Below are positions 1 through 64,000 of a stretch of 64,000 nt of DNA, piece by piece. This stretch comes from Haliotis rufescens (lineage: Eukaryota). Both the position numbers and the translations under genes were made by a program. Under the pieces are notes generated by a model. It saw only the letters and a program-made list of their open reading frames with translations, was not told the DNA's origin and searched no databases. Positions within the stretch are counted from its first letter, which is position 1, and every line of letters starts with the position of its first letter. Location: contig NW_025963779.1 in assembly GCF_023055435.1 (NCBI RefSeq), positions 21,328,001 through 21,392,000 on the forward strand, in the 5' to 3' direction.

Positions 1-476
1 GTGTCTTACATTACACAGTTCACATACACTCTGGAAGATGGTATACAGGCTCTCTTGTCCATCATAAGAGGTGAGGTGAGGTGAGGTGAGGTGAGGTGAG
101 GTGAAATTGGGTTTAACGTCGCCTCCAATATTATTGCACTTATATAGCGACGTTCTATCATAAGACACTCGTTAATGTTATAAGAATGATGTACAATTCA
201 GTCCTGCACCAATCAGGTCCACAGCAATTCCCCAAAAGACCTTAAACCAGAACGATGCTGGACACACAAACACACATTACACCTCCCCCATTGGTGCCCA
301 AACAATTCTATCATTGCTAATATAAATTTGAATCCTTTGAGATAATATGAAAAATAAAACAAATACAACATTGTCAGTCCCAAGTTTATTATTATCTTCA
401 GGCCATATGGCTTGAAGCCGGCACTGAAGACATCAGATGGCTGAGATGGATGGGAGTCCTGCTGGAGTTATCTCCC

Positions 477-8689
<8,213 letters not shown>

Positions 8690-9596
8690 CTTTGTGGATC
8701 AGGGATTGAATCTTCAGTTTAAAGACAGAACTGGAAGAGATGCAACAATTGATATTTCATTTGTGTTTAAAAGCTATAGTAGATGATATGCTCCCATTAT
8801 TCCTAATTTTCCCCCTCCCCCGACAAGGCCAGCACTAAATGAAGGATGTAATCACTACTGTATGCATTCCTTGAGTTTACTGCTGGCGAGATCAACCTTT
8901 TTTTGTTCCACAGAAATATGAGGGTCCTGTGAAGTTATGATAGTGTAGTGTAAGATTTGATAAAAATCTTAACTACAGGACTTTAACATTTCTTTCAAGA
9001 AATTTCGTACAAAATACTACAACGAATATGATAGTGCATCATGTAAAACCTGGATATTCTGGGGAGTGGTGTGGTGACGTGTGTGCGTCTGGGTTTTTTC
9101 AGTTGGAATATCAAACAACAAAAAATGCCGACCTGATTTCGTCTGCCTCTTTGGAAAATCAAGAGGCGAGAGAGCAAAGATTGCTAAGCGGGGCAATTAT
9201 CAAACTGTAGGACTGTGATGATTATGTCGTGAGGTTGTGCAATATATCGGTGTTGTTGGTTGGTTGTTTAACGCCGCACTCAGCAATATTCCAGCTATAT
9301 GACGGCGGTCTGTAAATAATCGAGGATGGACCAGACAGTCCAGAGATTAATATCATGAGCATCGATCCACGCAATATTGGGATAGATGACATGCATCAAC
9401 CAAGTCAGCGAGCCTGACCACCCGATCCCGTCATCGGGGAACCACACCATGTAATTCGGAACATGATATTCGAAAGACTCCCTTTATATCATATCTAGAC
9501 ACTAAATAAAACAATGGAAAAAGAAAGCTGCTAAATGTGATGGACATGTACTCAATAACAGATTCTATTTAAATATTGCCATCCCTGTTTCTATCA

Positions 9597-9680
9597 CACG
9601 TGCTCACCAGAAGCAATATGGCGTGCAAAGAAAGACCACGTGACTGGAATCCTGCCACCTGGAAGAAGGAAAAGACAACT
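9597..9680 (-). promoter_or_regulatory. Probable RPLP0 non-coding first exon with polypyrimidine (TCT/5'TOP) start
   Basis: On the - strand there are pyrimidine runs TCTTTTCCTTCTTCC and TCTTTCTTT, a YY1-like GCCATATT, two CACGTG E-boxes (9597-9602, 9637-9642) and a donor CTG|GTGAGC (exon ends 9608) that could splice to the acceptor at 8730. Confidence 0.6.
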
Positions 9681-10565
9681 ATTGGTATTGTCACCCACTA
9701 AATATTTTCATAGTTCGTGTTCTCACAGCAGAGACCGTATAATAGATTATCTCTGCTGAAAGTCAATATTTGAAATTTTCGATTTTGCAAAAATAATTAT
9801 TTTAATGAGTACAAATATACCATCGTCAAGACAAAGAATAAAAAGAGATCTTAGCTATAAAAAATATACAGTGTCATGTATTCATGTTCTTCCAACTTCT
9901 AAATGCCTATCCAAGAATTCAGATTTATGTAGCATATGAAATCGATGACGTAAAGCTTGGGTGACGTTTTAGCCTGCACCTCTTTATGTGACGTCGCTGA
10001 TGTCTCACAACGTGATATCGGGGAGTACATAATTTTCTTCATTCTCCTGGGAAAAAAAACTATGAGTGATATACAGAATAAATAGTAACTCGAAATTACG
10101 GGTGAACTGTCCAAGGATCGGAAATGAATTTACTAGGGGAAATTAATTCGCAATTCCTAGCTCGGGAAATAAAAAGTCCGACNNNNNNNNNNNNNNNNNN
10201 NNNNNNNNNNNNNNNNNNNNNNNNNNNNNNNNNNNNNNNNNNNNNNNNNNNNNNNNNNNNNNNNNNNNNNNNNNNNNNNNNNNNNNNNNNNNNNNNNNNN
10301 NNNNNNNNNNNNNNNNNNNNNNNNNNNNNNNNNNNNNNAATATGGGACTATGAAGTTTGTTTGTATGTTTGTTGTTAAACGCCGCACTCAGCAATATTCC
10401 AGCTATGTGACGGCGGTCTGTAAATAATCGGGTCTGAACCAGACAATCTCGTGATTGGTATCATGAGGATCGAGCTCATGCATCAACCAAGTCAGCAAGC
10501 CTGACCACCTGATCCCGTTAGTGTCCTCTTATACGACAAGCATAGTCGCCTTCTCCGGATCAAAT

Positions 10566-11097
10566 CATCTTCCCGAGACAAGAGAGTTAACTGACTATAA
10601 AAGTCCAGTTACCACCCTTGCCGATCTAGGCTGGTATCATGGAGTTACATTTTGGCCGGACTAACGAGTCTATGCAAAGTCCAATCAAAATCGTGCACCG
10701 AAATTGAAATCCGGTTCGTAAACTGTCGTGCAGATTTCGGTCGATTGCAGGATTTGCAAAGCATGTGCACCACCAACTCGTTGTCAGCAGATATTTTCAA
10801 AATCTTCTCATGTTTTTAATCAAGGTGCTCACGTGATTTGATGCATATCGCGATGTAAGACCCGTTTTATCACAATATAGATATTGATTATCGATCAGAT
10901 CGCAACCATTTTGTGTGAAGCAAACGCAAGTGATACGAGAGGTGGAATCTGATTGGTCCTTAGGAGAGGCTTAGAAGGGACATAATTGGTATTAGCCACT
11001 GGTGGCGCTACGATCGAGCCCAGTTATTCCAGCCTAGTTCGGCAAGGGTGGAAACTGGACTTTTAAAGTCAGTTAACTCTCTTGCCTCAGAAAGATG
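10566..11097. mobile_element. MITE with ~70-bp TIRs (CATCTTCCCGAG...), copy 1
   Basis: Long terminal inverted repeats, no ORF, very similar to the copy at 21965-22509. Confidence 0.88.
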
Positions 11098-12749
11098 ACT
11101 GACCTAAGAGTGAAATACATTAATCCTAAATACTACCCTAATCATTGGAATCGTTTGCACATAAAACGTCTTCAAATTGTAACACTACTAATGTACAGGT
11201 TTCAAAGTTTACATTCAACCCGATGAAATTATGTGCATAAGTCCCTTCATCAAGAATGTTAGTTAAATCAGTTTGATACTTGGATGAATCGATTGTCGTA
11301 TTATGTTTTTTGGGCCCGTGGCCTTTAAATGGATAAAAAATATATTGATAGTTTACCTTTACAAATAGTATATATGACGTTACATTGCACTCATCATTTT
11401 TATTCCGTCACCCATTATAACATTAAAATTACCTCTGCAAACGTTATTTTGCTGTCCATCATATCAATTATAACCCAGTTGTACTGCTATAGTTGAGGTT
11501 GGAAATTCACACCCAGGATATATATGCAAACAATTCAAAAGATAAAGGGCACGGGTGACCCAGTCTAGACGATTCACTGTGCAGAACTGCGTCCCTTGGG
11601 CACGCCAGAAACCTATGATTGTGGGTTCGAATCCCGGTTTGCATCAATTATGTTTCTAGGTTTGTCAGTACCATACCCGTGCTCGTGGGTTTCACCAAAG
11701 TGGTAAACGTCAGAGACCTGCTTTCCTCCCACATTAAGCTGACACGCCGCGATATAACTGGAATACTGTTACAAGCGGCGTTAAACCAAACTCACTCAAT
11801 CACTCAAAGGATGAATGAAAACATGTAAGGGTGGATGTACTAACGAGGATTAATGGGTATTGTATAACCCTTGCCTCACACAATTCAGTAATCTGGCACT
11901 CCCTCCCTGTGGTTCATGTCGTGCCCTTAAGTGGAATTAGTAAGGTAATACTAATATCAGCTACACTATGTGGATAATCAGTGGTATACTCAATAGTCTG
12001 CTACTGATGTTATCAACACCACGTGACGTACGGGCCTTTATTTTCTTGTGTTCTTACCGGTCAGGCCTGAGTTATTGTACTGTTAATGTGATTAATCAAG
12101 ATATAGACGTTATCATGATTAGTATTGTCATTGTAAAATAATGTTAAATTTTTTGATTTTCGAAGTGCATAAAAGCAGAATGGTAAGATCGCATCAAGAA
12201 ATTACGAAAAGGTGAGGTAAAAGTAATTTTGTAAAAATTCTTTCTGCGAGCGACGTTTATTTTTTATGGTTCTTTAATATATAAAATTTATCGAACATGG
12301 CATACGTAATACAATAACTGACAGTTATACACACTATATTTAAAGTGCAACGGGTGTAGTGTGCATAATCAACACGATCAGTTCTACGGTTCTAATTCGC
12401 ACGTATACGTGATCGAACCTACCTATTTCAATAGCGCCTGTTTATTGTGAGTATTTGAACTGCCTCGCCCTGACAATGTATCTTTGGTCTATTCTTAGTT
12501 CATTGAGCAAGTCCAATAGCCTAAATAACACTCGCGCAACTAAACATGTGGTTAGCGAACGACCAAGGGAGATAATCACTGCTTAGCATGCAACACCAGT
12601 TTGCATGCCTACGGCTGATAAGCCGTGAGAGTTCTCCGGTAGAAATGCAAGGCTTGTGTTGCGGTTGTTTTCCAGTCGGAATTGGCTTTACAGAAAACGG
12701 ATTTAATTTTATTTGAATGTGATGATATCTGTGAAGTTGATGTGAAACG

Positions 12750-15700
12750 ATGGGATCTGGATCTAGTAAGGAAAAGACAGGTAGGGTCGATACGAGGGGA
12801 GGGGGTTCAAAACCAGTCGCTGTTGCTAATGTAAATAACAACGTATCCATAAAGTCCACGACGGGTCATTCCAAAAGCGGAACCAATACGGACACCGGAA
12901 CGACGAATCAATCACCGTCGAAATCACCCGTTAAAGACTCAAATGTTGAAAAAACTACTACGGAACGTTCTCCAAGTAAGTCAGTTAAAACTGACAAAAA
13001 ACCCGTCAGTAAACTGGAATGGAATAGTGACTCCGACCTCGACGACGATGACTGGGACGACTTCCTCGGAAAGACGACTTCAAAACCAGTGCCCAAACCG
13101 GACTCTAAAGTGTCACATGGGGAACAAGAGCAGACCGCGCATAACGAAATGAAAACTCAGGAACTATACCCAGAGACCTACGCACAACGCCACACGCGGC
13201 AACAGTACACATTCGGACAGGATAGGTTGATTCGAGAGAAGACGATCTACAGGAACCCAGACGACTGGGGCTTTGACGAGGACAAGGAAGAAGTGACGGT
13301 AGGGGGAAGCCTTTCTTTATTCTAACCATTTGTCCAGTGAGAAATATATATTAAATATATTTTAAAAAAAAACACGTTAATATAGTGAGTGAGTGAGTGA
13401 GTTTGGTTTTACGCCGCTTTTAGCAATATTCCAGCAATATCACGGCGGGGGACACCAGAAATGGGCTCCACACATTGTACCCATGTCGGGATTCGAACCC
13501 GGGTCTTCGGCGTGACGAGCGAACGCTTTAACCACTAGGCTACCCGACCGCCCCCGACGTTAATATATGATTTATAATTATATTTGGAAAACAATAGACC
13601 AAACATCAAACATTTTCTTAAAGGGGCTGTCTAGACGTCAAATGAGTGGCATATGTGAAATATGAGATTCTTTTCGTCTACTTTTTCAATATTGTAATTT
13701 TTAACTATATATATTAACTACAAGAATGTTCTTCATAAAATTTGAATTTAAAGATTGTAGCAAATAGTGTTTTTGAGTACTTTGATAAAACTTGCTAGGA
13801 CTGCCTTTGTGTCTTGCCGTAGCTCCCCTTTAAGATAATATGAGGTAATTTACTTTATTTTACCGATACCAGCTAGATGTATTTAGGTCGTATTTTGCTT
13901 GGGTTCACCATGTGCACTATGTAGTAGAGGTACACATTTAAATCTCCTCCTGTAAGTCATAAGAACATAATTCTATAATAGCCGGCTATTCATAATACCC
14001 TGCAATCCTATATATCAGACATATAATATATTGGCGATTAGTTAATGAATCTTGAAAACACATAACTGACTGGGAATGTCATGTTATTTAACATGCAGAG
14101 TGCATAGGTACTGTAAAGTTATCTCTATTCACAGGCGTTGTATGGCGTTTTGTTTATTTATTTTAATCTTTGAATTTAACTTGACCTAATTCAGACAGTC
14201 ATGAAATATTTCTTAATATTTCTTGTGGTATATTTAGTTTCCATTGTTTAACATTTGTTTGATGTGTTATCATTGTAACTTGCTATACGTCGATAAAGGT
14301 AACTTGTGTTATGTAAACTACAGCTGACATGGTATGAATGGCTCTGTTTTATTCCCATTGCGACTGGTAGGAAGTAATTGAGGTATGTATTACTCTACAG
14401 CACGGCCAAACAATACTTCACTAGTCACTACACGCTAATCTGTAACGTGAGCTCCTTGCACTGTCAGCTGATTGCATGTTCGTTACCACGAATATGAAAT
14501 TTTGATTGACTTCAGTCAACCGAGGTCACCCCATTTCTAGCAACCAGGGTTGACTAGAATCAACCAGTGTTGACTAGAATCAACCAGTGTTGACTAGAAT
14601 CAACCAGTGTTAATCAAGGGTCAAAGATAACAAATAACACGTCTAGAATATTTCAATACTGGGCCACAGTTTCCGCGTAACTTACACAATTACATCAAAA
14701 ACGTGTATGCACCTTTTCACTCTTGCCATGTCTTTAGTTTTGAATAACAACCTCTCCAAAAAATAACTTTGAACAGAAAGGAAGAACATTTCTTACCCCA
14801 TTGGCTTGAGAAACTGATATTTTGTAAAACTGTGTAAGTTACAGTGTCCACGAAACATGTGAACCCTTGTCTTCTCCTTCGGTATATGTAACAAGGTATT
14901 TTACATGTAAATTATAATTAGAAGGTTTACTGTCAATGCAATAGCAAATATGTGCTCATAAGTTAAATTATCAGTGAATATAAGTGAGTGAGTTGGGTTT
15001 AACGCCGCTTTTAACAGTGAGTGAGTGTGGTTTTACGCCGCTTTTAGCAATATTCCAGCAATATATCAGCGGGGAACACCAGAAATGGGCTTCACACATT
15101 TTACCTATGTCGGGAATCGAACCCGGGTCTTCGGCGTGACGAGCGAACGCTTTAACCACTATGCTCCCCGACCGAACCGCATTTAACAGTATTCCAGTTA
15201 TATCACGGCGTGTCAGCTTAATGTGGGAGGAAAGCCCGAAGTGATGCAGGTCTCAGACGTTTACCACTTCGGTGAAACCCACGAGCACGGGTTTGGTGCT
15301 GACAAACCTAGAAACATAATCGGGGCGAACCGGGATTCGAACCCACAACCATAGGTTTCTGGCATGCCCAAAGGACGCAACTCTGCACAGCGAATCTCGG
15401 CGCCTTAGACGACTGGGACACCCGTGCCCCATTGAATATAACTACATGTTGACACCATGTATCTTATGCAAATCAATTACGTGTGGTGTACAAAATGCCC
15501 CGTTATCTCTGAACATGGTACACATGCAAATTTGTGTAAATTTCATAGTTTCATGTATGCATATCTAGGCTTGGCCTGAATCGGTTTAATCGGCCTTTCT
15601 ATACACTTTTATTTTAGAATGCCATTGTCACCTGTTTTTGGCCTTGTATCAAAATAGTGCAGACGTACGTTTAATGTACAAAATAAAAAGCTGTGTATAG

Positions 15701-18700
15701 CGTCAACATACCCGTTCATACAAGGATTAACAATACGTCTTGATGTTAGTATATATGCCTTTGGTAATTTCACAGGACTTCTGCCATGACGCCTTGGTAG
15801 AAGACTACATTCATCAGCCTACGGTACTCATTTCGCGGGTTCGAACACCGTTGACGATACACTTTTATCTGAAATTGTCCTAGCGTCTTAGTAAATGATA
15901 GGGAAAAAAGAAGTTTAACTTACAATTCAATTAGTCAATGTCTGGTCAAGACAAGGAAGCCATTCTTTAAATACTAGTATAAGATATACGCCGTGTAGAT
16001 ATTACCATTAACGTGCGATGTGTATACGTTCACCAGGTCAAGGATACCACAGCCGATGATTCGATTCGCCAAAGTTTTATCTGTCATTAATTGCATTAGA
16101 TATTACCGCATTGCTATACATAAAGTGACAATGCTATTTGAGATTGAGTGGTATATTTACACCATAAAATAGACAACGTGTTACTTAATCTTGTTTATAA
16201 AAAAACGTCCGAACCCATGAAGCCTGTAATATTTTTTAGAAATCTTATTTTTGGAATTTATTATGTCACTGATCAACGTTACCCTCCGGAACTGTTGTTG
16301 GCTGACGAATATTCTACTTAAAGTATCCACGCCGGTTTGAAGTAATTCAGCTCGTATATATTAATGTACAGTAAACTACGGTTATAACGAACTCAACGGG
16401 ACTACTAATTTTAGTTCGTTATAACCGTAGTTCGTTATAAGTACATATACAGCATGACTACAGCAAGTAGTCGGGACCAAAAAGTTAGTTCGCTATATCC
16501 GCCAGTTCGTTATAAGCGTGTTCGCTATAACCGTAGTTTACTGTATATCTACAGAATAGTGTCACTGACATTATTTCGACGGAAGCTGAATTGTAAAAAG
16601 ATCTAAACGAGCCTTTCTCAACAGTTCAACTTTTATTGAAAATTTCTTTGCACTATAAAGACCAGAAGAATCGTCAGAGTAACACCAAACGCGGTCCTAG
16701 AAAACATGCAGCTGATGTGTGAAATTGGTATCAGAGAGCCTGTGAATATACTACTCAACTTTGGATAGGTATATTCCATGATACACAAAACTGCATGATT
16801 CTTAAGTGTACATTTGACATATCTCAGTATCCCTTTCAAAAGTTGAGTAGTATGATATGCTTAATGCGGTTCACTAGAAACTGCACTATTTATCAGTATT
16901 CCTGGAGTAACATATCACGTTTAGTTCCACGTGGACTATAAACCACAGGTATCCTGATTTACGTGTGGTGTTGAACAATAAAACAGTAACCTTATACCTA
17001 AACCACAGACCCGCAGGTGCAAGGTGAACACGATACAGCGATAAGACAGGGCTGCATTGTTGAGATGGCTGTGTGAATTACAGAGGAAATGCTACCATGG
17101 TAATACCGAATACCATCTGATTTTTCACTTCTCACACGTGTCTCATTTGCTCACCTCTGATTCCGAATATACTACTTAACACAAATCTCAATAGAACATA
17201 TTGGAATTCACTCTTCAACGGCATACGAAAAAATATATAAATACTTCAGAATAAATAATGCCACTTTAATGGTGATTTTGCGTTTCTTTTTTAACTAATT
17301 TTTGTTTAACCTAATGTAAATACGTAATACAGACATCATTGTTGATTTAATGTAAAATGATATCACAACGTAAGAGGCGTCTTCGCCATTACAGGTAAAG
17401 TTTGGATAATAAAGAGATTAGTGTGTACGCGTGCGTGCTTTACACCTTTCACGAAACTTGTGTCCGAATCCTAGTTCTAGTAATCTAAATGCAAATACTC
17501 AGACACTCGTTTCATGAGCCATTACGACACACGTGATACTCTCTATGCATTGCATATGGCGTCGTAGGGGTATGTCAGCACGTTATCTGTGCTGTGTCTA
17601 TCCTTATGACAGTGTCCCCGCCTGTGTTGTTCTAAGCTGGTCACGGTGTTGCCATTATGTCCTATTGTGACTCGTTGATTCCAAAGTTGAAACACGTAGG
17701 AGAACCCAGAAATCGGTACGTACAGAACCAAAATGTGAAGTCAGTAAATAACCACACAAGATCAACGAATAATTGACAAATTATTTTTAAATACGCAGGA
17801 TGAGGTTTACAATCACAAAAACAATACGATGGGTCCAATATGTGACAGCAGCAATAAATAACAGGCACTATTACACAAGTCAGTGCACACACGAATGTCG
17901 AAGAATTAGTCACAGTCAAATGCCTTGAATGAGGCTCGTGTTCCGTTCTTGAGTCCAAGACATAGTGTTGGGCGCAGGCCAGAATTCATTGCTTTGTATC
18001 CTGTACTCACTGGGCAAGTTAGGTAACAGAAGGAAGCCTTGAATCACCTTCGTCTCGCTCTTTTATTGGTCCAGAACGTCCTCAGTGTTGTCGAACCTGG
18101 ACTAACATTTAGTCCCAGAAATAAAGTTATCTTATTTAACAAAAAATATCTACAAAATACAATAAACAAAATAGACCCGTGAAGATTCCGGGGTATAGAT
18201 TGGTCTTCAGCAACCCATGCTTGCCGTAAAAGGTGACTATGCTTGTCGTAAAAGGCGACTAACGGGATCGGGTGGTCAGGCTCGCTGAATTGGTTAATGC
18301 ATGTCATCGATCCCAAATGCGTGGATCGATGCTCATGATATCAATCACTGGTATGTCTGATCCAGACTTGATTATTTACAGACCGCCGTCATATAGCTGG
18401 AATATTGCAGAGTGCGGCGTTAAACAACCAACCAACCATCCAATAAACAAAATACAAATCGAGCCCAGAACAATGCTTAATTTCAGAGCTGAGGTCTAGA
18501 CCTGCCAAAGAATTCTAGGCTTGAGTTGGGTTCCCTTTTTAATTTATTCGGTACGGTCGAACCAGGGTCGGTAACTGTTTCCAAGCCTGCATGCAAGTCC
18601 CTCACAGTGGCGCTCTCTGTATTGCCGGGACAATAACAGTCACAATAACTGCCTCCGTAGATGGTGTAGTAGATGAAGCGACTGCCCGGAGGGCGGAAGT

Positions 18701-18906
18701 CAGTGGTTCGATCCCCGGCCGCGCCATACAAAAAGGCGTCCAAAAGTTGTTACTTGTTGTTGCCCTGTCTGGTGCTCGGCATTAAGGGGCAAAACAAGAG
18801 TCAGTTTACTGTGTCTCTGAGTTGGGGGTAGCATTGATAAACGGCGGAATGGTATCTCATTGGGCTAGCACTAAAAAGCGGCGTAAGTCTAGGTAGCTAT
18901 AGCACA

Positions 18907-18941
<35 letters not shown>

Positions 18942-21900
18942 GTGTATACGTGTTGCTATATAGTAATTGCGTTTGTTTGCTGCCATGACACGCCTCGGTA
19001 GGTCCTCACACACAGGCTGAAGTTAGAATCAATGATTATGATGCACATACTTCAATAACCGGATGATGCTTGATATTAATTAGTATCGGTCCGGATATCG
19101 GTTTCAGATGAACGTCCAAAAAGATTAATTATTTCCCGCGAAGTCAGCTTTGAATCAAAATAGGTCTCTTTCGGTTTACTGTTGAGTCAGTCCTGCTGGT
19201 TTTCCGGGGAGGGATGTGTTCCGCCCTTCATCTCCTTCTAACCCGTCGGACCCGTGAGGATCCGGGTTAGAATAGGTCTTCAGCAACAAATGCTTTCCGT
19301 AAGTGGTGACTATGCTTGCCGTAAGAGGTGACTATGCTTGTCGTAAGAGGTGACTATGCTTGTCGTTTGAGCCGACTAACGGGATCGCTGACTTGGTTGA
19401 TCCATGTCATCGTATCCCAATTGTGTAGATCTATGCTCATGATGTCAATCACTGGATTGTCTGGTCCATACTGGATTAATTACAGACCGCCATCATAGAA
19501 CTGAAATCTTGCGGCGTTAAACAACAAACAAACAAACCTTACCCGTCGGGGCGGATAGGAACGTGCATGTTGTTCCACGGGAGGCCATCATTCCTGCTTC
19601 ATCGATCCCCCACTGGGGCTCACACCATTCTCTCTTATAATATGTATTCACTTATTGATGCAGCATGCCTATAATTCTGGCAGGTCATAATCCCAATGCT
19701 GTATGTGTAGTCTTAATCAAATATATCCTTGGCGACGTGTGAAGGTTTTCTCACCTAGATCTACGGGAGTGGGCGCTGTTTTCACCTCGGGTGCTGAGTC
19801 ACGTAGAGCGCGTTGCTAATTAAGAAACACGTATAAGGGCGAAACTATGTTTACATAAATCTATTCAAATAATCGATACGTGGATCAGTTATTAATACCG
19901 TTTTAAAATGTAAAAATCAATTGGTGCCAGTGCCAGATTACCGTTTTTCTAAAAATTTAAACATATTGGTTTTGATTTCTTGTCTAAAGACAGTTGAAGT
20001 TGGCAATATTTTGTATAGGGACTATACATAGACTATATATATACACCACACTGTGCATTGTTACTTTGAACTCATGACTCCTTCAGTTTTTGACATTGAG
20101 TGATAAAAACCAACAACATACTGAGACTGCTTTCAAAACATATTGTTTATTCTAGGCGAGTTTGCGACGTTACGATTACTTAAAACGTTTCTTTCACCAA
20201 AGCGCGTTCCCCCAACTCGGTTCAGGTAATCTAAATGCAAATAATACAGCGCTACGCTTTGTGCTGTGTACTTGATTAAGATTTGTGAACGCGTGGTCGT
20301 GTTGCCACCTAAGTACATACCATGATACACTAGGTGAACTCAACGAAACAGAATACATTGCATTCCGTTGACAAGTCTCACCATACAAACAATATACAGT
20401 ACCATGATTCAATATTTTATAGCAATGCAGAGTCAAAAATTCAATATGTCTGCAATACAGAGGAAATATTATCCTTCGACACAGACGGCATGTACTGTTG
20501 TATATCCCTGTACGCTGGAAGTGAGATTGGTCGTTGTGTGCGGGGAAATGGACTGTCGGGTGGTGGGGTAGCCTAATGGCTACAGCGTTCCCTCGTCACG
20601 CCAAAGACTTGGGTTCGAATCAACACAAGGGTAGAGTGTGTGAAGCCGATTTCTAGTGTCCCCCCATTAATTTCTCGCAGGAATATTGCTAAAAGCGGGG
20701 TAAAAACATACTCACTCACTCTCACGTAGCATCTCCACATTGAACTTTCACAAGACCACGTGACTTCTTCACATTGCACTTTCACAAGACCACGTGGCAT
20801 CTCCACATTGCATTTTCACAAGACCACGTGACTTCTACACATTGCACTTTCACAAGACCACGTGACATCTTCACATTGCACTTTCACAAGACCACGTGAC
20901 ATCTTCACATTGCACTTTAACAATATCACGTGGCATCTTCATATTTGGGCTCGACCACATAACCTAACATTCGACACTGTTGTCTTCACGTTGCATTCAC
21001 TACACACCCCCGCCGTGATATTGCTGGAATATTGCTAAAAGCGGCGTAAAACCATACTCACTCACTCACTACACAACATCCTGTCAGCTGCTGAATGTTA
21101 GTTGAGCCTTTACAGTTGAAAGGATACGCCATGTTTGATTCATTTCAGGCAACCAAGGGGTTTGATGCCTCCAAGTTCCGGGCTGCGAACCAGGGAAAGG
21201 TAGGTTGCTTCTGCCGTTGCTGGTCGCTATCACCGCTATTTATATGACTATCACACAAACAACATGCGCTGATTTAGACAGGTTCCGTCGCATCATGATC
21301 ATCCAAGCTTATTCCATCCAGTAGCAAATGGTGAATGTTTTGTATTTATAAGTGAGACATGCAAGAACTCCTATAGTAATCAACTTCTCATTTTGTTACA
21401 GCCTGTTCGAGAAAAGGACATTTTCTCCACTCAAGACGGTAAGTTTAAAAAATAGATAAGCCATTAGTGATCCGACGAAAGTTAAACACAGCTGTTTGTT
21501 TCTTTAATGCCACACTCAGCAGTGTTCCACCCATGTGACAACGGCCTGTAAATAGTCGAGTCTGGACCAGACGATCCTGTGACTGATATCATCATCCACG
21601 TTGTTGGGGTACGATGATACGCAATCAACAAAGTCACCTAGTCTGAATGCTCGATTGCTGTGGACCAATTCTCATCCTGAATCCCCACGGGGTGACAGCT
21701 ATACACCTGTGTAGATGATTACTTTTCAGTGGATTAACTAGCATCTCTCAGCAGAACCACAAAGCCTCGACCACATGGTCGTGAAACTGACATTAAGAAT
21801 AATTTGTTTGTTTGTTAGTTGTTTGTTCAGCCATATGACGGGGTCTGTAAATAATCGAGACTGGAACAGTCAATCCAGCGACTCACATCAACAGCATCGA

Positions 21901-24761
21901 TCCACAGAAATGGGATATGCATTAACCAAGTCAGCGAGCCTGTTCACCCGATCCCTTTAGTCGCCATCTTCCCGAGGCAAGAGAGTTAACTGACTATAAA
22001 AGTCCAGTTTCCACCCTTGTCGAACTAGGCTGGTATTATGGAGTTACATTTTGGCTGGACTAACGAGTCTATGCATAGTCCAATCAAAATCGCGCACCGA
22101 AATTGAAATCCGGTTCGTAAACTGTCGTGCAGATTTCGGTCGATTGCAGGATTTGCAAAGCATGTGCACCACCAACTCGTTGTCAGCAGATATTTTCAAA
22201 ATCTTCTCATGTTTTTAATCAAGGTGCTCACGTGATTTGATGCATTTCGCGATGTAAGACCCGTTTTATCACAATATAGATATTGATTATCGATCAGATC
22301 GTCCTGACCGGGCGCAACCATTTTGTGTGAAGCAAACGCAAGTGATACGAGAGGTGGAATCTGATTGGTCCTTAGGAGAGGCTTAGAAGGGACATAATTG
22401 GTAATAGCCACTGGTGGCGCTACGATCGAGCCCAGTAATTCCAGCCTAGTTCGGCAAGGGTGGAAACTGGACTTTAAAAGTCAGTTAACTCTCTTGCCTC
22501 GGGAAGATGGTTAGTCGCCTCTTACGACAAGCATGAGGTGCTGAAGAAAGATTTAGAACCTAGCCGGATCTTAAAGAGGGATAATCATTATTAACATGGG
22601 GCGTCGCTGTAGGCAGAATACAAAATGTCGTAGAAATGGCAGGCATCGTCTAGACAGTAGAACTCCTAGTCTTATTAGTCAAGTCTAGTAGTTTATCCGG
22701 ACAGTTTCTTATCCGGACGAATTCACCAGGAACACTCGCCCAGATTAACGGGGATTCACTGTAATATGTTATCTCTAAGTTGATATAAAATAATTAATAT
22801 ATTTTAATCATAGTGCGTCCGAGACATGTGTTATGTGTAACTTGTCGTGTTTTATTTCAGAGTTTGAGACGCCTCGATATCTCCGGTCCAGTGAGCCAGA
22901 GGAACAACAGACGACCGTTAGCCAAAAGCCCACGTGCGTATTTATACACTGATGACACTTACCATGACTTAAGCGTTTTGCTGTTCACGTATACACTTCC
23001 AGTGTAAAGGTAGTATGAACTTGGACGGGCACGAGTGGCCAGTAATCTAAAGGCGCTGCAATTCTCCCTTAGGTGTGCCATAAATAGTTTTTGAATCCCC
23101 GATTCCTTTGATTATGTTTCTAGGTTTGTCAGCACCATACGCGTGTCCGTGTGATTTACCAAAGCGGTAAAGAAGATCCGGGGTAGAATAGGTCTTCAGC
23201 AACCCATGCTTGCCGTAACAGGCGACTGTGCTTGTCGTAACCGGCGACTGTGCTTGTCGTAAGAGGCGACTAACGGGATCGGGTGGTCAGGCTCACTGAC
23301 TTGGTTGATGCATGTCATCGTATCCGAATTCCGTGGATTCATGCTCATGATACCAATCCCTGGATTGTCTGGTCCAGACTCGATTATTTACAGACCGTCG
23401 TCATATAGCTTGAATATTGCTGCGTGCGGCGTTAAACAACAAATAAACAAACAAACCAAAGCGATAAACGTGTAGGACCTTCATCACTTCGGGCTTTCAA
23501 GCTGCACGTCGTACTGTAACTGAAAAACTGTTTAAAGCAGCTTCAAACTCACTCACTCATAATAACGAATCTGATACGTGTTAACAAACTACATTTTCCC
23601 TCGACAGTCGGGTGTCAACCGAACGTGTGTTTAGTCGGAATCGTATAATCGATTCTGCTGTATGCAGAGATTTATATTGGAAATGGAAAGGGTTTAGTCG
23701 CTTTATTTACATGCGTGAATCAGAAATTGTATTGTACTAACCGATCCTGGCGTGTGATACCTTGGTTATACCATATCCTATTCATCGATTAAACGTTTTC
23801 AATAATGTACATCGCCACGGCGACACGACGGTTGAACTAATGGCTAAAACTAATGTACATTGCTAGAACTCGTCGACCGTTGCAGGACTTCAATTAAATG
23901 ATTGCAGAAACGATTCTCTCCGGTTCTGAATAATACACGAGTGCAGACGACACCGTGGGTGATATATTGTCAATGTTAATACGTTAATGACAGTCAAATA
24001 AAACGTTGAAAGCCATGTTCATATATGACCAACATACAATTTACTGTGGTACCGTTGAATATGAACCTTTTAAGAATTCACAGTTTTAGTTACATAGTTT
24101 TTAAATTTTCGTCCATTTGCGGCTTAAACCCATGAAGATCCGGGGTAGAATAGGTCTTCAGCAACCCATGCTTGCCCTAAAGGGTGACTATGATTGTCGT
24201 AAGAGGCGACTAACGGGATCGGGTGGTCAGGCTCACTGACTTGGTTGATGCGTGTCATCGTATCCCAATTCCGTGGATCGATACTCACGATGTCAATCAC
24301 TGGATTGTCTGGTCCAGACTCGATTATTTACACACCGCCGTCATATAGCTAAAATCGTGCTGAGTGTGGCGTTAAACAAATAAACAATAACAAAAATAAC
24401 ACATGTATATTTTATGACTCACCTAACCTTCCAGCTCAAATGCCGTTGGTCCTAAAAAAATAGTTAGTGTATAGCAACGAAATCCATTACTTGGGACAAG
24501 GGGGCGACGGGTAGTGGATTACTGGGATGTTCGTAAGAGGCCAGTTATTGTTTTAGTCACTGTTTTAAAACGTTCAGCCATCTTTTCTGGATGGTCATAT
24601 GGTCCGACCCTTGTTGTAGATGGGTGGTGTTCTGTTGCAGACCGATGGTGCTCCCCCAATACAACAAGGAGGAGGAAGACCTGATGGCCCAGTTGATGGA
24701 GGACGATGATGACTTCTTCCCTCATCAAGCCATGCACCACTCCAACATCATGACGTTCTGA
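12750..24761 (+). CDS. Uncharacterised N-myristoylated protein with cystin-like termini, 5 exons, 276 aa
   Basis: Exons: 12750-13298 (MGSGSSKEK...YPETYAQRH...DWGFDEDKEEVT), 21149-21199 (ATKGFDASKFRAANQGK), 21402-21438, 22861-22933 and 24641-24761 (PMVLPQYNKEEEDLMAQLMEDDDDFF...TF*). Junctions are GT-AG with phases 0,0,1,2 all compatible, 831 nt in total. The gene model is well supported; the identity is tentative. Confidence 0.8.
13385..13556 (-). mobile_element. tRNA-derived SINE family B (~170 bp, (ACTC)n tail)
   Basis: A box TAGCCTAGTGG, B box GGTTCGAATCCC, 11-bp TSD ACGTTAATATA. Other copies: 6621-6781(-, TSD CTAATGATCAGA), 7534-7693(-, TSD ACAATACATACAG), 52979-53138(+), 1692-1811, 5218-5360, 15018-15180, 20563-20722, 43694-44110, 46383-46500, 61415-61530. 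Confidence 0.92.
13622..13829. mobile_element. Kolobok-like MITE
   Basis: TTAA|AGGGGCT...AGCTCCCCT|TTAA. The TIR is short. Confidence 0.55.
14541..14612. repeat. 20-bp tandem repeat, ~3.5 copies
   Basis: Unit TGACTAGAATCAACCAGTGT. Confidence 0.9.
16369..16543. mobile_element. Tc1/mariner (pogo/Tigger-type) MITE
   Basis: TA|CAGTAAACTACGGTTATAACGAAC...GTTCGCTATAACCGTAGTTTACTG|TA, with internal GTTCGTTATAA subrepeats. Confidence 0.88.
18174..18440 (+). mobile_element. SINE-like family A (GACCCGTGAAGATCC head, (CAAA/CAAC)n tail), full-length copy
   Basis: 14-bp TSD CAATAAACAAAATA (18160-18173 and 18441-18454). About 20 further copies or fragments, e.g. 1462-1688(-), 3228-3452(-), 9250-9433(-), 10355-10552(-), 19249-19538, 23172-23456, 24127-24390, 26364-26617, 28427-28967, 31695-31955(-), 40322-40590, 41512-41800(-), 47018-47250, 49430-49668, 52676-52910(-), 59712-59952. 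Confidence 0.9.
18908..18937. repeat. (CA)n microsatellite at the end of a SINE D copy
   Basis: Direct inspection. Confidence 0.95.
20729..20941. repeat. 34-bp minisatellite, ~6 copies, each with CACGTG
   Basis: Unit CACATTGCACTTTCACAAGACCACGTGRCWTCTY. Confidence 0.92.
21965..22509. mobile_element. MITE with ~70-bp TIRs, copy 2, inserted in a family A SINE
   Basis: Near-perfect TIRs, with TTAGTCGC duplicated on both sides (21957-21964, 22511-22518). A right-end fragment also occurs at 26880-26988. Confidence 0.9.
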
Positions 24762-26624
24762 GTTCCAATCTGTCAACAGTCTATCTGGCTGGGAATCCTG
24801 AGACAGTTCACTCTACACACTAAGAAGTACATTCGAGCAGAGGGCTTGATGCACTTTTGTTATCGGCATCAAATTAATGTATGCTGAAAAACTACTTTGG
24901 TGCGTTTCAGATTCAGTTGTGATTGCTGCTATACAAACATTCAATCATAGATTCTACTGTAACAGAGACCTGCATCACTTCGGGCTTTCCTCCCACATTA
25001 AGCTGACACACCATGATATAACTGGAATACTGTTAAAAACGGCGTTAAACCCAACTCACTCACTCACTCTACTGTAACAGATTTACTGTCAACATGTTGA
25101 GAACAATGTCCAGTAACTCTGTGCTGAGGACAACCCTCTCAATGCACATTGCAAGTGTGGCGGCCATTTTGAATTTTCAAGATATATCAAACATTCTTTG
25201 CTGCACATGGGGGATATGTTCCAAACAAATAACAGAGGTAGAAACCAACATTTTTAGTCCACTAGTCCTCACAATAACATATAGCAAAACCCTTAAAATG
25301 GCAAATGTCTACTTGTCCTTATGATACCTTAACTATTGGGTTTTCCAAGGACTACACTTCTAGTGCCAATTTCTAACACTGAATTAAACTGTTCTCAGTA
25401 TTTCAGCTGAGGAGACTCATAATATGTTACCCAAGTGGTTGTTTTGAGAAACCAGTCAGTTTGAGTTACAACTAGATGACAAATCTACAACTACTACACA
25501 GCAATGACCGTACCACCCATCTAACCCCTGGTGAAAACATTTTTATGAGACCCTATTGGGTTTATTTGTTATTTTCATGCCTACTCAATTTGAAAAATGC
25601 TGTGATTTGAGTCTCTGTTTTATCGTCAATTAATGACAGACATATATACAGACATTGTCTACCATCACTTTTGTTTCTTAACTTGGTGAGTTAGGTAATT
25701 TTTATTTTCAGTTTTATAGGACAAGATGCATGAGCCACAATCATAAGTCCATTACAAATAACTGAACAAGTTTAACAAACTAATAACTTATATTACAAAT
25801 GCCTGTTGGTCATATGTTCTTTTGTTTTATTTTCATGATGTAATGATATGTCAAACTATATATTATTTATCATCCACAAATAATCTTCCACAGGAGATAT
25901 CAGCCATATCAGATGGAACAGCAGACCATTGTGACATCATCGGTTACCATGACAACACTATCAAATGACATCACCAATGCATCTGCCACTGGTTAGGTGT
26001 TCTTGTTACACTCATGACACTGGTTATTACTAAAATAAAATTGGGAGAATGTTTTTGATGATAAATAGGATTTTTCCATAGTGTCTTTTGATATAAAACG
26101 TAAATTAAAATTTAAAACTCTGAGGCATAACCTGTTCTGTTATGTTTTATATCAAATGACACTTGAGCGAGATTCGCTCCTTCCCAACCCCTGCTGGACA
26201 CAAGCACAGTGCCTGAGAGAATGTTGAATTACAGAGCAATATTCCAGACAAATGTTGGGCATCAGATCTTACATTAGGACTTTCCAACATTGAGAGGATT
26301 ATTTCAGTCAGGGTATTTTCAGCTGGATCACAAAATCAATTTTGTCATCTTCATTCTTTCTCGGACCCGTGTTAGAATAGGTCTTCAGCAACCCAAGCTT
26401 GCCGTAAAAGGCGACTATGCTTGTCACAAGAGGCGACTAATGGGATCAGATGGTCAGGCTTGTTGATGCATGTCATTGATCCCAATTGCGTGGATCAATG
26501 CTCATTATATTATTCACTGAATTGTCTGGTCCAGACTTGATTAATTACAGACGCCGTCATACAGCTGGGATATTGCTGTGTGTGGTGTTAAACAACAAAC
26601 CAACCAACCAACCAACCATCATCA

Positions 26625-26870
26625 CTGACTGACTGAGGAACATTGTATAAACATTATCCTGACTGACAGAGGAACATTGTATATACATTATCCTGACTGA
26701 CTGAGGAACATTGTATATACATTATCCTGACTGACAGAGGAACATTGTATATACATTATCCTGACTGACTGAGGAACATTGTATATACATTATCCTGACT
26801 GACTGACTGAGGAACATTGTATATACATTATCCTGACTGACTGACTGAGGAACATTGTATATACATTATA
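26625..26870. repeat. ~34-38-bp minisatellite, ~7 copies
   Basis: Unit (GACT)2-3 GAGGAACATTGTATATACATTATCCT. Confidence 0.92.
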
Positions 26871-27694
26871 TCATAACTCGTAATAGCCACTGGTGGCAAC
26901 ACGATTGAGCCCAGAAATTCCAGCCTAGTTCGGCAAGGGTGGAAAATGGACTTTTACAGTCAGTTAACCCCCTTGCCTCGTGAAGATGGAGACTTTCATA
27001 CTTATCTCCATTTTGAACCTATCCAAGACTCTCTAGTCTGTGATATTCTGATGATATGCAATACAGTTTTACCTCCAAGTGTCACTTCCTCTGAACTACT
27101 CCCTTGTACACAGACAACCAGTGAGGCTGAAACGATACACCTGCATTAATCTGAACAATATCCTATCCATATGTAGGCTACTCTTTACAAATTATTTATC
27201 TTGTTTGAATATTTGATGGTCTGAAAGCTAATAGTGTTTGACATTCATATATAGTCTGTTCAGTCTCATCCTGTTTTGGTGGTGTCCTGACAAACACAAG
27301 ACATCACATCGTGAAATAGTGCATTGTGAAGTATTAGGCTATATATCTTACTGTGTATCGTTTTAGCCTTTAGACTTTCGTAGTCGGTGTGTTTCTCATC
27401 TTCTGTCAGTCCTAATGTTCTATATCCACCCATTCTTGAAATCATCCTGCTCGGATACAAAATAAGACATTTCCCATTTCTTAAAACAATTTGCGCTGTA
27501 TTTTATTGAAATAAAGCTGCATTTTTGTCTGTAATTAAAGCTCTCAATAGTGTTGTACTTTGAATACAGCACAATAAATATGTTGCGAGTTTGGGAGGGC
27601 TTTTCGAAAATGATACCTTTTATAACCAGGTGAAGACTTTTGCACATATCAAACAATATGTCCTTCATATTCTCAACTGAAGGCAATTTATATA

Positions 27695-28037
27695 CTGTAT
27701 TCGATGTAATAAGCGCCCTGGGCAGTCTCAAAATTAGAAATAGGGGGCTCCTATTAGAATATTATTTTGGTGAAAAAACAGAGTTGAAACATAAATTTTG
27801 TGGTTTATGCTGACAGCCTGAAATATGTATATATGACAGATATATTTTTCCAGAATTTAATTGCCCATAATAAAGGCTGCATACAACACATGAGTGCGTA
27901 TTATACGAGAATAAATAAGTCTTTTGTACATCGATCAATCGGAAGGGGTGCTAATTGGGATTGTTCACTAGCCAATATATGACCAAATATCGCTGTACGC
28001 GCTTATTAGAGCGGGGCGATTATTACGTCGAATACGG
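27695..28037. mobile_element. Tc1/mariner-type MITE (CCGTATTCGA TIR), copy 1
   Basis: TA TSD, TIR C(T/C)GTATTCGAYGTAATAA, second copy at 36556-36900. Confidence 0.85.
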
Positions 28038-28426
28038 TATTTTACGTTTGCTCGCCAGTCACACAGATCAGCACGGGGATGAGAAACACAGCCTAACATG
28101 GATGGGTGAACAGCCAAGCCCAGGTGCCCAGTGTCCGTAGAGAACTCATGTATGCTGGACATTAATAAACAATACTTGCCAAGTGTATACAAACATGTAC
28201 CTGTATGTACATAATTATACATTCTGGTAGTTGCAACAATTACAGCTGTGTTATTGACTAAATAAAATACACTTTCTATAGTCCGATTCTTGTGTTTATT
28301 TCAGATGTTAACCACAATTTTCATCATATTCTACTGAAACACAAGAACCTACCTGCTGCCAATACATTGTACCTGGCATTTGGGATGTCATAACACTCTT
28401 GCCTCCTATACTGATACATGTCACAG

Positions 28427-28967
28427 GACCCGTGAAGATCCGGGCTACAATAGGTCTTCAGCAACCCATGCTTGACGTGAAAGGCGACTATGCTTGTCGT
28501 AAGAGACGACTAACAGGTTTGGGTGGTCAGGCTCTCTGTTTGTTTGTTGTTTAACGCCGCACTCAGCAATATTCCAGCTATATGACGGCGGTCTGTAAAT
28601 AATCGAGTCTGGACCAGACAATGAAGTGATTGACATCATGAGCATCGATCCACGCATTTGGGATCGATGACATGTATCAACCAAGTCAGCGAGCCTGACC
28701 ACCCGATCCCGTTAGTCGCCTTTTACAAGCATAGTCGCCTTTTACGGCAAGTATGGGTTGCTGAAGACCTATTCTACCCCGGAATCTTCACTGGTCTCAG
28801 GCTCCCTGACTTGGTTGATGCATGTCATTGTATCCCAATTGCATGGATCGATGCTCATGATGTCAGTCACTAGATTGTGTGGCCCAGACTTGATTACTTA
28901 CAGACTGCCGTCATATAGCTGGAATATTGCTGAGTGCGGCGTTAAATAACAAACAAATAAACAAACC
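28427..28967 (+). mobile_element. Family A copy with an inverted family A copy (~28535-28795) nested inside
   Basis: TGTCACAG direct repeat flanks the outer copy. The inner segment is the reverse complement of the family consensus. Confidence 0.8.
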
Positions 28968-30173
28968 TGTCACAGTACTTGAGGCATGATAGATTTGTGC
29001 CATTTCAGCACTGAACCCTCTATGTTCATGTGTCCCAGCTACAAGAGGTTGTGCATAACTTGCATGGTTGCATCTGAGATTGTTAACTTGCATTGCGAAT
29101 GTGGCCTGCTTAACAAGAGGTCATCCAGTTTGTGCTCAACTTAGTGCCTTCTGGTTAATTTAGGTTCATTCTGATGAGGTAACACTAGGTAAGACCCAGT
29201 AGATATCAGGCCGGGTTATTGCACACTCTGTAAACATTCCTTTCTGAAAATTGATACAGAATTCATGCATGAATTGATACATGGGTATTATTCAGTGATG
29301 TCTCAGTGTTATCATGACAGCCTTACTGAATAACATGATACTCACCAAAACATTTGTGAAAATTAGCATTCATGTTCAACTGACCCACGTTGGACAAGAA
29401 GTCTTGAGACTATGTTGAGTGAGTGAGTGAGTGAGTGAGAGTGCTTTGACCACTAACCAACACCCCCAATCAATAGAATGAAAATCAAGAAATCCAAGTA
29501 TTGTAGGTGATTTATTCTCAGAAGGTCTACTCTACACCTAAGTACACAATTATTCTCAAATATACACAGAACAATAACTCATCATTCAGGTTACCTGTAC
29601 ATTCAGGGTTTGAAAGAAAGGGCAAAGCTCTGTGATCACACCTTATGCTGTTCATGTTCGGGTGGTGTTATCACCGACCATTATGAAGCAGGACATCTTT
29701 CAATCTTCTTGTGCCATGATCTTAAGTAGTACTTCCACCTATCATCTCATAGAACACCTCCGGTCTTGACATTTCTCGGATTGGTTGCAGGCTGGAGAAA
29801 ATAGTTATCCACAGAATAATAATAGAGCTGAGATCTTGCCGATGTGACACTATTGTCCACTGAATGCATACAAGGAACCTTGGTCACTGTCAGTGAGCCA
29901 CAAGCTGCTCCTGCTGCTGCTGGACATGGACTGAATGCTGTAGCAGAATCCCATAACATGGCACTACTAGGGTTCTCTATAATGAGCAAAAAGGACATGT
30001 AGTCATCTCCATCCGTCATGATCCAGATGCCATGGTTACTGGATACTTCCAACAAGCTGGAATCTGAATGTAGGAGGTATTACAAATCTGTTGGCTGACC
30101 ATGGCCTCGCTAGTTCCTTCAGCTCCTGTCCCAGAACGTACCAAGAATGTCTCTGTTCTGACTAAACGGACCA

Positions 30174-32500
30174 TCATGTATCCACTTCACTATCTCCATT
30201 CTTCATCATTTGGAAAAACTCTTTTGCCTTTATCTTCCGTGGGATGATGTCTGTATACAAACAAGTTAGAGGTTTAGGCTGATATACACCTTGTACAAAA
30301 TGTTCTGAGATCGTAAATGATTACTGTAGTATATTTGACTATTGCTGCCCTGAAGCATACAGAGGTACATGAAGAGACCTTTGTGTTACATTAACAATCT
30401 GCAGCCATGCAGCTAGTCAGAAGTCTGGATCTAGTAAAATGTCTTTTGGTTAAGCCTAGCTCATAAAAGTCCAGAAAAATCAGAGTTTTACATGTAATAA
30501 TTTTCAAATAAATCATCATGAGTCAAATATGTGAGGTGATCTGCTGTTTTAAGCTGTATTTCAGGCATATCATAGCACAACCAGTCACCATCAGACCATG
30601 ACAGTGCAAATCAAATCTGGGATTCCTACCCTCAACAGTCACCATGACTATGGTTTCCACAGACCTAGAAATCATTGCTGGGCAAATCGTTATCTGGGAT
30701 TCCCACCCTCAAACAGTTACCATGACTACAGTTTCTTCAGACTTAGAAACCATTACTGGGCCAATCATTATCTGGGATTGTGTTCTACCTTGTAAGAACT
30801 GCAATGTTTCTTCGGTGTTGACAATTTCTGCTAAGTCTTTGTAATCAACTAAGCTCTGATCCTTGCTCTGTTCCAAGGAGAATCTTGCCAGGGCCTGGAT
30901 GAACAGTTCCTGTAACCATAGAAACATTATAAAGGTTGATTCATCTCGGTTACCTGAATGCCACAACAAAATAGAGGTCCACTACGTACTAAAACAAACA
31001 ATATACCCCGATATACCAGAGGTAAAACAGTGTTACATGTCACTGGCAGGTGATCCAAAACATTCTGTCTCAATGTTAACAATACAAATTTTGCCAAGTT
31101 CTTTTTGGCATGTTTATATACCTTACACTATGTAAACCAATTTGCACTTTACAGAACATTAAGAAAATTAAAATAGGGACCTGCAAACATTATAAACCAG
31201 TGTACATCTTCAGAGTACAAACTATGCATTCATCTTATCAGTCGGGGACAATAGCCAAAAGCCCGAGTCTAGTAAAATTCTGCTTAGTCTAGTAAGCTCA
31301 ACTAGTGACTGTCCACATAATTACAGGTGGATAGTACAACCATGGTGATTGAATTAATTAGGATCACACATCTGAGTACTGAAGAATATTACTGTCTTGA
31401 CTCATTGAGTGATTTTAATACTTTACTTCTGTAAATTAGAACTAAACATGCTAAACTGTACATCTAAAAAAGTTAATTAGATAGTGACCAAAAGAAAAGG
31501 AACATTGACTGAATTCAAAAAGAAATGTGGCCCCTTAATCAAATTTCTAGCTTTGTCTTATTGATCCCAGCAGCCAGTACGTAATGGGAGTGTGGCCAGT
31601 CAAACCAGTGTTTGATAATGTTGATACTATGAGCAACATTCTATGACCTCGGGAACATGGACACACAATCCTCCAGACCTCTGGGAAAGTTTTCTTTGTT
31701 TGTTTGTTTAAAGCAACACTCAACAATATTCCAGTTATATCACGGTGGTCTGTAACTAATTGAGTCTGGACCAGACAATCCAGTGATTGATGTCATGAGC
31801 ATTGATCCATGTAATTGGGATACAATGACATGCATCAACCAACTCAGCGAGCTTGACCACCTGATCCTGTTCGTCACCTCTTACGACTAGCGTAGTTGCC
31901 TCTTATGGCAAGCATGTGTTGCTGAAGTCATATTCTAACACGAATCTTCACGGGGGTTAGGGAACATGGTAGACACACAATCAGCTAGATCGTGGAGAAT
32001 GTGGACACACAATCAGCCATGTAAACAAAACTGATCACCAGTTCCATTCAGTTGCCACGTAAGACAAGCAGAGATTGTAGGGGACATTTCTAATCCGGGT
32101 ACCTAGAGTGGAGCCTTGCAAGATAAGAGAGCAGTGGTCCATAACGATTACTCAGTACAACAGATGCCTTATACCAGTGCTATGTAGTGTGCAGCACTGC
32201 ATTAAAGCGTTAACGTTCCCCTGTGTCTGCTTACAGATCATTAAGCAGTGAAATGGGGGCAGTCACAGATAGCAGGTTCTCGGTGTGTTTTTTTACGATT
32301 ATTTGGAGGCCATGCTCTGGGAAAATTTTTAAGGAACAAGTTTTTTTTTTTATTACCAATCAAATAACCATACACACCGTTGCCTTGCCCGTAATGAAAA
32401 GTGCCTCTTGACTTATACTTGAGACATCTGGTGAACTTTTCATGATTGTTTTAACCCGCGAAAGGGGAAGTATGCTTGTAGATTTGTCTTTGTCCGCCAT
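30174..32500 (-). CDS. CHRAC1: Chromatin accessibility complex protein 1 (histone fold), 3 exons, 106 aa
   Basis: Exons: 32500-32378 (MADKDK...LPLSRVKTIMKSSPDVSSISQEALFITGKAT), 30909-30789 (ELFIQALA...YKDLAEIVNTEETLQFLQ) and 30250-30174 (DIIPRKIKAKEF...*). The IMKSSP.VSSI.QEAL motif favours CHRAC1 over POLE4. AATAAA at 29511-29516 (-). Confidence 0.92.
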
Positions 32501-32735
32501 ATTTACAGGAAATGTATTTCTTGTAGTACCGCAGCAAATATAATAAATCAAAACATAATTTGTGACTTTTATGTAAGTCTTCTTAGAATTTAAGGATTAG
32601 GCTAAAGAATTTATATAGTTAATATATTTGTTACATTAAGTATGTGTTATTCACCCCGAGTCTGCGTGCACGTGTAAGTAACTTCCTTTTCAATTTCCCC
32701 ACGGAAGCACTTGTCGGCTCAGAAGAACTTGTAAG
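32501..32735. promoter_or_regulatory. Bidirectional CHRAC1/EEF1D promoter and probable EEF1D 5'TOP first exon (~32682-32730)
   Basis: E-box CACGTG at 32669-32674, pyrimidine start CTTCCTTTTC at 32682-32691, ETS-like CGGAAG at 32702 and donor GTAAGG at 32731. The CHRAC1 ATG is about 180 bp away on the other strand. Confidence 0.6.
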
Positions 32736-33079
32736 GTATTCGACCTTAAATCGCCTCAAAGAATAAAGCTTTTGGACAATTTAATTGTTTCAAGTATTGG
32801 ATGGATACACGCACTGTTTAGTTTTGGAGAAAACCTACTCAGAATTGATAAATCAACATAAATATGAAAAAAGAAGTACGATAGCCGTACCGGCTTGTCG
32901 AACAGTAAAATCGGCACTCAAACCTCTAGCCTAAGTAACTTGTTGATAGCTAAACCGTGATGGCAGATTCTCATAGATTTCCGAGAGGTTCTATCCGCCT
33001 TATCACTCGCATCTTTACCTATTATGAAACGTGGGACTGAAACTCCCCATGTTCCGAATCCTAATGGCAGGAACTTGTG

Positions 33080-33244
33080 AATCTGTACATGAACGTAGGC
33101 GACTTCATATTTTCATAAACAATCATGGTATTGTCCTAATACTGGTTACCATCATGATATCAATCTGTACATGAACGTAGTCGACTTCATATTTTCATAA
33201 ACAATCATGTTATTGTCCTAGTACTGGTTACTATCATGATATCA
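33080..33244. repeat. ~83-bp direct tandem duplication
   Basis: AATCTGTACATGAACGTAG...ATCATGATATC occurs twice with few substitutions. Confidence 0.9.
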
Positions 33245-34563
33245 GTCACTGGATTGACTGGTCCAGACTCGATTATTAACAGACCGCCGTCATATACATG
33301 TAGCTGGAATATTGCTGAGAGCGGCGTAAAACTTCAAACCCAACCAACCAAATAGTTACTAATAACATAACATTCTAGTTAAACATATGATATTACCACA
33401 GTGTCATTTGACACTGTGAGTGAAACACAATACAAACAAAGCGTTAGTTGAAAACATGTTTGTATTCCGATTAATGTTTTGATTGTGTATGGATTCGATT
33501 TTTTTGGTACGAGTCATCCAGATCATTAGATTCAAGTGGGTACAGGTTATTTAACATTTGGGTATTAGTCAACCAAAGAGGTTTTGGTATGGGTCTCTGT
33601 GGGTAGTGCTGTTTTATGCATTCGTTTGATCAGGTTGAAGATTTCCAGCAAAAGTGTTTTAAGCCTTTTTTTGGACAATCTCATTAACCTGGACCAATTT
33701 GCCACCAAAGCTTCTGAAGCGGCATCACCTTTACCAGCTAAGCACAAGATTTCTCTCCGTTATGAGTGTAATCTGATTGGATGACTGTTTTCAGTTGTCT
33801 TTAATATAATATTGAAAACAAAGTTAAGGTACCAAATTGATCTATAGTTTGGTAGGTAATGAATGAAGTGCATCGCCGATATTCTCTAAACTTTTTCATA
33901 CATGGTTTTGGCAATACACCCAAAAGAATATAGTTTTGTGTGTAAAAAAAGGTTGTCTATATTAACTATTGTGAATGCTGTGTCAAGGGTAGATGCACAA
34001 TTAAGTGAACAGCAACAATTTGGGCAAATGAATAAACTAAATACATGTAACTTATTACAGACCCTCTGATCTTGTATTTCCTAACTGGGTTGTCTTTCCT
34101 CAAACATATATGAATATTATTAACTATGTAATAAGAATAAAACTTATTAACAGCAGGGTTCGAAATCAACGTATGACCTTGTAAATTCAGAAATGAGATT
34201 TTCTAGTGTAGACAACTTGGAAGCAGATAATATTTGTGGACTAATGTGACTATAAATTAATTTCTAACCCTGTTAACATGAGAAATGTGATCATAGCAGT
34301 GATTACCTAAAGAATAATCAGCTCACATCTAAAGGAACTAAAACAAATGATCTCTTAAAGAGATATGGGCTATATTGATTGTGAATAGATTGCTACTGGT
34401 GTGTTTTGCATGTTTTGTTTGACCCCAGACAGAAATATATAATCTGAAGCCCATCCTTTCTCTGATCCCTTAAAGGTTGATGTCCGACAGTTTAATGTTT
34501 TGCAGTATTTCCTTCTTCGTAGACTATTATAAGAAGGCTCATTGTGAAAACCTGTCTTACAGA

Positions 34564-37500
34564 ATGGCCAATCCTCTGATGAATGAGTCTGTTTGGTTCC
34601 ACCAACAGAAATTTGAGCAGGCAGAAGCACACTATCAGCAAATACTAGCTGGTACCGCAACCCCCGGCCAGGTGAGCTACAACACCAGTCAGGAATTGTA
34701 GTTTCTTGAGACCATGTTCTCTTTTTCACAATGGTCAGTGGTCCCTTATCAATTGTTGACTCCTCATTTCAAATGTCCAGAGTCCTTTACTTCTATTGTG
34801 TCCAAGACCTCAGAATGCGTGTAGGCCTTAGGATTTTGTAGGACAACTAAAACCTTCACTAGAAATGCTGATGTCAATAATCTTGTTGTATGTGTTTGTG
34901 TTGAACTGTCTAATCTGATTAACCTGTTGACGAGCAGCTCACAACACAGGGCATGTTTTTTGTGAACGTGGAAAGCTGAGAACAATCTTTTTAGTCTCAA
35001 ATACATGATGCCTGGATGAGAATTGGCAGGACAGATGACCAGTGGAAATGTTCAGTGGTAATATTTGGCTTTCCTTTATCATTTCCATTCATCCGAAGAA
35101 ATCTGCCACCTGATTAAGTTTTTCTGTTGGCCAGTGTTTGGTGTGTAGATGTATTTATACTTGGCAGTTTGTCTGTGTTTTTGCAGTATTTATTAGCGTG
35201 ATGAAAAAATAATTGTTTTCCCAGTTATTCATAACTACAATAGACATGCCAACATTACGATATGCTGCAACCGACTCCAACAGGATCCAATGAAATGTTA
35301 CAAAGTTGGTAACAAACAGTAATCATGGTAATGCTTGAACTAGTTACGGATCTCTCTGAAAATAATAATGAAATTACGTTTTGACGAGTTTGGGTAAAAA
35401 TGCAATTTAAAATATGATTTATTTTTCTCAATACCATATAATACTGGCATTTAGTTATGTGTTAATGGTGATTACTGTTTTGTTAAAAACGTATCCTAGA
35501 TATTCCTAATTCCATCAATGCTGTGTTGACATCTCTGCTACAAAAGTAAACGTTAAGACATTATGCAGTATTCATGATACTTACACCAATGTTTCACTAC
35601 CCCATGTTAAGGTGTCTTCCCTTTCCACTCTCACCCTTTTAATTAGAGTAAGAAGTTTTAATGAATGGATAATTCAGGACGATATTTTGTAGTACCTGGA
35701 CCTTGTAGACTATTAGTACAGATGCTAGCAATTCTAGTGGAGTTTGTCATGGACTGTCATCCAGAATTGTTGTTTGCTTGGGTCGGTTGTCCTGCAAGGT
35801 TGTCCTAGATATAGTTTCCCATGTACGGAATCCCTTCGCTTTTCCAGTTTTGATGGAAAATATAAACTTTTGTTCTGGTACTTGAGAATAAGCTTTCCGT
35901 TCAGGTATATTTATCAGGGAACAGTCTCTTCCTCATTTGACCCGAAGGGCCATTTGGGCTTCTTGTGGCTCGTTGTGTTGACATTGTAGTTAACGCTTAC
36001 ATTGTGTGGACAGGCTGTATTATCTGTTCTCCATTTTGAGGAGGCTTGTATTTTTCAAGATGTCATATTTACTACACAGTACTACATGTTTTTATATGGG
36101 ATGCATATTAAGCTGAAGCATTTAGCATGTTTATTAGCCTTAATACTGACAACAGGTGAGACCAACGCACCTAAAAAGTTTGAATTCTAATAGCTCTCAG
36201 GACACCTTTAACGTAGACAGACTAACTTGGGCTAGAAGGCTAGTGCCAGATTGTGTCCCTGTTACAGAAACCATGATAATGAAGGCTGAAATGTTTTATG
36301 AATAATAGTGAATGTCACTAGGCCATTGTATACAATATTGCAAAAAACAACAAGATTCACATGGTTACCCTGTGTGTTGCTGTACCCTGACAGAGTGTAT
36401 CATTGCTTATGCAATCGACCACTGGGTTGTCTGTTGGTTATTCAAAGTTGCTGTGGTCTAACTGAAATATTGCTGACTGCGGTGTTTATTCATTTTCTCA
36501 AATTAAGGCATATGATGAAATGTGTGATGTGGAGAGAATTTTATCAATGATAGTACCGTATTCGATGCAATAAGCGCCCAGGGCGCTCTCAAAATTAGAA
36601 ATAGGGGCCTCTTATTAGAATATTATTTTGGTTAAAAAAAACAGAGTTGAAAGATAAATTTCGTGGTTTATGCTGACAGCCTGAAATGTTTATATATGAC
36701 GGATATATTTTTCCAGAATTTAATTGGCCATAATTAAGGGTGCATATAACACACGAGTGCGTATTTTACGCAAATAAATAAGTCTTTTGTACATCGATCA
36801 ATGGGAAGGGGTGCTAATTGGGATTGTTCACTAGCCAATATATTAGCAAATACCGCCGTGGGAGCTTGTTAGAGCGGGGTGCTTATTACGTCAAATATGG
36901 TATGTGGAGCAACAGGTGTTTGCATCCAATGCTTCTCCCTCAGCGTACGCTACAGTTTGGACCAGGTGAGCTACAGACCCCCCTGTTATTTTTTCGAAGA
37001 TCAGACAGTTTCCATGTGTTATTTTCTATCTGTATTTATGGCCAGCATTACTGCATATTGTTATTTGTTAGGTTGATCTTGGAACAAAAATCTGTGTTAC
37101 ACGATTTAATATGTTTCTATTTGTCTTATATTCTTTAAAGCGCACACGGTCTGTACAACAGGTAAACTGTCTTACCTCGTACCTCATACAGTTACCATGG
37201 TAACATGTAAAGCCAGTTAAAGACGAGAAGTGCATGCTTTCCCATCTGTAATGATAACTAAGATGAAAAGATAAATTGAGATGAGTTCGATAAATTTGTT
37301 TCGTCAGAATTAATGTTTTAAAAGAATGACAAATGGTAATGATGGTAAACAATTTAACCGTATTGTCACCAACAGTTGCATACATCATCTATGTCAGTTT
37401 CTTTTCTTATTTTTTTTCTCCTATGCTACGTTAATGATTTCATACAAATGTAACACGATGCTGTAATCACACCCATTTGACACATTGAAATACCTATTTA

Positions 37501-40500
37501 TTCAGTCTATATAATGCTTATGTTTTATAGGGCAAGCAAGGGGGAAGCTCTCTTGTAAATGAAATAGCTCAGGCCAGGCAAGAGATATCAAAACTTCTCA
37601 AGAATCCTGTGAGTAAATGCAGTCTGCCAAGACATGATGCCATATCCTTGGTCAGGGCCCTGTTTTGTTTCCCAACAAGCCCTAATGAAGGCTATTACAT
37701 CAGTTTTGTTAGCACTGTTATTCTCTAATGCCTGTTGCCTTTCGTAAAAATGCAGCTTTTAGATTAGTTTTAATTTCAGTCTGGCAATGGTTGGATGTTA
37801 ACTGTTGTATATGTGTGTCCCCCACACCCCTGGTTGGTTTGTTTCGGTTTATGAAATTGTGAAATCATTTTTACTTAACACCCATTCCCTCCCCCAGCAA
37901 ATTAACTGTTGTTTGTTTCTTGGTGGTTGAATATTTTTAGTACATTTTCACATCTTTTATTTCTTGATATTAAAATTTGATTTTAAATGTTTTTATTGAC
38001 CTATCTGAGGAAAATCTATAGAAGTCATGAAATGTAAAACCGATATTGGAAATCTCAGTTGATACTTTAGCTTCATGCATGTGTTATTCCAGTGATGTAG
38101 AAACCACAAATTGTTTATGTGAACCAGATTTTGAGCTGTCTTGGTATGCTAAGAATTCTGACATTCAATTCAATCTTTTTCTCGTCAGTTTGTTTCTTAC
38201 TTGTGTTGCTTGAGCTATGTCATTGAACTCAGTACACATGTACCTGGCTTGCATCGTCAATAAGAAGTGCATGTATTATGTACCAGCTTACAGCCCTAAT
38301 ACCTGCATATGTGTAGCAGCAGCAGCAGCAACAGCATGTCACTCATACTGCCAACGTCTTTGTCACAAATTATTCTGATACTAATGCTCTTTGAAATAGA
38401 AATCAGCTTGCATGTTTTTGTTAATCTAGTTTGTCATATAACTGTGCAGTATGTACCCAAATAAAAATCCTTGAGACACAACTTTTCACGAACACTTTTG
38501 CAATTTGCACGGCATAATCAGATTTACTTGTTTGCATGTTGATTGACAAGGTGGAGTGTTTTTGTCAACACCTATACACCATGCAGGTCTGAGGTAGCTC
38601 CTGTAGTCATGATCAGATTCACTTGTTTACTGCCATAGATGTCAACAGCCCAGGTGAACCAGTTTCTCCACGGGGGATTCTGAGAGTTGGCTCTGAATAA
38701 TCATGCATACTTGTCATCCTGGTTTCCTTGTTGTAGGGTAGCCCAGCAGTTAAAGTGTTCACTTGTCACACAAGCCCCTGGTTTGGTTCTCAGATGTGTA
38801 CAATATCTGAAGCCCATTTCTAATGATATTGCGTGAATATTGCTAAAAGCAGAGTAAAACCTACCTCTCTCAATCACCTTGCTCCAACATTGGTCTGCAT
38901 ATGATAAACTTGAGTTGTATTGTGGTATTATTTCTTGTTGCTATGGTTTCTGTGTGGTTTCCCCAATGTAACCAGCGAATAGCACTTATTCACATTCCCT
39001 TTTCCTTTATACAATATAACTCTACTTGTAGTACACACGGTCAATGTTAATGTCTGTTTGCTCTGCTTGCTGCAGATTGCTGTCACAATATTTACCATAT
39101 ATCTCATCAGGCTCTTAACATGTGACATGCTATAACATGTCTTACACGTTTAACCTGTTTTACAAAACAGATAATGTTTAAATAAAGAAATTTGTAATGA
39201 TAAATTTCATCAGTAATATAATAATATTAATTTGGAAAAAAAGATATTGATTACTGTGAAGTGATTATGTAATATTTATTGGGTTAAAGCTGACAAAAAC
39301 ATCACTGGGTATTTACCAGCCTGTTATTACCAGGCTCCAGCGGGATTCTGGCCTGTATATCTCCCCTACCTCATCCTTGTCTTAAGCTCCGACTAATGAG
39401 GATTAGGAGTCATGGTGTTGGGACTGCCTGGATCAGTGCTGTCAACCAATAGTCTGCCTAGCTGAGACTTACCTGTCCTACTGCTGACCAGCTATATAGA
39501 TTTGATCTGAGTGTGTTACATATGTAGGCAGTCAATAATATTAATCGGTTACAAATGTATTACACATTAGAATACTATTATAAAGATATATTATTTTCAA
39601 AGTCTTGTTCCATAACGGAACGATTGCGTTACATATTACAGATGAGTGTATTTATGTGTAATTATTCATAAATGATTTGGAAATTAAATCAGAATTATAT
39701 TTCCCTACAGTCGATTTATAGATGCTTTAAATCAGCACTTGATCAGTTAGTTACCCTAAGGTCAGTGAGGAATTTGACTTGTGACAAGGAGTCGGCTAAG
39801 ATGATCATGTCCATATCGTAGACGAAACTTCTATGTGTATCTGTTTACCTGCAACAGTTCACTTCTGTGAGTAAGAAAATACCTGTAGCATGTTTAAGGA
39901 AGAAATATATGTAACCTGCTGAGGGTTGCCTCTACCTGCAGGATGCCAGACTTAATGCTGAGGCTGGTGATGGAGTCTCACTGCATGATCACTTCTTTCA
40001 GATTGCAGGTGGAAGTGTGCCGCCCGGAAAAATGGACTCTCTAGAGCGTGAAAACAGGGAACTCAGGAAAGGTAGAACGCCATGCTGTCATACTGTTTAT
40101 ACTCCTGTCTGAAAGTTGAGTGATGTTGTGTCATGGCCAGCTTGTTTGACCTCCGGTGGCAGCATTGGCGTCTATAAACATCTCATTTGGAAACCACTGG
40201 ACCAATGAAGTTGAAACTTCACATGCCTCGGAAGATGACACCTAAATTTGTTCAAGAGGTTCTAATCCATCAGCCTTATTGAAAACCTATTTATGGTCAT
40301 TCCTTGGTCGGTATTGTTCAAACCCGTGAAGATTCCGGGGTAGAATAGGTCTTCAGCAACCCATGCTTGCTGTAAAAGGTGACTATGCTTGTCGTAAAAG
40401 GCGACTAACATGATCGGGTGGTCAGGCTCGCTGACTTGGTTGATGCATGTCATCGTTCCCAATTGCGTGGATCAATGCTCATGACATTAATCACTGGATT

Positions 40501-43500
40501 GTCTAGTCCAGACTTGATTATTTACAGACCGCCGTCATATAGCTTGAATATTGTTGAGTGCGGCGTGAAACAACAAACAAACAAACAAACAGTATTGTTC
40601 AAAATGTAATGAAATGTGGTGTATGTGTAGTTAGTAGTTGGCCTCAACATGTATGGTCTGTTTTTTGGTGGTAATAAAATTTTGACCTTTATTTTATCTT
40701 TTCACTTTGGAACATGCCCTTAAATTCTTTCAAAATGCTCTTCCATGCATTTCCTCAGAAACCACTTGACCATCACGAGATTTCACATGCTTGGTCAAAC
40801 CGATGATGACATAATTTGTTCAAGAGCTTCAAATCTGATTTTCGATCTGGCTGCCCTGGCAGTTATGATTAGATATATTGGAAAACGTTTTTATGGCTGT
40901 TGCTCAGCCATTTCTTCTTAGTATGTAATGCAATGCCCTTAAATTCTCACAGTGCATTTTTGGCTCTGTAAACATCTTATCGGAAATCACCAGACTGAGG
41001 AAGCTGACCTTTGGCATCTATATTTCTCCTAATGATATATTTTGTTCGAATTGTAATTTGTTATACTATTGGCCTCAGTATTTATGCAGACAAAATTTAA
41101 TAGTAAATCTGACATCTTTCATTAAGTGGCAGTCATTTTTAACATTTACAGCTGTTGATTACATATCCAGGTGAGCTTCAGTGTGATGGCACCCACTATT
41201 TTTAGAAATCTTGATTGATTCCTCTCATTAAGTTTTTATGTATACATTTCATACATATCAAAGGAATGTTAAGTCACTTAGTCAGTGTAGGAATACACTC
41301 TAACAAGGAACTGTCCTGGTGCTCTGCACAGATGGTAAATTTTCATTTGTATCAGTTCGACTAACCGCAGGTGATGGTATATACCATCAATTCCTTTTAC
41401 ATTCGATCATTGTTACACATTCTGCATCACTTAGTATTAACTAAACCTAACCTAAAATAATGTTCATGCACTCATACATCACTTTTTGACCTTACTGTCT
41501 GGATACCCCTGTGTTTGTTTGTTTGTTGTTTTACGCCGCACTCAACAATTTACTTGGATATGTAGTTTGTTTGTTGTTTAACGCCACACTCAACAATATT
41601 CCAACTATATGATGGCTGTCTGTAAATAATCAAGTCTGGACCAGTCAATCCAGTGATTGATGTCATGAGCATCGATCCACGCAATTGGGATCGATGACAT
41701 GCATTAACCAAGTCAGCGAGTCTGACCACCTGATTCCGTTAGTCGCCTGTTAAGGCAAGCATGGGTTGCTGAAGACCTATTCTTCATGGATCTCCACAGG
41801 TGGATTTCCCTGTGGTATCAGCAGCCTATGCGGCTCATAAGAGGTGACTGATTGGGTAGTCAGACTTGGTAACTTGGATGACTGCATGTCATCATCCCCT
41901 GACGGCTTGAACTGTCGCTCGTAATATCAATCGGGGTTGTCGTGTCTAGATTTGCTTGTTTACAACTGTCAACTCGATGGAATATTGCTGAGTGTAATAT
42001 TATTATTAGATATGTATATTGTTATGGAGAGTAGTGTTTAATGCTAGTTTCTCCTCCACTACCCCAGTTACTGATGAGCTGCGCGCGATGGTCCTGAAGC
42101 TGGAGAACCGAGTGTCGGCGCTGGAGAGAGGATCCGGCGTCCCAGCAGCATCAGCATCAGCACCTGCAGCAGCAACACCATCCAAGCCTGCTGACGACGA
42201 TGACGACGAGGATGATGATGATATGTTTGGAAGTGATGATGAGGAAGAGGTTTGTGGATGATACACACTATCCGTAGCCACAGAGTGGGATGAGGATGGA
42301 TATAGGAATGGGTGCTGTCAGTCCCTCTGCCCTGCCGTCACATTTTGTTGCTGGAGCAATACTCAAAGATCGTTCAATATTTCTTGATGAAACTATGCAC
42401 AGATATAAGTCTAATCATGAACTGGTGACTTGTACATTTTCCATTACAACAAATAGGACTTAGGTGTAAATGAGGGTAGGGATTGTTTCCAGAGTGTAAC
42501 TCAGCGAATGTTTAATATTTCTTGATCAAACTACACAAATATTAGTCTAGATATGATCTTGTGCAAGACAGCAGCCTGGTAGATAGTGCAAGATAGCAGC
42601 CTGGTAGATAGTGCAAGATAGCAGCCTGGTAGATAGTGCAAGATAGCAGCCTGGTAGAAAGTGCAAGATAGCAGCCTGGTAGATAGTCCAAGATAGCAGC
42701 CTGGTAGATAGTACAAGATAGCTGCCTGGTAGATAGTGCAAGACAGCAGCCTGGTAGATAGTGCAAGATAGCAGTCTGGTAGAGAGCAGCCTGGTAGATA
42801 GTGCTAGACAGCAGCCTGGTAGATAGTCCAAGATAGCAGCCTGGTAGAAAGTGCAAGATAGCAGCCTGGTAGATAGTGCAAGACAGCAGTGTGGTAGATA
42901 GTTTATTCATGTGTTGATGCCTATAGTGTGAGGAATATGGTAGCATGATGTGGTTCTTCAAGACGATGACTGTTTGTGTTGTGTGTCTTCAGGCAGCAGA
43001 GCTTGAGAGACTGAAGGCCGAGAGAGTGGCAGCCTACAAAGCAAAGAAAGCAAGCAGTAAGTTCACTGACATGTTTATAGTGATAGAAAAGGGAAGTAAG
43101 TTATAGGAAATGTAGCTTCTGATGTTATTTCAACACCTTGTTGCTTTTGCCTACCCTGCCAGGAAATGATGAGAGTGTTGTCACAGCCCACTGAGTTTCT
43201 ACCTCATGTATGACTCCGATGTCATGGAATACCAGGGATTTTGAACTATGCATTTTAACCATTAATTTTTTAGTAACTTTTGGTCCGTTGACATTCAGAA
43301 AAATATCAAACTTGAGCAACTAACGGTCTTCAGCATCCATTCGGTACCTCACATTCTATTTATTCTCTATATTTATGAAGCTGAATGCAGCTAATCGATC
43401 GTAGCTTGAAGACATGGCCACTGCATGGTTTGTCTTGATTACTGAATGTGGCATTATGCAACTATCTTATTGAAATCAGATCTTAGTTCTTGCTGTCGCT

Positions 43501-46500
43501 AAGCAAAGATCTGATGACCTCCCATTACGGGTATCGGCAGAACCTTTCATCCAACTTGTTGGAGTGACAGTCGGAATGTGTTTTCTAATCATGCAAATTT
43601 GATGCAACCTTGAAGGTTAACACGAGGTATTCTGAACGACAGTAACTGGTTGTATGACTGATTCCAACATAATCATTGTCTATCTCCCGCTTCAGGGCAG
43701 TGGTGTAGTCTGGTGGTTAAAGCGTTCGCTCGTCATGCTGAAGAGTGAGTGAGTGAGTTGGGTTTTTAACGCCGCCTTTAACAGTATTCCAGTTATATCG
43801 TGGCGTGTCAGCTTAATGTGGGAGGAAAGCCCGAGGTGATGCAGGTCTCAGACGTTTACCACTTCAGTGAAACCCACGAGCACGGGTATGGTGCTGACAA
43901 ACCTAGAAACCTAATCGGGGCGAACCAGGATTCAAACCCTCAATCATAGGTTTCTGGCGTGTCCAAGGGACGCAACTCTGCACAGTGAATCGCGGAGCCT
44001 TTTGATTCCCCACTTGGGTACAAAGTGTGAAGCCCATTTCTGGTGTTCCCCGCCGTGATATTGCTGGAATATTGCTAAAAGCGGCGTAAAACTATACCCA
44101 CCTACTCACTATCTCTCACTTCAATGTGATGAACATTCGAATGGAAGGTGGGAAGTACTGTCATACAATCTAGGCCGTCTATTAGTCATTCCAAAATGTT
44201 CTTTTGTTCAGTTTTCAAATTTTGAATTGAGAACTTTGTCAAAGCGTAGTCCAGAAGGGAAGTGGCCACCTTGAAACTAGCGCTGTATAGCTCAAGCTGC
44301 TTTCTGATTGGCTAATGTCGACTTCATGTTAGTCATTTCATTGGTAGGTCAAAGTTTGCGAAGGGTTGTTCTGATGTGACCTGTTATTGGATGTCCTCAG
44401 ATCTGTGTTTATCTGTAGTGAAAACAAAGATCTGATTTTTATAAGATTGCTTTAAACAATAATCAAACAATCCATCCTTAAATTTGTAGTATGCTAATAC
44501 AACGTATAGATGTAAATGCAAAGTGAAATATCAGTGAGAGATTAATGTGAGTGCTACTGTTATCACTGTGGACAGGCAGTCTGACCTTGTCAGACATTGA
44601 AGTTTTTATAGAGGACATTGGTGAAAACTAGGGCTGCAACGAATACACTATGAGGCGAATACAATTCATATCACGAATATAGGGTAACGAATACGAATAT
44701 TTATTCACAAATACAAAAACGAGTCAGCAGTTGATGTATAATTGATTATATTTAGTGAAAAATAACAACATAAATTATTTGACATGGTTGGATAATTTGT
44801 AATATATTATACATTTATATACTGCATTTATTCAGGTACTAGTATCTGCTCAAATACGATAATGACCGGTGACCACAATACTGTCATATTATATATATGA
44901 GTGTTGTCTTTAAAGAAATCTCTGCATATAATATGTTTTTATGGATATTTTTAGATACAGGGTATGTAGATGCACATGACTGCATGTTCGTAAATATTCG
45001 ATTCTAGTGACTACGAATAACGAAATCAATTCATGAATAGATACAGAGTGAATCGTAACAGCCCTAGTGAAAACCACCCACTTGTTCTTCCTGAACACTG
45101 TACTGCAGTCAAAACTTGTAATACATGTTACAATGGTTACAATTCACTGTAAGTAAGGCATGGATGACACGTCTCAGATGGTTCAATGGAAATGGTGTTG
45201 GTTGATGATGAGCGTGGTTGGGTAGTCTCATGGTAACAGTGTTCTATATGAGAAGGACCCGCAAAAGGTGACTATGCTTGTCGTAAGAGGTAACTAACAG
45301 GATTGGGTTGTCAGACTCGCTGACTCGGTTGATGCATGTCATCATATCCCAATTGCGTGTATCGATGCTCATGATGCCAATCACTGGAATGACAAACAAA
45401 CAAATAAATCTATATGTGAAGCCTTCTTCTGGTGTACCCCACCGTGNNNNNNNNNNNNNNNNNNNNNNNNNNNNNNNNNNNNNNNNNNNNNNNNNNNNNN
45501 NNNNNNNNNNNNNNNNNNNNNNNNNNNNNNNNNNNNNNNNNNNNNNNNNNNNNNNNNNNNNNNNNNNNNNNNNNNNNNNNNNNNNNNNNNNNNNNNNNNN
45601 NNNNNNNNNNNNNNNNNNNNNNNNNNNNNNNNNNNNNNNNNNTGCTAAATGTAGAGTAATGCTATATCCACATGTGGTGGTAGTGGGGTTGTCACACATG
45701 CCTACCCACATTGATGCCTATCTCAATACAATATGTATGCTGTACCTATTTTGTGTCGTTTTTGCATGGTCAAACAAGATGCCATTGCTATCAACCAGTA
45801 TGTGCTTAACTTGCATGACTGGTCCCAACTTTCCTGTTACAACCATGCAATCAGATTTAGCTTTTGTTTTAGTGTAGGTGTTGAGGTAACACTAGCCTAA
45901 GTTAGTAAGTAGTTATCAGGCCGGGTGATTGCAAACACTTGTAAAGGTTATTTTTTCAAAACTGAAACAGCCTAAAAACGTGAATCGATTCATGGGAAGA
46001 TGTATCATGTATCATGTATCATTTGGTGTTCAATTGTGATGGTTCAATAATCATCAGTTGTTAATAATGTGTGGTGACTGGTGAGTTACAGTTAGCTATG
46101 TCCTGTCCTAATATGTGTGTGATATAACAGAGCCAACATTGATTGCCAAGAGCAACATCATCCTGGAGGTGAAGCCGTGGGATGACGAGACAGACATGAA
46201 AGAGTTGGAGCAGAAGGTTCGCGAGGTGTCCACCGACGGCCTCAAGTGGGGCAGCTGTGAGTAGCCACCACCATTTGTGTACAGCCATTATGGGGCAAGG
46301 GATTTTCAAGTATTTACCAGTATTATCTTTTCCATGAAGTTGATAAACATTATACAGTTTGTATGTTATAAATCAAAACTGGGCTGGGGGGTAGCCTAGT
46401 GGTGAAAGTGTTCATTCATCATGCCAAAGACACGGGTTCGATTCCCTTCATGGGTACAATGTGTGAAGCTGCAAGTTGCATAAAACCAAAATCACTCACT

Positions 46501-49083
46501 ATAATTCATAACAATATTTTCATTACTTAATTTTATGACAATATACCCTCAGATTAATTTACTTTTGTGATGTAACTTGGAAATTGATCCGCATGTTATT
46601 CTTTTGCAACTTTCAATCTGTGGTGTTAAAATTAAGTCAACAGTACACGAGGATTGTGGAGTATAGGTGTTGTTAAAAAATGTGTGTTTTAGAAGGAAAG
46701 GGAATGTCTGTCCATGGCCCAGTGTAAGGGACATAACTCTGGAACACTTGTTGGGGAACGGGTGGCCCAGTTGTCTTAGGGGCTACAATTCGCGCGCAAG
46801 AAAGCAGTGATCATCTGTTCTAATCCTAGTCCGCCTTGATTATGTTCACCCTGCATCACTTCAGGCTTTCCTCCCACATTAGGCTGAGGTGCCGTGATAT
46901 GACTAGAATACTGTTTAAAGCGGTGTTAACCCATTCTGGAACACTTGCATTCATTTTGAATGCTGTTCCACAGATGGCGTAGACAGGATCGTGAACCCAA
47001 CAATCATGATGCAGCCAGACCCGTGAAGATTCGGGGTAGAACAGGTCTTCAGCAACCCATGCTTGCCGTAAAAGGCAACTATGCTTGTCGTAAGAGTCGA
47101 CTGATGGGATGGGGTGGTCAGGCTCGCTGACTTTGTTGATGCATGTCAATGATCCCAATTGTGTGGATCGATGCTCATGATGCCAATAACTGGATTTACA
47201 GACCGCCGTCATATAGCTGGAATATTGTTGAGTGCGGCATTGAACTGCAAAAAAACACCTTGGCCACAGTTTGATTATGATATGTTAGAAAGTTTTCCTC
47301 AGTGTCACTTTGTGCATGTTGTGTGATTTCCTGTTTGTGTTCCAGCCAAACTGGTGCCGGTTGGGTACGGTATCAACAAGCTACAGATCATGTGTGTAGT
47401 GGTAGACGACAAGGTACGTGACTGGTATACCTGTTCCTTCATTATCCTGCATATCTCCATCTTATGACACCCAGGACCCATTTTCCACCAAAGCGTCGTT
47501 TGGATAGAGCATGTGCCCTGAGGGAGGAAAGTCTGGTTTCAATTCCCTGGTTCCTTTATAAGTGGTACTTGCTACCCGGCACTCAGCATTAATGGGATAA
47601 AAAAGGACTGGCCGGCTTGGAGTCTGTATTATGTGTCTGAGTGGGGCATCCATATCAAACTGCAGCATTGTATCTTGGTGGGCCCGCACTATAAGACTTG
47701 ACACGTCTGGACTAGTACAAGCAGCCACACACACACTTGCATGCATGTCACTGTATGAGTGAAATAACCTTGAACGCGATGTTAAACCCCATTTCACCTT
47801 GTTTTGCAAGTGACATCACTATCTCTAGTATCACCCACTTTACACAGAATTTCTCTTGGTCATGAATTTTTTGTTGTCATGCAAACTACCCCAAACGAAG
47901 CTATGGCAAATAGGTCCCGGGTATTTATGGTATAAAATTGAAGATGTAACATGCTTGATAGTCAAGGATACCAAGGCACCACTGTATTATCCCTTCACAA
48001 GTTAACTGTGATTATATGGTCAAAGTCATATTGGATGGGGTTAAGCCATTAGTATATGCAGGAGGAACAAGCACTCTTACATCACACGTGCCCTGGTTAT
48101 GCACAGTTATTATTTCCAGTAATAGCAGCCCAAAGTGTTGCTATCTCCTTAAGATCAGATCTCGCTGCTTCTACACAAAGATCGGACATGCCATTACAGG
48201 TCATGTCAGAATGACCTTTCGCGAAGTTTGAACAACCACTGAATGACTAACAAGAAGTCGACATTAGCCAATGAGAAAGCAGTTTTCTCTAGCTCCATGG
48301 CACCAGTTTAAGACTGGCAACTACACTTTGAAAAATATTTTGACAAAGTTCAAGATGTGAAAATTGAACAAAAGAGCATACTGGAATGTCTAATAGATGG
48401 CCTAGAATATATGGCGCTACTTCCCATGTGCAATGAAAAATCACTTCCATTCAAATGTTTATCCCATTCAATTGTACAGCCCGTAACTGTCGTTTGGAAT
48501 ACCCTGTGTTAAACTTTTCACGGTTGCATGATTAGAAAACACATTACGACTGTCACTTTCCTGATTTGGTAAGGGACACTCTGATTGGTCAGATGGAACG
48601 TCGTTCTGATGTGACCCGTAATGGGATGTCCTCAAATCTTTTTTTTGCGGTAGTGAGAACTAAGATCTGATTTATATGAGATTGTAAGTGTTGGTACCGT
48701 TTGCACATCTCCACAGCTAACAATATCTCATTTGTTTACTTCTTCAGCTACATAACAAATCAATACAGATTGCAGTACAGACCTATGTAACACGATGTAC
48801 TGCAACACAAAATTACTGTTACTGAAATAGCCATTGTTGATAGCCATGTTAAAAAATGAAGTGATCATTCTTTTCTAAGATTGTGTGAATTTTTTTTGCA
48901 AAAAGTATAAAGTGTATAGTTTGAAGCGGTACAGCTTTTATGTTTCAATGGTCTGGAATGTTTTCGCTGCGCTATTCATGTGACATGTTGTTACAGGTTG
49001 GCACAGACTTCCTGGAGGAATCCATCACAGCTCATGAAGACTTTGTACAGTCAGTTGATGTTGTAGCATTCAACAAGATCTAA
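34564..49083 (+). CDS. EEF1D: Elongation factor 1-delta (eEF1B delta), 8 coding exons, 260 aa
   Basis: Exons: 34564-34671 ([26 protein letters not shown]), 37531-37608 ([13 protein letters not shown]), 40002-40071, 42068-42249 (leucine zipper, [12 protein letters not shown]), 42993-43056, 46131-46256 ([19 protein letters not shown]), 47346-47413 ([14 protein letters not shown]) and 48997-49083 ([12 protein letters not shown]), 783 nt in frame. The delta-type N-terminus and zipper are present, with no GST-like domain. Confidence 0.95.
36556..36900. mobile_element. Tc1/mariner-type MITE (CCGTATTCGA TIR), copy 2 in an EEF1D intron
   Basis: TA TSD, colinear with 27695-28037. Confidence 0.85.
42560..42902. 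repeat. 25-bp minisatellite, ~14 copies, in an EEF1D intron
   Basis: Unit AGATAGCAGCCTGGTAGATAGTGCA. It explains the repetitive ORFs at 42531-42961. Confidence 0.95.
43462..44449. mobile_element. Degenerate TIR element (…ATCAGATCT… ends) carrying nested SINE B and SINE C
   Basis: Ends are mutually inverted. The body is the reverse complement of 48140-48684, and a small relative is at ~59560-59655. Confidence 0.65.
44629..45066. mobile_element. hAT-type MITE
   Basis: TAGGGCTG...CAGCCCTA termini, perfect 8-bp TSD GTGAAAAC and subterminal CGAATA repeats. Confidence 0.9.
48140..48684. mobile_element. Second copy of the same TIR element, opposite orientation
   Basis: For example GAATGACTAACAAGAAGTCGACATTAGCCAATGAGAAAGCAG is close to the reverse complement of 44297-44339. 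Confidence 0.65.
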
Positions 49084-49996
49084 TATCAGTGTATACTTTT
49101 TATCATGTACATGTCTTTCGTCAGTTACAAATAAATGCTGACACCTCAAGCATGTTTTGATTTTTTTTCCACTTGGGAGGCAAGCAATAAAAATCCTGGT
49201 AATTATCAGGAACTGGTTGTTGAGGCACGAGTCAGTTTTTGCATTCCAGGTTGTGTTATTCTGTGTAACCCTGGGTAAGTAGCCTGTTGATGGGCTACGT
49301 CTATCTGGTAAAACTTTGTCATTACAAACTCCATGGGACTGTTGAAATTTGTTTATATCTGTAGTTTGTAACTCACAACACCTTGTCTTCAAGTACATCC
49401 ACTATTAGTGGTGTACATATTCAGAGTCTACTCTTCAGCAACCCATGCTTGCCATTAAAGGCGACTACGCCTTTCGTAAGAGGCGACTGACAGGATCGGG
49501 CGGTCAGACTTGCTGATGTGGTTGACGTGTCATTGTATGCCAATTGCGTAGATCGATGCTCATGATGGCAATCACTGGATTGTCTGGTCCAGGCTCGATT
49601 ATTTACAGACTACCATCATTTACCGGGACCATTCCTGAGTGGCATTGAACAACAAACAAGCAAACAAAACAGAATCTAATGTTCACAATTTTGGAATGAA
49701 TGTACCAGGATGTACTCCATTCAAACTGAATCACCATTCAAGGTCATGGACATGCTCAAGTTCATTTATACATCATGGTTTATTTGTGATAGTTACAGCA
49801 GATATTAAATTGGCATTTGGAAGCTGTAGTATCAGTGAAAAGAGGGCTGACGTATAGATTTCAACTTCCTCCTCTGTGTGACATTTACATAAGGTGCTAC
49901 TTTATTCCTACCCACTGGTTGATTAAGGTACAATCACCTGTACTGAAATGTCACACTGAAAGAGTTGTGAAAGTAAGATCCATGTCAACCGAGTCT

Positions 49997-50277
49997 GGGG
50001 GCACGGGTGGCCCAGTCGGGTAAGGCGCCGCGATTCGCTGTGCAGAGTTGCGTCCTTTGGGCACGCCAGAAACCTATGATTGTGGGTTCGAATCCCGGTT
50101 CACCCCGATTATGTTTCTAGGTTTGTCAGCACCATACCCGTGCTCGTGGGTTTCACCGAAGTGGTAAACGGCGGAGACCTGCATCACTTCGGGTGTTCCT
50201 CCCACATTAAGCTGACACGCCGCGATATGACTGAAATACTGTTAAAAGCGGCGTTAAACCCAACTCACTCAGTCACT
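49997..50277 (+). mobile_element. tRNA(Leu)-like SINE family C (~270 bp) with V-SINE-like central motif
   Basis: Head GGCACGGGTGGCCCAGTCG..TAAGGCGC, B box GGTTCGAATCCC, central GTGGGTTTC...TTCCTCCCACA, tail GCGGCGTTAAACCC(ACTC)n. Other copies: 4780-4940(-), 4942-5207(-), 11547-11805, 14985-15430(-), 23027-23558, 24964-25066, 43745-44000(-), 46753-46935. Confidence 0.88.
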
Positions 50278-50779
50278 AAACCCTGTCTTCACAGTTACAG
50301 AATATGACTTTGTAGGCCATGTTCACTGTATTTAGCACCTCACTCGAATAAGAGCCTCCTGACCATCTTCCAGACCAATATGTAAGTAATCTTTTCAAGC
50401 TGCATCGTCTTGTGCATATTACAGGTGTTTTTACACAGTAACCACAGCGGTAGAGATAGGGTATGTAACTGCCTGGTAACTATTGTCAAAAATGTTTTAG
50501 TTTTATTGATGTGGATGTTTTAGCTAGTCTGTTCTCAAACGCTTGATCTCTACACACTTTTAACTTGTGTATGGTTTTCAAAAGTGCCCCATTTGTCAAT
50601 GTTCTTAGCACCTGGGGTGCTTATTATGGTGAATATGGTATATATAATGTATTGTGTAATGGAGACAAGACAGCAGTCCATAGCCACGACAGCAGGAATT
50701 GGCTCGATCATCCTTGGGTTGTCAGGTAACCATGCTTCTGAGTCCACCACCTTCACCACATTTGCCTTTGCTACCACAG

Positions 50780-51122
50780 GACCACCTCCGTCGTCTAGTG
50801 GTAGAGCGTCCGCCTGGAGAGCAGAAGGTCCGGGGTTTGATCCCTGGCTCGTCGTACTTACTAAAAGATGTTAAAAGATGGTACTTGTTTTAACCCTGCC
50901 TGGCGCTCAGCATTAAGGGGCTAAAACAAGAACTGGTCAGTTCGGAGTCGGTATACTGTGTCTGAGTGGGGTATTCATGTTGAACTGCGGCATGGTATCT
51001 CAGTGGGCTAGCACTATAAATCGGCATCAGTCCGTACTAGTACAAGCAGCCACACACATGTACATGCATGTCGCTATATAAGTGCAATAATCTTTGACGC
51101 GACCTTAAACCCCATAACCTCA
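50780..51122 (+). mobile_element. tRNA-derived SINE family D (~340 bp), Meta/MESC-like central domain
   Basis: tRNA-like head, central AAAAGATGGTACTTG...CCCTGCCTGGCGCTCAGCATTAAGGG, (CTCAC)n-type tail, flanking repeat CCTTTGCTACCA. Other copies: 6260-6562(-), 18650-18925, 47490-47800(-), 60065-60295(-) and a tail at 70-152(-). The domain name is from memory. Confidence 0.8.
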
Positions 51123-53731
51123 CCTTTGCTACCATATCAGCTAACTTGAATTGCTGAAACTGAAAGATGGTGAAAAAAAGGCTGTAAGCTTAACTAACTC
51201 AAAAAGCAAAAAGCATCTTCGAATAGTGTTGGATGACATTGTCACTGCAACATCAGACAGTCATCAAAGGATTACCCACACAAAACTATTCTGGTCCCTC
51301 ATACATCAAGGGGTACTAGGGATTAACTCTACTGGGCAACATCTCGGTTGTTTATTTGTCTTTGCATTCACTTACAACAAACAGATTCTGGTAGTAGTGA
51401 AAATATGCAGTCATCCTCAAGGAAATATGTCTTTTGCAGTGGAAGACTTTTTGACTGGAATGTTACAAACACTGTACTTCAGCTTGTGTATTTACATTTG
51501 GTCATTTAGTTAAACCAGTTTGGGACTGGGGTTACCAATTGTTTGAATAAACACAAATAAATTCTACGCCACACTTTGCACACCTTTAGTCAGTGATCCA
51601 TTTAAGAATGGACTTAAATATTTTTTGCGTTTGTAGAGGCTGGCATAAAGTAAAAAACTGTGTGCACACTGTGAATATGCGTGTGATTTATAAAGGTGTG
51701 GACATCTTTTTTTACATTTATTCCTCCACAAGCACAAAAATTACTGTTGACAATACGAAATCTGACATTGTTCACAAGCCCCACCAATTCTATTTCCAGC
51801 CAGTCAGGAAAAAGCAGTCTGTACGTAGGCGTGTCCAAACTTTGTTTCAGTTTATGGCAACAAACACAAAAACTCTTTGCTTCGTTAGCCAATTAAATGC
51901 CACGGAATCACTTGCGATTTATTTATTATCAAAGACCCTATCAATGATAGAGACTAAATAAGTAATAGCCATGAAAATAGCATCTTTCGTCAAATAGAGA
52001 CTCAAAACAATATGCAATCATGTTCTTGTCAGACAGATGTACAGCTGGTGCTGTATGTTTTTCCCTGTATACATTACCCTTGTTTACAGAACCTGAAAGA
52101 GCGGATTGTCCATGCAAGTCTGTCGGGAAGTCATGCAAATACCAGTAGATGCAAAACTACTGATGCAGCCACTCCTGGCTGGCTGGTATAAGTTATAAAC
52201 TGCATCTTTATAATGCACCGAGTCAACACCGTAAAGCCCCACATGATTAACCTGGTCAATGGATCTGTGTGCACTCGATTTTCATTCTCAGCTCCCTGGG
52301 GAACATACAATGCAAGCTGCCCGTGAGTTGCTGGAAGGTTATGTCACAAGACCATCTCATCCTACCAGGTACATGTACCTATTCACAAGTCGTTCTTTTA
52401 ACTCCATACATGTGATGTTGACACAGAAATAAATACAAACAGAATCGAGTTTACTGGTATATCTTTAATTATCTCAACATTTAAACAGTTAACCCAACAA
52501 AACGCTTAATGTATCCTTCCAGATGGTTGGAGATGAAAACGGTGAATGATTTCAGGAACAATGTTCAATACCTCAATGATTCAGCACCATAAACATTCTA
52601 TTATTGCAATGTCAATGAGAATAAAGTGCAATTTTCAATCACAGAATCAACCATTTCAGTCATGCTGCCTACTAATGTTTGTTTGTTATTTAACGCCGCA
52701 CTCAGCAATATTCAAGCTATATGACGGCGGACTGTAAATAATCGAAACTGGACCAGACAATCCAGTGAATGACATCATGAGCATCAATCCACACAATTGG
52801 AATACGATGACATGCATCAACCAAGTCAGCGAGCCTGACCACCTGTTCCCTCAATAGCCTTTTATGACAAACATTTATAGTCGCCATTTACGGCAAGCAT
52901 GGGTTGCTACTAATGAACATGATGAATAGATATATGTTAAAATCATATCTGACCTACCATGAACTCTTACTTCCACGAGGGGCGGTCGGGTAGCCTAGTG
53001 GTAAAAGCATTTGCTCGTCATGCCGAAGACCCGGGTTCGATTCCCGACATGGGTACAATGTGTGAAGCCCATTTCTGGTGTCCCCCACCATGATATTGCT
53101 AGAATAATGCTAAAAGCGGCGTAAAACCAAACTCACTCACTCTTACTTCCACGACAAGATAGATGATGACACACTTCAGACATACCATGTCAATCAGTAT
53201 GTTCATTATGGAAACAGAAACCAACAGAATGAACACTGTTTAGATTCACCTTGTGAATTACATGAACATCATTAACAAGAAAGTCTGAAAACCTGGTAAG
53301 GTGTCAAAACAGAAATGTTTTTCATTCATCCAACTTTCAAGATCCAAACAGAGTATTTCAACTATCTTCTGCATTCAAAACAATTCATGCCTTCATCCTT
53401 GATAGTCTGGTTTACTTGTGACACACATTAGGAACCTGCTTTTGAAAAACGTGACTGGGGTCATTAGAACAACAGACTTTGGTAAAATATCTTTTCATAC
53501 TCAATGACGACATGTGTTGAGCTGTTTTCAAGGTGTCATCCAATCAAATGAACATGCACCCTTCTCTGTTAGGTGTCAGAATACAAAGTAGTTCATGATC
53601 CTATCACATGTATGTTGTAAAATGGCGAAGTTTCCCATTCAGTGGAGGATTTGTGATTTGCAACCGAATTCAGATTGAGTCATTTGGTCATTTTAAACTG
53701 GACAGAATATCACCACTGAAGAATATCTCTA

Positions 53732-55150
53732 TCACTCATCCCCTTTGTAAAGATGTCTCGTGAAGCTCTTCGACTTGCAGCCAACTGTCTCCACTTGCTC
53801 ACACCCTGCTGTTTTGGCCATTGATGCTGTTTTCTTCAGGAATTCTTCTGTTTGTTCCTTCTTAATTTCAAGCATAAACTGAGCAGTTTCCAAGATAACT
53901 GTACATTGTTTTGCAAATATTTTGCTGACATCTGGAGTAAGCTGGTGGACCATACTATTTGAGAAATATACAACGTCAAAGAATTTCTGGTATTTGCTCT
54001 TGGCTGCAACATGATCCTTCACAGGGCCAATTGGTAAGAAGGTGACCTTGACATCATCAACAGGGATGGCTTGGTATGGAAGTTCATGTTGTGATGATGA
54101 TGCCATCTTTTCTTTCTCATTATTTTCTTCTTCTTCCTCTTCCTCTGTAATTTCAGTCAATTTCACCGAGGATGACTGTTTGGGTTCTTCCTTCACTGGT
54201 TGCTTGTACCTCTCACCTGTTGCAAGTTCATGCAGCATGGCTTGCATATTGAACTGTGAAACATCTTCAGCTGTTTTTGTGTACAAGTTATTACACTTTT
54301 TGAAAAAAGATTGCTCTTCAGATTCAATTCCTAGTGAAATGTAAGGACTGACAATAATATCTCCCCAGTATCCCATCCTCCCATGCTTTTCTCCCTGATG
54401 GTCAAACACTCGAGCAGATGCCATGGTCTTATTTGGTGTATCATATGTTCCCTCTCTGAACTCGAAAGCAACTCCAGTGTTTCTCCAGGTCTGATATTCG
54501 GACTTGTTCACAACGTCGGCGTCTCTTTCCGCGAGTCCCATATGATAGTCCCAGTCAAAAACATTCATTCTTGTGTCGTATCGTGTCTTTAAGTTTTGGC
54601 GCATTCGCAAATCCCAGCATTTAGATACATCAAATGTGAACTTTGTATTTTGCCACAGTTTGAAGATACCCTCCAGAAAGTCTCGTTCTTTGAACTTGAG
54701 CTGTGATAAATCAAACACCGGAAGTTTTTCTTCCAAATAGTCTACATCTGTCACCATCTTGATGAATTCTGTGGCCTTTTTCTGGACGTACTGCATTGTT
54801 TGTTCCCTTATAAGTATGTTTCCATACAATTCTAGAAATAGCTCACTCTTTTCTTGCAATCCCATTCTATCTTGCATTTCAAGGGCTACAGTCATAAGTA
54901 GAATATCACGGGCATAGAGTTCTAAGGCAGCTTCGCATACAAACATGTTTATTTTCTTGTGTTTGTGTCTCTTCCTGTTAGCAATTGTCTTCAATATATG
55001 TCTTATGTCTCCAGCTCCAACCAACAGAATATTTACCACATCATTTGTATCTTGCAACGACGTTTTCTCCATCAACGCTCCAACATCAGCATCCTGAAAG
55101 TCGATGGCAGGACTAAATCCCCACCACGTAATAGTGCCTAGACCATCCAT
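53732..55150 (-). CDS. DNAAF3: Dynein axonemal assembly factor 3 (PF22), single coding exon, 472 aa
   Basis: Uninterrupted ORF with DNAAF3 motifs GxGTITWWGFSPAxD, ILLVGAGDIRHILKT, FLELYGN, DLSQLKFKERDFLE, DWDY, WRNTGVAF and GYWGDIIVSPY. Confidence 0.95.
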   Translation of the reverse strand: MDGLGTITWWGFSPAIDFQDADVGALMEKTSLQDTNDVVNILLVGAGDIRHILKTIANRKRHKHKKINMFVCEAALELYARDILLMTVALEMQDRMGLQEKSELFLELYGNILIREQTMQYVQKKATEFIKMVTDVDYLEEKLPVFDLSQLKFKERDFLEGIFKLWQNTKFTFDVSKCWDLRMRQNLKTRYDTRMNVFDWDYHMGLAERDADVVNKSEYQTWRNTGVAFEFREGTYDTPNKTMASARVFDHQGEKHGRMGYWGDIIVSPYISLGIESEEQSFFKKCNNLYTKTAEDVSQFNMQAMLHELATGERYKQPVKEEPKQSSSVKLTEITEEEEEEENNEKEKMASSSQHELPYQAIPVDDVKVTFLPIGPVKDHVAAKSKYQKFFDVVYFSNSMVHQLTPDVSKIFAKQCTVILETAQFMLEIKKEQTEEFLKKTASMAKTAGCEQVETVGCKSKSFTRHLYKGDE

Positions 55151-55247
55151 CCTTTTGCAGAGGTTACAATACGGGAGACGTAATGTTTCGTATGCTGTGC
55201 GAATCTGACGTGCACAAAACAGCCAGCATGCTGGTTCCTGTTTTCCA

Positions 55248-55260
55248 GTTGCTTAGTAAC
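55248..55260. promoter_or_regulatory. RFX X-box upstream of DNAAF3
   Basis: GTTGCTTAGTAAC lies about 100 bp upstream of the ATG of a motile-cilia gene. An ETS-like ACTTCCGG is at about 55300. Confidence 0.7.
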
Positions 55261-55930
55261 GCTGGCGACGACTGTTGTAGAGAGTTGTTCCCCTTTGCTC
55301 ACTTCCGGGCACCTGTAAAAACCTCTAACCAAATTGTTTGTTTTGTAAGCTTTTAATCGGGGCTTACTTTTCTCACAATGCTTTCCTTATAGTTTTGTCA
55401 TAATATGCAAGACGATAAAATCTATAAATAATCATTAGACTAACATATGATCAAGAACTGAGAACAATTGCACATCTCGCGTTGGTTAGCGATTATTACA
55501 TGGCGTTGACAGTAAACTTACGAAGTGTTGAAAACTGACGACTTCAGTATACATGGTAAGTCAGTCCTCAGACGTTTTTCCGTTGGATCCAGATGATAGC
55601 ATTTTGATTGAAGATTTATCATTTCGAATATGATTACACGTACTGACTTCATATAATATAGTTCTACTGACCCAAATACACCCTGTACACAAACGAGAAC
55701 GGTGGTAAAATAAAACGTTAGTTTCACAGCCACGAAAACATAACTATATACAAATCTCACTCTGTATATATAGATACCAAACATACAGTCTTAGTATCGT
55801 CACCCCGATCTCTTGATCATGATAGTTCTAATTTGTCTTCAACAGAAATTGTAAATTTAAACATAACTGTCATTACCTGATTGTCATCCATCACCGATGC
55901 TGAAAGTGATGTTTTCTATGGGCGGCCATT

Positions 55931-57440
55931 CGGTTAAAAAATACAAAGTTAAAAAAAAGGACAAAAGTCCTAACAAAGGTCAAATATTACGAATAAAGAA
56001 CTAAATGTTACTGATAAAGGTCAAAATATAAAACAATGAGGCATCGGTTAAAAAAATACAAAGTTGAAATAAAGGTCAAGTACCCAATATTAATAGTCAA
56101 ATGTTACGAAAAGACGTCATAAGAAAAGAAAAAACAATGTGTACGAAAGAACGTCAGTGAGCATGAAAGGACATTGAAAATAAAGAAGGCCAGATGGCGC
56201 TGCAATTTGTAAAACATTCCGAGTTTAATCGGCTTGTTCCGTTGTGTATATGATATCTGAATGCATGCCGAGGTGCACAATGTATTACGTCACTCCTCGT
56301 GCACTCACCGTCTGACGTCATATATATACATAATGTATAATGTACACATTGTGTATATACATGTTGCGTTTAAGCATCGTCACTGGCCAAGGGCCTTTTA
56401 ATAAATACAGTATACTGTGTAATCCGACACCTGCCTAATTACTAATTAGTACATGTATACAACCTTCAATAAACATTCATTTAACGCTAAACTTAGATTA
56501 ATCTACAATGATCCAATTAGCTGTTCATACACGGTGCAACACGAGTGTGCTATGATGCCGAGTCTTGTTTCAGATGCACATATTGTCATAACATCTGAAC
56601 AGTGAATGTTGTGCGAGAATTTGTTTTATTTAACAGCTTTTCGGAAACTGTGTGTGAACAAAATGCTGCCTAATATCTGAACGTCAAAATAAATATCAAA
56701 TAGATTTGTATGCATGTGTATAACGTTACACATTCTTTAGGAAAAATAACTTGCCATAAATAAAGAAAATTGATTTTCCTCCATGACACCAGCGGTTGTT
56801 TTCAAACCAGATTTATTTTGCTTGTTTATATTTGTGACAAAGACAAGTTGTAAGTTGATGCCGAAATGTATGCGTAATTCAGGGATGTATGTATCGCAGC
56901 TGTGTGTGAAATATATGTGATGTTATAGGCGTCTCATAACCGGCATACGTGGAATGTGACTTTGTAAACACTATCCAATATGGCGGAAAGTTTGCTTGGG
57001 CGTTCGTGATTGCTTATTTTCTAAAATATTTTAAACGATTCTAGGGTTAATAAAAATTGGCATATATATATGTGCGTGTGTGTGTGATGTCAGACGGCGA
57101 GTGCACGAGGAGTGACGTAATACATTGTGCACCTCGGCATGCATGCAGTTATCATATACACGGTGGAACAAGCTGATTAAACTCGGAATGTTTTACAAAT
57201 TGCAGCGCCATCTGGCGTACTTTATTTAAACGTCCTTTCGTGCTCACTGATGTTATTATTGTATACGTCCTTTCGTGCTCACTGACGTTCTTTCAAACAC
57301 ATTGTTTTTTCTTTTCTTATGACGTCTTTTCGTAACATTTGACTATTGATATTATTACTTTCGACCTTTGTTTCAACTTTGTTAATGTTTAACCGGCGTC
57401 TGTTTGTTTTGTATTTTGACCTTTATTAGTAACAATTTGT
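55931..57440. mobile_element. Foldback-like element with ~350-400 bp inverted arms
   Basis: The left arm (~55931-56325) and right arm (~57078-57440) are reverse complements, e.g. CCAGATGGCGCTGCAATTTGTAAAACATTCCGAGTTTAATC. Outer parts are built from AAAGGTCAAA subrepeats. No ORF. Confidence 0.8.
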
Positions 57441-59711
57441 CTTTTTTAACAATTTTTCTGTATGTTATCATTATATGAACTAGTGGACTAAAAGTGTTAG
57501 TTTCTATCACTGCTGTACCTGGGTAATTTTGAGTATACTCGGACACCGTGGTGCCGCGGCATTCATTGTATCACGGCATTTGTGATTTCCGGGAGTTCTC
57601 ACGCGACATGCCCCTTAGTGGCTGTCTATTAATGCAAATCAATCACCAGTAAGTGCTCTCTTCGTAAACAATTTCAATTTCTTCAGAATGTTCCATCTTC
57701 TGTAAGCATGGTAAGTAAGGAGTTATTAATGCGATGATACTTACTTCTGGCATCTTTTTTAACATTGCCTTACCCCCATCTATCAATGGCCAGCGATATA
57801 ACCCACAGTTCCATAAGTAAACTTTCTCTATCGACCTGAACTAGATCATCTGCATATTCATGGTGACTAATAAGTTAACAAAAGTTACGAAGTCCGCACA
57901 TTTTTCCCACGCTCTGCCCAGAATCTATTAGGAGATCATAAGGGCCATAATGCCATACTTCACTAGTATAAATACATACTTTGGGCATACTAGGAGTGCT
58001 TTTTATCTATCTATTGTTAATTTTTAACATTTTTCCATATTTTGACAAATTATTGTCATATAATTTTTTTAAAAACTTTCTTAAAACTTCATTTCTCATA
58101 TTTTGTTGTTGATTTAAATAAATATTTTTCTCTTACTTTTCGGTTAATATGCATTGAATACCTATTACTGATAACACATTCAGAATTTTACTAGTGCTGT
58201 CTTTGCACTTGTCTGGACAAATCACTAAAGTCTGGCATCATCATACTTAGTGGTTGGTAGAATTATGTCCTGTTTTTGTCCAATTTGGACCTCCATACAC
58301 AACTTTTCCCTATACCACGATACGATGTAGTTCTCTCCCTTGTCAAACTGTGTGCGAGGCCCGGCTTTTACTCTGCGCTAATATTGTAAATAATGAACTT
58401 TGATCAGTAAAATATGCATAGTTAGATAAAATCAATGACATCTGATATAGAGAACACAAATAATCATAAATGTTAGTGAGTGCATTTTGTTCCGTATTTA
58501 ACATGCATACTTTTTAGCCTACTCAAACGTACGTGGGTTACAAAGCAGTATAAGGTGTGCCAACAGTGATCCTAACAGCATCACTGATACACATGTGTCA
58601 AGCTTCATGGTGTGTGACAACATTGTTTGTGCTGTCAAAACTTAACATGATAAGCCATATGCAAGTGGGGAAAGAGGGTATTGCTGAATTGACGCCACAA
58701 CATTGGTATATTTTCATCTTCAGCTTACCGGTACATTTTTTAGGAATGACTGAAGACATAGTTTTATTATTGCCTATGCTGACCCAGCTGTTTATTGTAG
58801 CTATGTGATGCTGTGCTTGTACCATCTCGCATCTGTTGGTCACTCTTACATAGCTACAAATCCCTCCTACATAAACTCTGAAAGAAGCAAGCTTAGACAG
58901 TCAAAACACACCAGGTCAGTGAAATGTGACATGCGCTGGAGACAAGTAGCAAATCAGCAGACATGTTTGAGCTGAAACGGAACTTAAACATGTTAAAGGT
59001 AGCCTCCATCATGTGTCTATAGCAGCTTAATGCCTCAAGCAAGGCTTACTTTTCAGCATCATTAGGGTTTTCTTACCATTCCAGTAAATACTTTTGTGAA
59101 GTGACTTTACCATACAGTCAAGATGTCAGCTCCCCTAATTTCCACCAATCTATGTGCTGTGTAAAATATGATATAGTATTTGTTACTGTAGGCATGGTAG
59201 GGCTTCCAGCTTTTTATGTATCAAAAGATGGCTTCCTTTATATCGTTTATTTTATCAGGATAGATTATTTGTAATTCCTTCAGTGTTGTTAACACTGTTT
59301 TCTGAGAGCGTTAAAGCATCTGTATTCTCGGTAAAAGTGATCAAAGCATTCATGCATGCATATCTAATTTCTGTACTTCGATAACAAGGATAGTCAGGGG
59401 AATATATATAGCTGTGCCATTATATTGTTGTGGATATTTGATACGTTTCCAAATAGAGGCATTAAAGAAATAAAGCAGAATCATTTTAGAAAGATGACAT
59501 CTGATTGGCCCAAGAACCCATGTATACTTCATTTTGATTTGGCAGTCAATCGTTGCTCAGGATTCACCTGACACGACCGTCTATAGGGGTGTTCTTGGAT
59601 CTTAATGCAGAGAGGTATCATACTGTAACAGAAGATCTGATCTTAATGAGATTGCTTAAGATAAACAAGTGACATGTGTAGATTTAGATCACACACATGA
59701 CATTCCCTAGC

Positions 59712-59952
59712 GACCCGTGAAGATCCGGGGTAGAATAGGGGACTATGCTTGTCGTAAGAGGCGACTAACGGGATCGGGTGGTCAGGCTTGCTGACTTGGT
59801 AGATGCATGTCAACGATCCCAATTGCGTGGCACGATGCGCATGATGTCAATCACTGGATTGTCTGGTCCAGACACGATTATTTACAGACCGCTGTCATAT
59901 AGCTGGAATATTGCTGTGTGCAGCGTTAAACAACAAACAAACAAACAAGCAA
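59712..59952 (+). mobile_element. SINE-like family A copy
   Basis: TSD ACATTCCCTAGC on both sides. Starts at the same G as the other copies and has an internal deletion in the head. Confidence 0.88.
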
Positions 59953-62282
59953 ACATTCCCTAGCACCCCAGCCACCCTGTGTATGCAATGTAAGAGTGGA
60001 CTGACATGATCATCAAGTGGTCATCATGTGACATTGTATGTCAATGTTGTGTTCAGGATCATTGAACTTATATAGCTACATGCTTGCGTGTGCACGCTAG
60101 CTAGTCTGACTAATGCCGTTTTTATAGCGCTAGTTTACTGAGATACCATTACACAGTTTTAACATGAATATCCCACACAGACACATATTACTGACTCTGA
60201 GCCGACCAGTCCTTATTTTATGCCCTTAGTGCCAAAGCACCAGGCAGGGTAACAACAAATACTCACTCTGGGCAGACGCTCTATCGGACCACGGAGTTGG
60301 TCAGATGATTTAAAGACTGTTGTGATATAGATGGAATATTGCTGACTGTGATGTTCTTTATTAACACCCTTGGTGTATAACAGAATGTACCAGGAAGTAT
60401 GTATTGATCATGGAAGCTGATGACTTCAAAGTTCAAGCTTCACAGGCCATACTGGCAATAGTCACTGCAGCTTAAAGGGACAGTACGTCGATGGTTCTGT
60501 GTGTTTTTGAATCCATCATGAAATAACTTCTGTATGTGACGTCACGTGCCTGATTCAATTCTCAAACCAAGACATTAGAGCTCCGCATAGCAAAGCTGAC
60601 AAGGCAAGCACTGTTTGAAATATCTCGCTTTTGTCATGTTTTTATTAGAGCCTAGAAAAGGCAAATAGGAGAGAAAGCTCGTGATTATTTCTTACGGATG
60701 AGTTACAAAATACAAATTGCCAGCTTGATTGGATTAGGTTCCAATAAAAAAGGCAATACAATGGGTCAAATATTGACAATAGTAACAGGTGATATAATTC
60801 ATGTTAGTGCATTCATGAATGTACACTCACACATGTCAAGGATATTGTCACCTGTTTTTGAATACTGATAGTGATGGAAGCTGGTATTCGGGTCTTCCAA
60901 ATAGGTATCCAAACTGCACTTGGCAAGTAGATAAGAAACAAGTCAGGTCGAAAATGCCTTGAATCATGCTCTGTATCAGTAGAAACTAACATTTTTAGTC
61001 AACTGTCCTCATTATGATAACATGTAGCAAAACCCTTAAAAGTGGCAAATTCCTACAAGTCCTTATGATTACCTTAACTATTGGGCAGTTGGCAAGGACT
61101 ACAGGACTAGTACCAATTTCAAACGCTGTATATTGGTGCAGCCAGCCTTCTACTAGAATTTGTCTCATCCAGAAACCTACCAGGTTCATGTATACAACAA
61201 GGATGGATAACTTTATTTTTCGTACAAAACCATTCTGGAAAGGTCAACTCAATGCTGTCAACTGCTGTTTAAATCTGGCCACTTATTCAATCATTTGCTT
61301 CGACTGACAATTACTACAAGAAAATTTACAACTGTTTCGACCACCAGTCATATTTAGTTTCTTTAGTTCACTGGGCCTGAATGGGTCAGTTACATGCCAT
61401 CTGGCATCTCCTGAAGTGAGTGAGTGAGTATGGTTTAACGCCGCTTTTAGCAATGTTCCAGCAATATCACGGCAGGGGACACCAGAAATGGGCTTTACAC
61501 ATTGTACCCATGTCGGGAATCGAACCCGAGGCATCTGTTGAAGCAATATGTTCATACTTTTCAATTTCTTTTCAAGAACTGCTTGATGGTTTCAGCTGAA
61601 TGTTTCATTATGTTTCCAACAATAAGCATGATCAATTTGTATCTTTAGTGTCATTTATAAATAAGAAACATGAAATTTCTCACAATGATCCGTGCAACCA
61701 CAAGGACAGAAATGATGAAGTAGTTACAGGCTTGCTCCATTCATTGTCATTATCACTACAGTTTACAAGGATTTTACCACTGGATTGTAAATTGTATATG
61801 AGCTGAAAACCTTAAACAGTAAAATATCAAAAGTATCAACTCAGTGGAAATGATCAATATTAATAACATATCATTTACAAGCCGATTCTCCCTTCCTTTT
61901 TCTTGTGTCTTTTACTATTGTCTTATTGCCTGCTGGATATTCCCACCATCTTACAAGGTTAAAGGCATCAGTAATTGATTATATTTTAGTTCAGAATTTA
62001 TGATAAGCAGAATACATGTTACCGTGGTTACCATGGTTACTGGCTGATAAACATAATACAACGTGTGACTTTAGGCACTAGCCCTTAACCTGAGCTAGTG
62101 GCATTTTTAAGGGTTTTGTTATGTATTATCTTTAAGGTCTAGTGGACTAAACATGTTAGTTTCTATCACTGCGTAGATCTTCCAGGGATTTTTTCTAGAC
62201 ATGCACAGAGGCCAATATTGGGCCCCAAGTCTGTGGCAAATGTGATTAAAAATTTCCATAATGGAATTAAAAGATTCCCAAT

Positions 62283-62755
62283 TTATGTTAATATTATAAC
62301 TAAAATAAATTTATGGTTTGGTAGAAGCAACCTTTATGTCATTGATATTATAACTAATAGCTAGATTTATGGCTTTGTAGAAATAACCTTTATGTCATTG
62401 ATATTATAACTAATAGCTAGATTTATGGCTTTGTAGAAGCAACCTTCATGTCATTGATATTATAACCAGCTGATAACTAATAGCTAGATTTATGGCTTTG
62501 TAGAAGCAACCTTTATGTCATTGATATTATAACTAATAGAGCTCTAGATTTATGGCTTTGTAGAAGCAACATTCATGTCATTGATATTATAACTAATAGC
62601 TAGATTTATGGCTTTGTAGAGGCAACCTATATGTCATTGATATTATAACTAATAGCTAGATTTATGGCTTTGTATAAGCAGCCTTTATGTCATTGATATT
62701 ATTACTAATAGCTAGATTTATGGCTTTGTAGAAGCAACCTATATGTCATTGATAA
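62283..62755. repeat. 56-bp minisatellite, ~8 copies
   Basis: Unit TTATGTCATTGATATTATAACTAATAGCTAGATTTATGGCTTTGTAGAAGCAACCT. Confidence 0.95.
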
Positions 62756-64000
62756 CAGGAGGAATAAATATGAAGAGGTTGTAATGTCTTGTTATGTATT
62801 ATTGCATTGAATCCTGTCTCCTAATACAATGTTAAAATAGGCCTACCTCTGAATAGGAAAAATATGAGAACTTAAAAATAATCCCAATTGTGAACAAAGT
62901 AACTATTTTTTCCCATTTTGCCAGCCAGGGGCACATAGTTTATAGTCATGGATATATCCATGTCGTCTGTTGTGACGGTTGATCACTTGTTATGAACCAC
63001 TGATTGATTTTTCAATGTTATCTGCTTCCTGTGTTGTTGACGAGTACTGACAACCAACAGCTGATCAACGAAAGCACTTATTGTAAAGATGTCACTTCAG
63101 TTCTAAAACAATTTCAACAAATGGCTCTGAGACATGATTGTGCTGAGCTACCAACATCTTTGAGAGAATTTTACATAGATGAATGCATTGCTTGATTTCA
63201 GCCATGTTTCACATATGTGTTGTCATGGAGATAGAAACATCAACCTACTTCGGCTCCCTTAGGATCATACTAATGGTGTTCCATTCTTCTACTTACCAGT
63301 ATTGTCCTTAGAATGTATTGCTTATTTGAATGTCCGAGTTACTTCTATATGTACACAGTACTAGTACTACTACTGTGACAACCGGTGAACATTATCAGTG
63401 TTAATTTTGACTGGATGGCAAAGTACTTGTGTTGTCAACCCAAACGTGAAAATATAAAATGAGCAGAAAACTTTCAGAATCCCATTAATTTCTAACACTG
63501 ATCATTATGCAATGTTTATTCTAACTGAGGTATAAACGTTTTGAACAGAAAAAAACACATACAAAATACTTAAACTTTAATTGTTCATTCACATAATCAG
63601 ACAGTCTAATGTTGTGTGCTGGAGTGAGGCTGGTGTTTGAGTTGTCTAGATTCTCTGCCACTTGGCACTTGCCAGCAAAATATTGAAATAGAAACAAAAC
63701 ATTAAGATTGTTTAACTTTTCCCAAGAGTATATTATATTTGGCAAAATAAGAACAGAGTAGAACATTTCAACAACAAATAGTTTGTACAGAAGTGTTTCA
63801 TGGTTTTGTCAAGTAAACTTCTTGTATGTTTGGATAGCAGCCAATATTCTGTAGAAGCGTTCAAGTTTTCAAGGACTTTTGAAACAAGTACTTCTTTAAT
63901 GTCTGCAGTGATCATGGTTATTGTCTGGACCAGACAATCCAGTGATTGACATCATGAGCATCAATCTACTTAATGTCCCAGTGACCACCAGTAACCATGA

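What the first reader, a model, noticed from the sequence alone, without database searches (positions are those of the whole stretch)
12750..24761. Candidate invertebrate homologue of cystin (CYS1, the cpk polycystic-kidney ciliary protein)
Seen: a 5-exon gene that the ORF track shows only as exon 1. It starts MGSGSSK, has a long S/T/K/P low-complexity region and ends KPTPMVLPQYNKEEEDLMAQLMED. Known (from memory): human cystin starts MGSGSSR, is N-myristoylated UNC119 cargo for cilia, is mostly disordered and ends KKPERPAAISYDHSEEGLMASIERE; it is usually treated as vertebrate-restricted. Inference: matching motifs at both termini (MGSGSS; KP...Y-x-x-x-EE-x-LMA) suggest deep homology that BLAST would miss. 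Extra blocks (YPETYAQR, IYRNPDDW, FDASKFRAAN) may be ancestral motifs lost in mammals. The vertebrate AxEGG ciliary signal is not evident.
Basis: partly seen in the sequence, partly recalled or inferred. Interest (0 to 1): 0.78.

Follow-up and report, generated by a model that had tools for sequence, protein, structure and literature searches.

The report
Abalone relative of ciliary protein cystin
This is a real, expressed five-exon abalone gene from a little-known animal-wide family of lipid-anchored, mostly unstructured proteins, and profile comparisons link that family to mammalian cystin, the ciliary protein lost in a classic mouse model of polycystic kidney disease.

Summary
Window 12750-24761 (+) carries a five-exon gene of Haliotis rufescens, NCBI LOC124114603 isoform X2, 276 aa. 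All splice sites are canonical. Transcript contigs of 3 of 4 runs join exon 4 to exon 5 exactly.

It belongs to a family named only "uncharacterized" in molluscs, annelid, nemertean, chelicerates, an ostracod, hemichordates and a sea urchin.

A profile of 22 invertebrate members was searched against 5.8 billion proteins. Besides family members it returned only four mammalian cystin-1 proteins, best E 0.02. hhalign gives 95% probability, E 3.3e-8, over the last 22 residues. The N-terminal MGSGSS motif, the motif's distance from the C-terminus and the phases of the first and last introns also agree.

Limits:
- The link rests on about 29 residues.
- Abalone alone does not match cystin.
- AxEGG is absent.
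- A synteny test was negative.
- The bridging fish and amphioxus sequences could not be fetched.

Verdict: probable distant cystin homologue (about 0.7). It is a new variant of a known kind. Ciliary function is inferred, not shown.

The parts
12750..13298 (+). Coding exon 1 (aa 1-183). It holds the start codon, the myristoylation motif, the long S/T/K/P/N-rich low-complexity region, an acidic SDSDLDDDDWDDF patch and the YPETYAQR...KTIYRNPDDW block. The donor is ACG|gtaggg, phase 0.
   Evidence: genome-wide profile hit at E 4.8e-33
12750..12770 (+). N-terminal MGSGSSK: predicted N-myristoylation signal (Gly2, Ser6, Lys7) with small residues at positions 3-5.
   Evidence: of the 123 (of 140) family proteins that start MG, S6 is present in 123, G4 in 117 and S/T/A at position 3 in 122. 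Three of 4 cystins start MGSGSSR. The cargo rule comes from passages of PMC6179904.
13167..13268 (+). Conserved block Y140-W173 (YPETYAQRHTRQQYTFGQDRLIREKTIYRNPDDW). It is invariant at P, E, T, Y, A, Q, R, Y, R, K, T, R, N and W across the 23 aligned molluscs.
   Evidence: A1 invariant columns. One search shows it in annelid and nemertean but not in the deuterostome or arthropod rows.
21149..21199 (+). Coding exon 2 (aa 184-200, ATKGFDASKFRAANQGK), phase 0 at both ends.
   Evidence: depth in bin 21131-21261
21158..21190 (+). GFDASKFRAAN block. This is the family-wide GFD..KF...N motif (D, F and N invariant in the 22-row bilaterian alignment).
   Evidence: invariant D188, F192, N196 of P0111; 65 of 66 full-length members; 0 of 4 cystins
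21402..21438 (+). Coding exon 3 (37 nt, PVREKDIFSTQD plus the first base of the next codon). Acceptor ttacag|, donor G|gtaagt.
22861..22933 (+). Coding exon 4 (73 nt, ...EFETPRYLRSSEPEEQQTTVSQKP plus two bases of the Thr codon). Donor AC|gtgcgt; the intron that follows is phase 2.
   Evidence: contigs X1 rec 5, X3 rec 14 and X5 rec 21 end this piece at 22933 and continue at 24641
24641..24761 (+). Coding exon 5 (third base of Thr237, aa 238-276, stop at 24759-24761). Acceptor tgttgcag|.
24654..24707 (+). C-terminal motif PQYNKEEEDLMAQLMEDD. This is the abalone version of the family motif P.YD.[ST]EE.L[ML]A.[IL]E.E[LFY], which aligns with the last 22 residues of cystin-1. In abalone the usual Ser/Thr is Glu, and the motif is followed by a lineage-specific 17-residue tail.

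Best explanation
The locus is a real, spliced, single-copy gene. It encodes the abalone member of a bilaterian family of small proteins (about 230-310 aa), and mammalian cystin-1 is most likely a shortened descendant of that family.

Proposed working. All steps below are inferred except where marked:
1. Gly2 is N-myristoylated co-translationally (motif MG[ST]G.SK). Together with a mildly basic first 30 residues (net +3), this tethers the protein to membranes.
2. Because positions 3-5 are small, the lipidated N-terminus fits the rule described for high-affinity UNC119 cargo, which ARL3-GTP releases in cilia. A GMP_PDE_delta-family chaperone gene is present in the abalone genome (shown).
3. A long disordered linker carries short conserved docking blocks: YPETYAQR...KTIYRNPDDW and GFDASKFRAAN.
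4. The acidic C-terminal motif, which I infer to be an amphipathic helix (no structure prediction could be run), is the partner-binding end. It corresponds to the 25 C-terminal residues of mouse cystin, which were necessary and sufficient for binding the MAGE-family protein necdin in yeast two-hybrid.

Shown here: the gene model, splicing, family membership and the statistical link of the family to cystin-1 at both termini. Not shown: lipidation, UNC119 binding, ciliary localisation, or any partner.
For: Gene and family:
- The gene model and splicing rest.
- The abalone genome has a single locus (1 match among 8 scored candidates, E 4.8e-33).
- The family is solid. The exon-1 search found 34 proteins at E<=0.01, from 5e-113 down to about 1e-2, all named ones molluscs. 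The 50-sequence mollusc profile against 1.84e9 representatives gave 70 hits at E<=1e-3. Those looked up by name include hemichordates, sea urchin, scorpion, horseshoe crab, sea spider, ostracod, annelid and nemertean.

Link to cystin:
- The profile A4 (22 invertebrate sequences, no vertebrate) was searched against 5.77e9 proteins. The only hits at E<=10 outside the family were 4 mammalian cystin-1 proteins carrying PF26203, at E 0.02, 0.099, 0.15 and 1.1.
- hhalign of A4 against 4 cystins gave probability 95.1% and E 3.3e-8 over 22 columns at the extreme C-terminus of both.
- Saccoglossus against bat cystin is 15 of 22 identical, E 6e-7 for the pair.
- The A4 HMM scores the cystins at 27.3-33.0 bits (about 26 from the C-terminus, about 5 from the N-terminus), against a maximum of 6.2 in 10000 shuffles.
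- In the reverse direction, a cystin-only HMM lifts 28 of 140 family proteins above the best of 2800 decoys.

Collinear architecture:
- The same N-terminal hexamer MGSGSS is present.
- The motif Tyr lies 16-19 residues from the C-terminal end in 61 of 66 full-length members and 18 in 4 of 4 cystins.
- The first coding intron is phase 0 and the last is phase 2 in abalone. The same follows for human CYS1 by arithmetic from passages of PMC8440558.

Other support:
- For Saccoglossus P0111, the language-model atlas places a chordate cluster (0.95), the mollusc cluster (0.93) and a chordate cluster with PF26203 in 30% of members (0.92) as the three nearest.
- The function of the cystin C-terminus comes from the abstract and passages of PMC3859662.
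- The UNC119 rule comes from passages of PMC6179904.
- GMP_PDE_delta hits lie at two abalone loci.
Against: - Detectable similarity to cystin covers only about 22 C-terminal and 7 N-terminal residues. Everything between is unalignable, and the mid-region 'LD..L' resemblance failed a shuffle test.
- The abalone protein itself is not detectably similar to cystin, so the claim for this locus is transitive.
- The precomputed Pfam column shows no PF26203 on any invertebrate member.
- AxEGG, the motif reported to target cystin to cilia, is absent from 140 of 140 family proteins.
- Synteny gives no support. Homologues of three genes that I recall as neighbours of human CYS1 (RRM2, a GRHL/CP2 gene, NOL10) all have a hit on contig C112, and none on the window's contig C1.
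- The best E-value, 0.02, is suggestive rather than overwhelming, and only 8000 word-selected candidates of 143-455 aa were scored.
- The mollusc-only profile did not bring cystin in at E<=1e-3.
- A separate chordate cluster of about 222 aa is nearer than the Cys1-labelled one in the atlas. I could not see it. It may be the true orthologue, leaving cystin a paralogue.
Confidence: 0.68

Rival explanations
1. Only short linear motifs are shared, not common descent of the genes. A myristoylation signal with small residues and an acidic C-terminal helix that binds a conserved partner could have arisen independently. Alternatively, the small terminal exon could have been captured by an unrelated myristoylated gene in the vertebrate lineage.
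For: - The similarity is confined to about 29 residues.
- The motif sits on its own short last exon in abalone and, by arithmetic, in human, which would make exon capture mechanically easy.
- Cystins have no GFD..KF or PETYAQ block, and the family has no AxEGG.
- There is no shared synteny.
- Pfam's Cys1 model does not cover invertebrates (precomputed column).
Against: - Two independent motifs occur at the two ends in the same order, with the same spacing of the C-terminal motif from the stop (18 residues in 4 of 4 cystins; 16-19 in 61 of 66 members).
- The intron phases are the same at both ends.
- Size and disordered make-up are similar.
- No other protein family appeared in the two large searches (the 23 hits I read as sequences all carry family blocks, and the rest were already in hand or unread; 4 of 4 non-family hits are cystin-1).
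- Identity reaches 15 of 22 with a deuterostome invertebrate, which is more than a degenerate docking motif usually keeps.
Confidence: 0.22
2. The family is homologous to cystin, but cystin-1 is not its direct counterpart. Vertebrates keep another, unnamed orthologue (the chordate cluster of about 222 aa seen in the atlas), and cystin-1 is a divergent, shortened paralogue. This rival is nested inside the best explanation and concerns orthology only.
For: - In the atlas a chordate 'hypothetical protein' cluster of 222 aa ranks above the Cys1-labelled cluster for both abalone (0.89 against 0.88) and Saccoglossus (0.95 against 0.92).
- The Cys1 Pfam label covers only 30% of the members of the 189-aa cluster.
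- Synteny with the human CYS1 neighbourhood is lacking.
Against: - No chordate protein other than cystin-1 appeared at E<=10. Among the hits whose names I looked up (20 proteins), none was a chordate.
- Atlas scores are leads without alignments. The 222-aa cluster could simply be non-mammalian cystin-1.
Confidence: 0.2
3. The gene model is an annotation artefact, with exon 1 an independent ORF and the downstream exons chance matches.
For: The ORF track shows only exon 1. Exons 2-4 are very short (51, 37 and 73 nt).
Against: - Contigs of 3 of 4 runs join 22933 to 24641 exactly, and one is 1030 letters long with the upstream length expected for exons 1-3 plus 119 nt.
- Every exon-encoded block is conserved across phyla.
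- All splice sites are canonical.
Confidence: 0.02

Closest known systems
Cystin-1 (CYS1 / mouse Cys1, the cpk gene product; Pfam PF26203 Cys1)
   Same: - N-terminal MGSGSS[KR] myristoylation signal with small residues at positions 3-5.
- A basic stretch after it (net charge of residues 1-30: +3 in abalone, +5 to +6 in cystins).
- A mostly low-complexity body.
- The C-terminal motix YD.SEE.LMA.IE.E[YF] lies 18 residues from the end.
- A large first coding exon ends in phase 0, and a short last exon follows a phase-2 intron.
   Different: - Cystins are shorter (151-170 aa in the four seen, against 276) and Pro/Ala/Gly-rich rather than Ser/Thr/Asn/Lys-rich.
- They lack the GFD..KF and PETYAQ/KTIYRNPDDW blocks.
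- They have 3 coding exons rather than 5 (PMC8440558 passages).
- The family lacks AxEGG.
- The Pfam Cys1 model does not match invertebrates (precomputed column).
- The abalone motif is degenerate (YNKEEEDLMAQLMED) and is followed by an extra tail.
Unnamed bilaterian family ('uncharacterized protein' in Saccoglossus LOC102805039, Ptychodera, Lytechinus LOC121406507, Centruroides LOC111620829, Tachypleus, Pycnogonum, Notodromas, Owenia, Lineus LOC135502780, and many molluscs)
   Same: This is the family the abalone gene belongs to. It shares the N-terminal motif, the GFD..KF...N block and the C-terminal motif. With molluscs, annelid and nemertean it also shares the PETYAQ block.
   Different: Haliotis species carry a C-terminal extension after the motif and have Glu where most members have Ser/Thr (motif position 4: S 51, T 15, E 7 of 79). 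No member has a published function that I could find.
C. elegans CIL-7 (myristoylated regulator of ciliary extracellular vesicles and polycystin localisation)
   Same: A small N-myristoylated protein tied to cilia and polycystins, reported in invertebrates only. Its authors themselves mention cystin as a myristoylated cilia- and vesicle-associated protein (PMC4571341 passages).
   Different: [quoted passage not shown] That does not fit this family, where position 3 is S, T or A in 122 of 123. I had no CIL-7 sequence from any tool, so relatedness was not tested. It is a functional analogy only.
Other high-affinity UNC119 cargo (NPHP3, GNAT1, LCK, FMNL1)
   Same: [quoted passage not shown] The family has S/T/A, G and mostly S/G/A/P there.
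   Different: These proteins are unrelated beyond the N-terminal signal. Position 5 is K in 8 of the 123 family members that start MG, which may break the rule in those species.

Membership tests
Cystin-1 (CYS1; Pfam PF26203) | N-terminal myristoylation signal MGSGSS[KR] | tested here: met
   Abalone starts MGSGSSK. Three of 4 cystins start MGSGSSR, and the fourth (echidna) model has a different start. The family is conserved here. Lipidation itself was not tested.
Cystin-1 (CYS1; Pfam PF26203) | Polybasic stretch after the lipid anchor (myristoyl-electrostatic switch, as named in PMC8440558) | tested here: inconclusive
   Net charge of residues 1-30 is +3 in abalone, with a family median of +3 (range -7 to +7), against +5 to +6 in cystins. 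The stretch is basic but weaker and variable.
Cystin-1 (CYS1; Pfam PF26203) | AxEGG ciliary targeting motif | tested here: not met
   The pattern A.EGG occurs in 0 of 140 family proteins. It fits only 2 of the 4 mammalian cystins as a strict pattern.
Cystin-1 (CYS1; Pfam PF26203) | Conserved C-terminal ~25 residues (necdin-binding region in mouse) | tested here: met
   At family level: hhalign 95.1%, E 3.3e-8; HMM 27-33 bits against at most 6.2 in 10000 shuffles; same distance from the C-terminal end. For the abalone protein alone the match is weak (6 of 12 identical, E 0.079).
Cystin-1 (CYS1; Pfam PF26203) | Match to the curated Pfam model PF26203 | tested here: not met
   The precomputed Pfam column is '-' for every invertebrate member and PF26203.1 for the four cystins. 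I could not run the model myself, because it is not in the local library. The local Pfam also gives 0 families for true cystin P0141, so the blank carries no weight.
Cystin-1 (CYS1; Pfam PF26203) | Gene structure: large first coding exon ending in phase 0; short last coding exon after a phase-2 intron | tested here: met
   Abalone structure. Human structure by arithmetic from 318 coding nt in exon 1 and a 53-bp exon 2 (PMC8440558 passages).
Cystin-1 (CYS1; Pfam PF26203) | Conserved chromosomal neighbourhood | tested here: not met
   Ribonuc_red_sm, CP2 and NUC153 hits all fall on contig C112 (CP2 and NUC153 also on C235 and C168). None falls on C1, where the window lies. The human gene order used is recalled and comes from no tool.
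Cystin-1 (CYS1; Pfam PF26203) | Localisation to the ciliary membrane; UNC119/ARL3-dependent delivery | not testable with these tools
   Only permissive evidence: small residues at positions 3-5 (rule), and GMP_PDE_delta-family genes in the genome.
Bilaterian MGSG...GFD..KF...YD.SEE.LMA family (unnamed) | All three shared blocks in order, of similar length | tested here: met
   P0001 scores 2.3e-73 against profile A2, which includes P0001 itself among its 20 rows. Independently, exon 1 alone finds Patella at 1.6e-13 and bivalves down to about 1e-3. Of the 66 members with both ends, 65 have FD..KF.

The most novel reading that the evidence does not exclude
Cystin is not a vertebrate invention. 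It is the reduced mammalian form of an ancient bilaterian lipid-anchored adaptor.

Its C-terminal helix, known so far only as the necdin-binding end, is conserved from molluscs to mammals and so predates necdin. That implies an older, still unidentified conserved partner, perhaps the single ancestral MAGE/NSMCE3-type protein.

The GFD..KF block kept in invertebrate deuterostomes marks a second interaction that mammals lost. Haliotis replaced the conserved Ser/Thr of the motif by Glu, which hints that this residue is normally phosphorylated.

If this is right, sea urchin, annelid or mollusc larvae would become simple ciliated models for the function of a polycystic-kidney-disease gene.
Probability: 0.4. 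Interest if true: 0.75.

Novelty: new variant of a known kind. Interest (0 to 1): 0.62.

Why it matters
Cystin is a human and mouse recessive polycystic-kidney-disease protein. In the papers I read passages of, its molecular role was studied only in mammalian cells. None of those passages mentions an invertebrate counterpart, and my phrase searches found none.

A conserved bilaterian family would do three things:
1. It shows which parts of cystin are under very old constraint: the lipid anchor and the last 22 residues, not AxEGG.
2. It suggests that the interaction made by the C-terminus is older than necdin.
3. It gives experimentally easy ciliated invertebrates in which to study it.

It also gives names to dozens of "uncharacterized" proteins, some of which carry misleading automatic names (one search shows 'TBC1 domain family member 5 homolog A-like', 'myb-like protein X' and 'protein kinase 4-like').

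Tried and rejected
1. Local Pfam scan of four family members: 0 families at E<=10. This carries no information for the question, because PF26203 is not in the local library and true cystin also gives 0 families.

2. The mollusc-only profiles did not list cystin. One search gave 97 hits at E<=10 of 2700 candidates, all named ones molluscs. One search gave 70 hits at E<=1e-3. Only the broader 22-sequence profile reached cystin.

3. A third collinear block: the family's ...LD..L... against the LLDQLL of the cystins. hhalign with loose settings aligns them at confidence 0-1. A block HMM did not score 3 of 4 cystins at all, and the fourth got -0.9 bits, reached by 189 of 10000 shuffles. Rejected.

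4. Synteny with the neighbours of human CYS1 was negative. The human gene order is recalled.

5. Solved structures gave nothing. There were 0 hits for A4, and for A5 only three chance Ala/Pro-rich matches at E 1.6-6.2.

6. CIL-7 as a possible member: its published description (coiled coils, leucine zipper) does not fit. No sequence was available to test it.

7. Literature. Searches found no paper on an invertebrate cystin homologue. One search was swamped by 'cystine'. A 2026 review table lists Drosophila 'Cys' beside CYS1 without evidence (passage). The papers PMC13056400, PMC150876 and PMC2794227 are not held. Supplements were not opened, and Supplemental Figure S1 of PMC4571341 (CIL-7 homologues) might bear on point 6.

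8. The direct abalone-cystin comparison is not significant.


Full report
**What is there.**
The window is from Haliotis rufescens. The exon-1 ORF (12750-13298) is 100% identical to NCBI 'uncharacterized protein LOC124114603 isoform X2', 276 aa (P0001). Laying that database protein on the window by tblastn and reading the junctions gives five coding exons:

| Exon | Coordinates | Notes |
|---|---|---|
| 1 | 12750-13298 | aa 1-183; followed by a phase-0 intron |
| 2 | 21149-21199 | 51 nt |
| 3 | 21402-21438 | 37 nt |
| 4 | 22861-22933 | 73 nt; followed by a phase-2 intron |
| 5 | 24641-24761 | includes the stop |

All introns are GT...AG, and the total is 276 codons. The full-length sequence used later is the database's own record.

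The protein ends ...LMAQLMEDDDDFFPHQAMHHSNIMTF.

**Expression and splicing.**
Twenty runs hold exon 1, and the tool only guesses that they are RNA. I laid the contigs of four of them (two studies) on 21000-24900.
- Three runs have a contig that passes from 22933 straight to 24641: X1 record 5 (1030 letters), X3 record 14 (1175 letters) and X5 record 21 (460 letters).
- In the fourth run, X6, a contig begins exactly at 24641 (table 8).
- X1 record 5 has 755 letters upstream of exon 4. That is what exons 1-3 plus a 119-nt leader would give.
- The depth in the bins holding exons 2 and 3 matches the depth of the X3 contig spread over 51 and 37 bases.
- Exon 1 itself lay outside the stretch laid, so the exon 1-2 junction is not seen directly.
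- The genome has a single matching locus, which argues against a processed copy as the source of the intron-less contigs.

**The family.**
- Exon 1 alone finds 34 proteins at E<=0.01, all named ones gastropods or bivalves.
- A 20-sequence profile finds 97 at E<=10 of 2700 candidates, adding a chiton.
- A 50-sequence mollusc profile, read by HMMER against 1.84 billion representatives, gives 70 hits at E<=1e-3.
- I looked up the names of 20 of these. Those that carried names are Ptychodera and Saccoglossus (hemichordates), Lytechinus (sea urchin), Centruroides, Tachypleus and Pycnogonum (chelicerates), Notodromas (ostracod), Owenia (annelid), Lineus (nemertean) and Tegillarca (bivalve). Nine carried no name.
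- Every one is 'uncharacterized', 'hypothetical' or carries an automatic misnomer.

Shared features:
- An N-terminus MG[ST]G.S[K]. Of the 140 family proteins in hand, 123 start MG. Among those, S6 occurs in 123, G4 in 117 and K7 in 103.
- A block GFD..KF...N, present in 65 of the 66 members that have both ends.
- A C-terminal motif P.YD.[ST]EE.L[ML]A.[IL]E.E[LFY], whose Tyr lies 16-19 residues from the end in 61 of 66.
- The YPETYAQR...KTIYRNPDDW block is invariant in molluscs and present in annelid and nemertean. It is not seen in the deuterostome and arthropod rows.
- Abalones are atypical at the C-terminus: Glu in place of the usual Ser/Thr, and an added tail.

**The link to cystin.**
- The 22-sequence invertebrate profile A4 (first row 260 aa, so candidates of 143-455 aa) returned 9 proteins at E<=10 from the 8000 word-selected candidates. 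Five were family members. Four were mammalian cystin-1, each carrying PF26203: Rhynchonycteris E 0.02 (33 bits), Dasypus 0.099, Choloepus 0.15 and Tachyglossus 1.1. The E-values are scaled to 5.77e9 sequences. Nothing else appeared.
- Profile-profile comparison of A4 with the four cystins gives 95.1% probability and E 3.3e-8 over 22 columns, the extreme C-terminus of both.
- Saccoglossus and bat cystin share 15 of 22 residues there.
- In my control, the A4 HMM scores the cystins at 27.3-33.0 bits, about 26 from the C-terminus and about 5 from the N-terminus. The best of 10000 composition-preserving shuffles reaches 6.2.
- In the other direction, an HMM of the four cystins lifts 28 of 140 family proteins above the best of 2800 decoys (10.7 bits), with Saccoglossus on top at 20.2. 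The three Haliotis proteins score -4.3 to 1.4.
- Abalone against bat cystin by BLASTP is E 0.079 for the single pair.

So the family is linked to cystin. The abalone gene is linked to the family beyond doubt, but the abalone protein by itself would not have revealed the link.

**Independent agreements.**
- Three of 4 cystins start MGSGSSR.
- The motif Tyr is 18 residues from the end in 4 of 4 cystins, which is where the family has it.
- Passages of PMC8440558 give 318 coding nucleotides in human exon 1 and 53 bp for exon 2. The two human introns are therefore phase 0 and phase 2, like the first and last abalone introns. The exact positions could not be compared.
- The language-model atlas, a lead only, puts three clusters nearest to Saccoglossus P0111: a chordate cluster (0.95), the mollusc cluster (0.93) and a chordate cluster in which 30% of members carry PF26203 (0.92). 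For abalone the same clusters score 0.89, 0.93 and 0.88.

**Disagreements.**
- A.EGG occurs in 0 of 140 family proteins, and in only 2 of 4 cystins as a strict pattern.
- Cystins lack the GFD..KF and PETYAQ blocks.
- A mid-region resemblance failed its control.
- The precomputed Pfam column shows no Cys1 domain on invertebrates.
- Homologues of three genes that I recall as neighbours of human CYS1 all have a hit on contig C112, not on the window's C1.
The bridging taxa, the intron positions and any structure therefore remain open.

**How it probably works.**
- The N-terminus has the hallmarks of an N-myristoyltransferase substrate (Gly2, small residue 3, Ser6, Lys7; established knowledge, also summarised in passages of PMC4571341).
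- Positions 3-5 are small, the feature reported for high-affinity UNC119A cargo such as cystin, NPHP3 and GNAT1 (passages of PMC6179904).
- The abalone genome has GMP_PDE_delta-family genes at two loci.
- Residues 8-135 are 78% polar or small and 15% hydrophobic. The atlas's own model of the Saccoglossus protein has mean pLDDT 0.47. Both are consistent with disorder.
- The C-terminal motif has hydrophobic residues at positions 8, 9, 12 and 16 among acidic ones, the spacing expected for one face of a helix. This is my inference.
- In mouse cystin the last 25 residues were necessary and sufficient for necdin binding in yeast two-hybrid, and were needed to antagonise necdin at the Myc P1 promoter (abstract and passages of PMC3859662).

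I therefore read the protein as a lipid-anchored, probably ciliary-membrane, flexible adaptor whose conserved C-terminal helix recruits a partner. The conserved Ser/Thr followed by acidic residues looks like an acidophilic-kinase site, replaced by Glu in Haliotis (S 51, T 15, E 7 of 79). That is speculation.

**Novelty.**
I found no paper that names an invertebrate cystin homologue. The phrase searches returned 0 papers, and the broader searches listed nothing relevant. Databases label the family 'uncharacterized'.

I rate it a new variant of a known kind. It is the same two-ended architecture as cystin, with extra conserved blocks and without AxEGG. Confidence in homology is about 0.7, and in direct orthology lower.

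Noticed in passing
window 53735-55150 (-): Uninterrupted 472-aa ORF with Pfam DUF4470 (E 4.4e-25) and DUF4471 (E 3.2e-106). I recall this domain pair from the axonemal dynein assembly factor DNAAF3. If so, a cilia-motility gene lies about 29 kb downstream of the cystin-like gene and is apparently intronless.
   Followed up: partly
window 21000-21130, 21917-22571, 23096-23488, 24013-24405 (introns of the gene); similar ORF peptides at 3163-3606, 18044-18316, 23196-23348, 24124-24300, 46856-47212: These stretches collect enormous summed contig depth (1e4-1e5) in all four runs and thousands of partly fitting contigs. The loose-end consensus contains GGTTCGAATCCCGG, which looks tRNA-like. The ORF track shows the same peptide (…PIPLVASYDKHS…) repeatedly. 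I read this as a very abundant, transcribed SINE-like retroposon family.
   Followed up: no
window 24705: The contig of run X1 (labelled organism A, unlike X3, X5 and X6, labelled organism B) lacks 3 bases here. That is one Asp fewer in the DDDD run after the C-terminal motif (table 4). It is an allelic or between-species length difference in the lineage-specific tail.
   Followed up: no
G000 contig C112 (16.03, 19.85 and 78.89 Mb): The Ribonuc_red_sm (RRM2-like) gene, a CP2/grainyhead-family hit and a NUC153 hit all lie on one abalone contig. I recall their human counterparts as neighbours on 2p25, so this may be conserved macro-synteny that excludes the cystin-like gene.
   Followed up: partly
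window about 42124-42252 (+): An acidic peptide (…[20 protein letters not shown]) turned up as a chance tblastn match. It resembles the acidic linker of elongation factor 1 beta/delta.
   Followed up: no
window about 45.3-45.6 kb: A run of N (seen as X in ORFs 45244-45711 and 45308-45877).
   Followed up: no
proteins P0021, P0024, P0027, P0038, P0061: Bivalve members of this family carry automatic names that look wrong for them: 'TBC1 domain family member 5 homolog A-like', 'myb-like protein X', 'protein kinase 4-like', 'glycosyltransferase-like protein gnt14' and 'probable WRKY transcription factor protein 1'. These presumably come from low-complexity Asn/Ser/Lys matches.
   Followed up: no
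proteins P0105 / P0129 (Lineus) and the X2 label of P0001: Lineus isoform X1 has 14 extra residues right after the GFD..KF block. The abalone record used is isoform X2, so an alternative exon or splice site in the same region (between exons 2 and 4) probably exists here too. I did not see isoform X1.
   Followed up: no
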